Shown here: positions 1-64,000 of the stretch, in pieces
Numbering within the stretch: the first letter of the stretch is position 1
How the letters are laid out: each line of letters starts with the position of its first letter
The notes under the pieces: model-generated
Database searches by the model: none
Told to the model about the DNA's origin: nothing
Seen by the model: only the letters and a program-made list of their open reading frames with translations
Source of the DNA: an uncultured bacterium
Lineage (GTDB): Bacteria > Bacillota_I > Bacilli_A > RF39 > UBA660
Assembly (NCBI GenBank): GCA_949296705.1
Contig: CASFOW010000042.1
Span: forward strand, 25,096 to 89,095
Direction of reading: 5' to 3'
DNA length: 64,000 nucleotides
Translations under genes and position numbers: made by a program

Positions 1-510
1 AGTTAAATTTCTAATTCCTAAGATGTAGGCTCCACCACTAGCGATATTATTAATTATCATTGTACTACCATCTGATGAACTAGGGACTGCTTGTTGCTGA
101 GTAAGATTGTTGCCGCCACTCGGACTACTATCTAACTGTTGTAAATGAGCGACGTCTCGATAAGTATTTGGATTATTTAATAGATAATTTACTCCATCTA
201 GATTAGTTGTGAAATTATAAATCCCCATTGAAATCATTTTAGATAGAAATTGAGGGGCTAAGCACTCAGGCGTATCAGGCAAAAGAATAATAATCTTTTC
301 CACATCTAAAGCCATAGACAGCTTTTGAAGATTTCTGATGTCATGATAGTCTTTCAATGCTGTTAAATCCAGAATCATTCTACCGAAGAAAAAATTACTA
401 AACATTTGAACTAATTCATCGGCATTAAATACCCCATGAATAGATTTGATTACTTCTATATCTAAATTGGCAAGCTCCGCTTGTCTTTCATTGGATATAA
501 TTACATTCAT
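1..510 (-). CDS. Partial CDS, running off the window start. Hypothetical protein with a receiver-like N-terminal region, possibly TadZ/CpaE-like.
   Basis: Minus-strand ORF starts at ATG 510 with RBS GGTGGTGAG 6 nt upstream and has no stop before position 1. It begins MNVIISNERQAELANLDIEVIKSIHGVFNADELVQMFS...EKIIILLPDTPE...GIYNF. The D/D/K spacing loosely resembles a degenerate receiver domain. No Walker A motif was seen in the available part. It is the last visible gene of the Tad-like operon. Confidence 0.3.
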   Translation of the reverse strand, partial: MNVIISNERQAELANLDIEVIKSIHGVFNADELVQMFSNFFFGRMILDLTALKDYHDIRNLQKLSMALDVEKIIILLPDTPECLAPQFLSKMISMGIYNFTTNLDGVNYLLNNPNTYRDVAHLQQLDSSPSGGNNLTQQQAVPSSSDGSTMIINNIASGGAYILGIRNLT

Positions 511-534
511 CTATTACTCACCACCATCCTGCCT

Positions 535-1056
535 TTAAGAATGCCTTGCATTTCTACATAATTCACTGTTATTTCCTGATGAATAAATGGTATCTGTCTC
601 CCCAGTTATCACTAAAAAATTCGCGGCAGCCGGAAAAATCCTATTGATAATTGGTATGTTTACATTAACAAAAGTAGCCACAGCATACTGAGCTCCTTTG
701 TAAGTCAAATTAGAATTATTAGTACCAGTCACATCAGCTAATTCGCATTTTACACAAAAGACAAACTTTTCGCCACTTTCTAAGGTCTGAACATATGGTT
801 CATACCCCATTCTACGACATTTATCTTCATAAATACTAGTAGAAGAAAAAGAGTAATTTAAGCGATTGGCGTAATCATCAATTTTGTCACTGGCACTAGG
901 CGTTAATCCCTCATATTGTTCAATGATTGTTATCAATTGGTTCTTCATATGAAAAGACTTTGTGTAGCTGACACTAAACATCAAAAGTCCTATCATTAAT
1001 ACTAAAAAAACAAATATAGCCTGAAAAGACAAAACACCACCTAATGCTTCTTTCAC
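535..1056 (-). CDS. TadE-like pseudopilin / minor pilin, paralog 1 (173 aa)
   Basis: N-terminus MKEALGG/VLSFQAIFVFLVLMIGLL has a short polar leader, Gly and a hydrophobic helix, like a class III prepilin. Size is typical of the TadE/TadF family. About 35% identity to the adjacent paralog with conserved Cys positions (C..GY, FCxKCE). Located in the Tad-like operon. Confidence 0.5.
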   Translation of the reverse strand: MKEALGGVLSFQAIFVFLVLMIGLLMFSVSYTKSFHMKNQLITIIEQYEGLTPSASDKIDDYANRLNYSFSSTSIYEDKCRRMGYEPYVQTLESGEKFVFCVKCELADVTGTNNSNLTYKGAQYAVATFVNVNIPIINRIFPAAANFLVITGETDTIYSSGNNSELCRNARHS

Positions 1057-1074
1057 GGTATCACCTACTTTACC

Positions 1075-1596
1075 CTATCTTCTCGAATTGCAGAACTCAC
1101 TTGCTTCTTTTGCATGGACATCAGAATAAATCAATGGTGTTTCTCCTGCTATTTTGAAAAAACTAGCGGTAAATGGCAAAATATTATTAACTAGTGGAAC
1201 ATCAAAAGTAACAAAAGTTACAATTGAATAATAGGCGGCTCTACTTCTATCATCATCATTGGGCCTACCTGTAATATCTGCATATTCACATTTGATACAA
1301 AAGCGAACTCCATTTCCATTTTCACTAGTTTTTCCATTATAGACATCATACCCCATTTGTTCGCAAACCGATTCATATTCAGCAGGTAAGAAATAATTCA
1401 TTCCACGAACAACGTCATTTATTTCATGACGTGCTTCTACTGACAATCCCTCATGCTTTTCAATAATATTACGTATTTCGTTTTTTACTCGAAAAGCTTT
1501 TGTATAATTGACAGAAAAAGCCAGTAAACAAGTAATGATTATCATCGCAACAACAATTGCCTGTAATACAAATACGCCACCTACTCCTTCTTTCAA
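1075..1596 (-). CDS. TadE-like pseudopilin / minor pilin, paralog 2 (173 aa)
   Basis: N-terminus MKEGVGG/VFVLQAIVVAMIIITCLL. Tandem paralog of 535..1056 with the same architecture and conserved cysteines. Confidence 0.5.
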   Translation of the reverse strand: MKEGVGGVFVLQAIVVAMIIITCLLAFSVNYTKAFRVKNEIRNIIEKHEGLSVEARHEINDVVRGMNYFLPAEYESVCEQMGYDVYNGKTSENGNGVRFCIKCEYADITGRPNDDDRSRAAYYSIVTFVTFDVPLVNNILPFTASFFKIAGETPLIYSDVHAKEASEFCNSRR

Positions 1597-1654
1597 ACTA
1601 CCACCGCTTTTCTTCTTTTATCTTATTTTTATTTACTATCTACTAGAGTAATGA

Positions 1655-1858
1655 CTAGCCACTAACACAACTTGTACCATTATAGTATTGCCCAGCTGGA
1701 CAGTTTACATCTTGACCGGCATTACCGCTAATTGTATTCCAAGTATCTGTAATCGTATTAGAAATAGTTGGCCACATTACCCAGAAAAAGGCAACAATCG
1801 CTCCTATCGCAATAATTGTTACAACGGTCATATTTAATTCACCAGTTGCTTCTTTCAT
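1655..1858 (-). CDS. Flp-family-like small pilin (67 aa)
   Basis: 67-aa protein MKEATG/ELNMTVVTIIAIGAIVAFFWVMW has a short leader, Gly and a single hydrophobic helix, with size typical of Flp pilins. It shares the MKEaxG leader with the two TadE-like proteins. It lies immediately downstream of tadC in the operon. The sequence does not fit the canonical G/xxxxEY motif. Confidence 0.45.
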   Translation of the reverse strand: MKEATGELNMTVVTIIAIGAIVAFFWVMWPTISNTITDTWNTISGNAGQDVNCPAGQYYNGTSCVSG

Positions 1859-1921
1859 AAATTATCTCCTCCTTATAATAATATTATAGCATAATTTTCA
1901 TTACCTGCATAGTTCTTTACG

Positions 1922-2707
1922 TTAAAGATTTGTAAACATGTAAATCATCGCTATTAGAATCAGAACCATAACACCAGCACCAGTCGCTACTAACATAACC
2001 ATAGTTTGTCCTTCCATATGCTCGATTCTTTCTTTGTATTTTTGATCTCTTGCCTTAGCTTGTAAATTAGATACTGTTCTAGAAAACATTAATAAACGTT
2101 CCTGTTTTCTTTCTTGGGAACCTAATCCTAAACGATATAGTAATCTCATCATTCTCATTGAATCACGAACTGGATACTGATTAGCAAAATCCATATAAGG
2201 CTGAATACTAGAATCGCCTGCATCAATTTTTGCAATCATTTCTCTAAGTCCTGGTTTAAATACATCCGGTGCTTCCGGAATTGATTTAGCTAGCGCAACT
2301 GGCACAGTATAGTGCTGTACTAAGATTTCTAATCCCTTTAAATAGTATGGCAACATGACATCAATTTCATGTAAGTGACGTTTATAGTATTTCTTTAAAT
2401 TTGTATATTCTATCTTATATACAAAGTAACCAACTAAAATCGATAACACAATATTAATTAATGATAATTCAGTTAAAAAAACAAAAAGAAAAATAACAAT
2501 AACTAAACCACCATTTTTTAATCGTTTGGCAAATATCTCATCTGGTGTTTTTTTATCCCCATAACGAGCAGCTACTAGAAACTCAAAATCATCTTCTTTT
2601 AATTTATCTAATAGCATCTTATTATCTTGAATAAACTTTTCACCATCAATATTTCGATTATATACTAAGATAAATACAAAAATTGCACCAACAATAAATA
2701 TTTCCAT
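1922..2707 (-). CDS. tadC: TadC-like pilus assembly membrane protein (T2SS-F domain)
   Basis: 261-aa polytopic membrane protein immediately downstream of a TadB-like gene with start/stop overlap at 2707. The order ATPase-TadB-TadC is canonical for Tad loci. Confidence 0.55.
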   Translation of the reverse strand: MEIFIVGAIFVFILVYNRNIDGEKFIQDNKMLLDKLKEDDFEFLVAARYGDKKTPDEIFAKRLKNGGLVIVIFLFVFLTELSLINIVLSILVGYFVYKIEYTNLKKYYKRHLHEIDVMLPYYLKGLEILVQHYTVPVALAKSIPEAPDVFKPGLREMIAKIDAGDSSIQPYMDFANQYPVRDSMRMMRLLYRLGLGSQERKQERLLMFSRTVSNLQAKARDQKYKERIEHMEGQTMVMLVATGAGVMVLILIAMIYMFTNL

Positions 2708-3600
2708 TATTCTTCACCCACATTCTCATTGTAAAACTTCTCACCCTTGAGTAGGAAGTAACTATTTACTAAGATAATACCGTGAAGAATTATCTTTACA
2801 AAGACATTATCTAACAATTGAATATAGGTATCTCTACCTAATAAATATTGAATTAGCATTACCATCAGATATAGCATAATTCCATATTTTAAGAATCCTT
2901 TATGAAAATTTGCTCTTTCCATACGGTCACGGTATACACTTTCTACTAGCATATCGATGTCTAGTTGCATGTTATCTAAAGATTCTCCAGAGTCTCTAGC
3001 TCCTTCTTTGGTAATTTGTAAAAATAATTGATGCATATTTTTAACAATATAATATGGATACTTGGTAGTCATAAATTCGATGGATTCATCGATAGATCCA
3101 TTCTGATAAGCTAGAGAAATCATTAAATCAACATCACTTAGTACAGGATCTTCTAAGACACCTGATGCAACAACACCTTCTAGAGCTTTTACGAAACTTT
3201 GTGTAGTTGCGAACTCCATAATTGTATTTGTCGTATAGATTTGAATTTGTTCAAAGATAAATTCGCTATAAACCCTTTTGCATCTTAGATAAGCAAGATA
3301 AGGAATCGTCATATCTAAGGCAATAATATAGATTACTGAAATCAATATATTATAGAAATATAGATAAGAAATAACTCCGGCAAAAATAGAAAAAGTTACT
3401 ACTTGAATCATATATTGTCTCGGAGTGTATTCTTGCCCTAAATCCTTTGTTTTCTGGCGAATAACTTTAAAGGAATACGGAGCAAAACGATTATACATGT
3501 TCGTTGCTTGTAACGTAATAAAGTGATAGACATTTTGTCCTTTATATTTACGGTAAAAAAGTATAAATAGCGCTATGGCTAATAGAATTAATAATTCCAC
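2707..3600 (-). CDS. tadB: TadB-like pilus assembly membrane protein (T2SS-F domain)
   Basis: 297-aa protein with N-terminal and C-terminal TM segments flanking a cytoplasmic helical domain. It directly follows the CpaF ATPase gene. Confidence 0.55.
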   Translation of the reverse strand: MELLILLAIALFILFYRKYKGQNVYHFITLQATNMYNRFAPYSFKVIRQKTKDLGQEYTPRQYMIQVVTFSIFAGVISYLYFYNILISVIYIIALDMTIPYLAYLRCKRVYSEFIFEQIQIYTTNTIMEFATTQSFVKALEGVVASGVLEDPVLSDVDLMISLAYQNGSIDESIEFMTTKYPYYIVKNMHQLFLQITKEGARDSGESLDNMQLDIDMLVESVYRDRMERANFHKGFLKYGIMLYLMVMLIQYLLGRDTYIQLLDNVFVKIILHGIILVNSYFLLKGEKFYNENVGEE

Positions 3601-3620
3601 TATTTCTCACCTCTTTTCAC

Positions 3621-5099
3621 TTAATTGTTGTTAAAATCCACGATGATTGGTTGAGTTTGATTCACTGTTGGATTTCCCCCTTGAGTTATACCACTACTAG
3701 TTGGTTGCAGTATAGCTTGTCCTAATGTCTGTGTTACTGGCTGTTGTTCGTGTGGTGGAGTTAAAGTTGTCGTTGAACTCTGGGAAGGAGTCGAAATCGG
3801 ATTAGGATTCGGTGTTGGAGCTACTGGTACATTGCCAACAGGATTAGAAACTGATGGTACTGGACTAGATACTGGTGTAATTGTTTCTTTTCTTTCCAAG
3901 GAAGCATTCACTGTCTCTGTTTGTTTGGATATATTATCTCCTGCGGTAGGAACTTTTACATTCTCTACCTTAGGAGATTCTAAATTTGTCGTTGGATTCT
4001 CCCCAATCACATCTTCCAATTTTATTCCCCCATCTTCTTCTTCCGCTCCTTCAAAAGTAGTTGATTCTAGTTCAACATTTTGTGCTAATAGTGAATCGAT
4101 CAAATGCTGACTAGGATTTTTCTTAATAATCTTTCCATTCATTAGTTTCTGATATAAAACATTGTAGACTGGTTTATTATTATCATCGATATAGAATTCC
4201 GTAATTTCATCAATTTCACGATGAAATTTTCCATATTTCTTACTATAGTAAGCTTTAATATGAACGCCTAATTGAACATAACGATAGATCGTACTTAAGA
4301 ATTGATCAACATCTAGTTCTGTTTCCATTAAAGAATACATACGATGTGGAATTGCACTTGCTTTATCTGAGTGGATTGTCGATAAAATATTATGTCCTGA
4401 AGAAATAGAGTTACGAACGGCACTTACAGCTTCGGCACTACGGACTTCTGACAAAAGAATCCATTTAGGGTTCTGTCTCATACAAGTAACTAATACATCA
4501 CTATAAGAAGCGATATTATTAGTTTTCATTGCGACAATATCACGATGTGGATAAATCTTATCTAAGTGTAATTCCAAGGTATCCTCAATCGTAATGATTT
4601 TTTCACTTTCTTTAGTATGGGATGCTAGATATTTGACAAATTCAGTTTTACCTGAACCTGTTTCTCCACAGACGATGATATTACAATGTCCATGAACGCA
4701 TTTAATTAAGAAATCATGAATATCTTTGGTTACATAATCTTCTTTTAATAACGTTTCTTCTTTTAATCGTATCTTAGCTGGTGTCTTACGAATAACTAAC
4801 GCAATTCCGTTAGTTGCAATTGATTCATGGACGAAATTCATACGTAACTCTGGACTTTCCGCATCAAGGAAAGGGCTAGCATTATTGAAAGTTGTCCCCA
4901 TAACGTTGGAACATTGAAAAGCTAACTTTTCTACTACACTATTATTAATGGCGGGATTTTCTACTCTAAGTGAACCTTGGGTTAAAGAACGAATCCAAAT
5001 TTGTCCATTATTCGTGTATGAGATATCGGTGATATCATCATTTTCGATATACTCTCTAAAAGCCCCAAAATCTAATTGTTCAAATAGGTTATCTTTCAT
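3621..5099 (-). CDS. cpaF: CpaF/TadA-family secretion ATPase with a C-terminal Pro/Thr/Ser-rich tail
   Basis: Walker A CGETGSGKTE and the family-typical segment VTCMRQNPKWILLSEVRSAEA, plus a His box. The core of about 350 aa is followed by about 130 aa of low complexity (PVSSPVPSVSNPVGNVPVAPTPNPNPISTPSQSSTTTLTPP...). Confidence 0.85.
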   Translation of the reverse strand: MKDNLFEQLDFGAFREYIENDDITDISYTNNGQIWIRSLTQGSLRVENPAINNSVVEKLAFQCSNVMGTTFNNASPFLDAESPELRMNFVHESIATNGIALVIRKTPAKIRLKEETLLKEDYVTKDIHDFLIKCVHGHCNIIVCGETGSGKTEFVKYLASHTKESEKIITIEDTLELHLDKIYPHRDIVAMKTNNIASYSDVLVTCMRQNPKWILLSEVRSAEAVSAVRNSISSGHNILSTIHSDKASAIPHRMYSLMETELDVDQFLSTIYRYVQLGVHIKAYYSKKYGKFHREIDEITEFYIDDNNKPVYNVLYQKLMNGKIIKKNPSQHLIDSLLAQNVELESTTFEGAEEEDGGIKLEDVIGENPTTNLESPKVENVKVPTAGDNISKQTETVNASLERKETITPVSSPVPSVSNPVGNVPVAPTPNPNPISTPSQSSTTTLTPPHEQQPVTQTLGQAILQPTSSGITQGGNPTVNQTQPIIVDFNNN

Positions 5100-5118
5100 A
5101 CTCTAGCTCCTCTTTTCT

Positions 5119-5958
5119 TTACTCTGTTGGTAATGGTGCGGGATTTTCTAAATCCAAATCAGTAAACTCAGTTACTTCGTTAATAAAGTCACGTAATGTT
5201 TCACTAGCAATACTTACCTCACCTGGTTCTTCTTTTAGTGATTCATTCGTTGGTACTGGGATAATAGCAACTTCATAAGTACGTAAATATCCAGCCTTTC
5301 TTAATAGAATATGATATTCTTCTGGTAAAGCGAAGATAATTTGTGATGGTGTTTTAACGTTTTCTAAGTCTTCGAATACATCATCACCATTTGAATCTAA
5401 TACCGCAAGAATTTTTACATTCTTTAATAGTTTACCAACCATAATTTTATCTTCAGTATCTGCGGTAATATTTTCTTCATCTACTTTATTGGTTGCTTTA
5501 ATATAGATATCAATATAGTTTCCAGGATAGATCTTGTTACCATAAGTTGTTTCCGTTGTAACGGCTAAGTTCATTAAGACATAATCATCTGGATAGTCAT
5601 ATAGTATTGAATCTGGCAACTCTGATTGGGTAACTACTGCTCTTTGATAGAATAAGCTACCTTGTGGGATTGTGCAATCTGCATTAACATAGTAATTAAT
5701 AATTTTACTAGTGTCAGTAATAACATCTCCCTGTACCATAGCCATTGGTACATCCACGATACCAACCATATCGCTAGTAATTCTTGTTCTAGAAGAAATA
5801 TCTACTAAGGCGTAAGGTACACTAGTTGGATTGGTTTTTTGACTAATTCTGTAATTGTAGAAAAAATACAAGACGACAATTGCGATAACAGTCAAGATTA
5901 TCGTAACTGTATTTTTGTTTGTTAAGAACTTCTTTACTCTGGTTCCTACTCCATTCAT
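5119..5958 (-). CDS. cpaB: CpaB/RcpC-like Flp pilus assembly protein
   Basis: N-terminal TM anchor (TVTIILTVIAIVVLYFFY) followed by a region resembling a SAF domain (ALVDISSRTRITSDMVGIVDVPMAMVQGDVI). It sits immediately upstream of cpaF, as in Tad loci. Confidence 0.55.
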   Translation of the reverse strand: MNGVGTRVKKFLTNKNTVTIILTVIAIVVLYFFYNYRISQKTNPTSVPYALVDISSRTRITSDMVGIVDVPMAMVQGDVITDTSKIINYYVNADCTIPQGSLFYQRAVVTQSELPDSILYDYPDDYVLMNLAVTTETTYGNKIYPGNYIDIYIKATNKVDEENITADTEDKIMVGKLLKNVKILAVLDSNGDDVFEDLENVKTPSQIIFALPEEYHILLRKAGYLRTYEVAIIPVPTNESLKEEPGEVSIASETLRDFINEVTEFTDLDLENPAPLPTE

Positions 5959-5970
5959 TATTTTCCCCTC

Positions 5971-6399
5971 CTACTCAACTTCTTCAATCTTTCTTTTTTC
6001 ATTATATTTTGTTTCTAATATACCATCAATCGTCGTTACGATATCGAAATCTTCGCCAACAAAAGAGGCAACTGTTGTCGTTCCTACTTGGATACTTGCT
6101 TTTGGTGGTGTTTCATTGAAGTCAATAATCTTGATTCGATAGGTAGAAGATGCAGAAACGCTGTCTGCAAATCTTCTAATAAAACTCTCTAAGAATTTTT
6201 CTCTATCTACTCGTATAATTCCACCGGATGTACGATAATATCCCCAATCGACGCCGTCAATCATTGCTGCTTCAGTTGTTTCTTTCAATAAGTAATAATC
6301 TAATTCGTTACCCGATTGATAGTTTTGAATTAAATTTACACAGGCTAGAGTTAATACTCCTAAGATTATAATTCCTGTAATGATCATTCCTTTACTCAT
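5971..6399 (-). CDS. Small membrane-anchored protein, possible minor pilin/pseudopilin
   Basis: 142 aa, N-terminus MSKG/MIITGIIILGVLTLA with one hydrophobic helix then a soluble domain. Context is between the cysteine-rich protein and cpaB. Confidence 0.35.
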   Translation of the reverse strand: MSKGMIITGIIILGVLTLACVNLIQNYQSGNELDYYLLKETTEAAMIDGVDWGYYRTSGGIIRVDREKFLESFIRRFADSVSASSTYRIKIIDFNETPPKASIQVGTTTVASFVGEDFDIVTTIDGILETKYNEKRKIEEVE

Positions 6400-6411
6400 A
6401 ACTCTCTCCTT

Positions 6412-9402
6412 TTAATCATCGTCACAATCGCCACCGTAGGCATTGTTGCATATGGCAATTTGTTTTCGTGACTGCGCATTATAACCACTTGTATAAGTAA
6501 CATTTCCTGTGTCGTCTAAGAAATTACTTGTACATACTTCACGACCACCTATCGTTGAACAACTCATATCATAGTCCAGATAATTTGTATATCCATCGCC
6601 GTTAAAGTCTCCTACATTCTTGTTGTACTGTCGTATTCGCATGATTTGTTCTGTCGTCAGGATGATGTCGTAATCTACTTCATTTGTATCACTATAGATT
6701 TCATTTCCCTTATATTCGATATCTTCAGTTAACTCAATTGGGTTGATCTTATATCCTAATAGATTATAGATTCGACTATCGGTTGGGATTGCTCCATTTG
6801 TCCAATTCCAACGTGGATTTCTATCATTAGGGAAGACATCGACTAAATCAATCGGTCTATAGATAAAGGTTATTCCAGAATAATCAATCGGTGGTGTATC
6901 TCCGCCAGGGCAATCTGGTCCTGTACAAGTCTCTGGACAATTTGGCCCGGTACATGGCTGATCACAATCTGGGCAATTAGATCCATCTACTTGGGTTGGA
7001 TCATCTGGGTCAATGAATAAATTATTATATACTCCATAGAAGCAATTGATTTGATCACTATAGTCACGAGTTCCAATTCCATTTACATTAACAGTTATAG
7101 TTGCTTTTTTATTGCCCTGACTGAAATATTGGTCATAGCCAATTAAACTAACTCTCTGATTATAATCTAGTGGGATGGATACATTTGTATTTCTGCTCTT
7201 TGGATCCGTATAGTATCTTCTTCCGCCAGCATAGAATTTCTTAGCATCAAAATTAATATTGCCTAAACGTCCGGTATTGGCATCAAATGCTTCATAGCCT
7301 CTGCCCGCTTTGTAAGCAGCTAGACCGGTTGTTTTATTTACATAAGCTTCTGGTAGTTGTAAATCTACTGTTATGGATTTTTCGTTTTTCGTACAGTAAC
7401 TTACTGTTATATTGAATGGAGTAGGTGAATCTCCTAATTGTACTGTTCTTGTACCACCTGGACAGCTTACACCACTATGACTTACATTTTCAATAATATC
7501 GGCATCATTTGAACTTACTGTATAAGTATAAGCCTGATTACCTTTCTTTAAATAAGAATCTGAAATATTAATCGTGTAAGTACCTGTCTTTTGTTGTTCT
7601 TCAGCGATGGATTTAAAGTTCACATATTCATTATTTGAGGCAATCAATTGATTACCGTATAACTCATCTGGATTATCTACACATCCTGCAGGACCTACTG
7701 TTTCAGTAATTGTGCAGATTCCATTATGATTATCACAATATGTTGAGAATGTCATTCCAACATCACCACAGTGTTCAGTATGTACACTACAGGTATACAT
7801 TCCTTTATAATTACCTGCACCGTCTACTGAATCATGACTGAAGCTGCAGCGACTATCCGAGGTAGAAGTAATTACATCGATAATACTCGTCCCAGTTCTT
7901 TCAATAGAATGCTCAAGAAATGTAGTTGGACGTTCTAGTTTGGCATCTAAAAGAGATAAATCTCTAGGGTTATTTTTGCCATACACTGTATTGTAGCAAG
8001 AATTAATACAACTTTGTGTATATTTACCACCATCACACGAATTTACGCAAGCGTCAAAATCGTCATTTGGACCGCTAGTAGGATCTTCACCAGGATCGTC
8101 ACCTTTAGTGACACGACCGCTTCTTTCATCATAGCTGCAGACTGTGTGACAACTGTAAACGCATTTAGGTTTCTTAATAACTTGTTGTTTATGAACTATT
8201 GAACATTGCCTTGTTGCTTGAAATGTTCCTCCATAAGTGAATCCTGCTCCTGCATAGACGAGTTTAGCTCCAACTGGATAAATGTCATATTTTTCCCAAC
8301 AGGTAAGTCCCCAATAGGTACCCGATTGACTATAGACTATTTGATATCCTTGGTGTCGTTCTGTATTACATTGAAAACCATTGCTCGTATCAAGAATTGA
8401 ATATCCATCCTCTGGAGCACTTCCAACTAAGGCTTGCAGATTTTGATAAGCTTTTTGAATATCTTCTCTTAATGTCAGATATTGACTGTAAGTAATTTTA
8501 TCTTCATAACAAACTCCTGCATAGTTAAGTTTTAAAGAGGAAATTAAAGTTTGCAAGTAAGCAGGGTCTGGGGAATAAACTACTTTGCTATCTACTAGAT
8601 ATTGAATATAATCTTCTATTGTTTTACACCCGTAAGAATTATTTGTATCCCTAGAAGTGACTGCTGGGTTATCAAGATTAATACTATCTGCGGTATTGAT
8701 AACGACTTCTACGCTTGCAATATAAGTATTATTACAAGGTGAAGAAGGATCATCAATATAATATTCTAAAGTTATTTTATTGACATCAATCGAACCGGTT
8801 GCAGCATTATATTTTGAAGGTTCAAGATTTCTCAATACATAATAGTTCCCTTCTTTTGACAAAAAATTGCTGTAATCAGTTGAAAATTGTGAAGTGGTAT
8901 TTTTTTCTTCGCCTGGGGCTACATACCGTATCTTTGCGGTGCCACCAAATAAATCTTTTATCTTAAGGGTAATTAAACCATTCGATAAATTTAATTCCAT
9001 TTCAATATTTTTGTATTGATTGGTTTCATCATCAACAGCTAGCACATTATTTAATTCGTATCTTTTATCTTCAGCTGTTGTAGGACAAGTCTGAATACTA
9101 CCATAACTATCTGTATAGCAATTATATCCCTTTTCTACCACATTAAGTTTATATGGCGTTAAATCAGTCGTACCGACTGGATAAGTAACATAACCACTCA
9201 TTATCGCCGCTTCATCGATTTTATCGAGGGTTACGGCAGTTGATACACTTGGATCCCAACTTACTTGGTAGTATCGCTTGTTGGAAAGACAAAAGTTTTT
9301 ATTTTGTAATCCTGTAGCTGCTTCTGTTTTTTGTGGTAATAAAATCACGCAGATTACAATCAAGAAAAAGAAAAGTATTTTTGATTTTCTCATTATGTTC
9401 AC
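6412..9402 (-). CDS. Large secreted cysteine-rich protein (996 aa), candidate pilus-associated adhesin
   Basis: Sec-type signal peptide MNIMRKSKILFFFLIVICVILLPQKTEA/A. Many cysteines, including the cluster NCPDCDQPCTGPNCPETCTGPDCPGG at nt ~6900-7000. No LPxTG-like sorting signal at the C-terminus (ends ...GGDCDDD). Confidence 0.7.
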   Translation of the reverse strand: MNIMRKSKILFFFLIVICVILLPQKTEAATGLQNKNFCLSNKRYYQVSWDPSVSTAVTLDKIDEAAIMSGYVTYPVGTTDLTPYKLNVVEKGYNCYTDSYGSIQTCPTTAEDKRYELNNVLAVDDETNQYKNIEMELNLSNGLITLKIKDLFGGTAKIRYVAPGEEKNTTSQFSTDYSNFLSKEGNYYVLRNLEPSKYNAATGSIDVNKITLEYYIDDPSSPCNNTYIASVEVVINTADSINLDNPAVTSRDTNNSYGCKTIEDYIQYLVDSKVVYSPDPAYLQTLISSLKLNYAGVCYEDKITYSQYLTLREDIQKAYQNLQALVGSAPEDGYSILDTSNGFQCNTERHQGYQIVYSQSGTYWGLTCWEKYDIYPVGAKLVYAGAGFTYGGTFQATRQCSIVHKQQVIKKPKCVYSCHTVCSYDERSGRVTKGDDPGEDPTSGPNDDFDACVNSCDGGKYTQSCINSCYNTVYGKNNPRDLSLLDAKLERPTTFLEHSIERTGTSIIDVITSTSDSRCSFSHDSVDGAGNYKGMYTCSVHTEHCGDVGMTFSTYCDNHNGICTITETVGPAGCVDNPDELYGNQLIASNNEYVNFKSIAEEQQKTGTYTINISDSYLKKGNQAYTYTVSSNDADIIENVSHSGVSCPGGTRTVQLGDSPTPFNITVSYCTKNEKSITVDLQLPEAYVNKTTGLAAYKAGRGYEAFDANTGRLGNINFDAKKFYAGGRRYYTDPKSRNTNVSIPLDYNQRVSLIGYDQYFSQGNKKATITVNVNGIGTRDYSDQINCFYGVYNNLFIDPDDPTQVDGSNCPDCDQPCTGPNCPETCTGPDCPGGDTPPIDYSGITFIYRPIDLVDVFPNDRNPRWNWTNGAIPTDSRIYNLLGYKINPIELTEDIEYKGNEIYSDTNEVDYDIILTTEQIMRIRQYNKNVGDFNGDGYTNYLDYDMSCSTIGGREVCTSNFLDDTGNVTYTSGYNAQSRKQIAICNNAYGGDCDDD

Positions 9403-9459
9403 CTCGCTACTATACTATATATTTCATTATAACATATTTTAATTTTTTGACATAGTTTT

Positions 9460-10263
9460 TTATCCAATTTCTGATGCAGCACCTTCTGCTAACATGTTAA
9501 AGTTTTTACTTTTCGTTACCTTATACTTCTCAATTTCTTCGTCATCTCTCACTTTACGTGCATCGATTACAAATTGTTGTTTCTCAAAAGCGCCAAAATA
9601 TCTAGTACATGTTTTAACAGCAATCAATTCATCATTTTCATTTACATCAATATCATAATCATAGATTGAATTATCGCGCACACTAGCAATATAATCTTTG
9701 ATTTGTTCAGGATTACTCATGCTTCTGTCATTATCTCCTGCATAATCATAGAATCCAATCGCATAAATTTTATAAAGTTCTTCTTTTCCTTCTTTGGTAT
9801 AACTGATATACAAATTATCCTGCGCAAAATCATAATAGGTAAAAGCCATCAAGCCTTCAAAATAATTTAACATGCTCATATCACGAATCGGTGTACTGGA
9901 CACATTAATAATATTATGACCATGTATAACTTCTCTAGTTTCATCGGTATCGTATTCCGAGCTACGCCACGCATAATCAGATATACCATCATCACCATAA
10001 TCAAAGCTATTCAAAACCGCCATATCAATGTTTGTACCTTGTACTTGAATCCAACCAACAGTATAAAAATCTTCATATTTAAATTCTAGGGAATCCTGAG
10101 TTCGATCTTTAAAATTCAAAGTGATACTTGTATCAAACTTACTACCCGTTATACTGAAATAAATAATGGCTATAATTAATACGATAATAACCAAAATGCT
10201 TATTGTAATTAACATTCTCTTTTTTAGATCTAGTCTCTTGTTTTTTGACTTTCTCTTTCTCAT
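9460..10263 (-). CDS. srtB: Class B sortase-family transpeptidase
   Basis: N-terminal signal-anchor. Sequence FYTVGWIQVQGTNIDMAVLNS matches SrtB DIVGWIKLSGTSLNYPVLQG. His motif VIHGHN, Cys motif LIAVKTCTRY (TLxTC-like) and Arg motif FVIDARKV give the His/Cys/Arg catalytic triad in the canonical order. Confidence 0.7.
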   Translation of the reverse strand: MRKRKSKNKRLDLKKRMLITISILVIIVLIIAIIYFSITGSKFDTSITLNFKDRTQDSLEFKYEDFYTVGWIQVQGTNIDMAVLNSFDYGDDGISDYAWRSSEYDTDETREVIHGHNIINVSSTPIRDMSMLNYFEGLMAFTYYDFAQDNLYISYTKEGKEELYKIYAIGFYDYAGDNDRSMSNPEQIKDYIASVRDNSIYDYDIDVNENDELIAVKTCTRYFGAFEKQQFVIDARKVRDDEEIEKYKVTKSKNFNMLAEGAASEIG

Positions 10264-10278
10264 TAGTTATCACTTCCT

Positions 10279-12120
10279 TTACTGCAATAAATATGGATCG
10301 TTCATTGTACCTTTTCCTGATCTTATTTTTAAATTGCCATTCACATGCATCACTACTTTAACTGAAAATTCAGGGAAATTATCATTTGTTAATTCAAATG
10401 ACATTCCTGTTACTACATTCATCATGATTACCATATTTTCTCCTGTAGAACGATCTAAGAATAGTTGAATACGTTGTCCACTATAAGGACTACCACTTAC
10501 ACTAGCAAACAAATCAATCGTTGATGCCAACATCAGTTTTGCTTCTACTTTTTCTGTTTCTAAATCATTATATTTCGTGCTAGGACTATTTGTAATAATC
10601 TCATATTCATAAGGAATAATATTACTGTCATCTAAGTATTCAATATAATCTTCATTAAGTATGTATCCTGGATTATTTTCATCAGTTAAGTTATATTGAT
10701 AATTTGGAATATCAGAAGTAGAGACAGTTAGAACTCTGTTATCACTAATATTTAGTAGCGGATGAGCGCCGATTACTTTAACACTACCGTCTTTCTCTTG
10801 ACCAATAATTCTAAATAATTGTCCTGAATAAGAAATATATTCACCAACCAACCTGTTTTTTATTTCCTCGTGTTCTTCTCCGTACTGATAATCATTTAAT
10901 TTATAAGGATTTTCTTTCGTTCCATCCCCTTCATAAATATAAAGACCATTTTTTATCGTAATGACCGGCTTAATTGGCAAAATATTCAAATTGCTCGTTA
11001 GACTAGCAGTTCTACGCTCAGTAATTATTAAATTTTCATTCTCACGCTTATTGGCAAGCAAATAATAATAATTATTCCAATAATTCATCGAACTGTAACT
11101 ATTTTCTACTGTCTTATAGTATTCGTCTAGGCTAGGTAATCCCACTTTAGCCGTTACTGTCTCACTACAGCTACTATTAATATCATCTACACTATTTACT
11201 GCGCCAACACAATAGGTAGTATCGACTAAATATTTATCTGGATTTGTTAAACTATTGTAGAAAACATTATTTAACCAAGCTTCGACATTAGAATCCTTAT
11301 ATCCAGTACTATCATATCTAAGATTACTGACGACATCTTCACTGATTAATTTTACGTTACCATTTTCATCAACATTGATAATACGCCATAACATACCAGA
11401 AAATTGAACATAGTTGTCTTCTACTTGTCCTTTATAGTAATTGCTTTCATCGGTTTCACTAGCTACTGTTTCTGAAAAATTTCTAGCTACTGTTACCGTT
11501 CTCGTCACTTTGGTTTGATTATGAGTACTATCTTTTACTTTATAGATTACTTCATAACTACCTACTTTACTAGTATCTACTTTACTGGTATCCACAGTTA
11601 CCTTAGAAATATCTATCTCTCCATCTACATTATCAATAACTTTTTTAACCCCTGGATCTTCATAAGTACTATTGTGGCTAATGATCATATTTTCTTCGCC
11701 ATTTAACTCGATTTTTGGTCCTTCGTGGTCGATATCGGATTCATATTTGCCACATTTTAGATAAGTATAATACTGATATTCTCCATCTTCGGTTTGTACT
11801 ACTCTAACCCAGCTTGAAGTATCACATAATTTTTTGGTCTTAGGTACATATAGAGCCTCTACTCTATTTTCTAAAAACATCTTTTCTAGTGAGATTTCTC
11901 TACTTTCTCCCTTACCTGGTAATAATTCTTGACGATACTCATAGTAACGTTTAACCGCATCTAGGAAAATTTGTTCTTCTTGTTTGAAAATTTCAATTTT
12001 TGATAGCCAGAATACCCATAGAAGATATCCAAGCAGGAATAAGAATAAACTAAGCGCAATCAATATTCCTACCGCTTTTAAGTATTTATTTCTTAGAAAC
12101 CAAGCTTTTACTTTTTCCAT
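10279..12120 (-). CDS. Signal-anchored large extracytoplasmic protein (613 aa), function unknown
   Basis: N-terminal TM segment AVGILIALSLFLFLLGYLLWVFWL followed by about 560 aa of predicted extracellular sequence. No recognisable catalytic motifs. Second gene of the operon. Confidence 0.6.
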   Translation of the reverse strand: MEKVKAWFLRNKYLKAVGILIALSLFLFLLGYLLWVFWLSKIEIFKQEEQIFLDAVKRYYEYRQELLPGKGESREISLEKMFLENRVEALYVPKTKKLCDTSSWVRVVQTEDGEYQYYTYLKCGKYESDIDHEGPKIELNGEENMIISHNSTYEDPGVKKVIDNVDGEIDISKVTVDTSKVDTSKVGSYEVIYKVKDSTHNQTKVTRTVTVARNFSETVASETDESNYYKGQVEDNYVQFSGMLWRIINVDENGNVKLISEDVVSNLRYDSTGYKDSNVEAWLNNVFYNSLTNPDKYLVDTTYCVGAVNSVDDINSSCSETVTAKVGLPSLDEYYKTVENSYSSMNYWNNYYYLLANKRENENLIITERRTASLTSNLNILPIKPVITIKNGLYIYEGDGTKENPYKLNDYQYGEEHEEIKNRLVGEYISYSGQLFRIIGQEKDGSVKVIGAHPLLNISDNRVLTVSTSDIPNYQYNLTDENNPGYILNEDYIEYLDDSNIIPYEYEIITNSPSTKYNDLETEKVEAKLMLASTIDLFASVSGSPYSGQRIQLFLDRSTGENMVIMMNVVTGMSFELTNDNFPEFSVKVVMHVNGNLKIRSGKGTMNDPYLLQ

Positions 12121-12123
12121 AAT

Positions 12124-13683
12124 CTATTCTCCTTTTAATTGATAAAAATATTGATAAGTTCTAACTGTAAAGTATAGTTCTATATTAGTCGCATTTACCA
12201 TCTCACTAGGTGCTGCGATAAATAAATGATCTCCACGATAATTCGTTAGTAGATAAGAAATATTCATCTCTTTTGTCTCTCCATTTATGGTATAGCGTAT
12301 CTTTCCATAAGTTTTTAAAAAATCGAGAAAATCCTTTTTGCTTCCTTCTTTTAATTTATATTTTGCGTAGAAAATCACTTGATTTTCTTTACTTTCTAGG
12401 GTCGCCTCATAGATAGGACAAGTTTTAGCATTACATTGTTCATAACGATAATCCATCGCATTCGTTAACGCAAAATTAGATAGGCTAAATGTCCATTCTT
12501 TCTCTAAATTGATAGGAACAGTTAACTCTTCGCCGAGAGAGACATTGGCTTTTTCAATAAATTTACTGATATCTCTTACCTGAACCCGAATTCTTTTGGC
12601 GGCATCATTAAATTTACCAGTTCGATAAGTTAATAAAAAGTTACTGTTTTCTTTTGGGGCATCAATCTCAAAAACAAATAAAATATTTTCACTACTAGAA
12701 GCTTTAATTTTCTTACCACTACTATAAAGCGTACCAATATCATTAAAATATAAATTGAATCTTTCAGAAGGGGTATACTGTTGATTATCTATATATAAGA
12801 AGAAATATTCATTACTGATTGGAACATCACTAGTTTGATCATTGGTAATTTTTACATCCAAGATAAAATAGTATTTACTTTTTGCAATTTGATTTCCGGT
12901 ATAATCACGATTAGTGATATAGGCATTCTCTATTTGGAATTTAAGTCCATTTGCGGATACTGCTTCTCCCATACTGTATACTTTATTGACTACAAAAGCA
13001 TAGTGATAGACATTAAATGAAGCTAATAACACAACCAAAACAATTAAAATACTAATACTAAACTTGTGTTCTAAAAAGGTATATTTTATATAACGAAGAT
13101 TTCTTCTAAAGGCTCTAATATAACGATCTTTATCAAAAGTAATCTCTACTTCTACTTCTTCACGATCTTCGTCGTTAATTTCTGCGAATTCTTTGTCTTC
13201 TCCAAATCCAAATCTCTTTAAGTCTAGACCTATGGAACGGATAAGTAATAATAAAATAGCTGGATAATAGGGAATAGTGACAATAAAAGATAAATCTCGA
13301 ATCGTTAACGCAGATACTAAATCAAACTCCTGTGTTACCGTTATCGTAAAGTAATAATAATGATAAATAAAGAAGGCTAACGTGATAATTGATACACCTA
13401 AGATAAATACATAGGAAATAAATGGTTTATCCTTATATTTTAGTAAATAAGCTAAGATTGCGGAAATAATAGTAATCAGTACAATAGCGCCAATAGAAAA
13501 AATATTTACATAGTTACTTATGGAATCTAATTGACTACTATAAATACCGGTTGCGATATAATCTTTTATGAATTGATATAATTCTAATTCTTTCCATAAA
13601 ACAAAAATAACTAGAGCGAGTAAGACTATATTGATTTTCTTAAAGTTACGAATTAAAAAGGCATATGGCTTTCTTAGAATCAC
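12124..13683 (-). CDS. Polytopic membrane protein with a large C-terminal extracytoplasmic domain (519 aa), function unknown
   Basis: GTG start with RBS AGGAGGGG. About 4 TM helices at the N-terminus, an acidic cytoplasmic loop (EINDEDREEVEVE), a further TM, then a soluble domain of about 300 aa. First gene of the operon. Confidence 0.6.
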   Translation of the reverse strand: MILRKPYAFLIRNFKKINIVLLALVIFVLWKELELYQFIKDYIATGIYSSQLDSISNYVNIFSIGAIVLITIISAILAYLLKYKDKPFISYVFILGVSIITLAFFIYHYYYFTITVTQEFDLVSALTIRDLSFIVTIPYYPAILLLLIRSIGLDLKRFGFGEDKEFAEINDEDREEVEVEITFDKDRYIRAFRRNLRYIKYTFLEHKFSISILIVLVVLLASFNVYHYAFVVNKVYSMGEAVSANGLKFQIENAYITNRDYTGNQIAKSKYYFILDVKITNDQTSDVPISNEYFFLYIDNQQYTPSERFNLYFNDIGTLYSSGKKIKASSSENILFVFEIDAPKENSNFLLTYRTGKFNDAAKRIRVQVRDISKFIEKANVSLGEELTVPINLEKEWTFSLSNFALTNAMDYRYEQCNAKTCPIYEATLESKENQVIFYAKYKLKEGSKKDFLDFLKTYGKIRYTINGETKEMNISYLLTNYRGDHLFIAAPSEMVNATNIELYFTVRTYQYFYQLKGE

Positions 13684-13795
13684 GTTTTTCCCCTCCTACT
13701 CTTCTATTCTTTTTCATTATAACCTATTTTGAATAAAAATAAAAGATTTTTTCCGCGCTTTGTGATATACTTTTTAATTATGAGAGGTAGATGTT
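13684..13795. promoter_or_regulatory. Divergent promoter region between the Tad-like operon (minus) and the thioredoxin-like lipoprotein gene (plus)
   Basis: Plus strand carries an extended -10 TGaTATACT about 30 nt upstream of ATG 13796 with RBS GAGAGGT. Minus strand carries TTTTAT-N17-TATAAT upstream of RBS AGGAGGGG and the GTG start at 13683. Confidence 0.45.
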
Positions 13796-14269
13796 ATGAA
13801 AAAATTTAGTTTTATTATTATCTTAGTTGCTCTTTTATTGGTTAGTGGGTGTTCTAAGAGTTATTTAAAAGAAATTTCTTATGATGAATACAAAAAACTA
13901 TTAGAAGATGAGGAAACTTTTATTTTGGAGGTAATGAGTGATGATTGTACGGCTTGTAAAGATTTTCGTCCGAAATTAAAAGATGTTGCTTCTAGTTACA
14001 AAATTGAAGTAAAGTATATCAATATTGATAAGTTAACTGCTGATCAATACGATGAACTTGCTGTTTCAGCAACGCCTACTGTGATTTTTTATATAGATGG
14101 TGAAGAGGAAACAACAGCCGCAAGAATTGTTGGATCAGTAAAAAGAGAAAAGATTATTTCTAAGTTTAAGGCTAGTGGGTTTATTGAAGATGAGGCTTCA
14201 GATCAATCTAATGAAAAAGATAACTCTGTTGAACAAGACGAGCAACAAGAGAAAAACACTTCAAAATAA
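13796..14269 (+). CDS. Thioredoxin-fold lipoprotein with a CxxC motif
   Basis: Lipobox LLVSGC. CTAC (CxxC) motif in DDCTACKDF, with a Trx-like fold pattern (ATPTVIFYIDGEE). Acidic C-terminal tail. Divergently transcribed from the Tad-like operon. Confidence 0.7.
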   Translation: MKKFSFIIILVALLLVSGCSKSYLKEISYDEYKKLLEDEETFILEVMSDDCTACKDFRPKLKDVASSYKIEVKYINIDKLTADQYDELAVSATPTVIFYIDGEEETTAARIVGSVKREKIISKFKASGFIEDEASDQSNEKDNSVEQDEQQEKNTSK

Positions 14270-14295
14270 AAAAGTAGGATTTCCTACTTAGTTTT
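14268..14295. terminator. Bidirectional rho-independent terminator
   Basis: Hairpin AGTAGGA-TT-TCCTACT, T-run on plus strand (TAGTTTT) and A-run upstream. It lies between convergent genes. Confidence 0.55.
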
Positions 14296-15723
14296 AAATA
14301 AATAATATTCATCAGTACTGAAGAGAAGATCATACTTCTCTTTTTCTTGCTGTAAATATGGGTATAAGACATCATTTGGGGCGACAATAAAGTGAGTAAA
14401 ATGGTAAGTGTTAATAAATTTATCTAGTGATAATTGTCCCTTTTGTAGGTTGTAATACTCCTGAAAGATATCTTTTTGATGATTATTTCGTTTTAAAAAC
14501 ACTTCGGCTCTAGAATCAATATACGTCTTTAAACCTCGGTATTCAACATATCCTCCTTCAGAGAAACCCGTATATAAAATAACTTGGTTCTTATCATAGT
14601 GTGATAATAAGTAATCGATAGTGGTTTTTAATGGATTGGTTAGCTCGTGGGGTAAAAAGATAAGAAGTGTTAGCATTAAACCAAATAGAAAAGTAATTAC
14701 TCGTTGCTGATATGCTGTTTTTTTTATTGTTGATATTGGAAGCTGGGGAAAATGCTCCTTTATACAATAGATTAATGGGAGTAATCCACCTAAAAGAAAG
14801 AAAGCAAAACCCTTGTATGAAGAAAGTGCTAAATAGGTTGTACCCAAAAGCAAGCACAAATATTTTAATTTTATCTTTCTTTTTTTAGAAACTAGATAAA
14901 TTATATAAACAGTTAAAACGACAGTATAAATGATTACTCCCATTCGTGTTGCCAATTGTGGTACTTGCATTTCTTGTACAAGGGCATTGATACTAGTATA
15001 TCCATAAGAGGTGAAAATATAAGTAATGGCAGCGATTCCATAGGGATTAAAAAGGCCTGCTAGAAACATCAATATGATACTAGTGTATAATGGTAGTATT
15101 CTTTTTAATTTTCTTTGCTGATAATCTTGAATGGTCATTTCAATGGTATACGGAAGCAAAAATAGAAATAACATGAACCACATTGAAGCGTGTAAATTGA
15201 TTTCTAAGAGAGACAGTAATGGTAAGAACAACAGATATTGTTTTTTTCTAGTTTGTTGATATTTTTCTAATGTGTAGATTAAAATTAATAGAATTAAGTA
15301 AGTAAAAACTTGAGGACGAGTTTGAATAAAATTCATTAATAATAAGCCATCGACTAAAATAGCAAAGAAAATGGATAAATTACGGCGATTATCACTAATC
15401 ACTAGACATATTTTATACAAAAAATACAAAATAAAAAGATTTATTGTGATAATAAGTAAGGATAATCCAAAGCCACCTAACCAATGATAGACTTCGTAAA
15501 AAATAGTAGCAGCTAGATGTTGTTGCATAACAAAGTCTAATCCTTCATGAATAGTAAAAGGCTCCATATAAGGAATACCATGAGTTACTACATATCTACC
15601 CTGATTAAGTAAAAACCAAATGTCATTATCATAACTAGTACTTACGATAATAGATACGGCAAAAGGAATAAAAAAATAGAGATAGGCATATTTAGTAGGT
15701 AAAGAAAAAAACTTTTTTTTCAT
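14284..15723 (-). CDS. Polytopic membrane protein (479 aa), possibly a GT-C-type glycosyltransferase
   Basis: At least 10 predicted TM helices with a soluble C-terminal domain. The architecture resembles GT-C/YfhO-like enzymes. No diagnostic motif was confirmed. Confidence 0.45.
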   Translation of the reverse strand: MKKKFFSLPTKYAYLYFFIPFAVSIIVSTSYDNDIWFLLNQGRYVVTHGIPYMEPFTIHEGLDFVMQQHLAATIFYEVYHWLGGFGLSLLIITINLFILYFLYKICLVISDNRRNLSIFFAILVDGLLLMNFIQTRPQVFTYLILLILIYTLEKYQQTRKKQYLLFLPLLSLLEINLHASMWFMLFLFLLPYTIEMTIQDYQQRKLKRILPLYTSIILMFLAGLFNPYGIAAITYIFTSYGYTSINALVQEMQVPQLATRMGVIIYTVVLTVYIIYLVSKKRKIKLKYLCLLLGTTYLALSSYKGFAFFLLGGLLPLIYCIKEHFPQLPISTIKKTAYQQRVITFLFGLMLTLLIFLPHELTNPLKTTIDYLLSHYDKNQVILYTGFSEGGYVEYRGLKTYIDSRAEVFLKRNNHQKDIFQEYYNLQKGQLSLDKFINTYHFTHFIVAPNDVLYPYLQQEKEKYDLLFSTDEYYLFKTK

Positions 15724-15733
15724 AAAATTCTCC

Positions 15734-15760
15734 TAAAAAAGAGCTAATGTTTAGCTCTCT
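15734..15760 (-). terminator. Rho-independent terminator downstream of trmL
   Basis: Minus strand reads AGAGCTAA-ACA-TTAGCTCT followed by TTTTTT. Confidence 0.55.
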
Positions 15761-15763
15761 CTT

Positions 15764-16294
15764 TTATTCTGTATCTTCTCGTTCTAGAAAATCGCTTCCC
15801 TTGTGGTGTTCATCTGATGGTTCATCACGAAATAAATCTTTAAAATTTTGTTGTCTTAGTACTTCGTAAACACATATTGCAACACAATTAGATAAGTTCA
15901 ATGCCCGCACATTGGCAGTCATAGGAATACGCATACAATGTTCTAAATCATTCTTTAATACTTCTTTAGGAATTCCGGTTGACTCTTTGCCAAAAATTAA
16001 ATAGATTTCTTTATCTTGATCAGAATAATCAAAGCTAGTATGTGGTTTGTGCCCATAACGAGTGAAATAGTAATAATCACCTGGATTTTTTTCTTTAAAC
16101 TCATCAAAATTCTCATAAACATGATAATCCAACTTATCGATATAATTAACTCCCGATCTTTTTAAATGAGTATCATCCAGCTGAAATCCTAAGGGTTTTA
16201 TCAAGTGTAATTTCGTATCTGTTGCGACACAAGTACGCATAATATTTCCTGTATTAGTAGGAATTTCTGGTTCATATAGTACAACATGAAGCAT
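15764..16294 (-). CDS. trmL: tRNA (cytidine/uridine-2'-O)-methyltransferase TrmL (SpoU family)
   Basis: N-terminus MLHVVLYEPEIPTNTGNIMRTC matches the TrmL hallmark (IxVVLxxPEIPxNTGNIIR). SPOUT family. Confidence 0.8.
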   Translation of the reverse strand: MLHVVLYEPEIPTNTGNIMRTCVATDTKLHLIKPLGFQLDDTHLKRSGVNYIDKLDYHVYENFDEFKEKNPGDYYYFTRYGHKPHTSFDYSDQDKEIYLIFGKESTGIPKEVLKNDLEHCMRIPMTANVRALNLSNCVAICVYEVLRQQNFKDLFRDEPSDEHHKGSDFLEREDTE

Positions 16295-16295
16295 A

Positions 16296-16838
16296 TCAAT
16301 TCACATCCATTATACGTTGTTGATGTTGATCTAGAAACTCAACTGCTTTTTCTTTTGATAACGTTCCGCCAGTACTGACTGTTAAAACATCTAATACTTT
16401 ACCATCTTGAAAAACAACTAATGAAGGATATCCAAGAAGATCAGTATCATAGAACTTATTAAACTCTTTAATGAATTTTGTTATATTAGATTCTTTAGTT
16501 AGGTTTAGATAGGTAATGCTATTTTCTAGTTGTCTTTCTGTAACAACATTTTGAAATTCTTCTTCAAATTTACGACAATTTCGATCATTTACAACCCCGA
16601 CATAAAGAATGGCATTTTCATTTTCTCTAATGTAGTTATATACTTCTTCGGTATTAATTTCTTGTACTAATACATTTCCAATAATTGGGGTATTCAATTG
16701 ATAGTTAATACCACTTAAATACCAATTTCTAAGTAAGAGAATAGCAAATATCGTTACAACAAAAATTAAAGCGATTTTGATGTAGCCACCTATGTTATTT
16801 TTATTATTACTACTCTTATTTTTAGTATTTTTTTTCAT
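16296..16838 (-). CDS. Membrane-anchored thioredoxin-fold-like protein without CxxC
   Basis: Lys/Asn-rich N-terminus, then a TM segment and a soluble domain ending ...PSLVVFQDGKVLDV. Single Cys only. Confidence 0.4.
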   Translation of the reverse strand: MKKNTKNKSSNNKNNIGGYIKIALIFVVTIFAILLLRNWYLSGINYQLNTPIIGNVLVQEINTEEVYNYIRENENAILYVGVVNDRNCRKFEEEFQNVVTERQLENSITYLNLTKESNITKFIKEFNKFYDTDLLGYPSLVVFQDGKVLDVLTVSTGGTLSKEKAVEFLDQHQQRIMDVN

Positions 16839-16868
16839 AATCTCACCTATCCTTATGAATTTATTTTA

Positions 16869-19148
16869 TCATACTTGTGGTAATTTGATAAGACGATTTT
16901 GGTATTTTTTTATGATATCCCGGGTTTGAGAAGCACTTTCATCAAAAAATTCCAAACGAAAAGTTCTAATCTTCATTGCATATAGATTTTCGATATTACG
17001 TTCTACTAGTTTATAGTAAAAAAGATGGGTACAATTTTCTTCTTCAATTAACGGATATTTCTCATGATTGCGGTCAACTAAATAGTATTTTTTCGCATTA
17101 GGCGTAGATGGAAGTGATGATGTAGCTTTCAAGTGTGAAATCGGATGATACTTCATAATCATTGCTTCTATTCTACCATAAACAATCACTTCTAATTGGT
17201 TGCTATCTACTTTTGAATTCGTGATTGCTTCAATATCCTCATCCTTACACTCAATAGAAAGGGTTACTCGTTTTAAACCTTGGCTAATTAGATAATCTAC
17301 ACTCTTGGCATTAGTAACATTCAAAAAATAATCACCAATTACTTCAGTAATTTCATGCTCTTTAGCAAGGATTATAGAGCCAGTTTCTCCTATCAACAGA
17401 CGTTTTGGTGTAGGTGATGGCATAACAGGATTTAATCTACTTAATCGTAAATATAAGTTCGGAAGATGGCTGTATTTCTGGTATAGTTTTTCATCTGTTA
17501 CATAAATGATAGGAATATTTTCTTCTAAGCAAACTTGTAATTGTTTTTCGGTTCGTACTAAAGCATGAAGGCATGGCGAAATTGGGTTGGATTTTACTAA
17601 AGGATAATCTTGGCTTTGATTAATGATTACTTGCTTTTTCTTATTACGTCTAACTTCTTCTAGTTCTCTACAAAGTAAACGCCTAAGTTCATTTAATTCT
17701 TTTATTGGAATAAAGATGTTAGAGTCAATTTCTTTCTTTATTTCAGTAACGGTAAACAAAGTAGACCCCATTTTAGTTAATTGTTCAATAATCCGTTCTT
17801 CTGAGGTTGGGTTTTTTACTGCATTTTCGACAATTTTCTCCGCCTTTTCTACTAGATTTTCTTGATCACATAAACTAACTTGTAATAGTCCTGTTTCTCT
17901 CGAGGCAGAGACGGTTAAAGCAATAGGAATTTTTTTTAATGAATAGTTTTTTAGTTCTTCCTCTAGTTGATGATCAATGGTTTTTCGAACGCTCCCGCCA
18001 CTTTTTTCCAAGCCAATTTTATTGTCGACTTCAACGATAGTTCCCTGCTTAGCATGGTGTTGAAGTAGTCCCTTTTGATCATAGATATAATTTACAATCA
18101 TACCCTTATTCTCTGGCATGAATCGAATTCCATCTTCTTGACTTAATTCTTCTTCTAGTTTTATTTTTATTCTTTTCTTGGTGACAGAAAGAACTTGTCC
18201 AAGAAAAATTCCGTGATGATTAGGACTTTTATTATTCATTAAATCCTTATCAGCCTCTTCAAAAAGATAGCCTTTCGTAAATTCACGATTAAATAAAGAA
18301 TAGAGATTTTTGATTTGTTTGGGAGTTAAATATGGTTTTTCATTGTTGGAGATTTGATCCATCATTTGACGATAAAGTCTAGTAATATAGCCGATTGTAG
18401 TAGGACTTTTCATCCTTCCTTCAATTTTAAAGCTGGTAATTGAAGAAGCCATTAATTTTTCCATATTATTTAACTCGTTTAATTCTTTAGGGCTTAAAAG
18501 ATACTTTCCAGAAGTTGGAACTTTACTTTCTTCTTCATATAAGGAAAATGGTAAACGACAAATTCCTGCACAGCTACCCCGATTCCCACTTCTATCTAAT
18601 AATAAACTACTAAATAAGCATTCGCCTGAATAACAGATACAAAGCGCTCCATGAACGAATACCTCTAATTCAAGATCTGTTGTTTTAGCTAAGTCTTCAA
18701 TTTCTTTTAACGATAATTCTCTAGCTAAAACTACTCTAGTTATTCCCAATTCTTTTAATAGTTTTAATTGATTACTATTATGATTATGCATCTGTGTCGA
18801 AGCATGAATCTCTAAATTGGGAAAGCGTTCATGGACAACACTAATTAATCCTAAATCTTGCATAATTAATGCATCTACACCATTTCGATAAAGGAACTCT
18901 ATGTAGTCTAAAACTTCTTTCATTTCATGTTCGTAAACTAAAGTGTTTACAGTAATATAAATTTTTACTCCATATAGATGACAATAGGAAATAGCTTCTT
19001 TTAATTCCTTCTCATTGAAATTTGGTGCGAATGATCGTGCACCGAATTTCTTTCCTCCTAAATAAACGGCATCACAACCATTATGAATCGCTTGTTTTAA
19101 TGTTTCAAAATCGCCAGCTGGGGCAAGTAATTCTTTTTTTGTTTTCAT
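16869..19148 (-). CDS. Peptidase U32 family protein (long form)
   Basis: N-terminus KELLAPAGDFETLKQAIHNGCDAVYLGG...FGAR plus the conserved Cys cluster CICYSGECLFSS. 759 aa. Confidence 0.85.
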   Translation of the reverse strand: MKTKKELLAPAGDFETLKQAIHNGCDAVYLGGKKFGARSFAPNFNEKELKEAISYCHLYGVKIYITVNTLVYEHEMKEVLDYIEFLYRNGVDALIMQDLGLISVVHERFPNLEIHASTQMHNHNSNQLKLLKELGITRVVLARELSLKEIEDLAKTTDLELEVFVHGALCICYSGECLFSSLLLDRSGNRGSCAGICRLPFSLYEEESKVPTSGKYLLSPKELNELNNMEKLMASSITSFKIEGRMKSPTTIGYITRLYRQMMDQISNNEKPYLTPKQIKNLYSLFNREFTKGYLFEEADKDLMNNKSPNHHGIFLGQVLSVTKKRIKIKLEEELSQEDGIRFMPENKGMIVNYIYDQKGLLQHHAKQGTIVEVDNKIGLEKSGGSVRKTIDHQLEEELKNYSLKKIPIALTVSASRETGLLQVSLCDQENLVEKAEKIVENAVKNPTSEERIIEQLTKMGSTLFTVTEIKKEIDSNIFIPIKELNELRRLLCRELEEVRRNKKKQVIINQSQDYPLVKSNPISPCLHALVRTEKQLQVCLEENIPIIYVTDEKLYQKYSHLPNLYLRLSRLNPVMPSPTPKRLLIGETGSIILAKEHEITEVIGDYFLNVTNAKSVDYLISQGLKRVTLSIECKDEDIEAITNSKVDSNQLEVIVYGRIEAMIMKYHPISHLKATSSLPSTPNAKKYYLVDRNHEKYPLIEEENCTHLFYYKLVERNIENLYAMKIRTFRLEFFDESASQTRDIIKKYQNRLIKLPQV

Positions 19149-19426
19149 AACTATCCTATCCTTTTACTTTTCTTTTCATTATTTTTTATATTGGATAAGC
19201 CAAAGCCTTGGTTTTTCTCTTGCCTTATTGTACCATGCATACTGTAAGTAGTAAATGGGTGTAAAAAATTCCCTTAATTTAAAAAGTAAGTGTAGATTTT
19301 TTTGAAACCGCACAATTAATGTGCAGTTAGTCTTAAAAAGTTATAATTTTTCTAGTACCGAGAACTGTTATCTCGATTCAACTCTTTTAGAGTAATCAAC
19401 CCTCACAAAATTTAATTTGTCTTCAT

Positions 19427-19711
19427 TCATGGTAGTCCAATTTTCACTAGGATTACATCTTCGCCAATTTTGGTAATGCTATGCCATTTTATTTCAGTAT
19501 CCACGCTATTACTACGGTTAAAGAAATGAAAAAAGTTTTTGTTAGGTTCGATGATAAAGGATACGATATTGCCCGTTTCTTCGTCTATTTTTACATCAAT
19601 AATATTTCCTACATTTCTACCATCAGTAATATTAACAATATCTTTACTTTGTAAATCCGATAATCTCATATTACCACCTAACAAAGTATATGAAAAAGAG
19701 ACTTTGTTCAT
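19427..19711 (-). CDS. ymxH: YlmC/YmxH-family sporulation protein (PRC barrel)
   Basis: MRLSDLQSKDIVNITDGRNVGNIIDVKIDEETGNIVSFII is the typical YlmC/YmxH sequence. The track ORF start may be too long; the likely true start is the internal Met (MRLSDL). Confidence 0.75.
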   Translation of the reverse strand: MNKVSFSYTLLGGNMRLSDLQSKDIVNITDGRNVGNIIDVKIDEETGNIVSFIIEPNKNFFHFFNRSNSVDTEIKWHSITKIGEDVILVKIGLP

Positions 19712-20340
19712 GTCTCTTTATCGGTTTAGTTTTCTTGTCTTTAGTAGTTAAAGAGTTAATGTTCCTTTCACATTGTAATTAATTCCTTCGCTGTTTAATT
19801 ATCGTTAGGCTAGTTCTAGAGGTGGTCTACTTTTTTGTTAAAATCTCGAACTTATTAAAATTCATCGGAAGAAAATCGAGATAAGCAATTTCTACTTTAA
19901 AGCTTCTTTTTAAGACATAATAACTTCTTGAAATGAGGGTGTGAAGCGATGGAAATAAAACCAGTATAGTTCTCCTTTTCTTATTTACCATTTGAAAATC
20001 ACGAGTAATTTCTTTAGTGTACCTTCTTTCTCTTACTAATAGATAAAAACTAACCCCAAGATTAAGAGAAAAAAAGAATAAGAACCTTTTTCTAGTTTTA
20101 CTAGCAGATTGTAGTGTAAATTTCGCTAATAGTGAATCTCTTTACAATGAAAGACTTACATTTCAGCAAATGTTTGCTAGTAGTAAGTTCCTCTAAAGAT
20201 TAATAACAAAAGCCTAACTATTTCTGCATTCAATCTTTTCTTAATTTTTTCTAGCCAACAGTCTCCTCTTCTATATTGAAATGACTTTTTATCGTCCAAG
20301 ACATACATCACTTTCATCTACTTCATTATATTTGAAGGTT

Positions 20341-21117
20341 TTATTTTAGTACTTTTTTTAAGGTATTAATTGCATTTTTTTCTAACCTTGAAATTTGAGC
20401 CTGGCTGATACCAAGCTCAGTCGCAATTTCCATTTGAGTTTTACCCATAATATATCGTTCATCGATAATATACTTTTCTCGTTCTTCCAAATCATTAATG
20501 GCATTGTCGAGAGCAAGATTAATATCCATATCGGAAGAAGCTACTTTTTTATCTTCAATCTGATCACAAAGATAAATGGTATCTCCCCCATCATTATAGA
20601 TTGGCTCAAAGATGCTGACAGGACTTTTCATCGAATCTAATGCTGTGATTACTTCGTAATCCTTTACACCTAACGATTTAGCTACTTCTTCTAATGGAAC
20701 TTCTTTTCCTTGTTCTAAAGTTAAACGTTCCTTTTCTTTTAGACTATTGTAAGCTAAATCTTTTAAAGAGCGACTAACTCTAACACTGTTGTTGTCTCGT
20801 AAGTACCTTTTTACTTCACCTAGAATCATAGGAACAGCATAGGTAGATAATTTTACCCCGTGGGAAATGTCAAAATTATCGATAGCTTTAACTAACCCAA
20901 TACACCCTACTTGAAATAAATCATCTAAGTTTTCATTACGGCGATTGAATCGTTTTAAAATACTTAAAACTAGTTTTAGGTTACCTTCGATTAATTCTTC
21001 ACGAGCAGTGGGATCATTTTCTTTCATTCTTCTAAAAAGATTCTCAGTCTCCTCACTACTCAATACTTTCATGCTCGCTGTATTCACGCCACTAATTTCT
21101 ACTTTGTGACGTGCCAT
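20341..21117 (-). CDS. sigG: Sporulation sigma factor SigG
   Basis: KVEISGV...EGNLKLVLSILKRFNRR...DDLFQVGCIGLVKAIDNFD...STYAVPMILGEVKRYLRDNN...GISQAQISRLEK closely matches B. subtilis SigG. The start is chosen at MARHK (ATG 21117) because of RBS AAAGGAGAT. The track ORF begins 8 codons earlier. Confidence 0.85.
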   Translation of the reverse strand: MARHKVEISGVNTASMKVLSSEETENLFRRMKENDPTAREELIEGNLKLVLSILKRFNRRNENLDDLFQVGCIGLVKAIDNFDISHGVKLSTYAVPMILGEVKRYLRDNNSVRVSRSLKDLAYNSLKEKERLTLEQGKEVPLEEVAKSLGVKDYEVITALDSMKSPVSIFEPIYNDGGDTIYLCDQIEDKKVASSDMDINLALDNAINDLEEREKYIIDERYIMGKTQMEIATELGISQAQISRLEKNAINTLKKVLK

Positions 21118-21162
21118 AAAAAAATCTCCTTTCGTATTCATTTTGAAACAAAAGAAAGATTT

Positions 21163-21921
21163 CTATTCATTTTCATATACGGTTATTGAGGTTGTTCCTT
21201 CAAAATACTCGATATTAGCATTACACCAAGCTAAATTTGGTTCATTCCCTGCACCAAAGGTTTTAGTTAGATTAATGACGATGATGTTATCTACATAGCC
21301 TTCGATATTACTTGTGCTATCTGCTCCTATTTGAGCAAAAATTTCAGTATCATCTCCTACTTTACCAATCATTCCATGGCGAATAAAACTATCATCAGTT
21401 GCAGTAGTAATAGTATATTTTCCTTCTAGTTCTTCTATTTTGTAACCATGAGTCGTCCCTTCCTCTTTATTTTGATTATAAGTAAGTCCCGCGCTCAACC
21501 CACCATCAATAATAGATTCTACATTAACTGATGCACCAAAATAAATTAAATCTCCTTTAGAAATAGCGCCTGATAATCGTTGATACTGCCAACCATTTAA
21601 ACTAATATGTAAACTTTTACTACCTGATTTATAAAAATTAGATACTATTTCATTTTGTGTAGTATTACTTGTTGTAACCATGTCTGTAGTCCAGCCCGTA
21701 GCTCCATCCTCAAATCCACCATTTGTAATCATATTTCTAAGTTGATAAGTGCTTCCTTTTACGCCACTCGCTTCCATTTTGATAGAATCTGACATATTAT
21801 TGACATTTTTTTCACCGGTGGATAGAACAGATAGAATCAAAAGCAACACCATAATAATAATCGTTGATGCACCGTATAAGACAACTGAAGCAGCAAATCC
21901 TTTATTATTTAATTCTCTCAT
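21163..21921 (-). CDS. Exported protein with a CBM4/9-like carbohydrate-binding motif
   Basis: N-terminal hydrophobic anchor. The motif TNGGFEDGATGWT is typical of the CBM_4_9 beta-sandwich. Confidence 0.45.
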   Translation of the reverse strand: MRELNNKGFAASVVLYGASTIIIMVLLLILSVLSTGEKNVNNMSDSIKMEASGVKGSTYQLRNMITNGGFEDGATGWTTDMVTTSNTTQNEIVSNFYKSGSKSLHISLNGWQYQRLSGAISKGDLIYFGASVNVESIIDGGLSAGLTYNQNKEEGTTHGYKIEELEGKYTITTATDDSFIRHGMIGKVGDDTEIFAQIGADSTSNIEGYVDNIIVINLTKTFGAGNEPNLAWCNANIEYFEGTTSITVYENE

Positions 21922-22224
21922 CCTATCACCCTATCTTATTCTATATTCATTATATAACATTTTTCGGTGATTGCAACTTTTTATTTTTAGAAAGTAATAC
22001 CACAAAATTGTTTTTTACAATACAAAAAAATAGCCTTGTATTAGATTATAAGAAATAATATTAAAAAAGAGAAACAAACAAAGATTACAACTTTACTTAC
22101 CATCCCACGAACTAGTAGGCATAAAAAGTAACTTTTTATCATTTTCGATTGACTTTAGCACCTACTTTATATTATAGTGAAGAAGTGGGTTGCATTTTTT
22201 TGAAAAGAATAAGGAGATACTATT

Positions 22225-22302
22225 ATGAAAAAAATTTATGAATACTTTGGTAGTTATGGGGTTTTTAAAATCATCAATAAAGGAAGAAGAACATATCGAT
22301 AA
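22225..22302 (+). CDS. Candidate small ORF (25 aa) with its own RBS and promoter
   Basis: AAGGAGAT lies 7 nt upstream of ATG. The peptide is MKKIYEYFGSYGVFKIINKGRRTYR. An upstream TTGACT...TATATTATAG promoter-like motif is present. Speculative. Confidence 0.2.
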   Translation: MKKIYEYFGSYGVFKIINKGRRTYR

Positions 22303-22437
22303 ATCCATAGGACATAGAAATATGTCTTTTTTAATTGTGTACAAACTTTAGTTATGTAGACCCCACATAATTTTAAGCAAAAAATAAAGCACTGCGATAA
22401 ACAGTACCTTTAACCCATCTAGGGATAATTTCAAATA

Positions 22438-22529
22438 TGGCGGAGACAGAGGGATTTGAACCCTCGCGCCAGTATTCCCGACCTACACCCTTAGCAGGGG
22501 CGCCTCTTCAGCCTCTTGAGTATGTCTCC
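22438..22529 (-). tRNA. tRNA-Ser (GCT)
   Basis: 92 nt: GGAGACA acceptor stem, anticodon loop CUGCUAA, long variable arm, T-loop GGTTCAAATCC, encoded CCA. The track ORF 22437..22622 (+) is its antisense. Confidence 0.9.
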
Positions 22530-22616
22530 ATTATAGAAACGGTTCATTGCATCCGTAGTTATAATGATACCGTATTCTTTAAAAGTTGTCAACTAATTTC
22601 CCTTACTAATTTTTGC

Positions 22617-24074
22617 TTATAACGGTTTTCCACACATGAAACATTTAAGAGAACCATTTTTTATTTTAGCACCGCAATGGGGACAAGTAATATATTCACT
22701 TTGTTCGCCTGATAGATTATTTGTTGGTTGGGTAGGAATATTATTCGTGATAGGTGGTATTTCTGATTGAAATGGAGGTATTGCAGTATTAGAATCAGTT
22801 GCTGGGAATGACATAGCGGGAATTTCTTTTTCTTCAATTTTAATTGCTTCTATTGGTTGTGGTGAAGAAAAATCGGTTAAAGGATTTAGCGTAGTTTCAT
22901 TATCTATCATCGATGGATTAGTTGAATTAGACATTATAGAATTTCCAATAGAATTTTCTACTGGTACTGATTCTTGTTGGATAATCGGAATTCCAAATTG
23001 CATCATATTAGAAGTTATTGATTCTGCATTCTCAAATGGAACATTTTCGTTTGACAATGATGAACTAGTAGCCGGAGTAATAGTAGAGCCAGTAGTATTG
23101 ATTACATCTTTATTTTGATCCAATAAATTTTGAAGATTAATATCATTGGCTGGGTGCGAATTTTCATTGATTGGTGAAGTATTTATTTGCTGAGCAGAAT
23201 TTTCTGTGTTATTTTCTAATGGATTAGGTTCCTGTTGAATTGCTGGAATTCCAATTTCTGGCATATTAAAAGCTGACGATTCTTGATTATTAGTTACCAT
23301 TTGTGCATCCTGAGTGGTGGTAATTGATTCTTGTGAAGATCCACTATCTGTTGCCTTTTGAGGAGTTGTTTCAATAAACTGTACATCGGCCAACAAATCT
23401 ATTCCATTGTTTTGTGATTTAGTATTTAATTCTTGTTGTTGAGAAGCATCTACTCTAAAGTCAGCTAAATTAGGTTTTTGAACTTTTTTCTTTCCTTCAA
23501 TATTGACCAACGTCTTTTGATAATCTTTCTGATAGACTCCGCCACCTAATGACATTTCTACCTTTTTCCGTTCTTGAAGTGGTTGAGCAGGCTTGTTAAT
23601 TGGATCTTCGTTACTTTCTTCGATAACTGGCAAATCTTTAGCTACTGATTTCCCAGACATAGCTTCAGAGTTAATTCCTATGTATTCGCTACTACCAAAA
23701 CCTAAAATTGGAATAAAAATTAGTGGAAAAAGTAACATTCCCAATATGAAAAGCGACGGTTTTCGAAAGGCTTTTCCTAATGCAACTATCACTTGGAAAT
23801 AAAAAATAAGATTAATAATAGGAATAAGTAACAATAATATGTAAATTTTTGGCTTATTGATAATTTCTAACAATACCCATAAATTATAAAAAGGTATATA
23901 AGCAGCAATACCAGAACGATTAGCCTTTTTAAATATTTTCATTAAAGCAATTAAGGTAATGATAAATAAGATAATTAATATTCCTACTCCAATCATAATT
24001 GGCACAATAAATTCATTTATCTTGGTCTCATACGTTGTGGGAAAGTCCTCATACAAGGTATCTAGTATAAACAT
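22617..24074 (-). CDS. Membrane protein with low-complexity linker, internal repeat and C-terminal zinc-ribbon
   Basis: N-terminus of about 130 aa with 3-4 TM helices. N/S/T/Q-rich region containing two related repeats (NMPEIGIPAIQQEPNPLEN / MMQFGIPIIQQESVPVEN). C-terminus CPHCGAKIKNGSLKCFMCGKPL. Confidence 0.6.
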   Translation of the reverse strand: MFILDTLYEDFPTTYETKINEFIVPIMIGVGILIILFIITLIALMKIFKKANRSGIAAYIPFYNLWVLLEIINKPKIYILLLLIPIINLIFYFQVIVALGKAFRKPSLFILGMLLFPLIFIPILGFGSSEYIGINSEAMSGKSVAKDLPVIEESNEDPINKPAQPLQERKKVEMSLGGGVYQKDYQKTLVNIEGKKKVQKPNLADFRVDASQQQELNTKSQNNGIDLLADVQFIETTPQKATDSGSSQESITTTQDAQMVTNNQESSAFNMPEIGIPAIQQEPNPLENNTENSAQQINTSPINENSHPANDINLQNLLDQNKDVINTTGSTITPATSSSLSNENVPFENAESITSNMMQFGIPIIQQESVPVENSIGNSIMSNSTNPSMIDNETTLNPLTDFSSPQPIEAIKIEEKEIPAMSFPATDSNTAIPPFQSEIPPITNNIPTQPTNNLSGEQSEYITCPHCGAKIKNGSLKCFMCGKPL

Positions 24075-24227
24075 AACAAGCCCCTCCTACTCTTAGCTTT
24101 ATTTTATTCTTCTATTATATAGTAACACAACTTAGCTAATTTTAGTCCACTTTTTTTTATTTCCTTATTTTTGTTTTTTAGTTTTATATGTTAACATAAA
24201 AAAATGCACCTAATTTGTACCTGAAAA

Positions 24228-24257
24228 TAGAAAAAAACCCTTACGGAATAAGGGTTG
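24228..24257 (-). terminator. Rho-independent terminator after the tRNA-Asn/tRNA-Glu unit
   Basis: Minus strand: AACCCTTA-TTCCG-TAAGGGTT followed by TTTTTTCTATTTT. Confidence 0.6.
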
Positions 24258-24266
24258 AGTAACATA

Positions 24267-24343
24267 TGGTGACCAGTACGGGATTCGGACCCGTGAATGC
24301 CGCCGTGAAAGGGCGGTGTGTTAAGCCACTTCACCAACTGGCC
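24267..24343 (-). tRNA. tRNA-Glu (TTC)
   Basis: Anticodon stem-loop CCGCC-CTTTCAC-GGCGG, T-loop TCCGAAT, acceptor GGCCAGT/ACTGGTC, encoded CCA. Confidence 0.85.
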
Positions 24344-24349
24344 AAAAGA

Positions 24350-24425
24350 TGGCGCCTGATGTAGGACTCGGACCTACGACCTATCGGTTAACAGCCGAGT
24401 GCTCTACCAACTGAGCTAATCAGGC
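24350..24425 (-). tRNA. tRNA-Asn (GTT)
   Basis: Acceptor GCCTGAT/ATCAGGC, D-arm GCTCAGTTGGTAGAGC, anticodon loop CTGTTAA, encoded CCA. One mismatch at the top of the anticodon stem. Confidence 0.8.
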
Positions 24426-24454
24426 ACATGAATAATTTCATAAAGCCATTTCAT

Positions 24455-24481
24455 TATATAATACAATTTTTACTTTGGCAA
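24455..24481 (-). promoter_or_regulatory. Putative sigma-A promoter for the tRNA-Asn/tRNA-Glu unit
   Basis: Minus strand TTGCCA-N17-TATAAT, about 25 nt upstream of tRNA-Asn. Confidence 0.45.
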
Positions 24482-24570
24482 TACTTTTTTTCAAAAATCT
24501 TTATTTTATTTTCACTTTCTGGTAAATTAGTGGGAAAACCAGAACGGTTTTCCACATAATTTCCCTATTT

Positions 24571-25947
24571 TTAGAAATCACAGTTACCTGGAGTTCTTGG
24601 ATACGGAATAACATCTCGAATATTTTCTACTCCTGTTAAGTAAATCAATAAGCGTTCAAATCCCATTCCAAATCCCGAATGTACGCAACCTCCAAAACGG
24701 CGTAAATTCAAATACCATTCCATTCCTTCAATAGGAACGTGCATTTCTTTCATTCTGGCAACTAATTTATCATAATCTTCTTCTCTTTGACTGCCTCCCA
24801 TTAGTTCCCCAGCGCCTGGTACTTCTAAGTCTACGGCAGCTACAGTTTTTCCATCTGAATTTTGTTTCATATAAAATGCCTTAATATCCTTTGGCCAATC
24901 TGTAATAAAGACTGGACCATCAAAATACTCGGTAATATATTTTTCATGTTCTTTGGCAATATCTTCCCCATATTCTGGCGCAAACTCCCATTTTACATCA
25001 GCTTTTTTCAAAATAGTGATCACATCCTCGTGACGAATTCTTGTGAATTTACTATTTACTAGCTTCGTCAATTTCTCAATTAATCCCTTTTCTACATATT
25101 GATCACAGAAAGCCATTTCCTCTTTGGCATGTTCTAACACATATTTTACTATAAATTTCAACATATCTTCTTCTACATCCATCAACTCTTCAAGATCACA
25201 GAATGCCATTTCTGGTTCAATCATCCAAAATTCACTAGCATGGGTTTTAGTATTAGAATTTTCAGCTCGGAAAGTTGGACCAAAAGTATATATGTTTCTG
25301 AATGCTAAAGCAAAAGTTTCTCCTTGTAGTTGGCCAGAAACAGTAAGTGATGCGGGTTTGCCAAAGAAATCTTTACTATAGTCTACTTTACCTGTTTCGG
25401 CCACCTTTTCTAAATCTAAGGTTGTTACTTGAAACATTTCTCCAGCACCCTCACAATCACTTGCGGTAATTAGTGGTGCATGTAAATACACAAATCCTTT
25501 TTCTTGAAAATAAGTATGAATTGCCATTGCCGCAACACTTCTAATTCTAAATACAGCTTGAAACAAGTTAGCTCGGGGGCGAAGATAGCCTATTTCCCGC
25601 AAAAATTCACGAGAGTGTTGCTTTGGCTGTAGTGGATAATCATCACTACAATCTCCTTCTAACGTTACTTCTTTGGCTTTAATTTCATATTGTTGACCTT
25701 TACCCTCCGATTTTACTAATTTTCCTACTACGCGAATCGCGCTGCCATGCTTAAGGGATTCTATCTTTTCATAGTCTTTACTATTTTCTTTATCATATAC
25801 AATTTGGATATGGGTAAAACATGTCCCATCAGAAAAGTCAATAAACCCAAATTCTTTCTGCTTACGATGCCTTCTTATCCATCCTTTAATTTCTACCTCT
25901 TTGTCTAGATATGTTTCTACTTTGTCATATAATTCTCTTAATGTCAT
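24571..25947 (-). CDS. asnS: Asparagine--tRNA ligase
   Basis: 458 aa. N-terminal OB anticodon-binding domain, then a class II core with FRAE, GxGxER-type (GFERL) and other AsnRS-typical segments (HAPLITASDCEGAGEMF). Confidence 0.9.
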   Translation of the reverse strand: MTLRELYDKVETYLDKEVEIKGWIRRHRKQKEFGFIDFSDGTCFTHIQIVYDKENSKDYEKIESLKHGSAIRVVGKLVKSEGKGQQYEIKAKEVTLEGDCSDDYPLQPKQHSREFLREIGYLRPRANLFQAVFRIRSVAAMAIHTYFQEKGFVYLHAPLITASDCEGAGEMFQVTTLDLEKVAETGKVDYSKDFFGKPASLTVSGQLQGETFALAFRNIYTFGPTFRAENSNTKTHASEFWMIEPEMAFCDLEELMDVEEDMLKFIVKYVLEHAKEEMAFCDQYVEKGLIEKLTKLVNSKFTRIRHEDVITILKKADVKWEFAPEYGEDIAKEHEKYITEYFDGPVFITDWPKDIKAFYMKQNSDGKTVAAVDLEVPGAGELMGGSQREEDYDKLVARMKEMHVPIEGMEWYLNLRRFGGCVHSGFGMGFERLLIYLTGVENIRDVIPYPRTPGNCDF

Positions 25948-26171
25948 TATTCTACCTCCTCAAAACGATATTTTTGCGACACTTGGGGATATTTTTTTGT
26001 ATCTACTAACGAATTAAATAACGAATAAGGTCTTACCCATACTTCATCAGTTCCTTCGTGAGTATAAACTACCATATCCTCCAGAGTTTCACTATGTTTA
26101 GCTATCGCTATTACTTTATGCGTTGTTCCTTTAAAATGTCGATAATAACTTCCTACTTTAATTTTTCTCAT
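25947..26171 (-). CDS. DUF1653-family small protein
   Basis: YRHFKG...HSETLEDMVVY...WVRP pattern. Stop/start overlap with asnS. Confidence 0.6.
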   Translation of the reverse strand: MRKIKVGSYYRHFKGTTHKVIAIAKHSETLEDMVVYTHEGTDEVWVRPYSLFNSLVDTKKYPQVSQKYRFEEVE

Positions 26172-26186
26172 CTTTATTCTCCTTCT

Positions 26187-26783
26187 TTATTTTTTAAGAC
26201 ATAACGGCTCTTTTTCAGGCAGTTTAGTCATTATGCTATTTCTATTTATCATATTTAAAAATTTGATAATTTCTTCTGGTTTGATAAACATACTCATTCC
26301 ATTATATAAGGGATGGAATACTAGTAATTCACTTTTTAGCAATTCTTTATCGATAATTAATTCCACTTGTCGAGCATTGTCATACAAAAGATTAAATATC
26401 GAAATATTGCCAGGATAGGTATTTAAAAGATAATATAGTTCCTCCTCGGAAATAAATTCAAGTTTAGTACTAACTAAGACATCTTTTAATTTTTTTAAGT
26501 CTACTTGTTTACTTTGGTCAGTGATAATCAAAAACTTTCGATGCTTTCCTTTTCGCTCATGCACAGCTAAGTTTTTACAAATTGTATAATTTTTTACATA
26601 GCTACAAAAACGTTGGTAGTAATTTTTTGATTCATCACACCCTAATACTTCTGGGTGCTTAAAGCAATACTCATAGAAAATGTTTTTTTGTTCTAAAAAA
26701 TCACAGAATAATTGAGCTTTTTTAATTTTTTCCCAAGAACTCTTATTCGTCAGATTATCCATAATCACGTGAGAATCTACCAT
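26187..26783 (-). CDS. YbaK/ProX-like aminoacyl-tRNA trans-editing (deacylase) domain protein
   Basis: C-terminal half FLIITDQSKQVDLKKLKDVL...YPGNISIFNLLYD...ELIIDKELLKSELLVFHP...MSMFIKPEEIIKFL aligns with E. coli YbaK LIMAVVPGDRRVNLKKLAAL...PGGVSPFGQ...VWLDTALLDHETVYV. N-terminal part is Cys-rich and unknown. Confidence 0.5.
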   Translation of the reverse strand: MVDSHVIMDNLTNKSSWEKIKKAQLFCDFLEQKNIFYEYCFKHPEVLGCDESKNYYQRFCSYVKNYTICKNLAVHERKGKHRKFLIITDQSKQVDLKKLKDVLVSTKLEFISEEELYYLLNTYPGNISIFNLLYDNARQVELIIDKELLKSELLVFHPLYNGMSMFIKPEEIIKFLNMINRNSIMTKLPEKEPLCLKK

Positions 26784-26892
26784 TTGCTCATATTTTCTCG
26801 TGATACGATATTGAATAATTTTTTGTTCACTTTCGTTTAATATTGGGTAAGGTCACTGCACTCATAAAATTTTCCTTCTTTCTTTTTCATCA

Positions 26893-27186
26893 TAAGTAAA
26901 AGACTAGTTCGCATCCAACACGTATTCAGATACGTATGGGACGAAACTAGTCTTCCGCGGTGCCACCCAATTTATCATAAACATTTCTGTTTGATTATGA
27001 TCCCTTTCGATTCTATTAAATCTAGTAATAAGATAACGGATTACTTCCGACTTACACTACTCTTTTGATTTCGCATAAGCAACTCCAAAGTGTTCTTCAT
27101 ATTGTTTTTATTGTTAGCTTCCACCATACCTAACTCGCTAGAATAAAAAAATCAATATTACTTTTCTTTATCTCAGTCGTTGTAGA
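26893..27186 (-). promoter_or_regulatory. T-box riboswitch leader, probable Asn (AAC) specifier, controlling the ybaK-like/DUF1653/asnS operon
   Basis: Minus strand carries the T-box sequence AAUUGGGUGGCACCGCGG (plus 26955..26973), followed by the terminator helix AAGACUAGUUUCG...CGAACUAGUCUUUU. A candidate specifier GAAGAACAC lies in the upstream stem I region. Promoter TTGACA-N17-TATATT sits at about 27190-27225. Confidence 0.6.
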
Positions 27187-27279
27187 AAATATATCATTTT
27201 TTATATTATATGTCAATCTTTTTTTGTTATTCATAAATTCTATTATAAGTTTAGTTTCTAGGAAAGCTATTTAGGAACC

Positions 27280-27307
27280 CAAAAAGATATCTATTTCTAG
27301 ATATCTC
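27280..27307 (-). terminator. Rho-independent terminator after tRNA-Ile
   Basis: Minus strand AGATATCTA-GAAA-TAGATATCT followed by TTTTT. Confidence 0.55.
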
Positions 27308-27341
27308 TCTATTCAACCTTATTTCTAAGGGCATTTTTAAA

Positions 27342-27418
<77 letters not shown>

Positions 27419-27574
27419 ATTTAAAAATTGTTGACTGTTACTATTTTACACTAACTTACTGTTCTCGCGCAAGCCTTTTTTGATTTTTTTTCAACTAATT
27501 CACAAGAACGTTTTTATTATATATCAAATTATTTTGAACGTCAACATTTTTTAATATCTTTTATAATATTTTAA

Positions 27575-28123
27575 CTATTCATCCTCGGCACTAAAAAATT
27601 CTTCAATCGCGTCTTTTCCTTCATATCTCTCTGTTACTTTATGATTAGAAATTTTTAATAATGATGGGTTTTTTACCTTCAATTGATCAAAACTATCTGG
27701 ATTTGACTCATACTCTTCGCCCTCTTGAACTAGGAAACCTTTATTAAAACCTTTTTCCATATCTACTAAATATATTTTAGGATTCTCGGTATCAGCTTCG
27801 AATACATCTTTATAAGTAATGTAACTTGAGGCATAATTACTTGTGAAATCGAATAATAGGGCATAATACTCATCGCCTGGTTGGTTAAAGATTTCTCCCA
27901 TGATGATTTCTTCATATTGAATTTCGGCAGGGACTTTTTCCTCTTCCTTAGGTGAACCAAATTTAATTTCTCCTGTCATCAATCCAGCAATTACATACGT
28001 AATTCCTAATACAGCTAAAACAGCGAATAAAATAATCACAGTTTTTACTACTTCATTATTGTAACTTGAGTTACTTGTTGTTATCTTTTTTTGTTTTTTC
28101 TTTTTGCTCATGTTTATCACCAC
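27575..28123 (-). CDS. Hypothetical membrane-anchored protein
   Basis: Lys-rich N-terminus, one TM segment (VIILFAVLAVLGITYVIAGL), acidic soluble domain. No known motif recognised. Confidence 0.5.
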   Translation of the reverse strand: MVINMSKKKKQKKITTSNSSYNNEVVKTVIILFAVLAVLGITYVIAGLMTGEIKFGSPKEEEKVPAEIQYEEIIMGEIFNQPGDEYYALLFDFTSNYASSYITYKDVFEADTENPKIYLVDMEKGFNKGFLVQEGEEYESNPDSFDQLKVKNPSLLKISNHKVTERYEGKDAIEEFFSAEDE

Positions 28124-28292
28124 ATTCCGATTATATCACGTTAGAAGAAGAAAAGTCAAAAGATAGCTATCAATTTCTAAAAAATATGTATTTTCTTATG
28201 AAATACACATTTTGGGTCATAATGCACTTAATTGTACGCTTTACTTAAAGCTTAACAAAAATAGGAAATTCAAAAAAGAGCCAATATTGACT

Positions 28293-29408
28293 CTATTTCA
28301 TATTTGGTACGACATTAACACTTCGCGCAATGTCTACTAATTCATCCTGACTCATTACATCAGATACAATGTAATAATCTATCCCATTACTACTCCAAGT
28401 GATTGAATTTTCCGTTAAGGCACCTACTGTGTCAATTAATAAATATGGTTCACCATAAGTAGGAATAATTGAAAATTCTTCCTCAATGCTAGATGTCTCT
28501 TCTACTAACAGGAATGGTTTTTCTCCTTCGAAAGTCATAATTACTCTTTCCCCATCTGTTTTAGGTATTTTTTCTTCTGACGTTAATACTGTTCCTGTTG
28601 GAATATATAATGGATAAATAGTATCCTCTAGTACATTGGTCTCGGCACTAGTGGTAGTTTGATTGTTGTTCTGTAAAGTATTATTTTGATTGTTTTGGGT
28701 ATTATTATTAGTGGTATTGTTTTGGTCACTAGACTGATCATTATTCTGGTTATTATTTAGGTTAGTACTACTCTTTTCCATGATTTTATCGAGATTAAAA
28801 CTGTCCGCATCTACTGTTTGATTCGTTTCTATGGTATTAAAAGTCATTTTCATCTGTTCAACATTGTTTTCATCTACTACTTTTACTTCCTTGATATTTT
28901 TATCTTTATCTACTTTAACAACTTGTTTTACTAGTTTGCGATTATTTGGATAATTTACGGTCGATGTGATCGTATAATAATTTTCATCTTCAGTGATCTC
29001 ATGTTTCTCATCATCTAGAATGTCTTCAATAATCGATTGTAATAAGTACACTTGCGAATTATTGTATGGCCAATCACTTTGAAATTTGAAGCTTTTATTT
29101 AAACTCGGTGTTAAAACATAAACTCCTTCTTCATTTTTTAAAATAATTTGCTCATGATTATTCGCTTTATTTTTTAAATTTACATTAAATTTATCTTTTT
29201 TCTGGTAAAGAACTTCAACATTGTAATTATATACATCGTCATTATTTATTATTTCCAAATCTCCAGTTAATTTGTATGATTTTAAATCATTATATTTTTT
29301 ATCTAATTCTTTAACGATATCTTTGCTATCTTTTCCAAAACATCCTGTTAACAGAAAGCTCATCACCAAGAGTAATAATAATATCTTTTTTTTCATTTTC
29401 CACCTCAA
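28293..29408 (-). CDS. Lipoprotein with an N/Q-rich low-complexity linker
   Basis: Lipobox LLTGC. Central NNNQNNDQSSDQNNTTNNNTQNNQNNTLQNNNQ tract. Confidence 0.6.
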   Translation of the reverse strand: MRWKMKKKILLLLLVMSFLLTGCFGKDSKDIVKELDKKYNDLKSYKLTGDLEIINNDDVYNYNVEVLYQKKDKFNVNLKNKANNHEQIILKNEEGVYVLTPSLNKSFKFQSDWPYNNSQVYLLQSIIEDILDDEKHEITEDENYYTITSTVNYPNNRKLVKQVVKVDKDKNIKEVKVVDENNVEQMKMTFNTIETNQTVDADSFNLDKIMEKSSTNLNNNQNNDQSSDQNNTTNNNTQNNQNNTLQNNNQTTTSAETNVLEDTIYPLYIPTGTVLTSEEKIPKTDGERVIMTFEGEKPFLLVEETSSIEEEFSIIPTYGEPYLLIDTVGALTENSITWSSNGIDYYIVSDVMSQDELVDIARSVNVVPNMK

Positions 29409-29510
29409 TCATCTTTCAATTAATTATATGGATTAGTTTTTTCTTTATTCATGAATAATTTAAGTTTTTCTGCTTATCCTAATATTAGAAATTTAAAAAG
29501 GAGGAAAAAG

Positions 29511-29708
29511 ATGAAAACATTACAGAAAGTATGCTTGGTACTAACGATTATTGGTGCACTTAACTGGGGACTTATCGGATTATTCGATTTCAATCTTGTT
29601 GCTACTTTGTTTGGTACTGATAATGTAATTACTAGAATTGTTTATGTTTTAGTAGGCATTGCCGGTATAATTAATATAGGATTGTTATTCGAAGATTTTG
29701 ATAAATAA
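29511..29708 (+). CDS. DUF378-family small membrane protein
   Basis: GALNWGLIG hallmark with two TM helices. Start chosen at ATG 29511 with RBS AGGAGGAAAAAG. The track ORF starts further upstream. Confidence 0.75.
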   Translation: MKTLQKVCLVLTIIGALNWGLIGLFDFNLVATLFGTDNVITRIVYVLVGIAGIINIGLLFEDFDK

Positions 29709-29732
29709 AAAGAGAACTCGCTTTGTAGTTCT

Positions 29733-31091
29733 CTATTTTTCTAATATTCTGATGTTTATTTTCTTGTTTTTTGCTTCATAACTTAATCGATTATCTTTGC
29801 CATTAATGATTACATCTACTTCATAATCACCTACAGTATAATTTTTTAAGTCAATGGTTGCAGTGATTGTCGATGGGTCTAATGATTCAATTACAGAAGC
29901 ACTTCCTTTGACAATAACAGTGACGGTATCGTCTCCTTCTGCCGCAGCATTAACTTTTAATGTTGAATCTAGATTAGTTGGTTGAACTCGGATATTATCA
30001 ATTTCCTTGGTAATACTATCATCTAATATAACCTTTACGTTGACTGTTTTAGAACTGATATCTCTAATTCCAGATGGCTTTTCTAAGTTAATATTGTATT
30101 CTTGATCTTCAGATAATCCCTCAACATCAATTTCTACTGGGATTGAATCGATGTCATCTAAGACTCCTTTATCACCATAAATCGTTACTTTGTCGACAGA
30201 AGAAGTAAATTCCTTGATTGCTTTACCAAATGCGACTTCTCCTGTTGGGATAATTTCTAGATTAACCTCTTTACTTGGTGAAGAAATGGTAATAGAGGCT
30301 TCAATTTTTCCAGGTACAATTTCAACATCAACTGGTTGTCCTTCTGAATCATAGGCAATTAATGGAATTTCACTTAACGTAGTTGTACCTACCGACTTCT
30401 TCGCAATGTTATCAACATCGATTAAAGCTTTTACGGTAGCAACTTCTTTTAATTTGTATTCGGCTCCTTTGATAATAACGTCATTACGATTTAAATCGAT
30501 ATTTTCAATAATTAATTTTTTATCGAGACTGTCACGATGAAGAATATCATAATCTAATTCTCTAGTTTCGGATACTTTTTCATAAATAACAATCGTCGCA
30601 CTGGATGGATCGATTTTGTAATCAATTGATGATAAGCGTTGATTGTATTTCAAATTTACTTTATGACTACCAGGCTTTAAACCACGTAAGTCAACAGAAA
30701 CACTATTAGCTGGATATTGTTTAGCTAGATATAAGTCAGCCTTTCTACCGATTAAAGTAATATCAGCCGTAGTTGGTAACCCCTCGATTACATAAGCTTC
30801 GGAATTATATTCAGCAACAACAGGAGTATTATATAAAATTTCTGCTTGTTTATTGATAATTGTATTGGAATTTTGGTCGATGATAAAAAAGAAAATGAAG
30901 GCAAAAATCAAGGACAGAACAATGAGAGTTTGTTTCTTATTGATAAATTTTTCCAGTTCTTTTCCATTATTTTTTGTGAAATCAGTGAGTGTTAGAATAC
31001 CTTTGGTAATTGGCGTAATTAGCCATTTATCGAAAAACAATAATATTTTCTTAAATACTTTACATATTTTCTTCATATAAATCTTCCTCAT
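29733..31091 (-). CDS. cdaR: CdaR (YbbR-domain) regulator of diadenylate cyclase
   Basis: N-terminal TM segment, then repeated YbbR-like beta domains. Immediately downstream of cdaA, overlapping it. The true start may be an internal Met. Confidence 0.7.
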   Translation of the reverse strand: MRKIYMKKICKVFKKILLFFDKWLITPITKGILTLTDFTKNNGKELEKFINKKQTLIVLSLIFAFIFFFIIDQNSNTIINKQAEILYNTPVVAEYNSEAYVIEGLPTTADITLIGRKADLYLAKQYPANSVSVDLRGLKPGSHKVNLKYNQRLSSIDYKIDPSSATIVIYEKVSETRELDYDILHRDSLDKKLIIENIDLNRNDVIIKGAEYKLKEVATVKALIDVDNIAKKSVGTTTLSEIPLIAYDSEGQPVDVEIVPGKIEASITISSPSKEVNLEIIPTGEVAFGKAIKEFTSSVDKVTIYGDKGVLDDIDSIPVEIDVEGLSEDQEYNINLEKPSGIRDISSKTVNVKVILDDSITKEIDNIRVQPTNLDSTLKVNAAAEGDDTVTVIVKGSASVIESLDPSTITATIDLKNYTVGDYEVDVIINGKDNRLSYEAKNKKINIRILEK

Positions 31092-31884
31092 CTAATTCAT
31101 CTAATACTTCATCTTCTTGCTTTGGACGCAACTCATCAATCAACATCATCCTAACGTCATCCAAAGATAGATTATAGAATAATTCTCCTTTTACAGCGAT
31201 AGACAATCTACCCGTTTCTTCACTAACGACAACACTGATGGCATCGCTTTCTTCGGTAATACCTAAGGCTGCGCGGTGTCTAGTACCAAACTTCTTATTC
31301 ACTTTAGAACTATTACTAGTTGGAAAAACTGCTCCAGCGCAACTAATTCTATCTCCTTGAATAATTACACCACCATCATGTAATGGATTGTTAGGGAAAA
31401 AGATAGAAATCAATAAATCGCTAGATAAATCAGCATAGATTTTCTTGGCTTTATCAATATAATTAGCAAGACTAGTATCTCTTTCTAGCACAATTAAAGC
31501 ACCGATTCTCGCTTTTCGCAAATAATCTACAGCTTGGACAATTTCATATACTAGCCTTTCCCTTTCATCAACCGTCAATACCTTATGTCTTCCTAAGAGC
31601 TGGGTTCTTCCTAATTGTTCTAAAACATTTCTAATCTCTGGCTGAAAGATAATAATTAAAGCTAATGGTCCCCACATCATTACATATTCTAGTAATAAGC
31701 CAATTGTCGTTAGTTCGAATACATCACTAACTACTTTTAAAATTAACAGAATAGCTACTCCTTTAAATAATAAGGTTAATTTCACATTATTACGAATATT
31801 CTTTAAAATGTAATAGAAAATAAACCATACTAAAGAAATATCAATTATTTTCTTTATAATTACAATTATACTATCTAATGTCAT
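31060..31884 (-). CDS. cdaA: Diadenylate cyclase CdaA (DisA_N domain)
   Basis: Three N-terminal TM helices. DAC-domain motifs DGAVII-like (HDGGVIIQGDRI) and RHRAALG. Confidence 0.85.
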   Translation of the reverse strand: MTLDSIIVIIKKIIDISLVWFIFYYILKNIRNNVKLTLLFKGVAILLILKVVSDVFELTTIGLLLEYVMMWGPLALIIIFQPEIRNVLEQLGRTQLLGRHKVLTVDERERLVYEIVQAVDYLRKARIGALIVLERDTSLANYIDKAKKIYADLSSDLLISIFFPNNPLHDGGVIIQGDRISCAGAVFPTSNSSKVNKKFGTRHRAALGITEESDAISVVVSEETGRLSIAVKGELFYNLSLDDVRMMLIDELRPKQEDEVLDELDEEDLYEENM

Positions 31885-31958
31885 TTTTTTCTTCCTTCCC
31901 TATGTTTTCTATTATAACAAAAAAGCCACCTCTGGTAAAGTTGACACTTTTTTGGGGC

Positions 31959-32453
31959 TTATAATTCGTCAATTTTGACATCATCTGTAGAACCAAAATC
32001 AATAACTTTGGTTAAATCTTCAGTTTTGGATACAGATTCAGTTTGTGGGTTCTCTGACTGCTCTTCTACAATTTCTGGTACATCCAATGTCGAACTATTA
32101 ATTGTCACTACAGTATCTTGTTTATTGACAATTTCTTCTTGTGGCGATTCAAGTTCCGGAGCAGGTGTTAGCATAATTTTTGATGATGAGCTTTCCTGTA
32201 GATCGGCTTCTGTTTTTTCTACAGGGATACCTATAATACGATCAACTTTAGAATCAAAGACAATGGTATCTCCTCGTTGTTCAGTTTCTTTTAAACGCAT
32301 ATAAGCTGTTTTGGCTTGTTCTTCTTTATAGGATTTAATTTTTTCCATCATAAAGCCAATAATCGCCAAAATAAGAATCACTGCAACTAAAGCTACTACT
32401 GTATAGATTGTTCCATCTAAAAAATCTCGATAGAAACTAATCATTCGTATCAC
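31959..32453 (-). CDS. Hypothetical membrane-anchored acidic protein
   Basis: One TM segment (YTVVALVAVILILAIIGFMM) followed by an E/S/T-rich soluble region. Confidence 0.5.
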   Translation of the reverse strand: MIRMISFYRDFLDGTIYTVVALVAVILILAIIGFMMEKIKSYKEEQAKTAYMRLKETEQRGDTIVFDSKVDRIIGIPVEKTEADLQESSSSKIMLTPAPELESPQEEIVNKQDTVVTINSSTLDVPEIVEEQSENPQTESVSKTEDLTKVIDFGSTDDVKIDEL

Positions 32454-32536
32454 ACCCTTTTTGATCCTATTATGATTATAACACAGACTTTTTTATTTTA
32501 ATAGAAAAAAGCATCTTCTTCTTCTCGAAATATGCT

Positions 32537-32752
32537 TTAATACTTATACTTCTTTTTATTTAAATCTAAGCTTTCTAACTGTAATTTTACTTTAATTTGC
32601 GTGATTTCTGAAGTTGAAAAGCCATTTTCTTTCAGTGTCTTTTTTTGACATTCCCACAATTCTCGCACTGTATAAATATTCAAACGATGAAGATCAGCAA
32701 CAATCTCTTTTTCTAGACCTAAAGTTTCAATTTTGTCTTTTAGTTTTACCAT
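32537..32752 (-). CDS. Small protein resembling the RNA polymerase alpha-subunit C-terminal (HhH) domain
   Basis: 71 aa. LGLEKEIVADLHRLNIYTVRELWECQKKTLKENGFSTSEITQIKVKL resembles the alpha-CTD helix-hairpin-helix. Confidence 0.4.
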   Translation of the reverse strand: MVKLKDKIETLGLEKEIVADLHRLNIYTVRELWECQKKTLKENGFSTSEITQIKVKLQLESLDLNKKKYKY

Positions 32753-33019
32753 ATACTACCTAGTTATCTTCAGCCAAGAATATTGTTTCAACTTGTAAAT
32801 TTACTTGTGGGCAATGAAAAGAGCATCTTTCGGTTAATATTATTTTTATCATTTTATCCAATTCCTCCTGAGGCGTATTTTTATTAATATGCGCTTTCTT
32901 TATGTGCTTATTATATCATTTTTTCAGCAGGAAAAGTAAGTATTTTTATTTTCTAAATGGATATTTAGACATATTTTGATATAATTTTTACATTTTTTGA
33001 GATTATATCTTCTAAACTG

Positions 33020-34150
33020 TTAATTATCTTTAGGTGTTTGTAAAGAAGAGTATAAGAAACAATCTTTTTCATGAGAATTAATGATACCAATTGCCTGGAG
33101 ATAGGAATAAATAATTGTTGTTCCTACAAATTTCATCCCCCGACGAATTAGATCTTTTGAGATTTTATCAGAGAGTTCGGAATGTGTTTTGTCATTTTCA
33201 TAGAAAGTTTCTCCTTTACTAAAAGTAACTAGATAGTGATAGAAGCTTCCAAATTCTTGAATAATTTTTTTAAATACTTGAGCATTGGTTATTGTTGCGG
33301 TAATTTTTCTACGATTACGGATAATTCCGGGATTCTCCATTAAGGATTCTATCTTATCTATCTGGTACTCGCTAATTTTTTCATAATCAAAGTGATCAAA
33401 AGCTAAACGGAAATTTTCTCTTTTATTTAGTATGCATTCCCAAGATAAACCAGCTTGAAAGGATTCTAAAACTAGCATTTCAAATAAATAATGATTATCA
33501 AATTTAGGAACTCCCCATTCTTTATCATGATAGTTAATATATCGTTCATTTTCTAAATTACACCATTTACAGCGATTGAGGGAAGATGTTCCTTTTGAAA
33601 GAACTTTTTCTTTAGGTAGATATAATTTACTCATATCGACACCTTCTAAGGTTAATAATTTTTTCTTGACATTTAATCCACCAGCATAGCCGATTAGATT
33701 ACCTGTTACTCCTACTACTCGGTGACAAGGAATAATAATCATGATTGGGTTACGAGCAATCGCATGTCCGACGGCTTGACTAGACATCGAAGTTTTATGA
33801 CGTTTTTTAGCTATTTCTTTCGCTACTTGTTGATAACTGACTGTTTTTCCATAAGGAATGGTTAACAAATATTGCCATACTTGTTTTTGAAAAGTTGTTC
33901 CCTGAGGAAGTAAATTTAACTGTTCATAACTAGGAGTTTTCTTTTTAAAATAATCATCTAGCCATTTTTTGGTTACTTGAAAAATAGGTAGTTCTTTTTT
34001 CAAAGTAGCTTCTTTTGAAATATAGTAACGGCTATTTTCTAGTTGTAAACTTAAAAGATGAGTACCATCACTTTCTAAAATAATTTTTCCTAATGGCGAG
34101 TGATAAATATATTGATACAATTCTATTTCTCTCATTATTTTGTTCACCAT
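33020..34150 (-). CDS. Bifunctional fusion: O6-methylguanine-DNA methyltransferase (Ogt) plus DNA-3-methyladenine glycosylase I (Tag)
   Basis: N-terminal half carries the MGMT active site IIIPCHRVVG. C-terminal half carries YINYHDKEWGVP...ESFQAGLSW, typical of Tag. Confidence 0.8.
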   Translation of the reverse strand: MVNKIMREIELYQYIYHSPLGKIILESDGTHLLSLQLENSRYYISKEATLKKELPIFQVTKKWLDDYFKKKTPSYEQLNLLPQGTTFQKQVWQYLLTIPYGKTVSYQQVAKEIAKKRHKTSMSSQAVGHAIARNPIMIIIPCHRVVGVTGNLIGYAGGLNVKKKLLTLEGVDMSKLYLPKEKVLSKGTSSLNRCKWCNLENERYINYHDKEWGVPKFDNHYLFEMLVLESFQAGLSWECILNKRENFRLAFDHFDYEKISEYQIDKIESLMENPGIIRNRRKITATITNAQVFKKIIQEFGSFYHYLVTFSKGETFYENDKTHSELSDKISKDLIRRGMKFVGTTIIYSYLQAIGIINSHEKDCFLYSSLQTPKDN

Positions 34151-34158
34151 GATTCTCT

Positions 34159-35001
34159 CTATAAATAATGAATTTGATCGACAACTATTAAATTCGGTAG
34201 TTTTTTTACTAGGGTTTTATTCATTCTATCCATTTCAGCTGATGTAAATTTTGTCATTTTTCTTTCTTCAAAATCTTCATTAGTTAGCCCATAGTCTGTT
34301 AACAATAATTGATGTATATCATTTGTTAATTCAATTTCTTTTTTATCTACTTCTGTCAATTCCCTTTTACTATCTAATTCTGCTAGTTTATCTTCTAATT
34401 TTTCGATTCTTTCTTTGTGTTGTCTTTCCCAATAGAAATCTGGTCCTCCCACTACACTATAGCGATGCGGATAGGGATTATGTGATGCATATAAACTTTC
34501 TAATTTTCTTAATATACGATTTATTTCTTTTTCTCTTATGTCTTGGTTTTGTAAAGAGCGATATAAGCTAATGGTACCAATCCTCATACACTTATATTCA
34601 TCTGGAATATCTTTTCTTAAGCTTATTCGTTCTTGATAGTCAAAGCTAAATAATTCGACTTTTCGATTTTCTACTTGCATAGAGATCTCTAATCTTTCGT
34701 TGTTGTCAATATCAAGAGGGTATTTTTGTTGCTCTAATAATTGTAAGGCTCTATGGTAAATATTATAAGTAGCAATCTTCTTATAAAGTTCTAGTTCTGA
34801 TAAAATTTCTCTTTCTTCTTTATTGATATTTGTTCTAACTACCGAAAACTCAAGTTCTATTAATGAATTTAAATAATCTAATATCACTTTTGTTAATATT
34901 CCTCTATGCTTGTTTAATAAATCAATTAATTCTTCTTTAGTAGCTAATTTGCTTTCTGGATTAACTCCTATTATTCCAAATTTCATATAATTATTTCCCA
35001 T
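34159..35001 (-). CDS. Hypothetical protein, charged and helix-rich
   Basis: 280 aa with no recognised motif. 8-bp gap to the ogt-tag fusion, so likely co-transcribed. Confidence 0.5.
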   Translation of the reverse strand: MGNNYMKFGIIGVNPESKLATKEELIDLLNKHRGILTKVILDYLNSLIELEFSVVRTNINKEEREILSELELYKKIATYNIYHRALQLLEQQKYPLDIDNNERLEISMQVENRKVELFSFDYQERISLRKDIPDEYKCMRIGTISLYRSLQNQDIREKEINRILRKLESLYASHNPYPHRYSVVGGPDFYWERQHKERIEKLEDKLAELDSKRELTEVDKKEIELTNDIHQLLLTDYGLTNEDFEERKMTKFTSAEMDRMNKTLVKKLPNLIVVDQIHYL

Positions 35002-35041
35002 ATTTCTCCTCCATTGATAATTTTTTTATAATAGTCTTTTT

Positions 35042-35647
35042 CTAAATATTTGTTTTTGATTCTATCTTTTTCTTTAAAGTTGGCACTTGCTGGCCATCTA
35101 TTTTTTCCTTCTGATTCGATAATACAAATGTAGTAAGAGTATCATCCCTATAGCAAGCAGGGATTCTAGCTAGCTGATGTTCATTTTTTAATACTTCTAT
35201 ATCAATGTTGTTCTCCTTTAATAAAGAAACAAGCAAAGAGTAATCTAAATATATTTGTCGGTAATGATTGATTGTAGTTTGTTGCGGAAAATCAATAAAA
35301 TATTTTCTTGTTTCTACATAATCTAAAATCGAATAAATTAAAACTACTTTTTCTTGTTTAGCTTCTAATAAATTAGAAAAAGATAAACAATCAGGTAGAA
35401 CATCAAAATCTCCGCAAAAAATAACATGAAACGGAATTTCTTTTTTTTCTTCGTTATTACACATTAAATTGACGATTAATTCATTCACAAAATTTCTAGT
35501 CACTATTTCTTTATTTTCATAAAGTTGTAATGTATGATAATCAGTCACTAAGTTAGCACCACCTTGAATCATCCTAGGTGAGATTATTAAAAAATTTTTC
35601 TCTTTATATTCATTAATTTTATTTATCATTTCTTCTCTTGTTAACAT
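35042..35647 (-). CDS. Hypothetical protein
   Basis: 201 aa with no recognised motif. First gene of a likely three-gene unit ending with the ogt-tag fusion. Confidence 0.5.
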   Translation of the reverse strand: MLTREEMINKINEYKEKNFLIISPRMIQGGANLVTDYHTLQLYENKEIVTRNFVNELIVNLMCNNEEKKEIPFHVIFCGDFDVLPDCLSFSNLLEAKQEKVVLIYSILDYVETRKYFIDFPQQTTINHYRQIYLDYSLLVSLLKENNIDIEVLKNEHQLARIPACYRDDTLTTFVLSNQKEKIDGQQVPTLKKKIESKTNI

Positions 35648-36138
35648 GGTAACCTCCCTTACACTTAACTAAAGTAATATAACATATAGCTTAGAAAAAA
35701 ACTTAAAATATATGAATAAATTTTCAAAAAAGTTATTAATCAGCTGAACTTTTTTGCCGTAATAAGATTAAAAAGCTAACATTAATGGATTTCAAAAAAT
35801 AGAAAGAGTAAAGCTTATGTTTCACTACTTTTGAAAATTATTTGGTTTTAAACCTTTTGACTTTTCCTTTTCTACACTACATTAATATTGGTCGCATCGA
35901 TAAACTGTTTAGAAATTAATTGAAAATACTCTTCTTTATTGGCACTAATTAAACGACAGATATCATCGAAGGATTGATTGATAAAATATTTTTAATGAGT
36001 CATGTTCTTCTTGAAGTGTTCCATTTTTAATATCAATTTTGATTCCAAAGTTATTTAATTCATTTAACAGAATATCTAAATTAATTTCATTTTCTAATCT
36101 TACGAAAATAGTTACGGAAGCCATCTTGAGTTAGTTCA

Positions 36139-36819
36139 TTAATTCCATAAATCACAGATTATCTTTCTAATAAACATATTTATCTTGACACCATTACTTT
36201 TCATAAAACAAGGTCGTCCATAAGTATATGTGTGTTCAAAGGTGTCATCGACTTTCCCACTTCTATAACTATTTTCATAGATTTTATTTAGCAATGACTG
36301 TTTAACATTTCTTTCCTCATAAACTAAGTTCTGTAAATATCTTATAGCCATTTTTACTCCATCATTAGCAAAAAAACTAACTGAATGAGGCATTTCTCGA
36401 TCAAAAGCCAACTCATACTCCCCCTCTGTAAAAGTCATTTTGGTAATAATAGGCGTTTCACTTCCAATATAATAAAGGTTTTCTTCTTTTCTGGTTAGTA
36501 GAAATAACATAATTAAATCATGTTGAACCACTAAAATTCAATAAATCTGTATCATCAGTATAAATAGCTACATAGGAAATAGTATTTTTTTATCTACTAT
36601 TTCTAGGGATAGTGTTTCTTCATCAAAACTTTTTATTGCATAATCCTCTATTCTTGATTTTTCTACTGGGGTATTAAAAAATTTAGCCACATCTAGTAGT
36701 GTCGCTTTTTCATCATGACTTTTGCCGATATATCTTTCATAAATCTTTTTTACCGTTCTTTTTACATATTCAATTTTTCTTGATATATACAAAACCTCCT
36801 TATTTCTATATTCTAGCAT
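36139..36819 (-). pseudogene. Probable frameshifted gene (the 83-aa and 130-aa ORFs are one reading unit broken at a poly-T tract)
   Basis: ORF 36568..36819 ends and ORF 36139..36531 begins within 40 nt on the same strand, either side of a T7 homopolymer (36587-36593). No RBS for the second ORF. The upstream neighbourhood is also degraded. Confidence 0.35.
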
Positions 36820-37268
36820 ACTTTTCTTGTTTTTTTGTTTCTTTCACTCCAAATTGTTACAGTTTTATTTCAATATTATTTTTTCGTATTTAATTCCCAA
36901 TAAAGTATTTAACATACTAAAGGATTTTTTTGAGGCATCAAAAAGCACCTCAATATTTACCTCCCATAATAAATAATTTAGTAATGATTAATACATATTT
37001 GTCTTTTTACAAAAACGTATAATATATATTTTCTATAAATGTTGAAATAGTAATTTTTGTTTATCTATATTATTATTTCTGGGTAATATTCCCTAAGCAA
37101 TTTTTCTATCACTTAATTCTTCTAAATATTTGGTTATAGTTGTAATTTAGAAAATTGAAAATAAGAATTTATTGTGAGTATTATATCTATTTATTTTATT
37201 CTTATCCATTCACTAGGCATCTTAAGACATATAAAAACGAACTATTTCTAGTTCGAATACTATTTATC

Positions 37269-37344
37269 TGGTGCCGACTATAGGGATCGAACCTACGACC
37301 TACGCGTTACGAGTGCGTTGCTCTACCAGCTGAGCTAAGTCGGC
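37269..37344 (-). tRNA. tRNA-Thr (CGT)
   Basis: GCCGACTTAGCTCAGCTGGTAGAGC..., anticodon loop CTCGTAA, T-loop GGTTCGATCC, encoded CCA. One A-C mismatch at 31-39. Confidence 0.85.
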
Positions 37345-37433
37345 GTCAATAACAATTGTTATTATACATGACATAGCCTTTCTTAGTCAATAGATTTTCC
37401 GTTATTTCATGTTAGCCTTCTCTGTGCAATCTG

Positions 37434-37997
37434 TTAATTAAAATTGTTTTTTCCTAAAATTTTTTCGCCCTCTTCAGGAGATTTTTTTAAATTGTATCCG
37501 TAGATATTATAGTCTCCATCCTGATAGTCATATCTACCAGTCTGAGAGGCGATGTGATTGATTTGTTCATCCCTAACATGAGCTTTCGCAAAAATATAAT
37601 AATTTGGCAAATCCTTCTCTACCGCTCTAAACCTTTCTCGATAATCGAGTACCTGTTCATTTCCAGCAATGATTTCTAATAATTGTTTTAGTGCTTCAAA
37701 AATATACTTATGATTTCTCCTTTCTTTCACTAAACCCCATCTTAGTTCTAGTGGTCCTTTTTTCATTTGCAATAATAGTATGAATCCTATTTTTTTATCT
37801 TTAAAGTATACTCTTTTTCCGTTTTCTTTCTTCTCCACATTGTATTTAATAAAATAAGCTAATTTGCCATAGGGTACTTCTTTTTCCATTTCGCATAAAG
37901 CAGAGTCACAAAAAATATCACTCATATCTTCTTGATCGAGATCACTTTCCTCATCATAATATTGTAAAGAAATCCACTCATAACATTCTTCTTGCAT
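37434..37997 (-). CDS. Hypothetical protein
   Basis: 187 aa with no recognised motif. Confidence 0.5.
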   Translation of the reverse strand: MQEECYEWISLQYYDEESDLDQEDMSDIFCDSALCEMEKEVPYGKLAYFIKYNVEKKENGKRVYFKDKKIGFILLLQMKKGPLELRWGLVKERRNHKYIFEALKQLLEIIAGNEQVLDYRERFRAVEKDLPNYYIFAKAHVRDEQINHIASQTGRYDYQDGDYNIYGYNLKKSPEEGEKILGKNNFN

Positions 37998-38060
37998 ATA
38001 TTTTCCTCTTTTCTGCTTATCTACTTATATTTTAATATCAAATTGAAAATAAGTATACCT

Positions 38061-38975
38061 TTATTTTTCTAAAAATTCTAGTATATTATGGATTTCTAAT
38101 TCAGATAAATGAATGTTTTCCTGAATTAGTCCAATTTCAGGATGTAAATTATCCTTACAATGAAAGTCGGAACCGATTGTAGTTTTTAAGTGGTGAGTTT
38201 TAGCAAACTGATTCCAAAAATTACTCTCATTTATTTTTTGTTGATTCTTATCAATATAGATATAATTGCTTTCTATCCCATCTGCTTGGATTTCTTGGAT
38301 AATATCAAGAATTTCTTGGGGATTAAGGTTATCCTCATAACAATAACTTACTGGATGAGCTAAAACTACTTTTCCTCCAGCTTTTCTAATCATCTTGCTA
38401 GCTTCCTTAGGGGTAACTGTCTTTTTCTCAACATAAGCAGGGCACCCTTCATTCATTATTGTTTCGATAAACTCTCCTTGATTAGGAAGATGACCGAAGT
38501 AGTGTTTTAGTTGATTTCTATTTTCTTCTTTAGTAATTATATCTTTCGCAATATGGGCTTTGGTTACCGTTTCTAGTCTACTTAATTTATTGATATCTAC
38601 TTGATAACCTAATGCTTCTAGTTTTTTGGTTACTTGTTTCAAATAAACTTGCCTAGCATTTCTTAAAGCACTTAATTCTTTTAAAAAAGTAGAATTTTTG
38701 ACATCAACATTGTAACCTAAAACATGAATACCGCATTTCTTTATTTTCGTCGATATTTCTACGGCAGGAATTAATTTTACTCCTCTTTCACGGGCGTATT
38801 GAATTAATTCATCACAATAAGCTTCTACTGTATCGTGATCCGCTATCGCAATACAATTAACCTTTAAGCGAACAGCTTCATCGATTACTTCTTGTGGCGA
38901 TAAATATCCATCCGAACAAGTAGTGTGTATGTGTAGATCTATTTTTGATTTCATTTTCTCCCCCCTTGCAATCAT
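38061..38975 (-). CDS. PHP-domain metal-dependent phosphoesterase
   Basis: IDLHIHTTCSDG...IAIADHDTV...is the PHP motif series. 304 aa. Confidence 0.75.
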   Translation of the reverse strand: MIARGEKMKSKIDLHIHTTCSDGYLSPQEVIDEAVRLKVNCIAIADHDTVEAYCDELIQYARERGVKLIPAVEISTKIKKCGIHVLGYNVDVKNSTFLKELSALRNARQVYLKQVTKKLEALGYQVDINKLSRLETVTKAHIAKDIITKEENRNQLKHYFGHLPNQGEFIETIMNEGCPAYVEKKTVTPKEASKMIRKAGGKVVLAHPVSYCYEDNLNPQEILDIIQEIQADGIESNYIYIDKNQQKINESNFWNQFAKTHHLKTTIGSDFHCKDNLHPEIGLIQENIHLSELEIHNILEFLEK

Positions 38976-39701
38976 TAAACACTCCCCTATATCATCTTGG
39001 AAAGCTAATATTTTGCTTGCTCTTTCTACGGAAATAGAATATTCTTAATCTATAGTTAACATCATCATTAAACTTACTAACCATTATCATAGTAGCCAAT
39101 AATTAAAATCACTAATTCCATTTCGCATTAAAGTACACTACGAGAAGTAATAAAATAATAACCGTAATACTTTTATATATCGAGAAAACAGAGTAGCTGT
39201 ATTTTTGGCATATGCTGTTTATTCTTTTTAAAAATGTCTTTTGTATGATGATTTAGAATAGCTTTTCATCTTCTTTGAAACCATTTTTAAATGGATAAGT
39301 TAATATTCTCTTAACTCGATCACTCAAAAATCACAGGCTATTTCTTTAATGAATTATATATTTCCATCCTACTACTTTTTATATCTTGTCTTCATTTTAT
39401 CATAGTTTGAAGAAAAAAGGAATTCTTTATGTATATTTCCATAAAATATGAAAACTAGTATTACAGATAATGTTTTTATTTAAATTATATAAAACTTCTT
39501 ATTATCCGATGAATTGATTTTCTTTTTCTTTACTTTAATTTTTCTTTTTACTTTTCCTAAAGAACACTATAAATTTTATTCATTGATGACATCTAAAACA
39601 GGGGGAATTCATGTTCTAATCAAACGAAATTTTATTCTTTCATAAAAAATACTTTCCTTTTTTCCCGTTATGTGCTATATTATATGAGTAATCAAATTTA
39701 T

Positions 39702-39777
39702 GGGCTGTTAGCTCAGTTGGTAGAGCAACTGACTCTTAATCAGTGGGTCTAGGGTTCGAATCCCTAACAGCCCACCA
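39702..39777 (+). tRNA. tRNA-Lys (CTT)
   Basis: GGGCTGTTAGCTCAGTTGGTAGAGC..., anticodon loop CTCTTAA, T-loop GGTTCGAATCC, encoded CCA. Confidence 0.9.
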
Positions 39778-39788
39778 TAATTTGTCTT

Positions 39789-39812
39789 AAAGACCGATTT
39801 ACGGTCTTTTTT
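39789..39812 (+). terminator. Rho-independent terminator after tRNA-Lys
   Basis: AAGACCG-ATTTA-CGGTCTT followed by TTTTTT. Confidence 0.6.
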
Positions 39813-40009
39813 GCTTTGTTTTTATTTTTCTATTTTCTTTCTATATAATTGTTGTTATAATTTAGTTATGATATACTTCATACATATTTCAACAAAAAAG
39901 TTATTCATTAGAAGATTTATATCAAATTTGTATTGAGGAGGCTTGATCACCAAGGAACTTTTTTGAATAAATCAAATAAAATATTAAAAACGATGGAGGT
40001 AAAAATAAA

Positions 40010-40453
40010 ATGAAAAATAAAATTATTTTAGGAACAATTATAGGAACTTTTTTAATTGCAAGTGCTGGATGTAGCAATACTAAAACCTTAACTTGTACAA
40101 GTGAATCACAAGAAAGTGGAGCTAAACTTACTCAACAAGTGCTTGTTACTTTTGATAAAAATGATACACTTTCTCACGTAAAAATAACTACAAAGATTGA
40201 TGCGGAAGATGATTATGCTGATGAGATGGATGAATATGAGGAAATGATAAAAGAAACCGTTGATAGTAACGAAGAAGAACACATCAAAATATCCTATAGA
40301 AGAAATGGGAATTCCCTATCTCAAGTCATGGATTATTATGTAAGTGATATGAGTGATGAGGAAAAAGAAAATAATGGATTCGATGATCCTGATGAAAATT
40401 CTTATGATACTTTGAAAGAAAATTTCGAAGAACAAGGCTATACTTGTAAATAA
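40010..40453 (+). CDS. Acidic lipoprotein
   Basis: Lipobox IASAGC. D/E-rich mature protein. Confidence 0.6.
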   Translation: MKNKIILGTIIGTFLIASAGCSNTKTLTCTSESQESGAKLTQQVLVTFDKNDTLSHVKITTKIDAEDDYADEMDEYEEMIKETVDSNEEEHIKISYRRNGNSLSQVMDYYVSDMSDEEKENNGFDDPDENSYDTLKENFEEQGYTCK

Positions 40454-40504
40454 TTAAATTTTAAATATCAAAAAAACTCTTCTCTTAATTTAGAGAGGAG
40501 TTTT

Positions 40505-41038
40505 TTATACCAAACTTTGCTTTAATTTTGTTTCCTCATGGTTAATCTTATGAATTAATTCGTCGATTGTTTTTAAGTTTAATAATTGTCTTGAAGTTTT
40601 ATCTCGAAGATTTCTTTCAACAAAATCCATATTTCCCACAATCAATTTATTTCTTTCTTCCATAATTCCATAAGTATAATCTTGATAATTAGCTTCTAAT
40701 TCTTGCTTTTTTACTTGAGTAAATTCAGAAATAGGATAGAAATCTAAATTATCCAATATTTTTTCATCATAGCGCTTATAATAAAAATTAGATTCGCAAC
40801 TATAACGAAAGAGAATTCCCTTATACAAACTATTTTCTCGGTTAATATAAGCATCAATTTCTTCATCTTGTTCAACCTCTTGTAGAGTAACTAATAGTTT
40901 TAATAATTCCCCAAAATCTTTAGACATATATTTTAAATAATAATCTTCCCCATCATAATAGACTGGACTAACCAAAACAGAATGATTGTTGTCTAGCGGT
41001 TTTCCCTCAATTACACCGATTATTTCTTTTTCTTTCAT
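40505..41038 (-). CDS. Hypothetical protein
   Basis: 177 aa with no recognised motif. Confidence 0.5.
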   Translation of the reverse strand: MKEKEIIGVIEGKPLDNNHSVLVSPVYYDGEDYYLKYMSKDFGELLKLLVTLQEVEQDEEIDAYINRENSLYKGILFRYSCESNFYYKRYDEKILDNLDFYPISEFTQVKKQELEANYQDYTYGIMEERNKLIVGNMDFVERNLRDKTSRQLLNLKTIDELIHKINHEETKLKQSLV

Positions 41039-41126
41039 TTTGCTTCACCTTGCGTTATATAATAACATGTGTCTATTTTTAAAAGCAAGAAAAAGATATC
41101 TTTTTCAGATACCTTTTTTTGGAAAA

Positions 41127-42353
41127 CTATTTACGAAGTGATTTTACTCCTTTACTTCCCTTACTACCAAACTCAGTGAAACCTTTTAAAATATTTGTAT
41201 CAAAAGAGTGAGTCTTGGTGATACGATGTTTATAATCCTTAATACCAATATTTACTAAGTCATCTAACAACTCAGAATATTCTTTACCAATAGGTTCCCA
41301 TAAATAGAAAGATAACGATCCTGGTATATTGTTGATTTCATTAATATATGGCTTATTGGTTTTTGTATCAACTAAGAAGTCAATTCTCACTACACCTGAT
41401 GTTTTTAATGCTTTACAAGCATTTATAGCAATCTCTTCAATTTGTTCTTTTAATTTATCTTCTAAAGGAGCAGGAATTATTCTATCTGTTGAAACCATTC
41501 CTTTGGAACTCTTATATTTCATACCGTGCTTTCCCTTAGTTTTGCCATCCCCAACATACTTATCTTCATAAGTTAGAAAAGCACTTTTAGGAATTACTTG
41601 TTCAATCGCACTTAATTGATAGTTTTCATAATTGCCTAAAACACTGATATTGACTTCCATTAAATTTTCTACTACTTTTTCGACAACAATCCGATTATCA
41701 TAACTAATCGCAGTCTCAATTGCTTCTTTTAATTCTTCTTTATCTTTCGCTACACTGATACCGACACTACTTCCTAACAAGCAAGGTTTAACAATTACTG
41801 GATATTTTAAGTGTTCTATTTTCTTAATCACTTCTTCACTATCATCCTGGTATTCACTATCATAGAACCATACATAATCAGTAATTGGTAAGTTTTCAGC
41901 TTTAAAAATTTGCTTCATATAGATTTTATCTTGACCAACTACCGAAGCATAAACATCTCCTCCCACATAAGGAACACCAATAGATTGTAAATATCCTTGT
42001 AATGTTCCATCTTCCACATTAGTTCCATGTACGATTGGGAAGATGATATCTACTTCTTTTACTACTCTTTTAAATAAGCCTTTCTTATTTTGAAGAACAA
42101 AGTGCCCATTCTTGGCATATAACACAACATTATTACAGTATCTCTTTAATAAATCCATATCTTGGAAAGTATCGATATCTTTAAGAGATTCCCCTGTATA
42201 CCATTCACGATTTTTGGCTATATAAATGGGAATAATTTCATACTTTTCATTATCCATTTTATTCATTGCTTGAATAGCAGAAATAATACTTACTTCATGT
42301 TCTACACTTTCTCCACCAAATATAACGCCCAATTTAATTTTCATTTTATTCAC
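41127..42353 (-). CDS. ddl: D-alanine--D-alanine ligase (long form)
   Basis: N-terminus KIKLGVIFGGESVEHEVSIISA and ATP-grasp segments. 408 aa with a Lys/Gly-rich insert and tail. Confidence 0.85.
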   Translation of the reverse strand: MNKMKIKLGVIFGGESVEHEVSIISAIQAMNKMDNEKYEIIPIYIAKNREWYTGESLKDIDTFQDMDLLKRYCNNVVLYAKNGHFVLQNKKGLFKRVVKEVDIIFPIVHGTNVEDGTLQGYLQSIGVPYVGGDVYASVVGQDKIYMKQIFKAENLPITDYVWFYDSEYQDDSEEVIKKIEHLKYPVIVKPCLLGSSVGISVAKDKEELKEAIETAISYDNRIVVEKVVENLMEVNISVLGNYENYQLSAIEQVIPKSAFLTYEDKYVGDGKTKGKHGMKYKSSKGMVSTDRIIPAPLEDKLKEQIEEIAINACKALKTSGVVRIDFLVDTKTNKPYINEINNIPGSLSFYLWEPIGKEYSELLDDLVNIGIKDYKHRITKTHSFDTNILKGFTEFGSKGSKGVKSLRK

Positions 42354-42355
42354 TC

Positions 42356-43951
42356 CTATTCATTATAAAGATCTGGCAAATCATTTTCAAATAAAGCATA
42401 AAGAACTTTATCTGTACTCATCGTTTGTAATAAGGTATAAGCATCATAAACACTATTTACGACATAAATTTTTTCTTTATCGAAATTCCCTTCGATAATA
42501 CCCTTAAAAATTGGTTTCGTTCTTTTTTCGCCAACCAAAATAACATAGTCTGCGACTTTACTAATCTGGTTACCAAAGATTTGATTCAATTCTTCTTCTT
42601 TCTCACCTAATTCTGTCATTCCTGGGGTTACAACAACCTTCTTTCCTGGCATCATTGCAAGAACATCTAAAGCAGCTTTAGCACCAACTGGATTAGAATT
42701 ATAAGCATCATTTATCTGATACATATAACCATAATTTCTAAGTTCTAGACGACTTTCAATCGGTTTTACTTTTTTTACTCCCTTTTCAAGTTCATTAATA
42801 GACATACCAAATTCTTTACCTAAAGCAATTCCCGCTAAAATATTATAAATATTATGATTACCTAACAGTTTAGTTTCAAAAGAATATCGCTTGTCATCCC
42901 CTTTAAAAACAACATCAAATTTACTTCCCTTGTAATTACAGCTAATATTTTCAGCATAGATATCGACATCTTTATTATCGATTCCAATCCATACTTTTTT
43001 ACATTTACTTTTTATCGGATAAGATAACTGCTTTGGATCATCTCCATTTAATACCGCAATTCCATCATCTGGTAAGCTTTCAATAAGTTCAAATTTTGTT
43101 TTCATGATATTTTCAGCACTACCAAATGTCTCCAAATGAGCAAGACCAATACGAGTTAAGATTCCATACTTAGGGTGGACCATATCACAAAGTTTTTTGA
43201 TTTCTCCTCTTTTATAAGCTCCCATTTCAGCAATAAATACTTCATCAAATTTATCTAGATAGTTATTAATGGTAATCATTAAGCCGTACTCAGTATTTAA
43301 ATTTTTTGGAGTTGGTCTCGTAATATATTTTAAATTTAATATATCACTTAAAATATTCTTACTACTAGTTTTTCCGTAGCTTCCTGTAATGCCAATTACT
43401 TTTAAGTGATTCATACTACGTAATTTTTTCTTTGCTTTAGTTTCATAGTATTTGTAGACAAACTTTTCAACCGGGGTATTGATCACCTTAGCTAAGAAGA
43501 CAATAAGATAACTAAAATAAGTAAACAAAGCGGATAATAATAACATTAAGTAACCATTTCGATAGTCTACTAAGTAAAAAACAAGAGGAATGGCAAATAA
43601 AACGGTTAACGTTACAATTAATCTTCTTACCCTTTTCGTAATAACAAGTGGTTTTTTTGTTTTTTCAGATTTATATAAAGAAAGTAACCGAAGTGCTTCT
43701 CCAATATAGGCAATAATCGCTAAACCAACAAAGATAATTGAAATATCATTGTTTAAATAATATGCAACTAAAATTAATAATAGAGACAATAAGTCTAAAG
43801 AAATAAATACTTGTTTACTATTTCTTTTTAACCATTTTAAATAACGGTTATTTTCGTTATATAAATTTTGTTGTAACATATGGAGTGATTTCTTATTTTT
43901 TATAATATTAAAAATAATTATCGCAATAAAAGTAATCGTAAAAATATTCAT
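42356..43951 (-). CDS. murF: UDP-MurNAc-tripeptide--D-Ala-D-Ala ligase MurF with an N-terminal multi-TM extension
   Basis: Mur-ligase P-loop VIGITGSYGKTSSKNIL at about residue 190. The preceding 150 aa or so hold 4-5 hydrophobic helices where MurF normally has a soluble N-domain. Follows ddl. Confidence 0.75.
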   Translation of the reverse strand: MNIFTITFIAIIIFNIIKNKKSLHMLQQNLYNENNRYLKWLKRNSKQVFISLDLLSLLLILVAYYLNNDISIIFVGLAIIAYIGEALRLLSLYKSEKTKKPLVITKRVRRLIVTLTVLFAIPLVFYLVDYRNGYLMLLLSALFTYFSYLIVFLAKVINTPVEKFVYKYYETKAKKKLRSMNHLKVIGITGSYGKTSSKNILSDILNLKYITRPTPKNLNTEYGLMITINNYLDKFDEVFIAEMGAYKRGEIKKLCDMVHPKYGILTRIGLAHLETFGSAENIMKTKFELIESLPDDGIAVLNGDDPKQLSYPIKSKCKKVWIGIDNKDVDIYAENISCNYKGSKFDVVFKGDDKRYSFETKLLGNHNIYNILAGIALGKEFGMSINELEKGVKKVKPIESRLELRNYGYMYQINDAYNSNPVGAKAALDVLAMMPGKKVVVTPGMTELGEKEEELNQIFGNQISKVADYVILVGEKRTKPIFKGIIEGNFDKEKIYVVNSVYDAYTLLQTMSTDKVLYALFENDLPDLYNE

Positions 43952-44679
43952 GATTTCACCTCTTTAAAAAATTCATTTAAAATACTTACAACTCGTGGTA
44001 AAGCTTCTAGATAGGCATAATGTGTATAACCTTCTAATTCAATTAATGCCCCATCCTTTAGTAGTTTTTCTAATTTTTTTGCATCTTCTATTGGCGCAGC
44101 TTCGTCATTGGTTCCCCAGATTAATAAAGTGGGACAGGTAATTTTTTTAGCGTATTCACTTAAATCTTGATTAATGATTTTAACAAATGATTCCCGTAAA
44201 ATGGGAGAAGCTTTTTTATAATCTTCTGAACCGATGTAATTTTTGGCAAATTCACCTATTTTTTTCATACCCGGTAGTTTCTTTAGTGTTTTTAATACTT
44301 TTTCTTTTGACGATGTTTTTTGCTCGCGAACACAAGGACTACCGAATAACACTAATTTTTCTACTTCATGTCTACTTGCATAAATGATAGCTACTCTTCC
44401 TCCAAAAGAATGGCCAATTAGAATTGGTTTTTTTACATTCACTTTTTCTAAGAACTCAGCTATACATTCTTCATAATCCTCTATCGACCAAGCAACCTTT
44501 AAGTCATCACTTTGGCCAAATCCAGGAAAGTCGATAATCGTAATTCGGTAATTGGAAAACTCTTTAGCAAGTGGTTGCATCATTGCGATGTTTTGACCCC
44601 AACCATGTAATAATACGATATCCTTACCACTACCATATTGTATGTAATTGATGTTCAAATCTCTAATCTTTATTGACAT
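43948..44679 (-). CDS. Alpha/beta-hydrolase fold protein
   Basis: VLLHGWGQN and the nucleophile elbow GHSFGG. Confidence 0.75.
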   Translation of the reverse strand: MSIKIRDLNINYIQYGSGKDIVLLHGWGQNIAMMQPLAKEFSNYRITIIDFPGFGQSDDLKVAWSIEDYEECIAEFLEKVNVKKPILIGHSFGGRVAIIYASRHEVEKLVLFGSPCVREQKTSSKEKVLKTLKKLPGMKKIGEFAKNYIGSEDYKKASPILRESFVKIINQDLSEYAKKITCPTLLIWGTNDEAAPIEDAKKLEKLLKDGALIELEGYTHYAYLEALPRVVSILNEFFKEVKS

Positions 44680-44986
44680 TATACCACCAAAAACATTATA
44701 ACATGCTTCTAATTCATAACCAAATAGTTTTATGAGAATTTTTCTTTTTTCATTGTCTATTTTATTAAAATTTAAGTCTTGATTTTTATATAGTTAATTA
44801 TCTATTTTTCCTTCTTCGTCCAAAATGAGTAATTTTTATTTAATATCATGATTAGTCGTTATCCATTTAGCTAGCAATTAACTTAAAAGTGGATACTTCC
44901 AAGCATTAATGAAATTTTCTATTTGAATCTTGACAGTCTAGAGAAAAAAATATAATAAATTATTGTCAAGAAAGGAACGAAATAAG

Positions 44987-45745
44987 ATGAATGAGGAAAT
45001 TATAGAATCTCTAACTACCTTAGTTATAAAACTTTTACAGACAAAATATGGAAATGATTTACATGAGTATATGAATTTAACTAATTTAGAAAAAGGAAAA
45101 ATTATTGAGGATTCTATTTTAGAAAATCTAATCGAAAATATCGATCAGAAATTGAACTTTTTATCTTTTTCCGATACTGTTGTTCGATTAAAAGAAATAG
45201 GGTTTAAAGAAGTAATCTTTTCTAGAATTCCTATGGCCGATCGTTTGCCAGTAGAATTTTGTTCAGACTTTACAATTATGTACCATAGTGATTATTTAAT
45301 ACTAAGTTCTATTCATAAGAAGAAGGAAAATTCTGTTTGTATTACATGTGCATCTCCTCATTTTAAAAAGCCTCTGATTTTTGATAATTGCTTAAACTTT
45401 TTTAAAAATTTTGAAGCAAATGGAGAAATTGGGCAACGATTATGTTCCTCTCATTCACTACAAATGATCGAGCTTAATGATCTCCCTCTTTTAACCCCTT
45501 CTGAAATAGCTAAGTATCCGCCGATGAAGGAGGAGTTTGATCATTTTTGTGATAGACACCCCCTTAGTGACTGTTCTCAATTGGATTATACGAAAAAATT
45601 AGAAATATTTAAAGGCGATTATTTAGAGCATCTTGAGTATCTAAAAGAAGAGCAGAAAAGAATAAGAAAAAGAAGGCTTACTCAGTTCCCAAAAGAATTT
45701 CGACATTGGGTAAATGTTTTAGAAGAAAACAAAAAAAAGATATAG
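44987..45745 (+). CDS. Hypothetical protein
   Basis: Start chosen at MNEEIIE (RBS AAGGAA). TTGACA...TATAAT promoter-like motif at 44930..44956. Several Cys/His but no clear motif. Confidence 0.45.
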   Translation: MNEEIIESLTTLVIKLLQTKYGNDLHEYMNLTNLEKGKIIEDSILENLIENIDQKLNFLSFSDTVVRLKEIGFKEVIFSRIPMADRLPVEFCSDFTIMYHSDYLILSSIHKKKENSVCITCASPHFKKPLIFDNCLNFFKNFEANGEIGQRLCSSHSLQMIELNDLPLLTPSEIAKYPPMKEEFDHFCDRHPLSDCSQLDYTKKLEIFKGDYLEHLEYLKEEQKRIRKRRLTQFPKEFRHWVNVLEENKKKI

Positions 45746-45762
45746 ATGATAAAATTTGTCTA

Positions 45763-46152
45763 CTATATCTTTTTATTTATTTGATTATCTAAACACCACT
45801 TTAAAGCAAGATATTTTACTTCTTGTTCTAAAAATGGTTCGAGATAAAAATACCAATTTAAATTCGTTTTGTTAAGGTAATGAAAACTATCTTCTAGCGG
45901 ATGCTTAGAGTGATTTAAAATTTGCTTGATTATTCTTTTATCTTTCTTACTTGGTAAAATCTTACTATAGTTATAGATAATATTCTTTTTGACACTAAGA
46001 GGAAAATCTAGATATAAGCGAGAATTATCCCTATTCTTCGTAAAGTTAAAGTAATTTTTTTCCGGATTATAATAAATGTTGGGTGCTTCTAAAGAAAATA
46101 ACTCTTTATAACAACTGATTAATTTTTCCCATTCTACTTCTACTCTTTTCAT
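45763..46152 (-). CDS. Hypothetical protein
   Basis: 129 aa with no recognised motif. Confidence 0.4.
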   Translation of the reverse strand: MKRVEVEWEKLISCYKELFSLEAPNIYYNPEKNYFNFTKNRDNSRLYLDFPLSVKKNIIYNYSKILPSKKDKRIIKQILNHSKHPLEDSFHYLNKTNLNWYFYLEPFLEQEVKYLALKWCLDNQINKKI

Positions 46153-46236
46153 AGTATGCTACCCTTCAATTAAAGGTTATCATACGTAGTTTTTGCAAGT
46201 CAACTATTCGTTAACTTTCTACAAAATTTTCTATTT

Positions 46237-46995
46237 TTATTTCTTCGTTAGAAAAGTAAAAAAGCGTTCTTCTTTTTGCCTATTATGGCTAGAATCTTCG
46301 AAATAAACTGCGTTTTTGACATTGTTTAAATTTAATTGCTGATTAGTTTCTAAAATACGGAACAAATGATTAGCAATTCCTTTACCACCGTCATAAAACT
46401 TTACCTCTCCTAAGATATTTTTTATTTTTTCTGAAATTAATGGATAATGTGTACAGCCTAGTACGACTGATTCTATTTTTTTATTTTGATATGATTCTAA
46501 TAATTCTTGAAGGTAACTTGTTAATTTTTCTTCTTCCCCCTCTTCAATTAAATGAGCTAAATTAGGGCAGGCTAGTAAATAGGTTTTTTGATTATCATAG
46601 TGGTGATATAAGTTTTGAAATCGTTCACTTTCGATAGTTGCGGGTGTTGCCATAACTAAAGTTTTCGTATTAGGTGCATAATCATGAATCATCTTATAAG
46701 CAGGCTCTGTGCCAATTAAGTGTAAATCCGGATATTTTTTCCGCATTTCATCAATTGCTAATGCGGTTGCGGTATTACAAGCAAAAACAATTGCCTTACA
46801 ATCTTTAGCGATAAAATAATTGATAATTTTATCAACGAAATCAATCACTTCCTGTTTAGTTTTTTCTCCATAAGGATTATGTTTAGAGTCACTATAATAG
46901 ATGTAGTTTTCCCTTGGCATTTTAAGAAGTAAACAGGAAAGTATAGTCACTCCTCCAATTCCGGAATCGAAAACACCAATTGGACGATTATCCAT
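46237..46995 (-). CDS. murI: Glutamate racemase
   Basis: PIGVFDSGIGGVT, VFACNTA, VLGCTHYP. Confidence 0.85.
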   Translation of the reverse strand: MDNRPIGVFDSGIGGVTILSCLLLKMPRENYIYYSDSKHNPYGEKTKQEVIDFVDKIINYFIAKDCKAIVFACNTATALAIDEMRKKYPDLHLIGTEPAYKMIHDYAPNTKTLVMATPATIESERFQNLYHHYDNQKTYLLACPNLAHLIEEGEEEKLTSYLQELLESYQNKKIESVVLGCTHYPLISEKIKNILGEVKFYDGGKGIANHLFRILETNQQLNLNNVKNAVYFEDSSHNRQKEERFFTFLTKK

Positions 46996-47026
46996 CTTTT
47001 CACCTTCCTTGGTTTATTATCTATTT

Positions 47027-50000
47027 TTAAAATAACGTCATCTGACTAGATTCTGGTAAATCATCTAATATCCCCATCATTTTCATTTTATCGATTAAAG
47101 TTGCGGATACTTTAGCACGTTTTTGTAAATCCTCAATACTTAAAAAGGCTTTTTCTTCTCGCTCTTTTACGATACCACTAGCTACTGCTCCACCTAGTCC
47201 ATCAATACAACGAAATGGTGGAATCAAAGTCATTTCATCATCTTCATCGATTTTAAAACGTTCAGCATCACTTTTGTAAATATCAATAGATGCAAATTTT
47301 ATTCCTCGAGCACTTGCTTCTAAAGCATTTTTTAAACACTCTAAAATGTTAGTTTCTTTATTCGTTGCTTCGAATCCTTTCTCTGTTAAATCTTCGATTC
47401 TCTTTCTAATTGAATTATACCCTTTCATCATGCATTCGATGTCAAAGTCGCTTTCCCTTACAGAGAAATAAGCAGCATAATAACGGTTAGGCTGATAAAC
47501 TTTGAACCAAGCGATTCGTAAAGCTGACATAACATAAGCACAAGCATGGGCTTTCGGAAACATGTATTTGATTTTACGACATGACTCAATATACCAATCA
47601 GGAACATTCGCTTTTTTCATGTCTTCTGCCATTCCTTTCCAAGTCTCTGGATCTTTACTGGCTTTTCCTTTACGGACAAACTCCATAATTTTGAAAGCTC
47701 GTTTTGGTTCCATTCCCCAGTTCATTAAGTTGACCATGATATCATCACGACACCCAATAACTTCCTTAAAAGGAACAACGTTATTTTCAATTAATTCACT
47801 AGCATTTCCTGCCCAAACATCAGTTCCATGGGATAAACCTGAGATTTTTACTAATTCAGAAAATGTTTTAGGCTTAGTCTCTACCAACATATTAATAACG
47901 AACTTGGTTCCCATTTCTGGCAAGCCTAAGGTTCCAGTTGGACACATGATTTGTTCTTCAGTTACGCCAAGCGCTTCAGGACTACAAAGTAAGCTTAATA
48001 CTTTTTCATCGCTAACTGGTAATGTTGTCACGTCGATTCCGGATAAATCTTGAAGCATTCTTAATACCGTCGGATCATCGTGTCCTAGTATATCTAGTTT
48101 TAATACATCTTGATCGATAGCATGGTAATCGAAGTGGGTCGTTCGCCATAAACTTGTTGGATCATCAGCTGGATACTGGAATGGAGTAAAATCAAAGACA
48201 TCCATATATCCAGGAATAACAACAATACCACCTGGATGTTGGCCTGTCGTCCTTTTCACCCCTGTACAACCTAAAGCAAGTCGTTCGATCTCTGCGGTAC
48301 GCATATTGGTAATTCCATGTTCTTCAAGATATCCTTTTACGTAACCAAAGGCAGTTTTTTCGGCAACAGTACCAATGGTTCCGGCTCGATATACATTGTC
48401 AACACCAAATAATACTTTCGTATACTCGTGGGCTTTCCATTGATATTCGCCCGAGAAGTTCAAGTCAATATCGGGAACTTTATCAGCATTAAATCCAAGG
48501 AAAGTCGCAAATGGCATATCCTGTCCTTCTTTTCCTAATGGTTTACCACATTTAGGACAAATTTTATCTGGCAAGTCATATCCGCTTGAATATTCTTTAC
48601 CATAGGCTTCGCCATTTTCGTTGATAAATTCAGAATATTTACATTCCTCATTACGACATAAATAATGGGCAGGAAGTGGGTTAACCTCCGTAATTCCCAT
48701 CATTGTTGCGACGAAACTTGATCCTACCGAACCACGTGAACCAACAAGATAACCATCATCGTTTGAATGCTTAACTAACTTTTGAGCAATCAGATAGATA
48801 ACGTCAAATCCTCCACCGATAACACCACCTAATTTCTTTTTTAATGTTTTTTCTCGATCAGCATCGGTTAAGTCTGGATCATTTTCTTTTAAATCTTTCC
48901 AAACCAGATCCTTTACTTGATCAAATCCAGCTAAAATCACCTCATGTAAATTGCGATACAGTTCTTTCACTGCTTCTTCTTTGCTTAGATCTTTCTTTGC
49001 TACTTCTTTTTTAATAACATCAATTAATAAATCACCATATAACTCTTTCGCAATTCGCTCTTCAATATTAAATGGTAATGGATCCCCATACCAAGAAGAA
49101 GCCTTTGTATATACTAATTCTGTTACGGTTTCTACACTTCGATCAATAGCAGGAGAAAAAGGAATACCACCGGTATCGATAATTACTTCGATTTCTTCTA
49201 CCATATCTAAGATTTTATTTGGATTTGTAATTACAATTTCTTGTCTTGTTACATCATCTAGGAAGGAAAAATCTTCCATCATTTCATCAGTCGTTCTAAA
49301 ATGATTACTTGGAATGTCAGTAATATCACTTTTCGCTAATGGATGTCTACCTCCACCTGGAACTTTCTGATTGACAATAATTTCACGGTATATTTTATCT
49401 TCTCGCTTCAAATGGTGAACATCTCCGGTTGCGACGATTAATTTGCCACTATCCTTCGTTACACGAATTACCTTCTTTATATTTTCCAATAATTGTTCTT
49501 CATTATCAAAATCATGCATTTGAATTAAATGGTCATAACACTCTGGTGGTTGAACTTCGACATAATCATAAAAATTGATAATATTGGTTAACTCTTCATC
49601 AGATTTACTTCTTGCTTCTTTAAATACTTCACTTTCATAGCAACCACTTCCTACTAGTAATCCTTCGCGATGATTTTCGATTTCACTACGTAAGATTCTT
49701 GGTGTTTTGTAGAGATACTTTGTATTAGCTAAACTGATAATTTTAAACAAGTTTTTAAGCCCAGTTTTATTTTTGGCTAATAAATTCACATGGTAACTAC
49801 GCCCATATTTATGAATTTCTTCTTTAGAAACTAGATTGTTTAAATCCGCTATCGTTTCAAAGTTTCTATCACTTAGCTTTTTTAACATTTTATGAAAAAC
49901 TAATGCTGTTCCTTCGGCATCGTAATCCGCACGGTGATGGGCATCTTCATCCCAAGGTACATCGTATCGTTTGACTAAGGCACTCAAGCTATGACGAGCA

Positions 50001-51664
50001 TAATTCGTATCTAATGTTCTAGAAAGTTCAAGCGTATCTATGATGGGATTAGTTAATTTTTTTAGTCCGTATTTTTTTATGGCCATTTCTAAGAAAGAAG
50101 TATCAAACTTTGCATTGTGCGCAACCATAGGTAAATCCCCATACCATTCAATAAAACGACGAACGGCATTTTCTTCATTATCTTTACCGATTAACATCTG
50201 ATCAGTAATGTTGGTCACCTCGGTAATTTTGGCACTTAATGGTTTCCCAGGATTAACAAGTTCATCAAATCGTTCGATAATCTCACCATTTTTTATCTTT
50301 ACTGCACCAATTTCGATAATCGTATCTTCGCCACCGGCATTAAATCCTGTTGTTTCAAAGTCGAAAACAACATAGGTAGTTGCAAGTAGATCTCTATCAT
50401 CGCCACGAATAACAATATCGACACTATCATCAATTAAAGTAAGTTCCGTTCCATAGATTGCTTTAAATTTATCTTGTTCTTCTTTTCCTTTATTATAATC
50501 GGTTACGGTATTGTAGACATGAGGAAAAGCTTGACAACCATTATGGTCTGTAATCGCAATTCCACGATGACCCCACTTCATTGCCTGTTTCACTAATTTA
50601 ACCTCATCAACTACACCATCCATCTGACTCATCATCGTATGGGCGTGTAATTCTACTCTTTTTTCTTCATAAGTATCTTTTATTTCTTCGACTTGGCGTT
50701 CTAGAATACATATATCCCGTACATTCAATACTAATTCCTTAGAAAATTGATCATTTTTGGTATATCCTCTAATAACAAACCATTTTCCCGCTTTTAATTC
50801 TTTAGAAAGACGGGCATATTCTTCATCACCACGAACAAAAACTTTAGCATAAATACTATCGCTATAATCAGTTAGTTTTAAAGTGATGATTTTAAAATCG
50901 GTTTTACTTGACTCAAAGTAATCAACACCAAAAACATATCCTTCTACGGTAATATTATCACTTTCACCAACAATACTTTTCATCGATATTGGTTTATCGC
51001 CAATTTTACGCCCCAATATTACATTAGGATCATCCTCTTTTTTAGCAGGGCGACGATAAGGTTGTTTCTCACCATTATTACTATAGTTTTTCTTCTCAAC
51101 AGTAGGTTTTTCTACTTCCACGACTGGCGGAATCGTAGTCATTGCTTCATGCAATTCATCTTTTATTTTTTGACGAACTAGTTCCTTTTTCTCTTCATTA
51201 AGTAAAGTAGTTAATGGTGAAGTAAATCCCGCTAAGTTTAATAGATAATTTAATTTAGGTAAAAAAGTATGTACTTCTTTTTCTTCTTCAGCGTTCGTCA
51301 CTTCGATTTTATATTCGCCATTTTGTTCAATTAAGTTTTCCTCAAAAGCAGGCGCAAATATCAAAATATCTTTTACTTCAACTAATGTCTGTTTATAATA
51401 ATTAGGTAAATAGTCAAAAGATGGATGATGGGGATTAATCTTAAAGACAACTTGTTTAATATGTTCAAAAGCTTTTTTTCCTTTTTCTTTTAGTAATTGA
51501 TAATCTTCTGGTGGTAAGATTCCTTCACTACCTAATAGAAATGTCCAACAGCTATTTTTAGGATTTACTAGTACTTTTTCTAATGACAATCCTTGAAAAT
51601 GACTTTTTTCTTCATCGGTTAGTTTTAGTTGTTCAAATAAAATAGTTATTTTATCTTCTGTCAT
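47027..51664 (-). CDS. polC: DNA polymerase III PolC-type
   Basis: OB/PHP/exonuclease (VVFDFETTG..H..AHNAKFD) and polymerase core organisation over about 1545 aa. Start at MTEDK (ATG 51664) because of RBS GGGGGAAG. The track ORF starts 10 codons earlier. Confidence 0.95.
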   Translation of the reverse strand: MTEDKITILFEQLKLTDEEKSHFQGLSLEKVLVNPKNSCWTFLLGSEGILPPEDYQLLKEKGKKAFEHIKQVVFKINPHHPSFDYLPNYYKQTLVEVKDILIFAPAFEENLIEQNGEYKIEVTNAEEEKEVHTFLPKLNYLLNLAGFTSPLTTLLNEEKKELVRQKIKDELHEAMTTIPPVVEVEKPTVEKKNYSNNGEKQPYRRPAKKEDDPNVILGRKIGDKPISMKSIVGESDNITVEGYVFGVDYFESSKTDFKIITLKLTDYSDSIYAKVFVRGDEEYARLSKELKAGKWFVIRGYTKNDQFSKELVLNVRDICILERQVEEIKDTYEEKRVELHAHTMMSQMDGVVDEVKLVKQAMKWGHRGIAITDHNGCQAFPHVYNTVTDYNKGKEEQDKFKAIYGTELTLIDDSVDIVIRGDDRDLLATTYVVFDFETTGFNAGGEDTIIEIGAVKIKNGEIIERFDELVNPGKPLSAKITEVTNITDQMLIGKDNEENAVRRFIEWYGDLPMVAHNAKFDTSFLEMAIKKYGLKKLTNPIIDTLELSRTLDTNYARHSLSALVKRYDVPWDEDAHHRADYDAEGTALVFHKMLKKLSDRNFETIADLNNLVSKEEIHKYGRSYHVNLLAKNKTGLKNLFKIISLANTKYLYKTPRILRSEIENHREGLLVGSGCYESEVFKEARSKSDEELTNIINFYDYVEVQPPECYDHLIQMHDFDNEEQLLENIKKVIRVTKDSGKLIVATGDVHHLKREDKIYREIIVNQKVPGGGRHPLAKSDITDIPSNHFRTTDEMMEDFSFLDDVTRQEIVITNPNKILDMVEEIEVIIDTGGIPFSPAIDRSVETVTELVYTKASSWYGDPLPFNIEERIAKELYGDLLIDVIKKEVAKKDLSKEEAVKELYRNLHEVILAGFDQVKDLVWKDLKENDPDLTDADREKTLKKKLGGVIGGGFDVIYLIAQKLVKHSNDDGYLVGSRGSVGSSFVATMMGITEVNPLPAHYLCRNEECKYSEFINENGEAYGKEYSSGYDLPDKICPKCGKPLGKEGQDMPFATFLGFNADKVPDIDLNFSGEYQWKAHEYTKVLFGVDNVYRAGTIGTVAEKTAFGYVKGYLEEHGITNMRTAEIERLALGCTGVKRTTGQHPGGIVVIPGYMDVFDFTPFQYPADDPTSLWRTTHFDYHAIDQDVLKLDILGHDDPTVLRMLQDLSGIDVTTLPVSDEKVLSLLCSPEALGVTEEQIMCPTGTLGLPEMGTKFVINMLVETKPKTFSELVKISGLSHGTDVWAGNASELIENNVVPFKEVIGCRDDIMVNLMNWGMEPKRAFKIMEFVRKGKASKDPETWKGMAEDMKKANVPDWYIESCRKIKYMFPKAHACAYVMSALRIAWFKVYQPNRYYAAYFSVRESDFDIECMMKGYNSIRKRIEDLTEKGFEATNKETNILECLKNALEASARGIKFASIDIYKSDAERFKIDEDDEMTLIPPFRCIDGLGGAVASGIVKEREEKAFLSIEDLQKRAKVSATLIDKMKMMGILDDLPESSQMTLF

Positions 51665-51706
51665 ACTTCTTCCCCCTATTAAAATAGATTTCACGAAGAA
51701 TGAAAT

Positions 51707-52540
51707 CTATATTATTTCTAAATTATTAATTCGGATAATATGTTTTTGATTTTTTATACAAAAACGGATAAACTCATATAAATCCACTTTTTTTAATGCC
51801 GTTTCCATTGTGTAATTATCGATATCAAATGCAATTTTATCCCGCATCATATAATGAGTCATATCTTCCCGATCACATCCTAAATACATTAGCCAATAAG
51901 GATAGATCTGACGCTTTAAATACATCAAGGTATGATCCCCTTCTAAATAATTGGAATTATTTACTAGTCTTGTATAAAGTTCATTATGAATTGCTAATTC
52001 TAAGATAGCTTGAACAATTTCTTTGTATTCCTTTTCAAAATCTCCTACTTCATTTTTAATTAATGTATAGAGAATATTGGAAAGAGCCATATACTGATCT
52101 TCTGTATCTTTTTTAAAGCCCCAACCAATACTGGTTTTTGTCGTTTTAGAGATTAGAACACTATCCATTTCCGGACAAAGAACTAATATATTATAATTAT
52201 CTGCTAGTGGAAAACGTAAGATCTCTTTTAAATATTGATTAACTTCTTTTTTCTTTTCATCCCATACTTTCATCAAAGTCAGACGATGTTTTTCGGCACT
52301 TTTCTTTAGTATTTCAAATACATCTGTTTCAAATATTAAATTATATAAAGTATCATCATCAGGAATGTAATTTTTGATATCTTGAAGCATCTCATCTTTA
52401 TCTTTCATACCAGCATTGTATTGTTTTTTATAGGCAGACCATAATTTTTGTTTAGTAGCATGAATTTTAGGTGAAATAGAAGCTCCGTATAATAAATTCC
52501 AGGTTAGCAGATAGTCGTTTGTTTCAAATGTTAATTTCAT
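51707..52540 (-). CDS. Hypothetical protein
   Basis: 277 aa with no recognised motif. Sits between polC and dnaE. Confidence 0.5.
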   Translation of the reverse strand: MKLTFETNDYLLTWNLLYGASISPKIHATKQKLWSAYKKQYNAGMKDKDEMLQDIKNYIPDDDTLYNLIFETDVFEILKKSAEKHRLTLMKVWDEKKKEVNQYLKEILRFPLADNYNILVLCPEMDSVLISKTTKTSIGWGFKKDTEDQYMALSNILYTLIKNEVGDFEKEYKEIVQAILELAIHNELYTRLVNNSNYLEGDHTLMYLKRQIYPYWLMYLGCDREDMTHYMMRDKIAFDIDNYTMETALKKVDLYEFIRFCIKNQKHIIRINNLEII

Positions 52541-52613
52541 ATACCCACATCCTCATCATATATATAAATATATCATACTATCCCTATTTTGGAAAGTTTT
52601 CTTCTTTAGATTT

Positions 52614-53390
52614 TCAACACATTTTTCCTATTTTTTTAACTTTAGATATCATATGATCTATTTTTTGTCTAGTAGTATTTATATAATTAATTTCTTCTTC
52701 AGTGAAATGATAATTTTCAATCATTTGAACTTTTTCTTCTTGGGAATAATATCTCCAATCAATGATACATTGACGAAGTAAATCTGATCTATCCTTATCC
52801 ATTTCTTGCTCATTATTTTTGACGTTATAAAAACTTAAAGAGAGACAATAAACTTCTTCAATGTCTTCTGGTGAAAAATGATATTCTCTCATTTTTTTTA
52901 GTTTTTTCTTTCCATCAGTTTCTAATCCTACTTCGTATATTTGAAACAATCTGATTCTATGAAATATCCTAAGAGACAAGTCTGTTAAATACTTTTCCTC
53001 TTCATTAGTTAGTTTATGTTCTTTTATCCCAATCAAGAAGTCACTAATTACTTTAACTGTTTCGGTATTTTGACTTTCTAACAGTAAATTTACTAAATAT
53101 TTGGTTGTCATCGTTAACCATTTTTTATCTTGTTTCTCAACATTTTCATCATTAATCATTTGAAGAGTAATCACTTCTTCTAATGGAAGAATTTCTTGTT
53201 TCATTAAGGTGATAATTTGTTTTACAGGAAAGTTTAAATATTTTAAAATTTCTATCACATATGGAGTATACTTTTCCATAATCCAAGCTGGGATTTCTTT
53301 TCCTTTAGTATTTTCTTTTATACTTCTTGTTAGTATTTGTTCAAAGGATTCATCTGGAAAAAGTTGTTTAAATTTGACTACATTGGTCAA
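52614..53390 (-). CDS. Hypothetical protein
   Basis: 258 aa with no recognised motif. Confidence 0.5.
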   Translation of the reverse strand: MTNVVKFKQLFPDESFEQILTRSIKENTKGKEIPAWIMEKYTPYVIEILKYLNFPVKQIITLMKQEILPLEEVITLQMINDENVEKQDKKWLTMTTKYLVNLLLESQNTETVKVISDFLIGIKEHKLTNEEEKYLTDLSLRIFHRIRLFQIYEVGLETDGKKKLKKMREYHFSPEDIEEVYCLSLSFYNVKNNEQEMDKDRSDLLRQCIIDWRYYSQEEKVQMIENYHFTEEEINYINTTRQKIDHMISKVKKIGKMC

Positions 53391-53589
53391 GATCTCTTCA
53401 TTATAACCACTATTCTTACAAAATATTTTTATAGTTTTGTTTTCTAGATTTTTATTAACTATTTTTTTACTTAGTTTTTCTTCTAATATTAAACAAAAAG
53501 TTTCGTAATCGATAAAGAACTGTTCTAAGATATTATCTAGTTCATACTTTTCGTTTTCTAAAAGTTGGTATTCTTTACAAAGGCTTGAT

Positions 53590-54101
53590 GGCGAGGTGGC
53601 TCAGCTTTCTTTTTATGGCTCCAAACATCATCCCAGATCATTCCTTCCGCACTCCACCATTTGATTTGTTCGGAAGATAATGGTTTCCTACCTTCACATG
53701 ATTTTCCTTGTTTTTGCATCTTATATATTCTTCTCATTACACTAAGATAATAACCAATATTTACGGTGCCAAATTCTTTAATATAGACTGATGCGTTGGT
53801 TGTTATTTGGGAGAGATCTTTTTTATTTTCCTTTTCCCAGATTAACGCCGCCTGACGATATTTTTTCTCTTTTCGTTCGCTTTTATCTTCAAGCGCACCA
53901 GTTGATTACCAAAACTCCAGGTTATCTAAATAACGTTCCGGGTAATACTTCATATGATTAATTCTAGTTCCTAATCTAATTTGTTTTCCATTTACTTCTA
54001 CGACTGCGCTTTGTGGAATATCCGCCCCCCGTTTTTCCAGGATGTTGTTGAAGCCACTTTCTATACGCTTCTCGGTACTCTTCTTCGGTTGGGTGTGCCA
54101 T
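53590..54101 (-). pseudogene. Frameshifted remnant of a helicase-associated (HA) domain repeat protein
   Basis: Minus strand has RBS AAAGGAG then MAHPTEEEYREAYRKWLQQHPGKTGG, followed by a frameshift at a G6CGG run, then GADIPQSAVVEVNGKQIRLGTRINHMKYYPERYLDNLEFW. A second unit reads ...YYLSVMRRIYKMQKQGK...SSEQIKWWSAEGMIWDD (HA-domain pattern W..L..L.G..W). Multiple stops interrupt it. Confidence 0.35.
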
Positions 54102-54112
54102 TTTTTACTCCT

Positions 54113-57076
54113 TTACTCATGTTTATTTTGTTGATTTAACCATTCTATACTATCGACGATGATTTGGAATTTGTCATATCTTCTCTCTACTCGACCAAAT
54201 ATTTTTACAATCATATTACTTTGTAACGATAAATTTAAATAACGTTGATATACTTTAGGAAAAAGGGTAAAGTCCATAGCTTGATACTCATCACTTCCCC
54301 AAATAAACATCATCTCATCGCCATTTTTAGTTTTTATTGTCCGTACTTTATCAATCAAGATAATGACATTAACTCTTTGATTATAATAGTTTTGAATTTG
54401 ATCCAAGGAAATAATATTGGAATATTTAGCTTTATAAAAGGTAACTGGGTGATTACTTAAATAGAAACCAAATAATTCTTTTTCTTTACTAATTAAATAT
54501 TCTTTACTGTATTCTTCTACGATTTCTATTTCTGGCTTTAGTACATATTCACTATCTAAGTCTTTTACTAATTCAGCATAATTCATAATACTATCAAGGT
54601 TGTGATGAAGAGTATTATGATTGTAACCAAAAGTGTCAAAACATCCGGCATCAATCAGCGACTCTACGATTTTACTATATATTTTTCCGGCGGTTTTTTG
54701 GACAAAATCGAAAAGATCCGTATAAGGCTGATTTTGAATAATTACATCTACTGATACTAGACCAACATTTTTTATTCCTGATAAGGGATATCTAATTCCA
54801 TCAGATTCAACGACATATTCTTTACCACTATTGTTGATACAAGGCTTTTTGATTGCGATCTTTTTGGCTTTAATTTCGTTGATATATTCTTTGGTCTTTG
54901 TCTCACTACCAATTACAGAAGTTAAAAGACTGCTATAAAAATATTTAGGGAAGTATACTTTAAGATAAGCCATCTTATAAGCAATTAAAGAATAGGCAAC
55001 AGAGTGCGAACGATTGAATCCATAATTAGCAAAGTTTAAAATCAAATCAAATATTTGTTTAGCAATTTCTTTATCATGACCACGCATAACACTTTGTCTA
55101 ATAAATTTTTCTTCTTCGTTTTTTAAGACATCGCTTTTCTTTTTACTCATTGCTTTTCTTAAAATGTCCGCCTCACCTAAAGTATATCCCGCTAATTGAT
55201 TCGCAATTTGCATAATCTGTTCTTGATAGATGATAATTCCTTTGGTACTTTTTAAAATTGCTTCTAGGGATGGATCTAGATAAGTAATTTCTTCTTGACC
55301 TTTTTTTCTACGGATGTAAGAATCGATATTACTAGCAGGACCCGGTCTAAATAAAGCAATCGCTGCGAAAATATCTTCAAAACTATTGGGTTCTAAATTT
55401 CGTAAAAAATTTCTCATCCCCTCTGATTCAAACTGGAAAATTCCTGTTGTGTCTGCTTTTTGAAATAGTGTTAGTACTTTTTTGTCATCTAGAGGAATGC
55501 GGTTAAAATCAATATGGATATGTTCTTTTTCAGCAATTAATTCCATGATGTGCATAATCGTTGTTAATGTTCTAAGTCCTAGAAAATCCATTTTTAATAA
55601 TCCTAATGGCTCTAAATATTCCATAGAAAATCCCGTTAAATACATATCATCACTTTTGGTTAACGGAATAACTTCATCTAAGTCTTTTTTACACATAACA
55701 ATTCCAGCCGCGTGAGATGAGGTATGTCTTGGGAAGCCTTCTATATGACAAGCAACTTTAAACATAAGTTGAAGTTTTTTCTCACTATCAATTAACTGTC
55801 TTAACTCTTGGTCTTGACGATAAAAGTCTAGTAACTTTAACTTGGTAAAATTAGGAATTCTTTTAGTAATCAAATCAATCTGAAAGCTTGGAACATTTAA
55901 GACTCTTGCGACGTCTCGTAAGGCTTGTTTTGCGGCCAAGGTACCAAAAGTAACGATGCCACTTACTCTTTTTTTTCCGTACTTATCTACAACATAATCA
56001 ATAACTTTATCACGGTAAATATCTGGAAAATCAGTATCGATATCAGGCATGCTTATTCGTTCTGGGTTCAAAAAGCGTTCAAAGAGAAGATCATATTTTA
56101 TAGGGTCAATATCTGTTATTCCAATTGAATAACAAACAAGAGAACCTGCTCCACTCCCTCTACCTGGTCCAACTAGAATTTTATTTTTCTTCGCGTATTT
56201 AATAAAGTCGTACACAACTAAAAAATAATTAGAAAATCCCATTTTTTCAATTACGGATAATTCATAACTTAAACGTTTACTGTATACTTCGCTTACTTCA
56301 CCACTTAGTCTTCGGTTAAGTCCTATTTTGGCTAAATTAGCTAAGTACTCATCTGAAGTCATTTCTTTTCCCGTTTCAAAAATAGGAAGTAATAATTCTG
56401 CTTGCGGAAATTCCAAATCACAAGAACTAGCTATTTTCTCCGTTTGAAATAAGCCTTGATTCGTCGAATATTCATAAACTTCTTCAAGACGTAATTCATG
56501 ATTTAATAAATCATAATCTAAAGTTTCGGCAATTGTCTTACCATCTCTAATCATGTATAAATATTTTAAATATTCATTTTCTTCTGGATCTAAATATAAA
56601 GTTTTATTGAGGTAGATGACTTGAGAAGTTATTTTTCTAGCCTCTATTTCTTGTTGTTTATCTTTATATCCTAAGAAGCAGTCTTCCTCTTTGATTATTT
56701 TTTTGATTTTATCCAAAGAATTATGACTATCAAAAGGAACAATAGCAATTACTTCCTCGTGAAGATTTTCTATATCACCAAAAGATACTTTACGTTCACT
56801 TTGAATTGTAGATAATTTAATTAATGTTTGATAACCTCGATAATTTTTCGCATATAATAAAATAATATCATTTTCTACTTCTAATTCTAAACCGATAATA
56901 GCATGAATCCCCGCCGCCTTACACTTTTGATAAAATTCCATTGTTCCAAACATATTATTATCGGTGATAGCTAGAGAGGAAAAATGATTTTCTTTGGCTC
57001 TTTCGATTAACGTATCAATTTTAATCATACTAGATAACAAAGAATAATTTGTTTTTATATATAATGGTACGTACAT
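54113..57076 (-). CDS. dnaE: DNA polymerase III alpha subunit, DnaE-type
   Basis: N-terminal PHP (YVPLYIKTNYSLLSS), GPGRGSGAGSLV and the polymerase core. 987 aa. Confidence 0.95.
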   Translation of the reverse strand: MYVPLYIKTNYSLLSSMIKIDTLIERAKENHFSSLAITDNNMFGTMEFYQKCKAAGIHAIIGLELEVENDIILLYAKNYRGYQTLIKLSTIQSERKVSFGDIENLHEEVIAIVPFDSHNSLDKIKKIIKEEDCFLGYKDKQQEIEARKITSQVIYLNKTLYLDPEENEYLKYLYMIRDGKTIAETLDYDLLNHELRLEEVYEYSTNQGLFQTEKIASSCDLEFPQAELLLPIFETGKEMTSDEYLANLAKIGLNRRLSGEVSEVYSKRLSYELSVIEKMGFSNYFLVVYDFIKYAKKNKILVGPGRGSGAGSLVCYSIGITDIDPIKYDLLFERFLNPERISMPDIDTDFPDIYRDKVIDYVVDKYGKKRVSGIVTFGTLAAKQALRDVARVLNVPSFQIDLITKRIPNFTKLKLLDFYRQDQELRQLIDSEKKLQLMFKVACHIEGFPRHTSSHAAGIVMCKKDLDEVIPLTKSDDMYLTGFSMEYLEPLGLLKMDFLGLRTLTTIMHIMELIAEKEHIHIDFNRIPLDDKKVLTLFQKADTTGIFQFESEGMRNFLRNLEPNSFEDIFAAIALFRPGPASNIDSYIRRKKGQEEITYLDPSLEAILKSTKGIIIYQEQIMQIANQLAGYTLGEADILRKAMSKKKSDVLKNEEEKFIRQSVMRGHDKEIAKQIFDLILNFANYGFNRSHSVAYSLIAYKMAYLKVYFPKYFYSSLLTSVIGSETKTKEYINEIKAKKIAIKKPCINNSGKEYVVESDGIRYPLSGIKNVGLVSVDVIIQNQPYTDLFDFVQKTAGKIYSKIVESLIDAGCFDTFGYNHNTLHHNLDSIMNYAELVKDLDSEYVLKPEIEIVEEYSKEYLISKEKELFGFYLSNHPVTFYKAKYSNIISLDQIQNYYNQRVNVIILIDKVRTIKTKNGDEMMFIWGSDEYQAMDFTLFPKVYQRYLNLSLQSNMIVKIFGRVERRYDKFQIIVDSIEWLNQQNKHE

Positions 57077-57644
57077 AGTTCCCCTCCAGTCTATTCATAT
57101 TTTACCACAAAAGTATTGATTCTACTTCTTTTTCTAAGCATAAATTTTTATTTTTTTTGTTATATATTACAGGTGACTTTTCCTATAAAATTTCAAAACT
57201 AAGTAGAGCCTAATAATCTTATCTTAAATTTTAATCCTAGAAAAATAATTATTATTTCTTATCTTGAATAAATCTAAATAAAAGTGAATCTATATTTCAA
57301 AAATTCAGATTAAAAGCCCGCTAATATTATTGTTACAATAAATTTTGGCCACCTCTTGGTTCATCCTCTTTAACTTTGCGTTTTTCTTATTATATCGTTT
57401 TTTTATGAAAATGCAATAAAATGGCAGTAACTGTCATTTAAATAACTAATGATGTACTAGAGAATAATAGTTAAAAATAATAAGAACTTATTTTTTTGAC
57501 TATTACTTTCAGATATCACAAAGATATATTTTTTCCCCTATCTCATTGTCAATAGTTTTTTACTTGTTTTATTTGACTTATTGTTCAATCTATGATAAAG
57601 TTATAAGCGCAAGTTAAAACATGTATCAAAGGAGGAAAAAGACT

Positions 57645-57836
57645 ATGGCAGTTAAAGTTACGAATAAGAAGCCTTTATTTGGAAATAAACGTTCTCATGC
57701 ATTAAATGCTACTAGAAAAAAACAAGGAGTCAATCTTCAAACTGTTACTTTAGAAGATGGTACTAAAGTAAGACTTAGTGCAAGAGAAATTAGAACTTCT
57801 AGAAAAGATGAAAAAATCGAAGAAGTAAGTGAATAA
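57645..57836 (+). CDS. rpmB: 50S ribosomal protein L28
   Basis: MAVKVTNKKPLFGNKRSHALNATRKKQGVNLQ is the L28 signature (GNxRSHAxNAT). RBS AGGAGGAAAAAG. Confidence 0.85.
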   Translation: MAVKVTNKKPLFGNKRSHALNATRKKQGVNLQTVTLEDGTKVRLSAREIRTSRKDEKIEEVSE

Positions 57837-57873
57837 TCACTTATTTTTGGTTATTTACAAAAAGAATGAAAAT

Positions 57874-58584
57874 CTAAATTTCAGTTTGTCTCTGAACTAG
57901 ATTTTCATTTTTTTCATTTACTTCTATATTATCATTATTCTCTTTTTTTTCTTTTCCCCGCAAGATATCAATTTGTTCTTGATAGTCATCACTACTAGTG
58001 ATATAGGAACCACTTACCATAATATCGACAAAAGGAGAAACTTCCTTAGCCGTTTCTTGGTTAATTCCACCATCTATACTTAAAAGAGTCCTTGTTTGGT
58101 GTTCAGTAATCATTTTTCTAATAATCGCCACTCTATTTTTCACCTCAGGAATGAACTCTTGACCTCCATAACCAGGATTTACTCCCATTACCAGAATAAG
58201 ATCAATTTGGTTTATCCATTTTTCTAATAAATGTAAATTGGTATCAGGATTAATAGATAGACCACATTTTAATCCATATTTTTTAATCAAATTTAAATTC
58301 TTTTCGATATCTTTATCGATTTCAATTGGAAAAGTAATCATTTCAGTATTTAATTTTACAAATTGTTTAATATATTTTTTGGGTTTATTCACCATTAAGT
58401 GAACATCTAGACGTTTTGTTGTGTAACGATATATTTTTTTTAGTTTTCGAATGGGAATTTTTCTTCCTTGACAGAAAGTATTATCAACAAAGTCGACATG
58501 AATATAGTCGACATCGGTAAGCGATAGTTTCTCTATTGCTTTTTCTATCTTTCTGCAAGTTAGAAAAGAAGCAGATACTTTCAT
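57874..58584 (-). CDS. rpe: Ribulose-phosphate 3-epimerase
   Basis: HVDFVDN...DVHLMV...GLSINP...LVMGVNPGYGGQEFI. Confidence 0.85.
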   Translation of the reverse strand: MKVSASFLTCRKIEKAIEKLSLTDVDYIHVDFVDNTFCQGRKIPIRKLKKIYRYTTKRLDVHLMVNKPKKYIKQFVKLNTEMITFPIEIDKDIEKNLNLIKKYGLKCGLSINPDTNLHLLEKWINQIDLILVMGVNPGYGGQEFIPEVKNRVAIIRKMITEHQTRTLLSIDGGINQETAKEVSPFVDIMVSGSYITSSDDYQEQIDILRGKEKKENNDNIEVNEKNENLVQRQTEI

Positions 58585-58585
58585 T

Positions 58586-59419
58586 TTACCACCTACTTTT
58601 CTTCATTAATTTCTGATAATTTTCATAACGGCTCGCTAAAATTTTTCCATTTTTAACATTAGCCTTAACCTGACATTCTTTTTCTGATAAATGCATACAG
58701 TCTTTATATGGACAGGGGTATTTTTGAAATTCAATAAAAGTATCCCTTAAATCTTCATCTGGTACTTCTTGAAAATCTAACTGCGAAAAGCCTGGTGTAT
58801 CTAATACTTTACCCTTACATAAATGGAGAAGTTCTACATGTCTAGTCGTATGTTTTCCTCTTCCTAATGCTTTAGAGATTTCTCCAGTTTCTAAATGAAA
58901 GTGAGGGTCTAATTTATTAATCAAAGTAGATTTTCCAGCTCCAGTTTGACCTGTCAAGACTGTGGTTTTATTTTTGAATATTTTTTTTACTTGACCTAAT
59001 TTGTGATTATAGATCACTTTATAACCGATTTTTTGATAGTATTTTAAAATCTTTTTGATTTCTTTTTTTTCTTTTCCTGTTAGTAGATCCCACTTGGTTA
59101 CACAAATAATTGGTGTAATTTGATGATACTCCATCACAGTTAACAATTTATCTAATAAATTTGTAGAAAAATCGGGACTTTTTACACTAGTTACTAAAAG
59201 TCCCTGATCGATATTAGCAACGAGTGGACGTTCCAGATAGTTCTTACGTGGTAAGATATCTAACAAGTATTTGTTTTCTTCTTCAAATTCGACAAAGTCC
59301 CCGACGACGGGGCTAATTTTTTGATTACGGAATTTGCCTCTAGGTGTGCATTCAAACACTTGACCTTCACACTCGACTGAACATAAATTACTTACAATTT
59401 TAACAATTTGACCTTTCAT
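58586..59419 (-). CDS. rsgA: Ribosome small-subunit-dependent GTPase A
   Basis: OB N-domain, TGQTGAGKSTLINKL, C-terminal Cys cluster CPYKDCMHLSEKEC. Confidence 0.85.
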   Translation of the reverse strand: MKGQIVKIVSNLCSVECEGQVFECTPRGKFRNQKISPVVGDFVEFEEENKYLLDILPRKNYLERPLVANIDQGLLVTSVKSPDFSTNLLDKLLTVMEYHQITPIICVTKWDLLTGKEKKEIKKILKYYQKIGYKVIYNHKLGQVKKIFKNKTTVLTGQTGAGKSTLINKLDPHFHLETGEISKALGRGKHTTRHVELLHLCKGKVLDTPGFSQLDFQEVPDEDLRDTFIEFQKYPCPYKDCMHLSEKECQVKANVKNGKILASRYENYQKLMKKSRW

Positions 59420-59431
59420 TTATCCCCCTGT

Positions 59432-61303
59432 TTATTGTTTTGATGATGGTGATGGTGTTGGCGAAGTTGATGGTGTCGGTGATGGAGAAGTTGATGGTTC
59501 TTCTTCATCCAACTCATCATCAGGTGTAGGCGTTGGCGTTGGTGTTGTTACATTTGGTTTTTCTGCTACTACGATTTTTAAGGTTGATCCAGATATAATC
59601 GGTGTTTTTGGTGAACGCGATTGACTAATTAACGTTCCTTCTGTATACTGTGCGGTTGCCTCATAATCGACAGTTAATTTAATATTATATTTTTCACAGA
59701 ATGCTTCAACATCTTCAACTGTCCAGCCATCAGCGACCATATCAGGATAAACATCTTCGATATCCGGTACATAAAGTATAATCGAATCTCCTTTTACTAA
59801 GGTGCTACCCACATCAACACTTTGATCAATAATTTCTCCTTCATCATAATCATCTGGGTTATCTACAGCTTTCTTTTCAATCTCTACTTTTAACCCATAC
59901 ATCGCTTCTAGAATCTCTTTTTGTGCTTCAGCGTTTTCACCTGTTAAATCGACTACTTCGTATTTTTCTTGTCCAAGAGATTCATATAAAGTAATCACTG
60001 TACCTTCTTTAACCGTTCTTCCGGCGGACGGCGAAGTTTTTATCACTTTTCCTGCTTCAATAGTTGCATTTTCTTCTTTTTTCGTTTCAACGGCAACTTC
60101 AAAACCTTCTTCTTTTAATTTTCTTTCTGCTTCTACAACAGATAAATTCGATACATCTGGTACTTCAATATCTGGGGTTCTTGAAAAATAAGGAACAACA
60201 AGGAATACGGTTACGACGCCGATTACGATTAAAGTAAATAGAGAAGCTAGAATCCATACAATTCGGTTCGTTCTTTTTAAACTCTTGTCTTCAACGGTCT
60301 GTTCTTCTTTCTCTTCTTCTTTTACTTCTTTCTCCTCTTTATCTTCTTTACCTTTTTTATCTTCTTTAGCTTCTTGAATTTTTTCTTCCGTTTTCTTTTT
60401 TACTACTGTAATATTTTTCGTATTATCATCAATTTCATGTTCTGGATACTTAAAAACTATTTTTTCTTCGTTCATTCGCTCATCATTTAATACTGTAAGT
60501 AAATCAGCATGCATCTCTTTGGCATCCGCATAACGATTCTTTGGATTCTTGGCCGTTGCTTTTAAGATAACATTTTCGACACTCTGTGGTATAGCAGGAT
60601 TCTTTTTTCTGATACTTGGAATATCATCACGCATTTGTTTTAAGGCAATTTCAACAGCGTTATCCCCTTTAAAAGGTAATTGACCGGTCAATAATTCATA
60701 AAATAAAATTCCCATTGAATAAATATCACTACGAATTGTCGATCCCTTACCACTCGCTTGTTCTGGTGGAAGATAATGAACCGAACCCATTACAGAGTTT
60801 GTCTGAGTTAACTGGGTTGAATTTAAGGCCATAGCGATACCAAAATCAGTAATTTTTATCGAACCATCTTCTCGGATCATAATATTTTGTGGTTTTAAAT
60901 CACGATGAATAATATAACTATCATGGGCATGAGAAATACCATCAGTAAGCTGAAGCATAATATCAATTGCTTCACTTAGAGTTAGGCTTCCCCTTTTCTT
61001 AATTAATTGTTTAAGTGTTTTTCCTTCAATATATTCCATAACGATGTAATACAAGCCATTATCTTCACCTACATCGTACATTTCGACAATATTTGGATGA
61101 GATAGGGACGATGCAGATAAGGCTTCCCGTTGAAAACGTCTGACGAACTTCTCATCGCCAGATAAATCTCCACGTAATACTTTTATTGCTACTCTTCTAT
61201 CTAAGATAGTGTCATAAGCTAGATAGACATTCGCCATACCACCTTCGCCTATACTTTTAATAATCTCATAACGATCATTAATTTTCTGCCCCTTTTCTAT
61301 CAT
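59432..61303 (-). CDS. prkC: Ser/Thr protein kinase with PASTA repeats
   Basis: Hanks kinase motifs (GEGGMANVY, HRDLKPQN, DFG), a TM segment, then PASTA-like repeats. PT-rich C-terminus. Confidence 0.9.
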   Translation of the reverse strand: MIEKGQKINDRYEIIKSIGEGGMANVYLAYDTILDRRVAIKVLRGDLSGDEKFVRRFQREALSASSLSHPNIVEMYDVGEDNGLYYIVMEYIEGKTLKQLIKKRGSLTLSEAIDIMLQLTDGISHAHDSYIIHRDLKPQNIMIREDGSIKITDFGIAMALNSTQLTQTNSVMGSVHYLPPEQASGKGSTIRSDIYSMGILFYELLTGQLPFKGDNAVEIALKQMRDDIPSIRKKNPAIPQSVENVILKATAKNPKNRYADAKEMHADLLTVLNDERMNEEKIVFKYPEHEIDDNTKNITVVKKKTEEKIQEAKEDKKGKEDKEEKEVKEEEKEEQTVEDKSLKRTNRIVWILASLFTLIVIGVVTVFLVVPYFSRTPDIEVPDVSNLSVVEAERKLKEEGFEVAVETKKEENATIEAGKVIKTSPSAGRTVKEGTVITLYESLGQEKYEVVDLTGENAEAQKEILEAMYGLKVEIEKKAVDNPDDYDEGEIIDQSVDVGSTLVKGDSIILYVPDIEDVYPDMVADGWTVEDVEAFCEKYNIKLTVDYEATAQYTEGTLISQSRSPKTPIISGSTLKIVVAEKPNVTTPTPTPTPDDELDEEEPSTSPSPTPSTSPTPSPSSKQ

Positions 61304-62052
61304 TATACTTCACCTTCCTCATTTTCCTCTCTAATCAGGTATGCGATGGAAATATTGTCTGTTCCTCCTCGATTATTTGCTTTATGTACAAGTTTAATCA
61401 ATTTATCTTCAATTGTCAAATCACTGAGCAATACTCTTTCAATTTGTTCTTCTTCTAACATATTGGTCAATCCATCACTACAAAGAAATAAACCACTCAC
61501 AGAAGTATCGCAATCAAAAATATCCATATCAATATTTTTGGTCGCACCTAAAGCTTTCATCAATACATTTTTTTTCGGATGATCTTTAGCTTCTTCTTTG
61601 GTAAGTTCTCCAGCTGTGACTAATAAATTAACTAAAGTATGATCATAAGTTATTTTATGAAGTTTACCATCTTTCATCACAAAGCCACTAGAATCGCCAA
61701 TATTTCCATACAAAACATAATCTTTGGTGTTAATGGCTACGACTAAAGTTGCCCCCATTCCTTTACTTTCAGGATGATCATCGGCATAGCTAAAAATTAA
61801 ATGATTAATTTCTGTCGCACTATTTCTTAACCACTCGATAGCTTGATCTTTACTCATATTTAAAAAAGTCTCTTGAAAATGTTTACCTAGATAACTAATG
61901 GCAATAGATGAGGCAACTTCTCCAGCTGAATGACCACCCATTCCATCTGATACTGCTAATAGATAATCATTGTTTTTGTTTCTGACGATGATAACACTAT
62001 CTTCATTATGATCTCGTACTTTACCGGTATCTGTTAAACAAAATGATTTCAT
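61303..62052 (-). CDS. prpC: PP2C-family Ser/Thr phosphatase
   Basis: TDTGKVRDHNED...DGMGGH...SDG. Overlaps the prkC start. Confidence 0.85.
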   Translation of the reverse strand: MKSFCLTDTGKVRDHNEDSVIIVRNKNNDYLLAVSDGMGGHSAGEVASSIAISYLGKHFQETFLNMSKDQAIEWLRNSATEINHLIFSYADDHPESKGMGATLVVAINTKDYVLYGNIGDSSGFVMKDGKLHKITYDHTLVNLLVTAGELTKEEAKDHPKKNVLMKALGATKNIDMDIFDCDTSVSGLFLCSDGLTNMLEEEQIERVLLSDLTIEDKLIKLVHKANNRGGTDNISIAYLIREENEEGEV

Positions 62053-62053
62053 A

Positions 62054-63073
62054 TTAGTCCTCCTTTTTACTCCTTAATTGACCACAAGCTGCACTGATAT
62101 TGGAACCGAACTCTTTTCTAATCGTAGCGTTTATTTTATTCTTTTTTAGTATATCATAAAACTTAGTGATCGATTCATAATCACTTCGTTTAAAACTTAA
62201 ATTATTGGTTTCGTTATAAGGGATTAAATTGACATAACAGGTTAAATCTTTTACCAAGTTGGCTAGTTCTAAGGCATCAGTTTCTCTATCATTAATTCCT
62301 TTTAACAATATATATTCGAAAGTAACGCGGCGATTCGTCTTTTTTACGTAATCTTTTAAGACAAGCATTAATTCATTTATAGTATACACTTTATTGATAG
62401 GCATAATACTGTTTCTTATCTCATTATTTGGAGCATGAAGACTAATCGCTAAATTTACTTGATATGGCAAATTGGAAAACTCTTTTATTTTGGGAATAAT
62501 TCCACAAGTAGATACGGTAATATGACGACTACCTAAAGCTAAACCTTTAGGATGATTAATGATTTCTATAAATTTCACTAAATTGTCATAGTTATCGAAT
62601 GGTTCACCAATTCCCATGACTACAACATGACTAATTCGTACTTGTTCTTCTTGCTCAACTTTTAAAATTTGTTCTACCATTTCGGCGGTTTCTAAGTTAC
62701 GTACTTTTTTTAAACGGCCACTCTCACAGAATTTACAGCCCATGTTGCATCCTACTTGGGTAGATATACAGAGACTATTTCCATAGTGATGATTCATTAA
62801 AACAGCTTCGATTTTTTCTCCATCTTGTAGAGAAAATAAATATTTACTGACATCTTGATCTCGTTCTATTTTCTTTATGGAAATACTTGAAATTGAAAAA
62901 TCTGCTTCTAATCTAGCAATGACTTCTTTTTTTAAATTGGACATTTCTTCAAAGGTCGTTACTTTTTTCTGATAGAGCCATTCAAACACTTGAACTGCTC
63001 GAAATTTTTTATCTTGCTTTGCTAAAAAGTAATCTTCTAGTTCTGACATTGTTTTGTTATAAATACTTTCCAT
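62054..63073 (-). CDS. rlmN: 23S rRNA/tRNA m2A methyltransferase RlmN (radical SAM)
   Basis: CNMGCKFC radical-SAM motif with RlmN-like flanks. Confidence 0.9.
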   Translation of the reverse strand: MESIYNKTMSELEDYFLAKQDKKFRAVQVFEWLYQKKVTTFEEMSNLKKEVIARLEADFSISSISIKKIERDQDVSKYLFSLQDGEKIEAVLMNHHYGNSLCISTQVGCNMGCKFCESGRLKKVRNLETAEMVEQILKVEQEEQVRISHVVVMGIGEPFDNYDNLVKFIEIINHPKGLALGSRHITVSTCGIIPKIKEFSNLPYQVNLAISLHAPNNEIRNSIMPINKVYTINELMLVLKDYVKKTNRRVTFEYILLKGINDRETDALELANLVKDLTCYVNLIPYNETNNLSFKRSDYESITKFYDILKKNKINATIRKEFGSNISAACGQLRSKKED

Positions 63074-63166
63074 ATATCCACTTCCACACCATAATTATAG
63101 CATAGAAAAAGATTACCTTTAAAGATAATCTTTTTTAGTTGTCAAGTAAAGTGTAAAGAAATATAA

Positions 63167-63946
63167 CTAGCTACCAAGGGTAACTTCAAAATCTTCCGTT
63201 GTTCCTACTTGGCTAAATTCCATTTCTATAGTCAAAGTAGATAGCTGTCCGCTTACTGTTGTGAAATAGTTATTATAGTTTGCCTTGATTGTTTTTAGTG
63301 TACCATTTTCAGTAGTTAGCGTGATCGTATCTGTTAAGTTAGAATCGATTGAAGTCGTATCAAAAGTTGGGTTATATATTTTGACAATTTGTATGACTGG
63401 TACTTGATAAGTATAGACATTTCCCTGTGCCGTTAAAGTGCCTATTTCTGTCAAGTAAGAGATATCTTCGACATCACAGTAGATAAGATTAGGACTAGGA
63501 CTTTCGACAATGTGATATTCTCCATTTTCTTTTTGAAGGTAGTTATTACTTAATTTGGCATAACTATTACTTCCTTCTTTCGTAATAATGGTAAATATTT
63601 CTTTCTCGTCGATCTTTTTACCTGTAACTACTTCTTGAACACCATTATTGGTCACAGTATAGATATAGCTAAAATTTACTTCAAAAGATTCGGTAGGATC
63701 ATTTGAAGTATTATTATCGTTATTATTTCCAATATCGGGGGTTGGATTTTCTACTTGATTTTGATTATCTTTGTTATCATTAGGGGTAGTAGTTTGCTCA
63801 TCGGAAGTAGGACTTAACCGAATCATAATCACCAGAATCAATATAAAAATTCCCCAAATAATAAGCATAGCTATCGCGTGAAGTCGCTCATCTTTTTCTT
63901 TACCAAAACATTTTTTTAATAAGGCTTGCCAATCCTCTTTTTTCAT
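63167..63946 (-). CDS. Hypothetical membrane-anchored protein
   Basis: One TM segment (MLIIWGIFILILVIMI) and an N/D/T-rich extracytoplasmic region. Confidence 0.5.
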   Translation of the reverse strand: MKKEDWQALLKKCFGKEKDERLHAIAMLIIWGIFILILVIMIRLSPTSDEQTTTPNDNKDNQNQVENPTPDIGNNNDNNTSNDPTESFEVNFSYIYTVTNNGVQEVVTGKKIDEKEIFTIITKEGSNSYAKLSNNYLQKENGEYHIVESPSPNLIYCDVEDISYLTEIGTLTAQGNVYTYQVPVIQIVKIYNPTFDTTSIDSNLTDTITLTTENGTLKTIKANYNNYFTTVSGQLSTLTIEMEFSQVGTTEDFEVTLGS

Positions 63947-64000
63947 TATACTCTACTCCTCATTAAATACTTTTCCCAGTAAATCCTCTTCATGAACTCC

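Follow-up and report, generated by a model that had tools for sequence, protein, structure and literature searches.

A divergent class-B-type sortase is a fixed part of a Tad-like pilus and DNA-transfer-type gene cluster in uncultured gut Bacilli

Background

Sortases are defined by a His-Cys-Arg active site and by substrates that carry a C-terminal sorting signal. What does such an enzyme do when its gene lies within a locus for a type IV filament and none of the proteins encoded around it ends in a sorting signal? This question is raised by a 64-kb stretch of DNA from an uncultured member of the Bacilli (hereafter, the window), which we analysed together with related contigs and genomes. A first-pass annotation of the window had called a class B sortase inside a pilus operon and proposed that it either acts on a substrate encoded elsewhere or has an unconventional role, possibly on a component of the pilus.

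Fold and classification of the sortase

The gene in question occupies positions 9460..10263 of the minus strand and encodes a divergent class-B-type sortase-like protein of 267 aa, identified as such by its fold and by the profile of its family. The ORF begins with an ATG, and AGGAAGTG is located just before it. Residues 17-38 form the N-terminal anchor that had been described earlier, a 22-residue hydrophobic helix with a basic stretch on its N-terminal side. By the positive-inside rule, the N-terminus is predicted to be cytoplasmic and the sortase domain extracellular. The motif TVGWIQVQGTNID, also previously flagged as SrtB-like, pairs in the alignment with IVGWIKLSGTSLNYP of SrtB (the GW..GT motif).

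The AF2 model of this protein (pLDDT 87.8) displays the class B fold, that is, an eight-stranded beta-barrel with N-terminal helices and a beta6/beta7 helix. When the model was compared to the PDB with Foldseek, ranks 1-19 were all occupied by SrtB structures (E 1e-13 to 7e-9, with TM values up to 0.79 when normalised to the target), and the matches included Spy0129 (3psq) and the S. pneumoniae PI-2 enzyme (4y4q). The family profile also matched SrtBs of the PDB (E 9e-18). The curated models do not recognise the protein as a sortase: TIGR03064 (sortase_srtB) scored 34 bits against a cut-off of 153.75, and the Pfam Sortase family PF04203 gave no match to the protein of the window at E<=0.01; precomputed PF04203 matches, some of them faint, exist for some members of the family. 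A protein with 85% identity is named 'hypothetical protein' by NCBI. We conclude that this is a real but highly divergent class-B-type sortase-fold protein.

The solved SrtBs of C. difficile, C. perfringens, S. aureus and L. monocytogenes (5GYJ, 5B23, 1NG5, 5JCV) share 14-28% identity with the sortase of the window. The fold with its SrtB-type helices, the N-terminal anchor, the GW..GT motif and the aligned His and Cys are common to all of them. Unlike these enzymes, the sortase of the window and its family have Gln or other residues in place of the beta8 Arg and a near-invariant Arg at Cys+2. Additional differences are an insertion after the catalytic His (GHNxxNVSSxP), a conserved C-terminal extension of ~30 residues in the sortase of the window, the lack of an adjacent sorting-signal substrate, and scores below the TIGR03064 and PF04203 thresholds.

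Active site of the sortase

In the hhalign alignment, His116 (9916-9918, minus strand) pairs with His130 of S. aureus SrtB, and Cys219 (9607-9609, minus strand) with Cys223. Both residues are invariant in 167 sequences of the family, with the His placed after beta4 and the Cys at the end of beta7, in a TLxTC-type motif of the form (V/L)xTC followed by TR. An alignment to SrtB had been put forward as the test that could refute the sortase call; two of the three residues named as catalytic, His and Cys, are indeed at catalytic positions, and the third, the Arg, is not. The catalytic Arg of these enzymes sits at the start of beta8 (R217 in C. difficile, R233 in S. aureus, R229 in Spy0129) (PMC5118464; PMC11231552), and it is treated as conserved in all sortase classes (PMC11231552). 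In canonical relatives this residue opens beta8 ('YRFVI'), and the aligned residue is here Q229/Q230, with Gln230 (9574-9576, minus strand) at the canonical position. As the beta8 Arg is replaced, the canonical His/Cys/Arg triad is incomplete. The replacement extends to the family, with the canonical Arg missing in 54 of 55 representatives selected at 50% identity. Arg236 ('DARKV'; 9556-9558, minus strand) was rejected as the catalytic Arg because it aligns with a conserved, non-catalytic K/R located six residues into beta8 of ordinary SrtBs ('VAKLV', 'MARLL').

A different arginine is conserved instead. Arg221 (9601-9603, minus strand) is located within the TCTR motif, at Cys+2, a position occupied by Arg in 51 of the 55 representatives. 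R221 is present in all but one of the 167 family sequences, and this exception (L048) is also the sole family sequence with an Arg at the canonical position. Published docking places the residues at Cys+1, +2 and +4 along the SrtB pocket (PMC12603079). We infer from this pattern of conservation that Arg221 takes over the role of the lost beta8 Arg, and predict that the sortase is active. The family is further marked by a specific insertion after His116, GHNxxN(V/L)SxxP.

The sister group of this family suggests how such an active site may have arisen. It is made up of stand-alone 'TCTR' SrtB-like sortases of Clostridia (e.g. P0340 and P0317), which are 300-515 aa long and have in common with the family both the TCTR motif and an N-x-S-x-x-P insertion that follows the catalytic His. 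Unlike the family of the window, they retain the canonical Arg (QRFVVMAR) and so carry both arginines, which provides a path for the loss of the canonical one. They also differ in their long N-terminal extensions and in their location outside of pilus loci; P0340, found on two contigs and the sole case with usable flanks, adjoins rplJ/rplL. The best reading of these sequence comparisons is that the family would be a distinct offshoot of class B.

Gene content of the locus

The sortase is surrounded by a Tad-like gene cluster, in agreement with its earlier placement inside a pilus operon, and the lengths previously given for its neighbours (519, 613, 996, 142, 173 and 173 aa) are correct. The cluster is encoded on the minus strand. 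Its conserved block begins with a polytopic membrane protein of 519 aa (12124..13683). The N-terminus of this protein (MILRKPYAFLI...) is invariant, one of its loops is acidic and conserved, and a DUF4352-like domain lies on the extracellular side. The next gene (10279..12120) encodes a bitopic protein of 613 aa with an N-terminal TM, a bacterial Ig-like domain and DUF6273 (one Pfam match). This protein has the end motif G-x-G-T-x3-P-Y twice, and a conserved Cys-pair domain that, read by eye, appears pilin-like. Its gene is always directly upstream of the sortase and stops 15 nt before the sortase start; the gap on the downstream side is 57 nt, and neither gap contains a terminator. Directly downstream lies the gene of a secreted Cys-rich protein of ~996 aa (6412..9402), which has a signal peptide, a likely true start at the ATG at 9393, a conserved C-terminal region ending in C-N-N-x(n)-C, and no family or PDB match.

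A DUF5411 protein of 142 aa (5971..6399), present in every cluster, is pilin-like, with a short basic leader, a Gly and then a hydrophobic helix (MSKG/MIITG...). It is followed by an RcpC/CpaB-like alignment-ring protein of 279 aa (5119..5958) with an N-terminal TM, a SAF-like D1 and an RcpC D2, and by a TadA/VirB11-type secretion ATPase (T2SSE) of 492 aa (3621..5099; PF00437, E 1e-26). The best NCBIfam matches of this ATPase are VirB11, TadA and TrbB, all below the equivalog cut-offs, and its C-terminal tail of ~130 aa is rich in P, T and Q. Two polytopic proteins without Pfam matches were assigned as platform proteins from position, size and conservation, namely a TadB-like protein of 297 aa (2707..3600) and a TadC-like protein of 261 aa (1922..2707). 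A small Flp-like pilin of 67 aa (1655..1858) has a strongly conserved N-terminus, MKEATG/ELNMTVVTIIAIG, and its MKEATG/ELNMTVV sequence contains no Glu5/Tyr6 Flp motif. Two paralogous pilin-like proteins of 173 aa with MKExxGG leaders (1075-1596 and 535-1056, spanning 535..1596) are probably minor pilins. The 5' part of a 335-aa gene that runs off the window edge (1..510) is TadZ-like by our own reading, with no Pfam match. No prepilin peptidase (peptidase A24 model) was found among the locus proteins scanned. On the other side, a thioredoxin-like lipoprotein (13796..14269, plus strand) is divergently transcribed and weakly matches TraF of the F transfer operon. Its gene borders the cluster both in the window and in L001; in L003 it is found ~6 kb upstream. 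Plausibly, this lipoprotein serves as the oxidoreductase of the locus, where many of the proteins have Cys pairs.

Beyond the window edge, related contigs displayed a T4SS_pilin, VirB6/TrbL, a VirB3-like protein, TraC-like and VirB4 proteins, a SpoIID+M15 hydrolase, a lipoprotein and VirD4. The Pfam matches of this module were TrbL_4, T4SS_pilin, SpoIID plus Peptidase_M15_4, and T4SS-DNA_transf (E 4e-62), while P-loop_TraG/AAA_10 matched a 595-aa protein (the VirB4 ATPase). A Gram-positive conjugation-type T4SS is linked to the Tad module in most loci. No relaxase was found in the locus sequence covered by the window and the related contigs. The locus is chromosomal, with housekeeping genes at its flanks. 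Among PLSDB plasmids, the sortase query retrieved only two P. sordellii srtB matches (26% identity) and the DUF5411 query none. No useful match came from IMG/VR with the CpaB profile, from PADLOC and PHROGs, or from searches of the PDB by sequence with the 996-aa, 613-aa and CpaB-like proteins.

The same gene order (519 aa, 613 aa, sortase, ~1000 aa, DUF5411, RcpC/CpaB, TadA-like ATPase, TadB, TadC, pilins) occurs in ~50 species-level genomes of uncultured gut Bacilli, across which the sortases share 32-85% identity, falling to about 30% within the family. The sortase is kept in L035, in which the ~996-aa gene is a remnant, and in some cluster-bearing genomes that have no small pilin beside the locus. 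This strict synteny makes the sortase a fixed part of a cluster of pilus and DNA-transfer type.

Search for a sorting-signal substrate

No classical sorting signal (motif, hydrophobic segment and basic tail) was found in the 64-kb window, and the complete neighbours of the sortase lack such an ending, as the first-pass annotation had stated. A canonical substrate gene just outside the window on the same strand was also sought, since it had been named as the finding that would speak against an unconventional role; two related contigs, covering ~17 kb downstream of the window edge, contained no classical signal. The downstream TadZ-like gene, T4SS pilins, VirB6, VirB3, VirB4, wall hydrolase, lipoprotein and VirD4 displayed no conserved sorting motif. 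The lipoprotein encoded downstream of the hydrolase has a C-terminal TM and a basic tail, and was discarded for want of a conserved motif ahead of the TM.

One explanation is that this is an ordinary, if divergent, sorting enzyme whose sorting-signal substrates are encoded elsewhere, its position in the pilus locus reflecting only co-regulation or history. Its closest larger group of relatives consists of stand-alone SrtB-type enzymes, and our search covered only the window, ~17 kb downstream and 20-kb flanks in relatives. Moreover, in a Clostridia element (L065) that combines Tad genes, a T4SS and a canonical SrtB, the PVKTG substrate is ~4.4 kb from the sortase, which shows that a substrate need not be adjacent. 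We nevertheless regard this explanation as unlikely. The sortase is held between the same two genes in ~50 species at 32-85% identity and is tightly packed against its upstream neighbour; it has also lost the canonical Arg and carries a family-specific insertion after the His. Finally, the ~1,800 ORFs of clade loci (20-kb flanks in relatives) yielded a single sorting-signal-like C-terminus (L104), which has no recognisable motif.

The enzyme could instead be a maturation protease that hydrolyses one of its neighbours without wall attachment, either the 613-aa adhesin-like or the ~996-aa Cys-rich protein, for example for release or trimming in the assembly of a tip complex. Both of these genes always flank the sortase, both products are extracellular, and the loss of the canonical Arg may fit an altered chemistry or substrate. 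However, neither protein has a conserved Thr-[GNASD] motif near a Pro, and the sortase persists in L035, where only a remnant of the ~996-aa gene is left. We rejected G-x-G-T-x3-P-Y, at the C-terminus of the 613-aa protein, as a signal: it recurs at the end of an internal repeat and therefore looks structural. An 'LPxG' after the TM of the same protein was rejected as an LPXTG-like site, as its register shifts between subclades (LPTGER vs LPKKGE) and it lies inside the conserved Cys-pair domain read as pilin-like. We judge a maturation role to be quite unlikely.

A third explanation is that the sortase polymerises or covalently cross-links the Tad-type pilins, in the way pilus-specific sortases do in sortase pili. 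Several pilin-like proteins are encoded in the locus, and some class B enzymes do polymerise pili; two of these, Spy0129 (3psq) and the PI-2 enzyme of S. pneumoniae (4y4q), were matched by the model of the sortase. Yet the C-termini of the Flp-like pilin, the DUF5411 protein and the 173-aa proteins are variable and have no conserved sortase-type motif, the conserved pilin leaders are cytoplasmic and thus on the wrong side for an outward sortase domain, type IV filaments assemble non-covalently, and the sortase is retained in genomes with no small pilin next to the locus. These points make pilin cross-linking highly improbable. The location of the leaders also led us to reject the idea that the sortase stands in for the absent prepilin peptidase and cuts MKEAT/G. 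We further considered that it might cyclise the VirB2-like T4SS pilins, on the model of TraF/TrbC, and discarded this because the tails after helix 2 are variable and without a conserved motif. Instead, both types of these pilins conserve one Cys ahead of helix 1 and have another at the C-terminus ('CW' or 'CG[IL]x'), a pattern suggestive of a disulfide.

The least probable explanation is a catalytically dead sortase-fold protein retained by the machine for structure or scaffolding. The missing Arg, treated as conserved in all classes (PMC11231552), and the scores far below the cut-offs of curated sortase models would fit it. Against it, His116 and Cys219 are invariant in a family diverged to ~30% identity and the Cys+2 Arg is near-invariant, with the lone exception regaining the canonical Arg, as would be expected if selection acts on an active site.

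The RcpC-like protein as a candidate substrate

The sortase probably modifies a part of the pilus/DNA-transfer machine. We scanned 18 conserved protein families of the locus, without favouring any of them, for P-x(0-2)-T-[GNASD] and recovered only one conserved motif, PVPT/N of the RcpC-like protein (the slash marks the putative junction). It is present in 43 of the 44 orthologues; the exception, L030, has VPKRVTSS in its place and an intact sortase. In the window, the motif corresponds to V235-T237 (5248-5256, minus strand). In the AF2 model of the RcpC-like protein, which is only moderately confident (pLDDT 66), PVPT/N ends the last strand of the last domain, and is followed by a flexible acidic linker of low confidence and by a conserved short helix. 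The best PDB match of the model is RcpC of P. aeruginosa (9gzr, E 1e-10). The sequence matches of the RcpC-like protein fall below the cut-offs (PF16976, 25.2 vs 28.8; TIGR03177, 32 vs 71), and PF16976 is carried by many of the orthologues.

The segment that follows PVPT/N is acidic; unlike a sorting signal, it offers neither a hydrophobic stretch nor a basic tail. Within the clade, VPT is near-invariant, and homologue searches with the CpaB-like protein returned in-clade sequences only. In the related Clostridia locus L065, the CpaB has no such motif, yet a canonical sortase and a PVKTG substrate are present. Class B pilus sortases use xVPTG signals; Spy0129/SrtC2 and PI-2 SrtG1 recognise signals of this type, which PVPT/N resembles. 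The RcpC-like protein is, by motif conservation, the leading candidate substrate, and an unproven one.

We postulate that the sortase offshoot has become dedicated to a Tad-like type IV filament machine as one of its core components, and that it would use a non-canonical signal to act on a protein encoded in the same locus. This reading, in which a membrane-anchored cysteine transpeptidase or protease serves the machine and the RcpC-like protein is its foremost potential substrate, is the one we favour, with a likelihood approaching an even chance. The enzyme would cleave after Thr237, at the conserved PVPT/N(A)ES junction, and free an acidic C-terminal segment of ~42 residues. The new C-terminus might then be passed to a peptidoglycan amine, or the bond might simply be hydrolysed. 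Transfer to the wall would fix the membrane-anchored alignment ring to it. RcpC forms an alignment ring whose C-terminal element after D2 contacts the secretin (PMC12307814). The diderm counterpart of the proposed attachment would be this binding of the RcpC C-terminal hairpin to the outer-membrane secretin, which these monoderms lack. In its boldest and speculative form, which we hold to be unlikely in full, a sortase with a relocated Arg staples the RcpC ring to peptidoglycan through the internal PVPT/N, as a wall-anchored substitute for a secretin. The whole machine would then be a chromosomally encoded hybrid, in which a Gram-positive T4SS is joined to a Tad pilus and so has a pilus and a VirB11-like ATPase of its own.

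Comparison with known systems

The pilus class B sortases of S. pyogenes (Spy0129/SrtC2) and S. pneumoniae PI-2 (SrtG1; 3PSQ, 4Y4Q) are likewise class B folds encoded in pilus clusters. They polymerise LPXTG-type pilins with a full C-terminal sorting signal, whereas the locus of the window encodes a type IV (Tad-like) filament with N-terminal class III leaders, and none of its proteins carries a full sorting signal. With Tad/Flp (type IVc) systems, the locus shares a TadA-type ATPase, two putative platform proteins, a TadZ-like gene, Flp-like and minor pilins and an RcpC homologue. Unlike them, it has no secretin, prepilin peptidase or Glu5/Tyr6 Flp motif, and it includes extra conserved genes (519 aa, 613 aa, sortase, ~996 aa and DUF5411) and an adjacent T4SS module. 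The gene srtD of C. perfringens pCW3 is a sortase gene in a Gram-positive conjugation locus. There and in L065, which also has Tad genes, the sortase is found within or beside a conjugation-type T4SS locus, as in the window; in both cases, however, it is canonical and anchors an LPXTG/PVKTG adhesin, and the locus of the window has no such adhesin. Searches of the literature for a connection between a sortase and Tad or other type IV pili found nothing useful.

Miller et al. (2022, PMC9523054) used gene-embedding to predict a DUF5411 CpaF/PilC operon in Roseburia, Ruminococcus and Eubacterium. Compared by its description only, that operon resembles the locus of the window in belonging to Gram-positive gut bacteria and in containing a CpaF-type ATPase, a PilC-like protein and DUF5411, within an operon of 8-9 genes that otherwise have no annotation. 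It differs in belonging to Clostridia, in that no T4SS link is described, and in that the word 'sortase' is absent from the text.

The sortase subfamily described here breaks both of the rules by which sortases are defined, yet it is under strong selection and fixed in a type IV filament locus. If it does modify a component of the machine, it would connect two kinds of pili that are usually regarded as mutually alternative, those built by sortases and those of type IV, and would bear on how type IV filaments and T4SS channels cross and are held in a thick wall without a secretin. According to a recent review (PMC12857230), Gram-positive T4SSs have genes for neither pili nor a VirB11-like ATPase; the locus of the window contradicts these statements, at least at the level of gene linkage. 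The machine may matter for DNA exchange or adhesion in gut communities. The cluster is carried by abundant, uncultured Bacilli of the gut, sampled from humans, rabbits, chickens and ruminants.

A divergent class B-type sortase in a Tad-like operon

The open reading frame at 9460-10263 on the minus strand is genuine, as the first-pass annotation had proposed. It starts with an ATG just behind AGGAAGTG and encodes a protein of 267 aa, whose basic N-terminus is followed by a hydrophobic helix of 22 residues and then by a soluble domain. The protein gave no match to Pfam Sortase at E<=0.01 and only 34 bits with the NCBIfam class B sortase model TIGR03064, below its cut-off of 153.75. An 85%-identical MAG protein is named 'hypothetical protein' at NCBI. 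Despite this failure of the curated models, the kinship of the protein with class B sortases is solid. A single-sequence search matched the SrtB structures of C. difficile and C. perfringens (E ~1e-7), and a 36-member family profile matched them at E 9e-18, together with the class B enzymes of L. monocytogenes, S. aureus, B. anthracis, S. pneumoniae (PI-2) and S. pyogenes (Spy0129). The 19 top PDB matches of its AlphaFold model (pLDDT 87.8) were all class B sortases (E 1e-13 to 7e-9).

The gene belongs to a long minus-strand operon. This opens with a 519-aa polytopic protein with DUF4352 and a 613-aa anchored protein with Ig-like and DUF6273 domains (10279-12120), followed by the sortase and a ~996-aa secreted Cys-rich protein with no known domain. 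Next come a pilin-like DUF5411 protein (5971-6399), an RcpC/CpaB homologue, a TadA/VirB11-type ATPase (3621-5099), two platform proteins, a 67-aa Flp-like pilin (1655-1858), two 173-aa pilin-like proteins (535-1596) and the start of a TadZ-like gene (1-510), which continues past the window edge. No intrinsic terminators are predicted between these genes, and gaps of 15 nt and 57 nt separate the sortase from its neighbours. The neighbour lengths quoted in the first-pass annotation are correct, and none of these proteins ends in a sorting motif followed by a hydrophobic segment and a basic tail, as it had claimed.

Other features of the operon were observed. A promoter-like site (9426-9453, minus strand; ATGTCA, 16 nt, TG-TATAAT), recognised by consensus match only, lies in the 57 nt that separate the sortase from the ~996-aa gene, for which the ATG at 9393, behind GCGAGGTG, is a better start than the GTG at 9402. 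Residues 1-135 of the 613-aa protein display a conserved helix after the transmembrane segment, a turn with the motif 'LP.G' and the cysteine pair Cys99-Cys123; judged by eye, the region resembles a type IV pilin or pseudopilin head with no Gly-containing leader cleavage site, and the protein may be an uncleaved pilin-like adhesin. The leaders of the pilin-like proteins (1655-1858, 535-1596, 5971-6399) are very short (MKEATG/E.., MKExxGG/V.., MSKG/M..), and these proteins lack the Glu5 (and Tyr6) typical of type IV/Flp pilins in bacteria. A search of the locus turned up no prepilin peptidase gene. At its C-terminus the ATPase has a low-complexity tail of some 130 residues (~360-492) rich in P/T/Q/S/N, and its orthologues also carry tails, of varying sequence. 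Such a tail seems unusual for the TadA/VirB11-type family.

An altered arginine arrangement in the active site

The first-pass annotation had named a catalytic His, Cys and Arg. An hhalign alignment to S. aureus SrtB places His116 and Cys219 at the catalytic positions (His130 and Cys223), in agreement with that proposal. The arginine did not hold up: the catalytic Arg233 lies opposite Gln229. When the family was aligned with 28 ordinary Oscillospiraceae relatives from the same genome scan, their catalytic arginine ('...YRFVIVAKLV') fell on Gln230 ('...QQFVIDARKV'). R236, probably the arginine originally meant, aligns with a K/R six residues into beta8 that ordinary SrtBs also possess. In our model beta8 spans residues 230-237, behind a 10-residue loop equal in length to that of S. 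aureus SrtB. Published sortase structures have the catalytic arginine at the start of beta8 (PMC5118464; PMC11231552).

This arrangement characterises the family. Across 167 non-redundant sequences, the general base His116 and the nucleophile Cys219 are invariant, and the canonical arginine position is occupied by Q, E, L, T, D, S, N and others. Arg221, at Cys+2 ('TCTR'), is present in all sequences except one, L048 ('TCTN'), which is also the sole sequence with an arginine at the canonical position. The L048 contig comes from a goat jejunum MAG (JAFRIS01) with two copies of the cluster on different contigs, L037 and L048, the latter carrying this exceptional sortase. An exhaustive HMMER search of 1.84 billion representatives returned 118 proteins at E<=1e-30; the canonical arginine is absent in 54 of the 55 family-type representatives, and their Cys+2 residue is R in 51, K in 3 and A in 1. 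A docking study has the residues at Cys+1, +2 and +4 lining the pocket of S. aureus SrtB (PMC12603079). From this report and the conservation pattern, we infer that Arg221 may reach the active site.

A more distant sister group, the 'TCTR' SrtB-like sortases of Clostridia (300-515 aa), displays both 'TCTR' and the canonical 'QRFVVMAR', and shares with our family an insertion after the catalytic His (GHNxxNxSxxP). Its only member with usable flanks, P0340, is a stand-alone gene adjoining rplJ/rplL. The simplest history would be an ancestor with two arginines near the cysteine, the canonical one being later lost in the pilus-locus lineage.

A conserved locus linked to a type IV secretion system

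The gene order is kept in two metagenome relatives (49% and 43% identity) and in about 50 GTDB species representatives, among which the sortases are as little as ~32% identical. These representatives are labelled uncultured Bacilli, 'Tenericutes', 'Mollicutes' or Erysipelotrichaceae, and derive from human, rabbit, chicken, mouse and ruminant guts. In these relatives the sortase always lies between the 613-aa and ~1000-aa genes, and it is strictly a member of a conserved Tad-like, usually T4SS-linked, locus. Housekeeping genes flank the cluster on the chromosome. In the window they include, on one side, genes for a thioredoxin-like lipoprotein, a U32 peptidase and S15, with PolC, DnaE, a PASTA kinase and a Mur ligase farther along; in a relative they include PNPase and S15.

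The thioredoxin-like lipoprotein gene (13796-14269, plus strand) is transcribed away from the start of the operon. Its product has a further match (E 4e-5) to TraF, a thioredoxin-like protein encoded in the F transfer operon. The gene directly adjoins the cluster in one related locus (L001) and lies about 6 kb upstream in another (L003). The lipoprotein could serve as oxidoreductase for this locus, in which Cys-pair proteins are numerous. Beside it, a 479-aa polytopic membrane protein (14284-15723, minus strand) has no Pfam match. In a rumen MAG (L035, 9839-11223), only a remnant of 46 codons is left of the ~1000-aa gene 3' of the sortase, and TadC is followed by neither pilin nor T4SS genes; the sortase, 519-aa, 613-aa, DUF5411, RcpC-like and ATPase genes are retained.

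The continuation past the window edge was read in related contigs (L085, 10547-20522; L089, 10001-17959). In contigs with an identical 173-aa protein, the TadZ-like gene is followed by a VirB2-type T4SS pilin (PF18895), a 487-aa protein with a second such hairpin at its end, a TrbL/VirB6 protein, a VirB3-like protein, and a TraC-like protein with VirB4. In a 97%-identical relative come next a wall hydrolase with SpoIID and M15 domains, a lipoprotein and the coupling protein VirD4 (E 4e-62), and after these rhodanese and TypA. Neither a relaxase nor an integrase appeared in the locus sequence examined.

The Tad-like and T4SS modules are linked in most genomes. A TadZ-like gene is present in 40 of the 42 VirB4 loci with enough upstream sequence, platform and pilin genes in 31-33 of them, and pilins and TadZ in 23 of the 28 sortase loci with enough downstream sequence; a few genomes have a nine-gene core without adjoining pilins and T4SS. 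Adjacency does not prove a shared machine. A recent review states that Gram-positive T4SSs have no conjugative pili and that VirB11 homologues are universally absent from them (PMC12857230), which makes this linkage unusual in itself. A chromosomal hybrid of Tad and T4SS in monoderms appears to be undescribed so far.

Both types of VirB2-like pilin (L085, 11627-11965 and 12054-13517; orthologues L088-L167) display a conserved Cys right before helix 1 and another at the very C-terminus ('..CW..' or '..P(T/M)CG(I/L)x'). This pattern suggests a disulfide tying both ends, which might stand in for the head-to-tail cyclisation seen in TrbC/VirB2 pilins.

Candidate substrates and possible roles

No classical substrate was found in the window, in the downstream sequence read in related contigs or in the clade loci scanned. 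Among the window ORFs no C-terminus resembles a sorting signal, save the last transmembrane segment of a platform protein. The first-pass annotation had allowed for a canonical substrate just outside the window; the downstream T4SS proteins carry no such signal. A lipoprotein with a C-terminal transmembrane segment and basic tail was rejected, as no conserved motif precedes that segment. Among about 1,800 ORFs of clade loci, only one, in L104, passed the filter, and its C-terminus has no recognisable sorting motif.

We then scanned alignments of 18 conserved locus protein families for a Thr conserved in >=90%, followed by G/N/A/S/D in >=80% and with a conserved Pro 1-3 residues before. The only site to pass was 'IIPVPT|NES', in the 279-aa RcpC/CpaB-like protein; 43 of 44 orthologues have VPT with N, A or D after it (the exception, L030, reads VPKRVTSS). 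The signals of class B pilus sortases have the form xVPTG, and S. aureus SrtB cleaves NPQT|N; the junction is therefore, by analogy, a plausible class B site. The hydrophobic and basic parts that belong to a sorting signal are missing from it, and the protein is already membrane-held by its N-terminal helix. In its AlphaFold model, of moderate confidence (pLDDT 66), the site ends the last beta-strand (228-236), and the chain then runs through a low-confidence linker (243-251) and a short conserved helix (252-262) into an acidic, disordered tail. The top PDB match of the model is 9GZR, the P. aeruginosa alignment-complex protein RcpC (E 1e-10), which forms a dodecameric, membrane-anchored ring around the passing pilus and whose C-terminal element after D2 docks onto the outer-membrane secretin (PMC12307814). 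Monoderms have no secretin.

The finding of the sortase is real; its function is a proposal. We tentatively favour, at just under an even chance, an active, machine-dedicated enzyme acting on a locus-encoded protein via a non-canonical signal. The PVPT|N junction is the best substrate candidate, itself a doubtful one. Cleavage there would either attach the ring covalently to peptidoglycan or remove its C-terminal segment. That the sortase staples the pilus alignment ring to the wall, inside a Gram-positive T4SS-with-pilus hybrid, is speculative and rather unlikely, and would be of high interest if true. The stand-alone relatives speak for substrates with ordinary sorting signals encoded elsewhere in the genome, the fixed place of the gene against them; we consider this unlikely. 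Less likely still is hydrolytic maturation of a flanking protein: the two flanking genes are constant neighbours, and the single site from the motif scan lies in neither product. Pilin cross-linking, suggested by the first-pass annotation, has in its favour the pilin-like proteins of the operon and against it the genomes whose nine-gene core has no pilins beside it; we consider it improbable. A dead scaffold protein would accord with the lost arginine, not with an invariant His and Cys, and is the least probable reading.

Comparison with known systems

The protein shares the fold of class B sortases, and its chemistry is probably alike. It departs from SrtB in three respects that were tested, namely the thresholds of curated models, the beta8 arginine and an adjacent sorting-signal substrate, and we therefore place it as a sortase variant, not as SrtB. 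It is more unusual than could first be seen, because the canonical arginine is missing, the gene keeps one place in the locus and a T4SS is linked to it. No paper connecting a Tad or type IV pilus machine with a sortase came up in our literature searches. For Roseburia, Ruminococcus and Eubacterium, a study based on gene embedding predicted a CpaF/PilC/DUF5411 operon and mentioned no sortase (PMC9523054). An uncultured Clostridia MAG (L065; CALXQE010000047.1, 1-20741) displays a mobile-element-like locus with an NlpC/P60 protein, CpaB, TadZ, SSB, TadA, TadB, TadC, Flp and a TadE-like protein. It also encodes a canonical SrtB with its arginine present, a SipW-type signal peptidase, TasA-like proteins, VirD4, a VirB2-like protein and a 364-aa protein ending in PVKTG, a transmembrane segment and RKKGK. 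A locus of this type may be a relative or the evolutionary source of the chromosomal locus of the sortase.

Follow-up and report, generated by a model that had tools for sequence, protein, structure and literature searches.

A putative membrane adaptor and a putative lectin-type surface protein head a Tad-like pilus and type IV secretion operon in uncultured gut Bacilli

The window, the whole 64,000-nucleotide stretch of DNA analysed here, contains the first genes of a tightly packed chromosomal operon of ~26 kb from uncultured gut Bacilli. The operon is headed by two minus-strand genes, g1 (12124–13683) and g2 (10279–12120), which encode a 519-aa polytopic membrane protein and a 613-aa surface protein with an N-terminal anchor, respectively; both ORFs, and their place at the operon head, are confirmed as given in an earlier sequence-only reading. 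The start codon of g1 is GTG, with the RBS AGGAGGGG located 6 nt ahead. Between the TAG stop codon of g1 and the ATG of g2 lie 3 nt (ATT), and the RBS of g2 (GGAG) is inside the 3′ end of g1. The 15-nt gap between g2 and g3 agrees with the sequence-only reading, but its 4 bp between g1 and g2 is the coordinate difference, and the real gap is 3 nt.

Upstream of g1 is a divergent intergenic region of 112 nt (13684–13795), in which a TATAAT box and a strong RBS are found in minus-strand orientation. The neighbouring gene, g0 (13796–14269), is on the plus strand, and a terminator-like hairpin (14289–14272) ends the preceding minus-strand gene. Together, these three features identify g1 as the first gene of the transcription unit. 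Between the g1 upstream region and g12, no minus-strand terminator-like site was found except for a chance-level one within g9. g0 encodes a thioredoxin-like lipoprotein with a lipobox (Pfam Thioredoxin, 1.4e-11; TraF, 4.2e-5); it probably handles the disulfides of Cys-containing extracellular components. Roughly half of the species loci have it next to g1, and in one locus (L084) a TraF/thioredoxin gene is located 3′ of VirD4.

All genes from g3 to g13 are also on the minus strand. g3 (9460–10263) encodes an N-terminally anchored, sortase-like transpeptidase; the family matches are weak (TIGR03064 srtB, 1.9e-8; Pfam Sortase, 0.16), and His116, Thr218-Cys219-Thr220-Arg221 and Arg236 are at least 95% conserved among 76 sequences. 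No LPXTG-type sortase substrate was seen within the operon. g4 (6412–9402) encodes a 996-aa, Cys-rich secreted protein with a cleavable signal peptide and has no family match in Pfam or NCBIfam. It is the fastest-evolving gene at the locus, conserved only in one Cys motif (~438–490) and the C-terminal ~150 residues; through the latter alone, a g4-like gene can also be recognised in loci that lack g2. g5 (5971–6399) encodes a DUF5411 protein with an N-terminal hydrophobic segment (Pfam E = 4e-46). The invariant core begins with this gene, which is found in all syntenic loci, including variants without g1–g3.

Some of the neighbouring pilus genes named by the sequence-only reading are well supported and others are not. 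The ATPase is clear: g7 (3621–5099) belongs to the CpaF/FlaI/VirB11 group of secretion ATPases (Pfam T2SSE, 1.2e-26), with PDB matches to FlaI, CpaF and VirB11 all near 1e-17 and a long C-terminal tail rich in Pro, Thr, Ser and Gln. The CpaB/RcpC-like assignment of g6 (5119–5958) is weak, both matches (TIGR03177, 6e-8; Pfam RcpC, 1.7e-5) falling below the curated cut-offs. g8 and g9 (1922–3600) encode two polytopic, extremely conserved proteins at the TadB/TadC position: mean pairwise identity of g8 is 74%, and the 16–20 sampled g8/g9 sequences are 61–99% identical to the window proteins. Neither has a sequence match in Pfam, NCBIfam or PDB, and we call them putative TadB/TadC from position, size and topology. 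g10, encoding a 67-aa Flp-like small pilin, and g11 and g12, encoding 173-aa pseudopilin-like paralogues, are all located within 535–1858. In all three, a hydrophobic segment comes after an MKEAxG(G) leader, and class III signal peptides are predicted from this pattern; the three proteins have no family match, and the operon showed no prepilin peptidase. By position and pattern, g8, g9 and the pilins are putative Tad components. g13 (1–510) is represented by its 5′ part, cut by the window edge, and is 335 aa in locus L081, which contains it in full together with the genes that come after it; it has no family match and is putatively TadZ by position.

Beyond the window edge, after g13, the operon runs into a T4SS of the Mollicutes-ICE (monoderm) type, encoding VirB2-, VirB6- and VirB3-like proteins, VirB4, a wall hydrolase and VirD4. 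These were identified through VirB4_plasma (7e-101), MMCAP2_0566/Mbov_0396/TrbL_4, T4SS_pilin, SpoIID plus NlpC/P60, and VirD4 Pfam domains. Because a full monoderm-type T4SS continues in the same operon, the system is more than a Tad pilus. The housekeeping flank (sigma factor, U32 peptidase, PedC-like protein, SpoU and thioredoxin) is unchanged in loci whose g2 is 40% identical, which indicates a chromosomal, vertically inherited locus. In the flanks of two loci, no relaxase or integrase was recognised by Pfam. The window also encodes Ddl, a Mur ligase and a PASTA kinase; therefore, a cell wall is present.

Cooperation of a type IV filament with a VirB4/VirD4 machine, with variable adhesins for contact, is known from the IncI R64 thin pilus with its PilV adhesins, Sulfolobales Ups/Ced, and the T4P and T4SS of Patescibacteria; in the latter both systems are chromosomal and the T4SS is needed for epibiotic growth. 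Different from these systems, the present locus combines both modules in a single operon of walled Bacilli, and g1–g5 have no counterpart there. In the available description, one 'secretion-related' CpaF-PilC/GspF-DUF5411 operon of 8–9 genes was predicted in Roseburia, Ruminococcus and Eubacterium (Miller et al. 2022, PMC9523054). Like the present locus, it is described as an uncharacterised operon of Gram-positive gut bacteria with DUF5411 and a CpaF-type ATPase; that description, on which the comparison is based, does not mention g1, g2, the sortase or the T4SS module.

The sequence-only reading found no recognisable motifs in g1 or g2, whereas our searches assigned domains to both. g1 contains five hydrophobic helices (about 17–35, 61–83, 88–112, 126–151 and 208–232) and, by the positive-inside rule, is N-in/C-out, with a 287-residue ectodomain (233–519); the global confidence of its AlphaFold model is moderate (pLDDT 82, pTM 0.60). 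Residues 1–16 (13636–13683) form a cytoplasmic N-terminal peptide, MILRKPYAFLIxxFxK. Residues 17–151 (13231–13635) form a four-helix transmembrane bundle with generic fold matches only, whose short cytoplasmic TM2–TM3 loop holds the invariant Lys84, Lys86, Pro87 and Tyr91. Residues 152–207 (13063–13230) form a cytoplasmic loop with an invariant G-x-D/N-L/I-K-x-F-x-F motif, an acidic run (EDREEVEVE) and an amphipathic helix. Residues 208–519 (12127–13062) comprise TM5 followed by two extracytoplasmic DUF4352/MPT63-type β-sandwiches, the second of which has an invariant Cys417–Cys422 pair.

Sequence constraint on g1 is concentrated at its cytoplasmic face. The N-terminal peptide is the most conserved segment (mean pairwise identity of 82%, compared to 26–39% in the TM and extracytoplasmic regions and 33–39% in the ectodomains) and is still invariant among homologues of 25% identity. 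In and around the 152–207 loop, which has a mean identity of 54% and is predicted to be disordered at 157–183, the invariant residues are Arg149, Gly152, Phe158, Phe160, Asp163, Asp173, Glu175, Glu176, Glu178, Arg197, Tyr201 and Glu205. In total, ~24 of the 32 invariant residues are cytoplasmic or juxtamembrane, and the cytoplasmic motifs persist down to 25% overall identity. Clustered at 50% identity, the family has 1074 representatives, almost all of them full length (505–552 aa); no plasmid homologue was found, and dN/dS of g1 against two close relatives (0.06) indicates purifying selection. The mostly cytoplasmic location of the invariant residues suggests that g1 is an adaptor or relay to the motor ATPases.

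VirB10, PilN/PilO and GspL/GspM may be functional analogues; they are inner-membrane proteins that combine a conserved, motor-contacting cytoplasmic segment with a β-rich extracytoplasmic domain. Different from these, g1 combines five TM helices with two DUF4352 β-sandwiches, and sequence and fold searches found no homology between g1 and VirB10, PilN/O or GspL/M. Among DUF4352/MPT63-like proteins, Bacillus subtilis YjhA and YcdA, Mycobacterium tuberculosis MPT63 and mycobacterial Mpr are lipoproteins, secreted or single-pass; they lack the four-helix bundle and the cytoplasmic motifs of g1.

The position of g1 also raises another explanation. g1 adjoins the thioredoxin-like lipoprotein gene and is upstream of genes for Cys-rich secreted proteins, as might be expected of an assembly factor or membrane chaperone for such proteins, and exclusion genes often open conjugation operons, which would suit an exclusion or immunity protein that blocks self-targeting. 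Mpr, which contains DUF4352, acts in phage exclusion, and nuclease and NTPase activities have been claimed for it (PMC12596739). However, exclusion proteins are usually small and highly variable, whereas the motifs of g1 are invariant to 25% identity; the locus has no signs of a mobile element that would need exclusion, and neither a catalytic nor a chaperone motif turned up in domain and fold searches of g1. We therefore consider a chaperone or exclusion role for g1 improbable.

The second protein, g2, has a single N-terminal anchor (about 19–40), with the rest outside, and its AlphaFold model has a pLDDT of 91 and a pTM of 0.74. Residues 1–132 (11725–12120) contain a Lys-rich leader, the TM anchor, which runs on as one long helix to residue 62, and one small α/β domain with an invariant Cys99–Cys123 pair. 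They are followed by an Ig-like domain (residues 133–214; 11479–11724) and by two tandem DUF6273 domains of C-type-lectin-like fold (residues 215–613; 10282–11478), both of which end in SGxGTxxxPYxL. The matches to Bact_surface_Ig-like (DUF5011) and DUF6273 are above the Pfam thresholds, and some of the 485 homologues are labelled 'DUF5011 domain-containing protein' at source.

In the predicted model, the long hydrophobic helix (12–62) packs on a small β-sheet with the Cys99–Cys123 disulfide in a pilin-like manner, and modular pilins exist in monoderm T4P. g2 might thus be one non-canonical modular type IV pilin, with the helix and α/β domain in the filament and the heads at its tip or along the fibre. 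This is very improbable, as the 47 aligned g2 sequences show no conserved Gly-1/Glu+5 or other prepilin cleavage motif and vary in leader length, hhalign of g2 to the pilin-like proteins of the operon was negative, and the locus has no recognised prepilin peptidase.

Like g1, g2 is under purifying selection (dN/dS of 0.06–0.095 against two close relatives), but its conservation is distributed differently along the protein. Compared to the membrane-proximal domains (mean identity of 49–51%; 49% for the α/β domain), the distal lectin-like heads (35%) are the fastest-evolving part. This pattern suggests that g2 binds a surface ligand; such binding is plausible, although C-type-lectin-like folds occur in enzymes too. 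DUF6273 is the lectin-fold head of the phage receptor-binding 'tentaclins', and C-type-lectin-fold modules of this type also occur in DGR targets and in the N-terminal domain of the Thomasclavelia ramosa IgA peptidase. Unlike these proteins, g2 is membrane-anchored and encoded in a secretion operon; no close phage homologue was found, and there is no DGR template/variable repeat in the window.

The ligand of the heads could instead be the cell's own wall. g2 and the sortase, perhaps with the g1 ectodomain, would then bind wall glycopolymers or peptidoglycan and fix or position the machine. A wall is present, the wall-active sortase adjoins g2, and g1 has a marginal match to the WxL-interacting peptidoglycan-binding domain (E = 0.0047). 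However, of 46 family members only 1 shows that match, one locus (L068) has g2 but no sortase, and fast-evolving distal heads and g2 duplication are more typical of a variable external ligand. Own-wall binding is therefore a possible but doubtful explanation.

As surface binders, PrgA, PrgB and PrgC of pCF10, the Gram-positive conjugation adhesins, are close in arrangement: like g2, they share an operon with the T4SS channel genes, which they precede, and have lectin- or polymer-binding heads on Ig-like stalks and a sortase association (PMC12857230). Different from them, g2 has an N-terminal membrane anchor and DUF6273 heads, without an LPXTG signal or polymer-adhesin domain, and its locus is chromosomal and vertically inherited rather than plasmid-borne.

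g1 is encoded in 456 species, and 80 species genomes share the gene order g1-g2-sortase-g4-DUF5411-CpaB-ATPase. g2 directly follows g1 in all 80 of these loci, which are colinear from g1 to g9 even where g1 identity is as low as 29%, and the complete order from g1 through VirB4 was found in 26 of the 34 long metagenome loci. The two genes are conserved, co-oriented and tightly coupled, so their earlier assignment to the apparatus locus stands; the proposed co-occurrence with the pilus genes is likewise borne out, within this clade, by the g1-g2 order in the 80 species loci and in 26 of the 34 metagenome loci.

The two genes behave differently across loci. In divergent syntenic loci, an unrelated ~220-aa protein replaces g2 and the sortase, and two loci showed no g1 or g2 at the operon head. 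Absence from syntenic loci, which the sequence-only reading had named as evidence against its own proposal, was thus found in part for g2, whereas g1 is much more widely retained: its motifs are intact in the variant loci without g2 and the sortase, and also in L084, where it has moved 3′ of VirD4. Duplication of g1 was never seen, whereas g2, g3 and g4 are duplicated in some loci. The intact g2-g4 pair is duplicated in L086/L087 (one contig), L022 and L072; a second, partial g2-like match is present in L071, another set of g3-g4-g5 in L056, and a short g2-like protein (TM and one DUF6273) within the T4SS pilin region of L151. g2 is a modular accessory: some lineages have duplicated it together with g4, others have replaced it, and in certain lineages the core system does without it.

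These variants bear on the proposal that g1 and/or g2 oligomerise into a wall-spanning conduit or collar for the pilus or substrate, replacing the secretin and TadD of diderms. Both proteins are extracytoplasmic and encoded at the operon head, monoderm systems have no secretin and still need to cross peptidoglycan, and by our own estimate the g2 stack (helix extension, α/β, Ig and two lectin-like domains) might span a thin wall; DUF4352 is also reported to drive oligomerisation of mycobacterial Mpr (PMC12596739). However, sequence and fold searches of g1 and g2 found no secretin domain, TPR repeats, β-barrel or ring-forming feature, and the constraint on g1 is cytoplasmic. The build of g2 is that of an adhesin or receptor-binding protein, and its replacement, loss and duplication fit poorly with an essential channel subunit. 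Moreover, the usual means of wall crossing, a CpaB-like protein and a wall hydrolase, are already in the operon. With the secretin RcpA/CpaC and TadD/CpaO, g1 and g2 share only extracytoplasmic location and a locus with a CpaF-type ATPase and a CpaB-like gene; they lack any secretin, TPR or lipoprotein feature, and their conservation, modular loss and duplication are unlike those of a channel. A conduit is therefore unlikely, and overall the sequence-only interpretation is partly supported.

Taken together, these observations indicated that g1 and g2 genuinely belong to a large envelope machine that is inherited vertically among uncultured, walled gut Bacilli. This machine joins, in one operon, a monoderm T4SS to a Tad-like pilus module with a CpaB-like protein, a CpaF/VirB11-type ATPase, a pair of platform-like proteins and small pilins. 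Domains, topology, synteny, the distribution of conserved residues and the make-up of the operon are direct results of the analysis. For the roles and binding partners that we infer, the reading of g1 as an adaptor or relay together with g2 as a lectin-type surface binder within this machine has, in our estimate, a probability of about 0.5. A recent review states that surface adhesins serve contact in Gram-positive T4SS and that the VirB10-like relay role there must fall to a yet-unidentified component (PMC12857230). g1 may serve the motor ATPases as an adaptor in the membrane or as a signal relay, acting much as VirB10 or a PilN/O-type coupling protein does, without homology to either. Its invariant cytoplasmic face, built from the RKPYAF peptide, the KxKP loop and the GxDLKxFxF-acidic loop, would dock on a cytoplasmic partner that is itself highly conserved, for example the ATPase(s) or the TadZ-position protein, while the two fast-evolving β-sandwiches would extend into the wall zone toward the surface components. 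g2 would be a membrane-anchored stalk tipped by two C-type-lectin-like heads; probably working with the secreted Cys-rich g4, it may bind a surface ligand, whether this is carried by a target cell, by the host or by the wall of its own cell.

The two envelope genes, g1 and g2, lie one after the other on the minus strand. g1 (12124-13683, -) encodes a polytopic protein of 519 residues and starts with a GTG codon 6 nt past the ribosome-binding site AGGAGGGG; g2 (10279-12120, -) starts with ATG and encodes a surface protein of 613 residues. The g1 stop codon is followed after 3 nt by the g2 ATG, with the g2 ribosome-binding site inside g1, and the gap between g2 and the next gene is 15 nt. Upstream of g1 there is a 112-nt divergent intergenic region with a TATAAT box; the preceding minus-strand gene is closed by one terminator-like hairpin (14289-14272). 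The gene immediately upstream (13796-14269) is located on the plus strand, therefore, g1 is the first gene of its transcription unit. The sequence-only reading had put both genes at the head of the operon, and that observation was confirmed with trivial corrections. Both genes are under purifying selection: comparison with two close relatives gives dN/dS values of 0.06 (g1) and 0.06-0.095 (g2), against 0.015-0.03 for g5 and g8, which belong to the core, with dS near saturation in some of the genes. Elsewhere in the window, the repeat finder identified mutually similar stretches of ~55-70 nt (24350-24419, 37269-37338 and 39708-39763) that resemble tRNA gene segments.

Downstream of g2, the window encodes a sortase-like protein (g3), a secreted Cys-rich protein (g4), a DUF5411 protein (g5), a weak CpaB match (g6), an ATPase of the CpaF/FlaI/VirB11 group (g7), two extremely conserved polytopic proteins (g8 and g9), a Flp-like protein (g10) and two pseudopilin-like paralogues of 173 residues each. 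In g3 (9460-10263, -), His116, Thr218-Cys219-Thr220-Arg221 and Arg236 show conservation of 95% or more across 76 sequences, and the sortase family HMM scores are below cut-off. No LPXTG-like signal or hydrophobic segment was found at the C-termini of g1, g2 and g4, which are soluble, and no sortase substrate with an LPXTG-type sorting signal was found among the operon proteins. g4 (6412-9402, -) is 996 residues in length and gave no family match. Across distant loci, it is conserved only at the Cys-rich motif around residues 438-490 (DFDACVNSCDGGKYTQSCINSCYN) and in the C-terminal ~150 residues; the rest turns over rapidly, and g4 matches only in patches.

Pilus genes had also been proposed downstream of g2. 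The ATPase supports this proposal: g7 scores 93.7 bits against T2SSE and matches CpaF in the PDB at 1.1e-17, with FlaI and VirB11 scoring equally well. The platform proteins do not, as no T2SSF/TadB/TadC domain was matched in g8 or g9 by Pfam, NCBIfam or PDB profiles. g8 and g9 agree with TadB and TadC in position, size and topology only, and the hhalign comparison of the two gave a weak N-terminal match with 41% probability. They may represent a very divergent or new family of platform proteins. Few proteins of the locus are as conserved as these two (window 1922-3600, -), which contain many invariant residues. The CpaB match of g6 is below curated cut-offs. g10 is a 67-residue hydrophobic protein with a conserved MKEATG/ELN leader and without the Flp EY motif; no prepilin peptidase was recognized among the operon genes examined. 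Two further features were observed in this part of the operon. Residues ~345-492 of g7 (window 3621-4070, -) form a long, low-complexity C-terminal tail rich in Pro, Thr, Ser, Gln and Asn, which is unusual for CpaF/VirB11-type ATPases; g7 homologues span 425-548 residues, and the tail length appears variable among relatives. Three metagenome loci (L091, L092 and L094) carry insertions of ~1.5-3 kb between g9 and the Flp-like gene.

The operon runs past the left edge of the window (1-510, -), and its continuation was found on contig L081 (10547-20522), whose g12 pseudopilin-like gene is identical to that of the window. The first part of the continuation encodes a 335-residue protein in the TadZ position, a T4SS_pilin protein (4e-5) and a Cys-rich protein with a T4SS_pilin-like tail. 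The second part encodes a VirB6/TrbL-like protein of Mycoplasma-ICE families (MMCAP2_0566/Mbov_0396/TrbL_4), a 112-residue protein, a split VirB4 and a SpoIID plus NlpC/P60 hydrolase (SpoIID with NlpC/P60 or CHAP). The 112-residue protein gave no family match and is VirB3-like by size and position only. VirB4 matches VirB4_plasma NF045975 at 7e-101; its score is below the equivalog cut-off because the gene is split into parts of 183 and 595 residues. These are two overlapping ORFs (L081:15622-17957), an N-terminal TraC-like part and the ATPase, and since the same split recurs in L084 and L085, it looks like a conserved feature and not a sequencing error. Contigs L084 and L085 add a 227-239-residue protein and a VirD4 coupling protein with T4SS-DNA_transf and TrwB_AAD_bind domains. 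VirD4 is followed by housekeeping genes such as BipA in L085, and by further genes, including a TraF-like thioredoxin, in L084. L081, L084 and L085 all contain components of a monoderm T4SS of the MPF-FATA/Mollicutes-ICE type. The machine joins a Tad-like module and a monoderm T4SS in one operon, with ~22 genes in ~26 kb.

Thioredoxin-like genes were observed beside the operon. The plus-strand gene transcribed divergently from g1 (13796-14269) encodes a thioredoxin-like lipoprotein with a TraF match, and the TraF/thioredoxin gene of L084 (17101-17637), which follows VirD4, belongs to another lineage. These genes, and the many invariant Cys pairs of g1, g2, g4 and the gene numbered g15, suggest that the machine has its own extracellular disulfide catalyst.

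g1 and g2 belong to the locus of this machine. Relatives of g1 are present in 456 species genomes, and g2 is located directly after g1 in all 80 loci retrieved. The order sortase, g4, DUF5411, CpaB, ATPase, g8, g9 is kept wherever the contig suffices, down to 29% g1 identity. In the metagenome scan anchored on g8, 26 of the 34 loci of at least 15 kb are fully colinear between g1 and VirB4; for each scan, the best-scoring loci were inspected. Mean identity is 74% for g8 and 71% for the ATPase, and VirB4 is 80-98% identical among the matches listed. Compared to this core, the operon head is far less conserved, g1 and g2 being only 30-55% identical to the window proteins.

The locus appears to be chromosomal and vertically inherited, owing to the shared housekeeping flank and to the absence of plasmid homologues of g1 from the searches. 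One JGI contig with 40% g2 identity shares the flank of the window, namely a sigma factor, a U32 peptidase, a PedC-like protein, SpoU and thioredoxin. Plasmid and phage matches of g2 are confined to its Ig domain. In L084 and L085, Pfam recognized neither relaxase nor integrase within 10 kb past VirB4, a stretch in which some genes gave no match. An origin of the locus as a mobile element (ICE) was therefore rejected, though another part of the genome may encode a relaxase. Among named relatives, the closest are MAGs that carry the labels Candidatus (Allo)scybalousia intestinigallinarum, uncultured Bacilli/Tenericutes and Mycoplasma sp. CAG:877, and that presumably belong to the RF39-type gut lineage. 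The organism is walled, since Ddl, a Mur ligase and a PASTA kinase are encoded in the window.

Hydropathy and the AlphaFold model agree that g1 contains five transmembrane helices in N-in/C-out topology and one ectodomain of 287 residues. In the model, a four-helix transmembrane bundle is followed by the cytoplasmic loop (residues 157-183 disordered), TM5 and two β-sandwiches; positive charges cluster at the N-terminus, the KYKDKP loop and the 152-207 loop. The β-sandwich fold of the ectodomain superposes on solved DUF4352/MPT63-like members. Against PF11611 (DUF4352), the window protein scores 24.5 bits, just below the 25.9-bit cut-off (E = 3.6e-5), and 37 of the 46 family members match it, the best with an E-value of 3.7e-7; the sequence-profile search of the PDB gave a chance-level match only (E = 0.1). 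The earlier description of g1 as a protein lacking recognizable motifs no longer holds.

Conservation is distributed very unevenly along g1. The view of its family covers the best 150 of 1074 representatives. Mean identity is 82% in the N-terminal 16 residues, 54% in the large cytoplasmic loop and 26-39% in the transmembrane segments and ectodomains. When the window protein is aligned with homologues down to 25% identity, ~24 of the 32 invariant residues are located on the cytoplasmic face; they include Met1, Arg4, Lys5, Pro6, Ala8, Ile11 and Phe14 at the N-terminus, Lys84, Lys86, Pro87 and Tyr91 in a second group, and Arg149, Gly152, Phe158, Phe160, Asp163, Asp173, Glu175, Glu176, Glu178, Arg197, Tyr201 and Glu205 in a third. 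g1 is constrained on its cytoplasmic face. Duplication of g1 was not seen in the loci inspected. It is a near-core component of the machine.

g2 has a single N-terminal anchor. Its model (pLDDT 91) contains one helix (residues 12-62; the transmembrane segment and its extension), a small α/β domain that holds an invariant Cys99-Cys123 pair, an Ig domain and two domains of ~200 residues, both of which terminate in SGxGTxxxPYxL. Residues 137-211 score 64.7 bits against Bact_surface_Ig-like (PF16403, DUF5011), with a cut-off of 27 (E = 8e-18), and the Ig domain matches Ig modules of ZmpB at 8.5e-10 in the PDB profile search. Residues ~225-613 pass the Pfam threshold for DUF6273 (PF19789; E = 1.5e-9) in two stretches, and their fold is C-lectin-like. 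g2 too had been read as free of recognizable motifs, which two Pfam families above threshold contradict. According to two papers, the T. ramosa IgA peptidase begins with a DUF6273 domain that is C-type-lectin-like and related to Lcl-CTD, and in phage receptor-binding 'tentaclins', DUF6273 forms the lectin-fold head. The membrane-proximal α/β and Ig domains of g2 are 49-51% identical, and the distal lectin-like heads 35%. Two other candidate identities of g2 were rejected. In the alignment of 47 sequences, leader length varies and neither Gly-1 nor Glu+5 is conserved, unlike what is expected of a type IV prepilin, and the structure search did not recover a pilin fold. As for a DGR target, no template/variable-type repeat was found within the 64-kb window.

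The g2-g4 pair is duplicated in JGI contig L086/L087 (g1, g2, sortase, g4, g2′, g4′) and in L022. L072 has its second pair upstream of g1, L071 contains a partial second g2-like match only, and L056 a second sortase-g4-DUF5411 set. In several lineages, therefore, the cassette is present in extra copies, some with sortase or DUF5411, which lie behind the first copy or ahead of g1. In L143, L151, L153 and L158, g1 is kept with an intact MILRKPYAF N-terminus (MLFRKPFAF in L143), and an unrelated protein of ~220 residues with a signal peptide and a C-terminal transmembrane segment replaces both g2 and sortase. This alternative operon head, in which the ~220-residue protein has 4-5 Cys, is located at L143:2913-6697, L151:3105-7409, L153:4338-7627, L158:3874-7268, L162:138-3991 and L163:2769-6325. 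No homology of the variant protein to g2 or g3 was found; the gene after it encodes a g4-like, Cys-rich protein of 870-1205 residues that has only the C-terminal ~150 residues in common with g4. L159 and L163 have operon heads devoid of g1, g2 and g3, L084 carries a g1-like gene 3′ of VirD4, and in L068 g2 is present and sortase absent. L151 also encodes, among multiple T4SS_pilin-like genes, a 367-residue g2-like protein (16003-17106) with a transmembrane anchor and one DUF6273 domain, ending in SGSGTEEDPYVIE; its position inside the T4SS pilin region ties lectin-like modules to the T4SS part too. Taken together, g2 is built like an adhesin or receptor-binding protein, undergoes modular gain, loss and duplication, and is an exchangeable accessory.

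The sequence-only reading had suggested that g1 and g2 are structural or anchoring parts, for example a cell-wall-spanning conduit replacing the secretin and TadD of diderm systems. The conduit found no positive support and is unlikely. The searches revealed no secretin C-domain with N-domains (a multimeric β-barrel), no TPR repeats of a lipoprotein pilotin and no ring-forming features in either protein. Moreover, the g1 ectodomains are among its least constrained parts, and g2 can be lost or duplicated, both of which argue against a conduit.

We instead consider a coupling role for g1. According to one review (PMC12857230), Gram-positive T4SSs lack VirB10, and some component not yet identified must relay signals; how they cross the wall and sense contact, with no known pilus, is unresolved, and contact is made by surface adhesins, not pili. 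Hybrid T4SS-T4P assemblies are mentioned in the same review and, for R64 and Ups/Ced, in a further paper. From sequence, predicted structure and comparative genomics, we infer that g1 would couple the highly conserved cytoplasmic machinery to the variable extracellular parts, working like VirB10 or PilN/O, and that g2, probably with g4, would bind a surface ligand. In its full form, the proposal is that g1 is the missing VirB10-like relay of monoderm T4SS/type IV filament machines, that the operon from g1 to VirD4 encodes a pilus-plus-T4SS organelle, fixed in the chromosome and dependent on contact, that these uncultured gut Bacilli rely on, and that g2/g4 is an exchangeable receptor-binding cassette setting partner specificity. 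We regard it as unlikely in this complete form, with a probability of roughly 15%. If the organelle exists as proposed, it could be used to take up DNA or nutrients, or to attach to partner cells or the host; Patescibacteria, in which an essential T4SS serves epibiotic life, would offer a parallel.

In the literature searched, we found no description of the system, of g1 or of g2, and nothing relevant on RF39 with pili, T4SS or conjugation. What comes closest in print is a CpaF-PilC/GspF-DUF5411 operon predicted for Clostridia (PMC9523054). The domains of g1 and g2 are of known kinds; novelty appears to lie in the g1 family, marked by its cytoplasmic signature, and in the joining of Tad-like and T4SS parts within one operon of walled gut Bacilli. 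It is chiefly the system context, along with g1 as a candidate for a coupling protein, that makes the locus interesting, and not the conduit idea. Even if the proposed roles are wrong, both proteins place known surface domains in a T4SS/Tad hybrid, not in a plain Tad pilus.

Hundreds of uncultured gut species carry this operon, which brings together a Tad-like filament module, conserved head proteins of unknown function and a complete monoderm T4SS. Its short invariant cytoplasmic signature makes g1 a concrete, testable candidate for the coupling component, and the g2/g4 pair provides a handle on what these never-cultured bacteria, widespread in the guts of humans and animals, attach to. A contact machine conserved to such a degree may lie at the centre of how they live.

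Follow-up and report, generated by a model that had tools for sequence, protein, structure and literature searches.

What does a YbaK/ProX-fold gene do at the head of an operon that answers to asparagine supply, and where does its translation begin? The locus lies on the minus strand of the window, i.e., the whole 64,000-nt stretch of DNA analyzed (GCA_949296705.1, CASFOW010000042.1), to which all coordinates refer. It is an asparagine-responsive operon in which a T-box with an AAC specifier is followed by the YbaK/ProX-fold gene, a DUF1653 gene, and asnS:

27216..27188, minus strand: sigma-70-type operon promoter, TTGACA-17-TATATT with a TG extension (11/12 matches)
26934..27183, minus strand: T-box leader RNA (RF00230, hit 27183..26934)
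about 26955-26894, minus strand: intrinsic terminator of the T-box, helix and U run (from segment folding)
26783..26187, minus strand: YbaK-like open reading frame as called, 198 aa (PF04073 tRNA_edit, E 7e-21)
26171..25947, minus strand: DUF1653 gene, 74 aa (profile match, E 1e-19)
25947..24571, minus strand: asnS, asparaginyl-tRNA synthetase, 458 aa (NCBIfam equivalogs; PF00152 and PF01336)

The earlier note had read a near-consensus T-box, an overlapping terminator helix, and a probable Asn specifier in this leader, and these readings were borne out. The Rfam hit to RF00230, whose start lies 5 nt 3′ of the promoter, scores 130.8 bits, well clear of the gathering cut-off of 93 (E 8.8e-29), and spans model positions 1-219, the full model. 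The specifier AAC (27094-27092, followed by A27091) sits in the context GAA-G-AAC-A, aligned to the Rfam consensus specifier columns, and is invariant in all 55 aligned leaders that include Stem I. The T-box motif UUGGGUGGCACCGCGG (26970-26955) contains a UGGC (26965-26962) complementary to the GCCA end of the local tRNA-Asn, its C pairing with G73 of the tRNA encoded at 24425..24350. The 5′ arm of the terminator overlaps the 3′ strand of the antiterminator; folding of the 126-nt 3′ leader segment around it (27010-26885) gives -39.4 kcal/mol (z = -4.2; 0/200 shuffles as stable), and the helix AAGACUAGUUUCG...CGAACUAGUCUU with UUUACUU is kept in all leaders compared. That uncharged tRNA-Asn(GUU) allows RNA polymerase to pass the terminator is established for the T-box family and inferred here.

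The gene order claimed for the minus strand, YbaK-like/DUF1653/asnS, is likewise supported by profile matches to each gene, asnS exceeding the cut-offs of both NF003037 (624.8 bits) and TIGR00457 (585.2 bits). The DUF1653 gene, whose sole relative in the PDB is the uncharacterized 3be3, has a strong Shine-Dalgarno (SD) sequence and overlaps asnS by 1 nt (TAATG); both genes carry strong ribosome-binding sites. The tRNA-Asn(GTT) and tRNA-Glu(TTC) previously placed behind a TTGCCA-17-TATAAT promoter were also recovered:

24533..24553, minus strand: G+C-rich hairpin 3′ of asnS, without a proper U tract
24481..24453, minus strand: promoter-like site TTGCCA-17-TATAAT, 5′ of the tRNA genes (11/12 matches)
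24425..24350, minus strand: tRNA-Asn (GTT), with G1:C72 and discriminator G73
24343..24267, minus strand: tRNA-Glu (TTC) (tRNA call)
24256..24236, minus strand: intrinsic terminator 3′ of the tRNA pair, a 9-bp stem followed by TTTTTCTATT

The tRNA-Asn is the cognate ligand of the T-box and is kept 3′ of asnS in the clade of the window, usually in two copies. A terminator scan did not call any terminator at the hairpin 24533..24553, which may be a weak terminator or a processing site, so that transcripts of asnS could run on into the tRNA genes.

The family of the YbaK-like protein is small, with 19 clusters matching at E<=1e-30 in a set of 1.84 billion representatives, and occurs in uncultured gut Bacilli/‘Tenericutes’. 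Its gene is in every case the first behind an Asn T-box, whose motif lies 50-190 nt upstream in 51/51 species-level genomes, counting only those with upstream DNA. Seven T-box matches above the gathering score, from four distinct lineages, were obtained among eight loci, one 5′ of the gene wherever upstream DNA exists, and three further matches came from L069, L071, and L082, the last a 33%-identical outlier with a stand-alone gene and likewise an AAC T-box. The earlier note had left the conservation of the operon in relatives to be checked: the T-box link is conserved, and the genes that follow vary (asnS in 22 of the 51 genomes, DUF1653-asnS in 10, asnB-asnS in 4, gatCAB-aspS(-asnS) in 2, and none of these in 13). 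Where present, these partners are all Asn-tRNA(Asn) supply genes. T-box leaders of Asn-supply genes elsewhere share the RNA family, the AAC specifier, the pairing of UGGN with the tRNA 3′ end, and the terminator/antiterminator switch. Saad et al. 2012 (J Biol Chem) reportedly described an Asn T-box over a tRNA-dependent transamidation operon in Clostridium acetobutylicum. The asnS gene of Clostridioides difficile (CD2245) is listed as T-box controlled (PMC11477304). In contrast to these, the first gene here always encodes a YbaK-fold protein, whatever comes next; no paper linking a T-box to a YbaK/ProX-type gene was found in the literature.

The 198-aa protein gave the predicted match to PF04073. 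Its AlphaFold (AF2) model (pLDDT 84.6) superposes on ProXp-ala/ProX/YbaK structures across 165-171 columns, with Atu3699, C. crescentus ProXp-ala, and human ProX as the best Foldseek matches (target-normalized TM 0.77-0.83), and profile comparison with the PDB returned Atu3699 (1.8e-18) and ProXp-ala (5e-17); the protein fails the YbaK equivalog model (17 vs 153 bits). The earlier note had confined this fold to the C-terminal half and left a Cys-rich N-terminal half unexplained. The fold assignment stands and the confinement does not: the fold spans the protein from about residue 22 onward, so that most of the N-terminal half is its normal first part, within which lie the conserved, family-specific C27, C40, and C49. 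Conserved across the family are K70, which aligns with K45 of ProXp-ala, P124-G125-N126-x-S128-x-F130, and F156-H157-P158; the active-site Lys, the loop, and the His-Pro motif are invariant in 20/20 aligned members. The protein thus shares fold, catalytic Lys, substrate loop, and His-Pro with the free-standing aminoacyl-tRNA(Pro) deacylases of the INS superfamily (ProXp-ala, ProX, YbaK), at about 25% identity, but it is longer, has an N-terminal helix and the three family-specific cysteines, and its relatives outscore general ProX-like proteins. K107 occupies the place of R80, with which ProXp-ala reads G72; in the local tRNA-Asn the pair is G1:C72, not C1:G72, and the family is linked to Asn, not Pro. 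From the fold, the conserved catalytic lysine, and the gene context, we infer that it is probably a free-standing aminoacyl-tRNA deacylase acting on tRNA(Asn); the substrate is inferred, not shown. Its most plausible role would be to clear mischarged tRNA(Asn), e.g., Asp-tRNA(Asn), as free tRNA(Asn) accumulates in asparagine starvation. Of the proposed trans-editing factor sharing an Asn T-box with AsnRS, the conserved link therefore holds, and ‘trans-editing’ remains an inference.

Translation probably does not begin at the called ATG 26783, which has no SD or ribosome-binding site 5′ of it, whereas a strong SD serves ATG 26865, 82 nt further 5′ and in the -1 frame relative to it. An equivalent SD-ATG is present in every family member. 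ATG 26865 is, most likely, the true start of the YbaK-like gene, a proposal drawn from sequence comparison that requires a +1 frameshift:

26871..26880, minus strand: Shine-Dalgarno AAGAAGGAAA for ATG 26865 (sequence reading)
26827..26865, minus strand: zero-frame short ORF MSAVTLPNIKRK, 12 codons, stop TGA 26829-26827
26841..26850, minus strand: proposed +1 frameshift site UUA CCC A AU A, with the frame break after CCC (comparative sequence)
26187..26843, minus strand: +1-frame part of the YbaK/ProX-fold gene, open from 26852, stop TAA 26189-26187

At the proposed site, UUA (26850-48) would occupy the E site, CCC (26847-45) the P site, and the Asn codon AAU (26844-42) the A site; after re-pairing on CCA, the next codon read would be AUA (26843-41). 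The conceptual full product, complement(join(26187..26843, 26845..26865)), has 225 aa and a predicted trans-frame junction ...TLP-ILNESEQK.... Such conceptual +1 products align without gaps across the junction with in-frame homologues, which share the N-terminal peptide MS.V.LP with the short ORF. The YbaK frame is open from just 5′ of the site, and the zero frame ends 2-6 codons past the Asn codon. TTA CCC AAT is identical in 11 lineages (the window, L011-16, L053, L004, L024, and L071), and a second, independent group (L039, L054, L055, and L058) carries GGG AAT at another codon position; both groups place an Asn codon in the A site, while in-frame relatives have CCT GTG, CCA TTA, or GGA ATG at the same place. 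In the bridging region, the YbaK frame is enriched in synonymous differences, with 15/49 against 6/42 and 8/42 in the other frames, and 25/55 against 13/52 and 18/57 in a second comparison, a modest signal from few, related sequences. CCC (6.5% of Pro codons) and GGG (8.2% of Gly codons) are the rarest of their kind in the window. AAT makes up 82% of its Asn codons, so little can be read into the presence of AAT and not AAC at the site. The window’s genes do not avoid in-frame CCC-AAT pairs (2 observed vs 1.7 expected), and therefore the site alone may not be very shifty; neither a prfB-type upstream SD-like stimulator nor a stable 3′ structure was found at it. The frameshift is an inference, and experimental support is lacking for every step in these uncultured organisms.

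On balance, though without great assurance, we lean towards a programmed +1 frameshift of the ‘hungry codon’ type, triggered by asparagine starvation and stacked on the T-box, that gates the probable aminoacyl-tRNA(Asn) deacylase. Translation of the first gene would begin at the SD-served ATG 26865, and ribosomes decoding normally would terminate after a 12-residue peptide. Under a shortage of Asn-tRNA(Asn), the ribosome would pause with peptidyl-tRNA(Pro) in its P site, on the rare CCC, and its A site, over AAU, unfilled, until tRNA(Pro) re-pairs one base downstream on CCA and translation in the +1 frame gives the 225-aa protein. The slip at the Asn codon may then be a second, translational asparagine sensor: the YbaK-like protein would be gated twice, by the uncharged-tRNA sensor at transcription and by a hungry Asn codon at translation, and asnS and DUF1653, with their own ribosome-binding sites, would need the transcriptional signal only.

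We find it scarcely credible that faulty assembly or sequencing created the frame break, or that the gene is a pseudogene; although the sequences all come from metagenome assemblies and L039 has a second break at an A8 run that resembles error or decay, the same 3-nt homopolymer site recurs in 15 lineages from unrelated studies and assemblers, plus the window, three-base runs are not error-prone, and all those lineages keep an intact, conserved ORF downstream. Less easily dismissed, yet still improbable in our judgment, is an ordinary T-box operon with a 12-codon translated leader, in which the YbaK-like gene has a start of its own, either ATG 26783 or some other internal codon, perhaps used by ribosomes that re-initiate once they have finished the short ORF. 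The internal starts all lack an SD at a usable distance, in an operon that gives DUF1653 and asnS strong SDs, and the YbaK frame 5′ of the internal start is open, homologous to, and gaplessly colinear with in-frame N-termini. Gene callers do place starts at internal codons (P0001-P0007), and a YbaK-frame ATG directly follows the site in L011 and L024, but in the A2 subgroup about 25 codons go by without an in-frame ATG. Some members (L022, L031) have short N-termini, and an internally started protein could therefore still fold; against this, the zero-frame tail past the Asn codon varies in sequence and length, and the design arose at two codons (CCC, GGG), each time with AAU next. A short upstream ORF with an internal start is not excluded, and a protein beginning MSAVTLPILNESEQK... 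would contradict it.

If the ribosome does shift, the shift could be constitutive rather than Asn-responsive, a ‘set ratio’ or ‘corrective’ event that makes a low fixed fraction relative to AsnRS or compensates for an old 1-nt insertion. Both sites do resemble single-base insertions in CC or GG runs of in-frame ancestors (TTA CCA ATA to TTA CCC AAT A; GGA ATG to GGG AAT T), CCC alone is prone to +1 shifts in Listeria phages of a low-GC host (PMC5009743), and, ‘xxA AUx’ contexts being common in AT-rich genes, chance alone could put an Asn codon in the A site in roughly 5-10% of events by our estimate. We nevertheless think a constitutive shift unlikely: two independent sites have an Asn codon in the A site, in an operon with no known input besides the charging of tRNA-Asn, they persist through divergence down to 54% protein identity, and +1 shifts generally require slow A-site decoding. 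Equally doubtful, as regards the product, is that the YbaK-fold protein is not a hydrolytic editor and instead acts on a non-tRNA substrate or as a helper that binds tRNA(Asn), for instance by chaperoning it or delivering it to AsnRS or the GatCAB transamidosome. The characterized single-domain members of the superfamily are all deacylases (PMC10164551), and the invariance of the active-site residues also weighs against a helper. Even so, L082 has Arg in place of the catalytic Lys, the GXXXP-type loop reads PGN[VI]SxF rather than the PGSVTAF of characterized members, the invariant C27 and C49 have no known role, and in L008, L045, and L047 the gene leads a gatCAB-aspS operon, and to hydrolyze Asp-tRNA(Asn) there would be wasteful and would seemingly oppose that pathway.

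The favored Asn-responsive frameshift has partial counterparts in known systems. As in the +1 autoregulation of prfB (release factor 2), a short zero-frame ORF near the 5′ end precedes a protein in the +1 frame, and the P-site tRNA re-pairs one base downstream; because the efficiency of such a shift depends on the slowness of A-site decoding, it combines sensor and effector (PMC5009743). Here, however, the A-site codon is a sense codon (AAU) rather than a stop, Asn-tRNA(Asn) takes the place of release factor as the proposed limiting component, no SD-like stimulator lies just 5′ of the site, and the protein made does not itself read the codon. Leader-peptide attenuation (trp, his, pheL) also uses a very short 5′ ORF in an amino-acid operon, where ribosome pausing at codons for that amino acid senses charged tRNA; in contrast, there is one Asn codon here and not a run, no alternative RNA hairpins were found around it, and the proposed output is a change of reading frame, transcription already being controlled by the T-box. 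CtdA, which deacylates canavanyl-tRNA(Arg), is likewise a free-standing tRNA-editing protein whose gene lies behind a riboswitch, guanidine-I, that is related to the chemistry of its substrate (PMC11477304), but it has a B3/B4 fold, another riboswitch class, and another amino acid. The nearest parallels to the slip itself are the hungry-codon shifts of Gallant and colleagues, yeast Ty1 (CUU_AGG_C), and Listeria phages PSA, A118, and A500, which use the rare CCC as the P-site codon (PMC5009743); in each, the P-site tRNA slips +1 while the A site awaits a scarce aminoacyl-tRNA. The hungry-codon shifts are laboratory observations, though, and the Ty1 and phage sites work at a set ratio and are not tied to the regulon of the cognate amino acid. 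If the proposal is true, the YbaK-like protein would be a natural trans-frame protein made specifically under starvation, of which a 2016 review knew no example.

The operon lies on the minus strand and combines a T-box leader with three genes, followed directly by a pair of tRNA genes that have a promoter of their own. Its features are as follows.

27216..27188, minus strand, operon promoter TTGACA-17-TATATT with a TG extension
27183..26934, minus strand, T-box leader (Rfam RF00230, E 8.8e-29, model positions 1-219)
26970-26955, minus strand, T-box sequence UUGGGUGGCACCGCGG
~26955-26894, minus strand, terminator helix AAGACUAGUUUCG...CGAACUAGUCUU and U run
26783..26187, minus strand, YbaK-like gene as called, 198 aa (PF04073 tRNA_edit)
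26171..25947, minus strand, DUF1653 gene, 74 aa
25947..24571, minus strand, asnS (TIGR00457 and NF003037)
24481..24453, minus strand, tRNA promoter TTGCCA-17-TATAAT
24425..24350, minus strand, tRNA-Asn(GTT)
24343..24267, minus strand, tRNA-Glu(TTC)
24256..24236, minus strand, terminator after the tRNA pair

The earlier note had described this arrangement from the sequence alone, and it was right in every element: the T-box, AAC specifier, terminator, three genes, promoter, and both tRNAs. The leader's match to RF00230 spans the full model and, at 130.8 bits, exceeds the gathering score (93); leaders of relatives score 117-136 bits. The specifier is read as AAC (27094-27092, with a purine next) because AUGAAGAACAC, i.e., GAA-G-AAC-A, aligns to the consensus GAA-a-uuc-a in the specifier columns of the covariance model; GAA-N-AAC-purine recurs in all 55 leaders that include Stem I. 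The assignment rests on this alignment and the 55 homologous leaders, not on the single-sequence minimum free energy fold of Stem I, which failed to form that loop (z = -0.1). UGGC at 26965-26962 complements the G73-CCA end of the local tRNA-Asn, which carries a G1:C72 pair. Folding of the terminator-bearing segment (126 nt, 27010-26885) gives -39.4 kcal/mol (z = -4.2), and the covariance model also aligns the antiterminator that competes with the terminator helix. The T-box anatomy and Asn specifier are thus demonstrated, while stabilization of the antiterminator by uncharged tRNA-Asn is inferred by analogy with the family mechanism, in which the uncharged cognate tRNA induces read-through. 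This T-box/asnS module is textbook and already known elsewhere (e.g., C. difficile CD2245, listed as T-box controlled; PMC11477304); the link to a YbaK-like family and the frameshift proposed below are not.

The asnS product passes both AsnRS equivalog cut-offs (TIGR00457, 585.2 vs 342.6 bits; NF003037, 624.8 vs 414 bits). DUF1653, whose sole structural relative is the uncharacterized 3be3, overlaps asnS by one base (TAATG), suggesting translational coupling of the two genes. A hairpin with the core GGAAAACC-GUUCU-GGUUUUCC lies directly 3' of the asnS stop (24521-24565, minus strand) but lacks a proper U tract; transcription that depends on the T-box may continue into tRNA-Asn and tRNA-Glu and would then tie tRNA-Asn synthesis to its own charging state. 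Just upstream of the operon lies tRNA-Ile(GAT) (27342-27418, minus strand), with its own promoter TTGACG-17-TATAAT (27516-27544, minus strand). The order tRNA-Ile, T-box operon, tRNA-Asn, tRNA-Glu, DUF5684 protein, and tRNA-Ser is syntenic in five loci of the same clade (L004, L012, L015, L046, and L061; L-numbers denote relatives carrying the YbaK-like gene), and only in this clade are the upstream tRNA-Ile and the tRNA-Asn (one or two copies) and tRNA-Glu 3' of asnS conserved. The window holds a single tRNA-Asn after asnS and L016 none, while most relatives have two in tandem (copies compared in L011, L012, L014, L015, L024, L030, L046, L053, and L061). The DUF5684 protein (485 aa; 22617-24074, minus strand) consists of an N-terminal DUF5684 membrane domain, a long low-complexity middle rich in Asn, Gln, Ser, and Pro, and a C-terminal zinc ribbon; a DUF5684 protein occupies the same position in L004, the one relative examined.

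The YbaK-like family is small. A word-indexed search of 5.8 billion proteins returned 32 matches, and an exhaustive profile search of 1.84 billion representatives gave 19 clusters at E<=1e-30, below which scores blend into general ProX-like proteins. Scanning one genome per species placed the family in 52 genomes, all of them metagenome-assembled genomes of uncultured gut Bacilli or ‘Tenericutes’, including Candidatus Scybalousia, Onthousia, and Faecimonas. Upstream DNA is available for 51 of them, and in each the gene is preceded, at a distance of 50-190 nt, by the T-box motif GGGUGGNACCGCG. Eight loci were tested with Rfam, and a T-box preceded the gene in every one holding upstream DNA, with seven matches above gathering (117.6-134.7 bits) from four distinct lineages; L069, L071, and L082 gave three further matches. 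Downstream, the gene is followed by asnS in 22 of 51 genomes, by DUF1653-asnS in 10, by asnB-asnS in four (the asnB product having Asn_synthase and GATase domains), and by gatC-gatA-gatB-aspS in two, with asnS added in one; the remaining 13 have none of these. L082, an outlier of 33% identity, has its gene standing alone behind an AAC T-box. Because the downstream partners vary and the T-box does not, the constant unit is the Asn T-box plus the YbaK-like gene, and the partners represent the direct (AsnRS), indirect (GatCAB and AspRS), and biosynthetic (AsnB) routes to Asn-tRNA(Asn). Within the 64-kb window, gatCAB, aspS, and asnB were not found.

The 198-aa protein matches PF04073 at 75 bits (gathering 25.5; E 7e-21) over residues 63-175. 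The earlier note had assigned the YbaK/ProX deacylase fold to the C-terminal half only; the match stands, the limit does not. An AF2 model (pLDDT 84.6, 20 homologues) superposes on Atu3699 (1vki), C. crescentus ProXp-ala (1vjf/5vxb), and human ProX (8huz), then YbaK (1dbx), with Foldseek E-values of 2e-13 to 1e-10 against 1vki, 1vjf, and 8huz, target-normalized TM-scores of 0.77-0.83, and 165-174 aligned columns. A profile of the family recovers three of these by sequence, with E-values of 1.8e-18 for Atu3699, 5e-17 for ProXp-ala, and 6e-10 for human ProX. From this superposition and these profile matches, the fold is predicted to span the whole protein from about residue 22. What the note had left unexplained as a Cys-rich N-terminal half thus resolves into an N-terminal helical extension and the first helix-strand-helix of the fold. 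The role of the cysteines remains unexplained: C27, C40, and C49 (ORF 26187-26783, minus strand) are family-specific, with no variation at C27 or C49 and 90% conservation at C40, while the invariant H43 corresponds to the general His of the fold. Together with H43, these cysteines could bind a metal, serve a redox function, or simply pack the core. The N-terminal extension of the window and L011-L013 also carries a 12-residue insertion, SEQKIIQYRITR, relative to all other relatives with a TTA CCC AAT site (group A, described below) or an in-frame gene (window 26784-26843, minus strand).

The active-site elements are invariant, namely K70, the loop P124-G125-N126-[VI]-S128-x-F130, and F156-H157-P158. 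K70, present in 20/20 members, aligns with K45 of C. crescentus ProXp-ala, a strictly conserved Lys that positions A76 (PMC10164551). Arg replaces the catalytic Lys in the distant member from L082 (2189-3031; 190 aa), which reads CRNI rather than CKNL. The protein does not meet the criteria for ProXp-ala, neither in its tRNA(Pro)-reading residues nor in a link to proline: ProXp-ala uses R80 and K50 to read C1:G72 of tRNA(Pro), whereas this family has an invariant K107 at the R80 position and H, Q, or R at that of K50, and the gene stands under an Asn rather than a Pro T-box, beside a tRNA-Asn with G1:C72. The YbaK/EbsC equivalog TIGR00011 also failed (17.2 bits vs a cut-off of 153.25). We infer that the product deacylates an aminoacyl-tRNA(Asn) and that the family forms a branch within the INS superfamily with a link to tRNA(Asn); no activity data support the inferred function. 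A non-catalytic helper of tRNA(Asn) is not excluded.

No Shine-Dalgarno sequence precedes the called start of the YbaK-like gene, ATG 26783, whereas DUF1653 and asnS have strong ones. Two further features lie between the terminator and this ATG.

26880-26871, minus strand, Shine-Dalgarno sequence AAGAAGGAAA, right after the terminator, serving ATG 26865
26850-26841, minus strand, proposed +1 site UUA CCC AAU A, with the shift at CCC/A

From ATG 26865, the reading frame covers just MSAVTLPNIKRK before a stop, and it is -1 with respect to the YbaK-like ORF. In L017-19, L021, L028, L030, L046, and L061 the same Shine-Dalgarno and ATG are in frame with the gene (MSAV.LP....DY..LF). The YbaK (+1) frame opens at 26852, and the zero frame runs on as far as 26827, leaving a narrow window open in both. 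A +1 shift at CCC/A would yield a conceptual product of 225 aa (MSAVTLP-ILNESEQK..., junction peptide MSAVTLPILNESEQK) that aligns to the in-frame proteins without a gap across the junction. TTA CCC AAT is identical in 11 lineages (group A: the window, L011-L016, L053, L004, L024, and L071), and four others (group B: L054, L055, L058, and L039) have ...GGG AAT TTT... at codon 5-6, where a shift at GGG/A would give MLEVG-ILKELF..., colinear with the in-frame MYELG-MYDKLS.... At those places the in-frame relatives read CCT GTG, CCA TTA, TCC ATT, or GGA ATG. The codon in the A-site position is thus Asn AAU in 15/15 lineages, and P-site re-pairing is possible on paper in both groups (CCC to CCA, GGG to GGA), the tRNA species of these genomes being undetermined. 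In the window's genes, no Pro codon is rarer than CCC (6.5%) and no Gly codon rarer than GGG (8.2%). Past the Asn codon, the zero frame continues for 2-6 unconserved codons, and in the bridging region synonymous differences are modestly enriched in the YbaK frame. In a neighbour-joining tree group B is basal to an in-frame clade, and the tree suggests at least two transitions within group A. In total, 12 of 51 species-level genomes would require a shift. The conserved out-of-frame design, with an Asn codon at the A-site position, is apparent from these comparisons; the +1 shift itself is inferred from it.

Several observations around the site bear on other readings or stand apart from them. 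Recurrence of the site in 15 lineages, with unrelated assemblies behind them, makes an artefact or pseudogene very unlikely; one group B locus, L039 (5880-6120), breaks frame a second time within the N-terminal helix, at eight consecutive A's, through either gene decay or a mistake in assembly. Reading UGA as Trp (genetic code 4) might have joined the short ORF to the gene, but this was rejected: the two are not in one frame, and the Trp codon in asnS is UGG. Long-range pairing of ACCCAAU (26842-26848) with the T-box AUUGGGU (26965-26971), ~120 nt upstream, was likewise rejected as a general feature; being absent from group B (GGGAAUU) and from the in-frame relatives, it is probably coincidental.

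Two readings of the same design are harder to dismiss. The short ORF could be a leader uORF, with the YbaK-like protein made from an independent internal start; the missing Shine-Dalgarno at ATG 26783 and the gapless alignment of the conceptual 225-aa product weigh against this reading, but it is not excluded. Nor is a constitutive or corrective frameshift, which would use the same site without sensing asparagine. Folding found no stable or stimulatory RNA structure around the site (z = 0.3), and no prfB-like Shine-Dalgarno lies just upstream of it, where the sequence is GUGACC UUA. CCC-AAT pairs are not avoided in frame in the window's genes (2 observed vs 1.7 expected), and codon-pair avoidance therefore lends no support to a shift. 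From the Asn T-box context, we infer that the A-site AAU would be slow to decode under Asn limitation. Slow A-site decoding is the general driver of +1 shifts, and phages of Listeria, a low-GC host, use +1 shifts at CCC (PMC5009743).

In the starvation-dependent mechanism that we propose, ribosomes starting at ATG 26865 would shift +1 while the A-site AAU waits for Asn-tRNA(Asn), the peptidyl-tRNA(Pro) re-pairing from the rare CCC to CCA or, in group B, tRNA(Gly) from GGG to GGA. The product would then deacylate an aminoacyl-tRNA(Asn). Under this scheme, asnS would respond to the T-box alone and the editing-like protein would appear only on deeper starvation, when free tRNA(Asn) and idle AsnRS might raise the risk of mischarging, e.g., Asp-tRNA(Asn) made by a non-discriminating AspRS; the enzyme would be unwelcome while Asn-tRNA(Asn) is plentiful. 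Three loci, L032 (3063-5649), L037, and L068, have hisS and a short aspS (438 aa) directly 5' of the Asn T-box with its YbaK-like gene. This aspS lacks a Pfam match to the GAD domain, and we take it to be archaeal-type; archaeal-type AspRSs in bacteria are often non-discriminating. A non-discriminating aspS there would fit a role in clearing Asp-tRNA(Asn), its specificity not being established. The main difficulty for the Asp-tRNA(Asn) idea is the position of the YbaK-like gene at the head of a gatCAB-aspS operon.

We consider it possible, if not quite an even prospect, that CCC_AAU/GGG_AAU is the first natural ‘hungry sense-codon’ programmed +1 shift serving as a starvation sensor, in which lack of Asn-tRNA(Asn) switches ribosomes into the frame of a new YbaK/ProX editing-superfamily protein that is dedicated to tRNA(Asn). 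The shift would be a sense-codon version of sensor-type +1 frameshifting, an inference made without data on a trans-frame protein. A 2016 review knew of no natural case in which a hungry codon yields a trans-frame protein specific to starvation (PMC5009743), and our literature search found no report of frameshifting tied to a T-box operon, nor of a YbaK-type gene in any T-box regulon, the T-box regulon surveys of 2008 not being covered. A precedent for a riboswitch-controlled free-standing editing protein is a B3/4 editing-domain-like gene behind a guanidine-I riboswitch, a relative of the canavanyl-tRNA(Arg) deacylase CtdA (PMC11477304).

Whether cells use hungry-codon frameshifting to make a starvation-specific protein is a long-standing question in recoding, and this locus is a simple candidate, with a 7-nt site, two independent versions, and a predicted efficiency that tracks the supply of Asn-tRNA(Asn). 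In practical terms, gene callers mis-start the YbaK-like gene in about a quarter of carrier genomes. If the proposal is true, the gene is gated by two independent readers of one tRNA, the T-box sensing its uncharged form and the ribosome its charged form. AsnRS is not known to have an editing domain, and to our knowledge a trans-editing factor for tRNA(Asn) has not been described; our literature search found none. That a YbaK-fold family invariably comes with an Asn T-box, and appears beside AsnRS, asparagine synthetase, and the GatCAB/AspRS route, suggests an unrecognized step of quality control or recycling, which would concern tRNA(Asn) during asparagine starvation.
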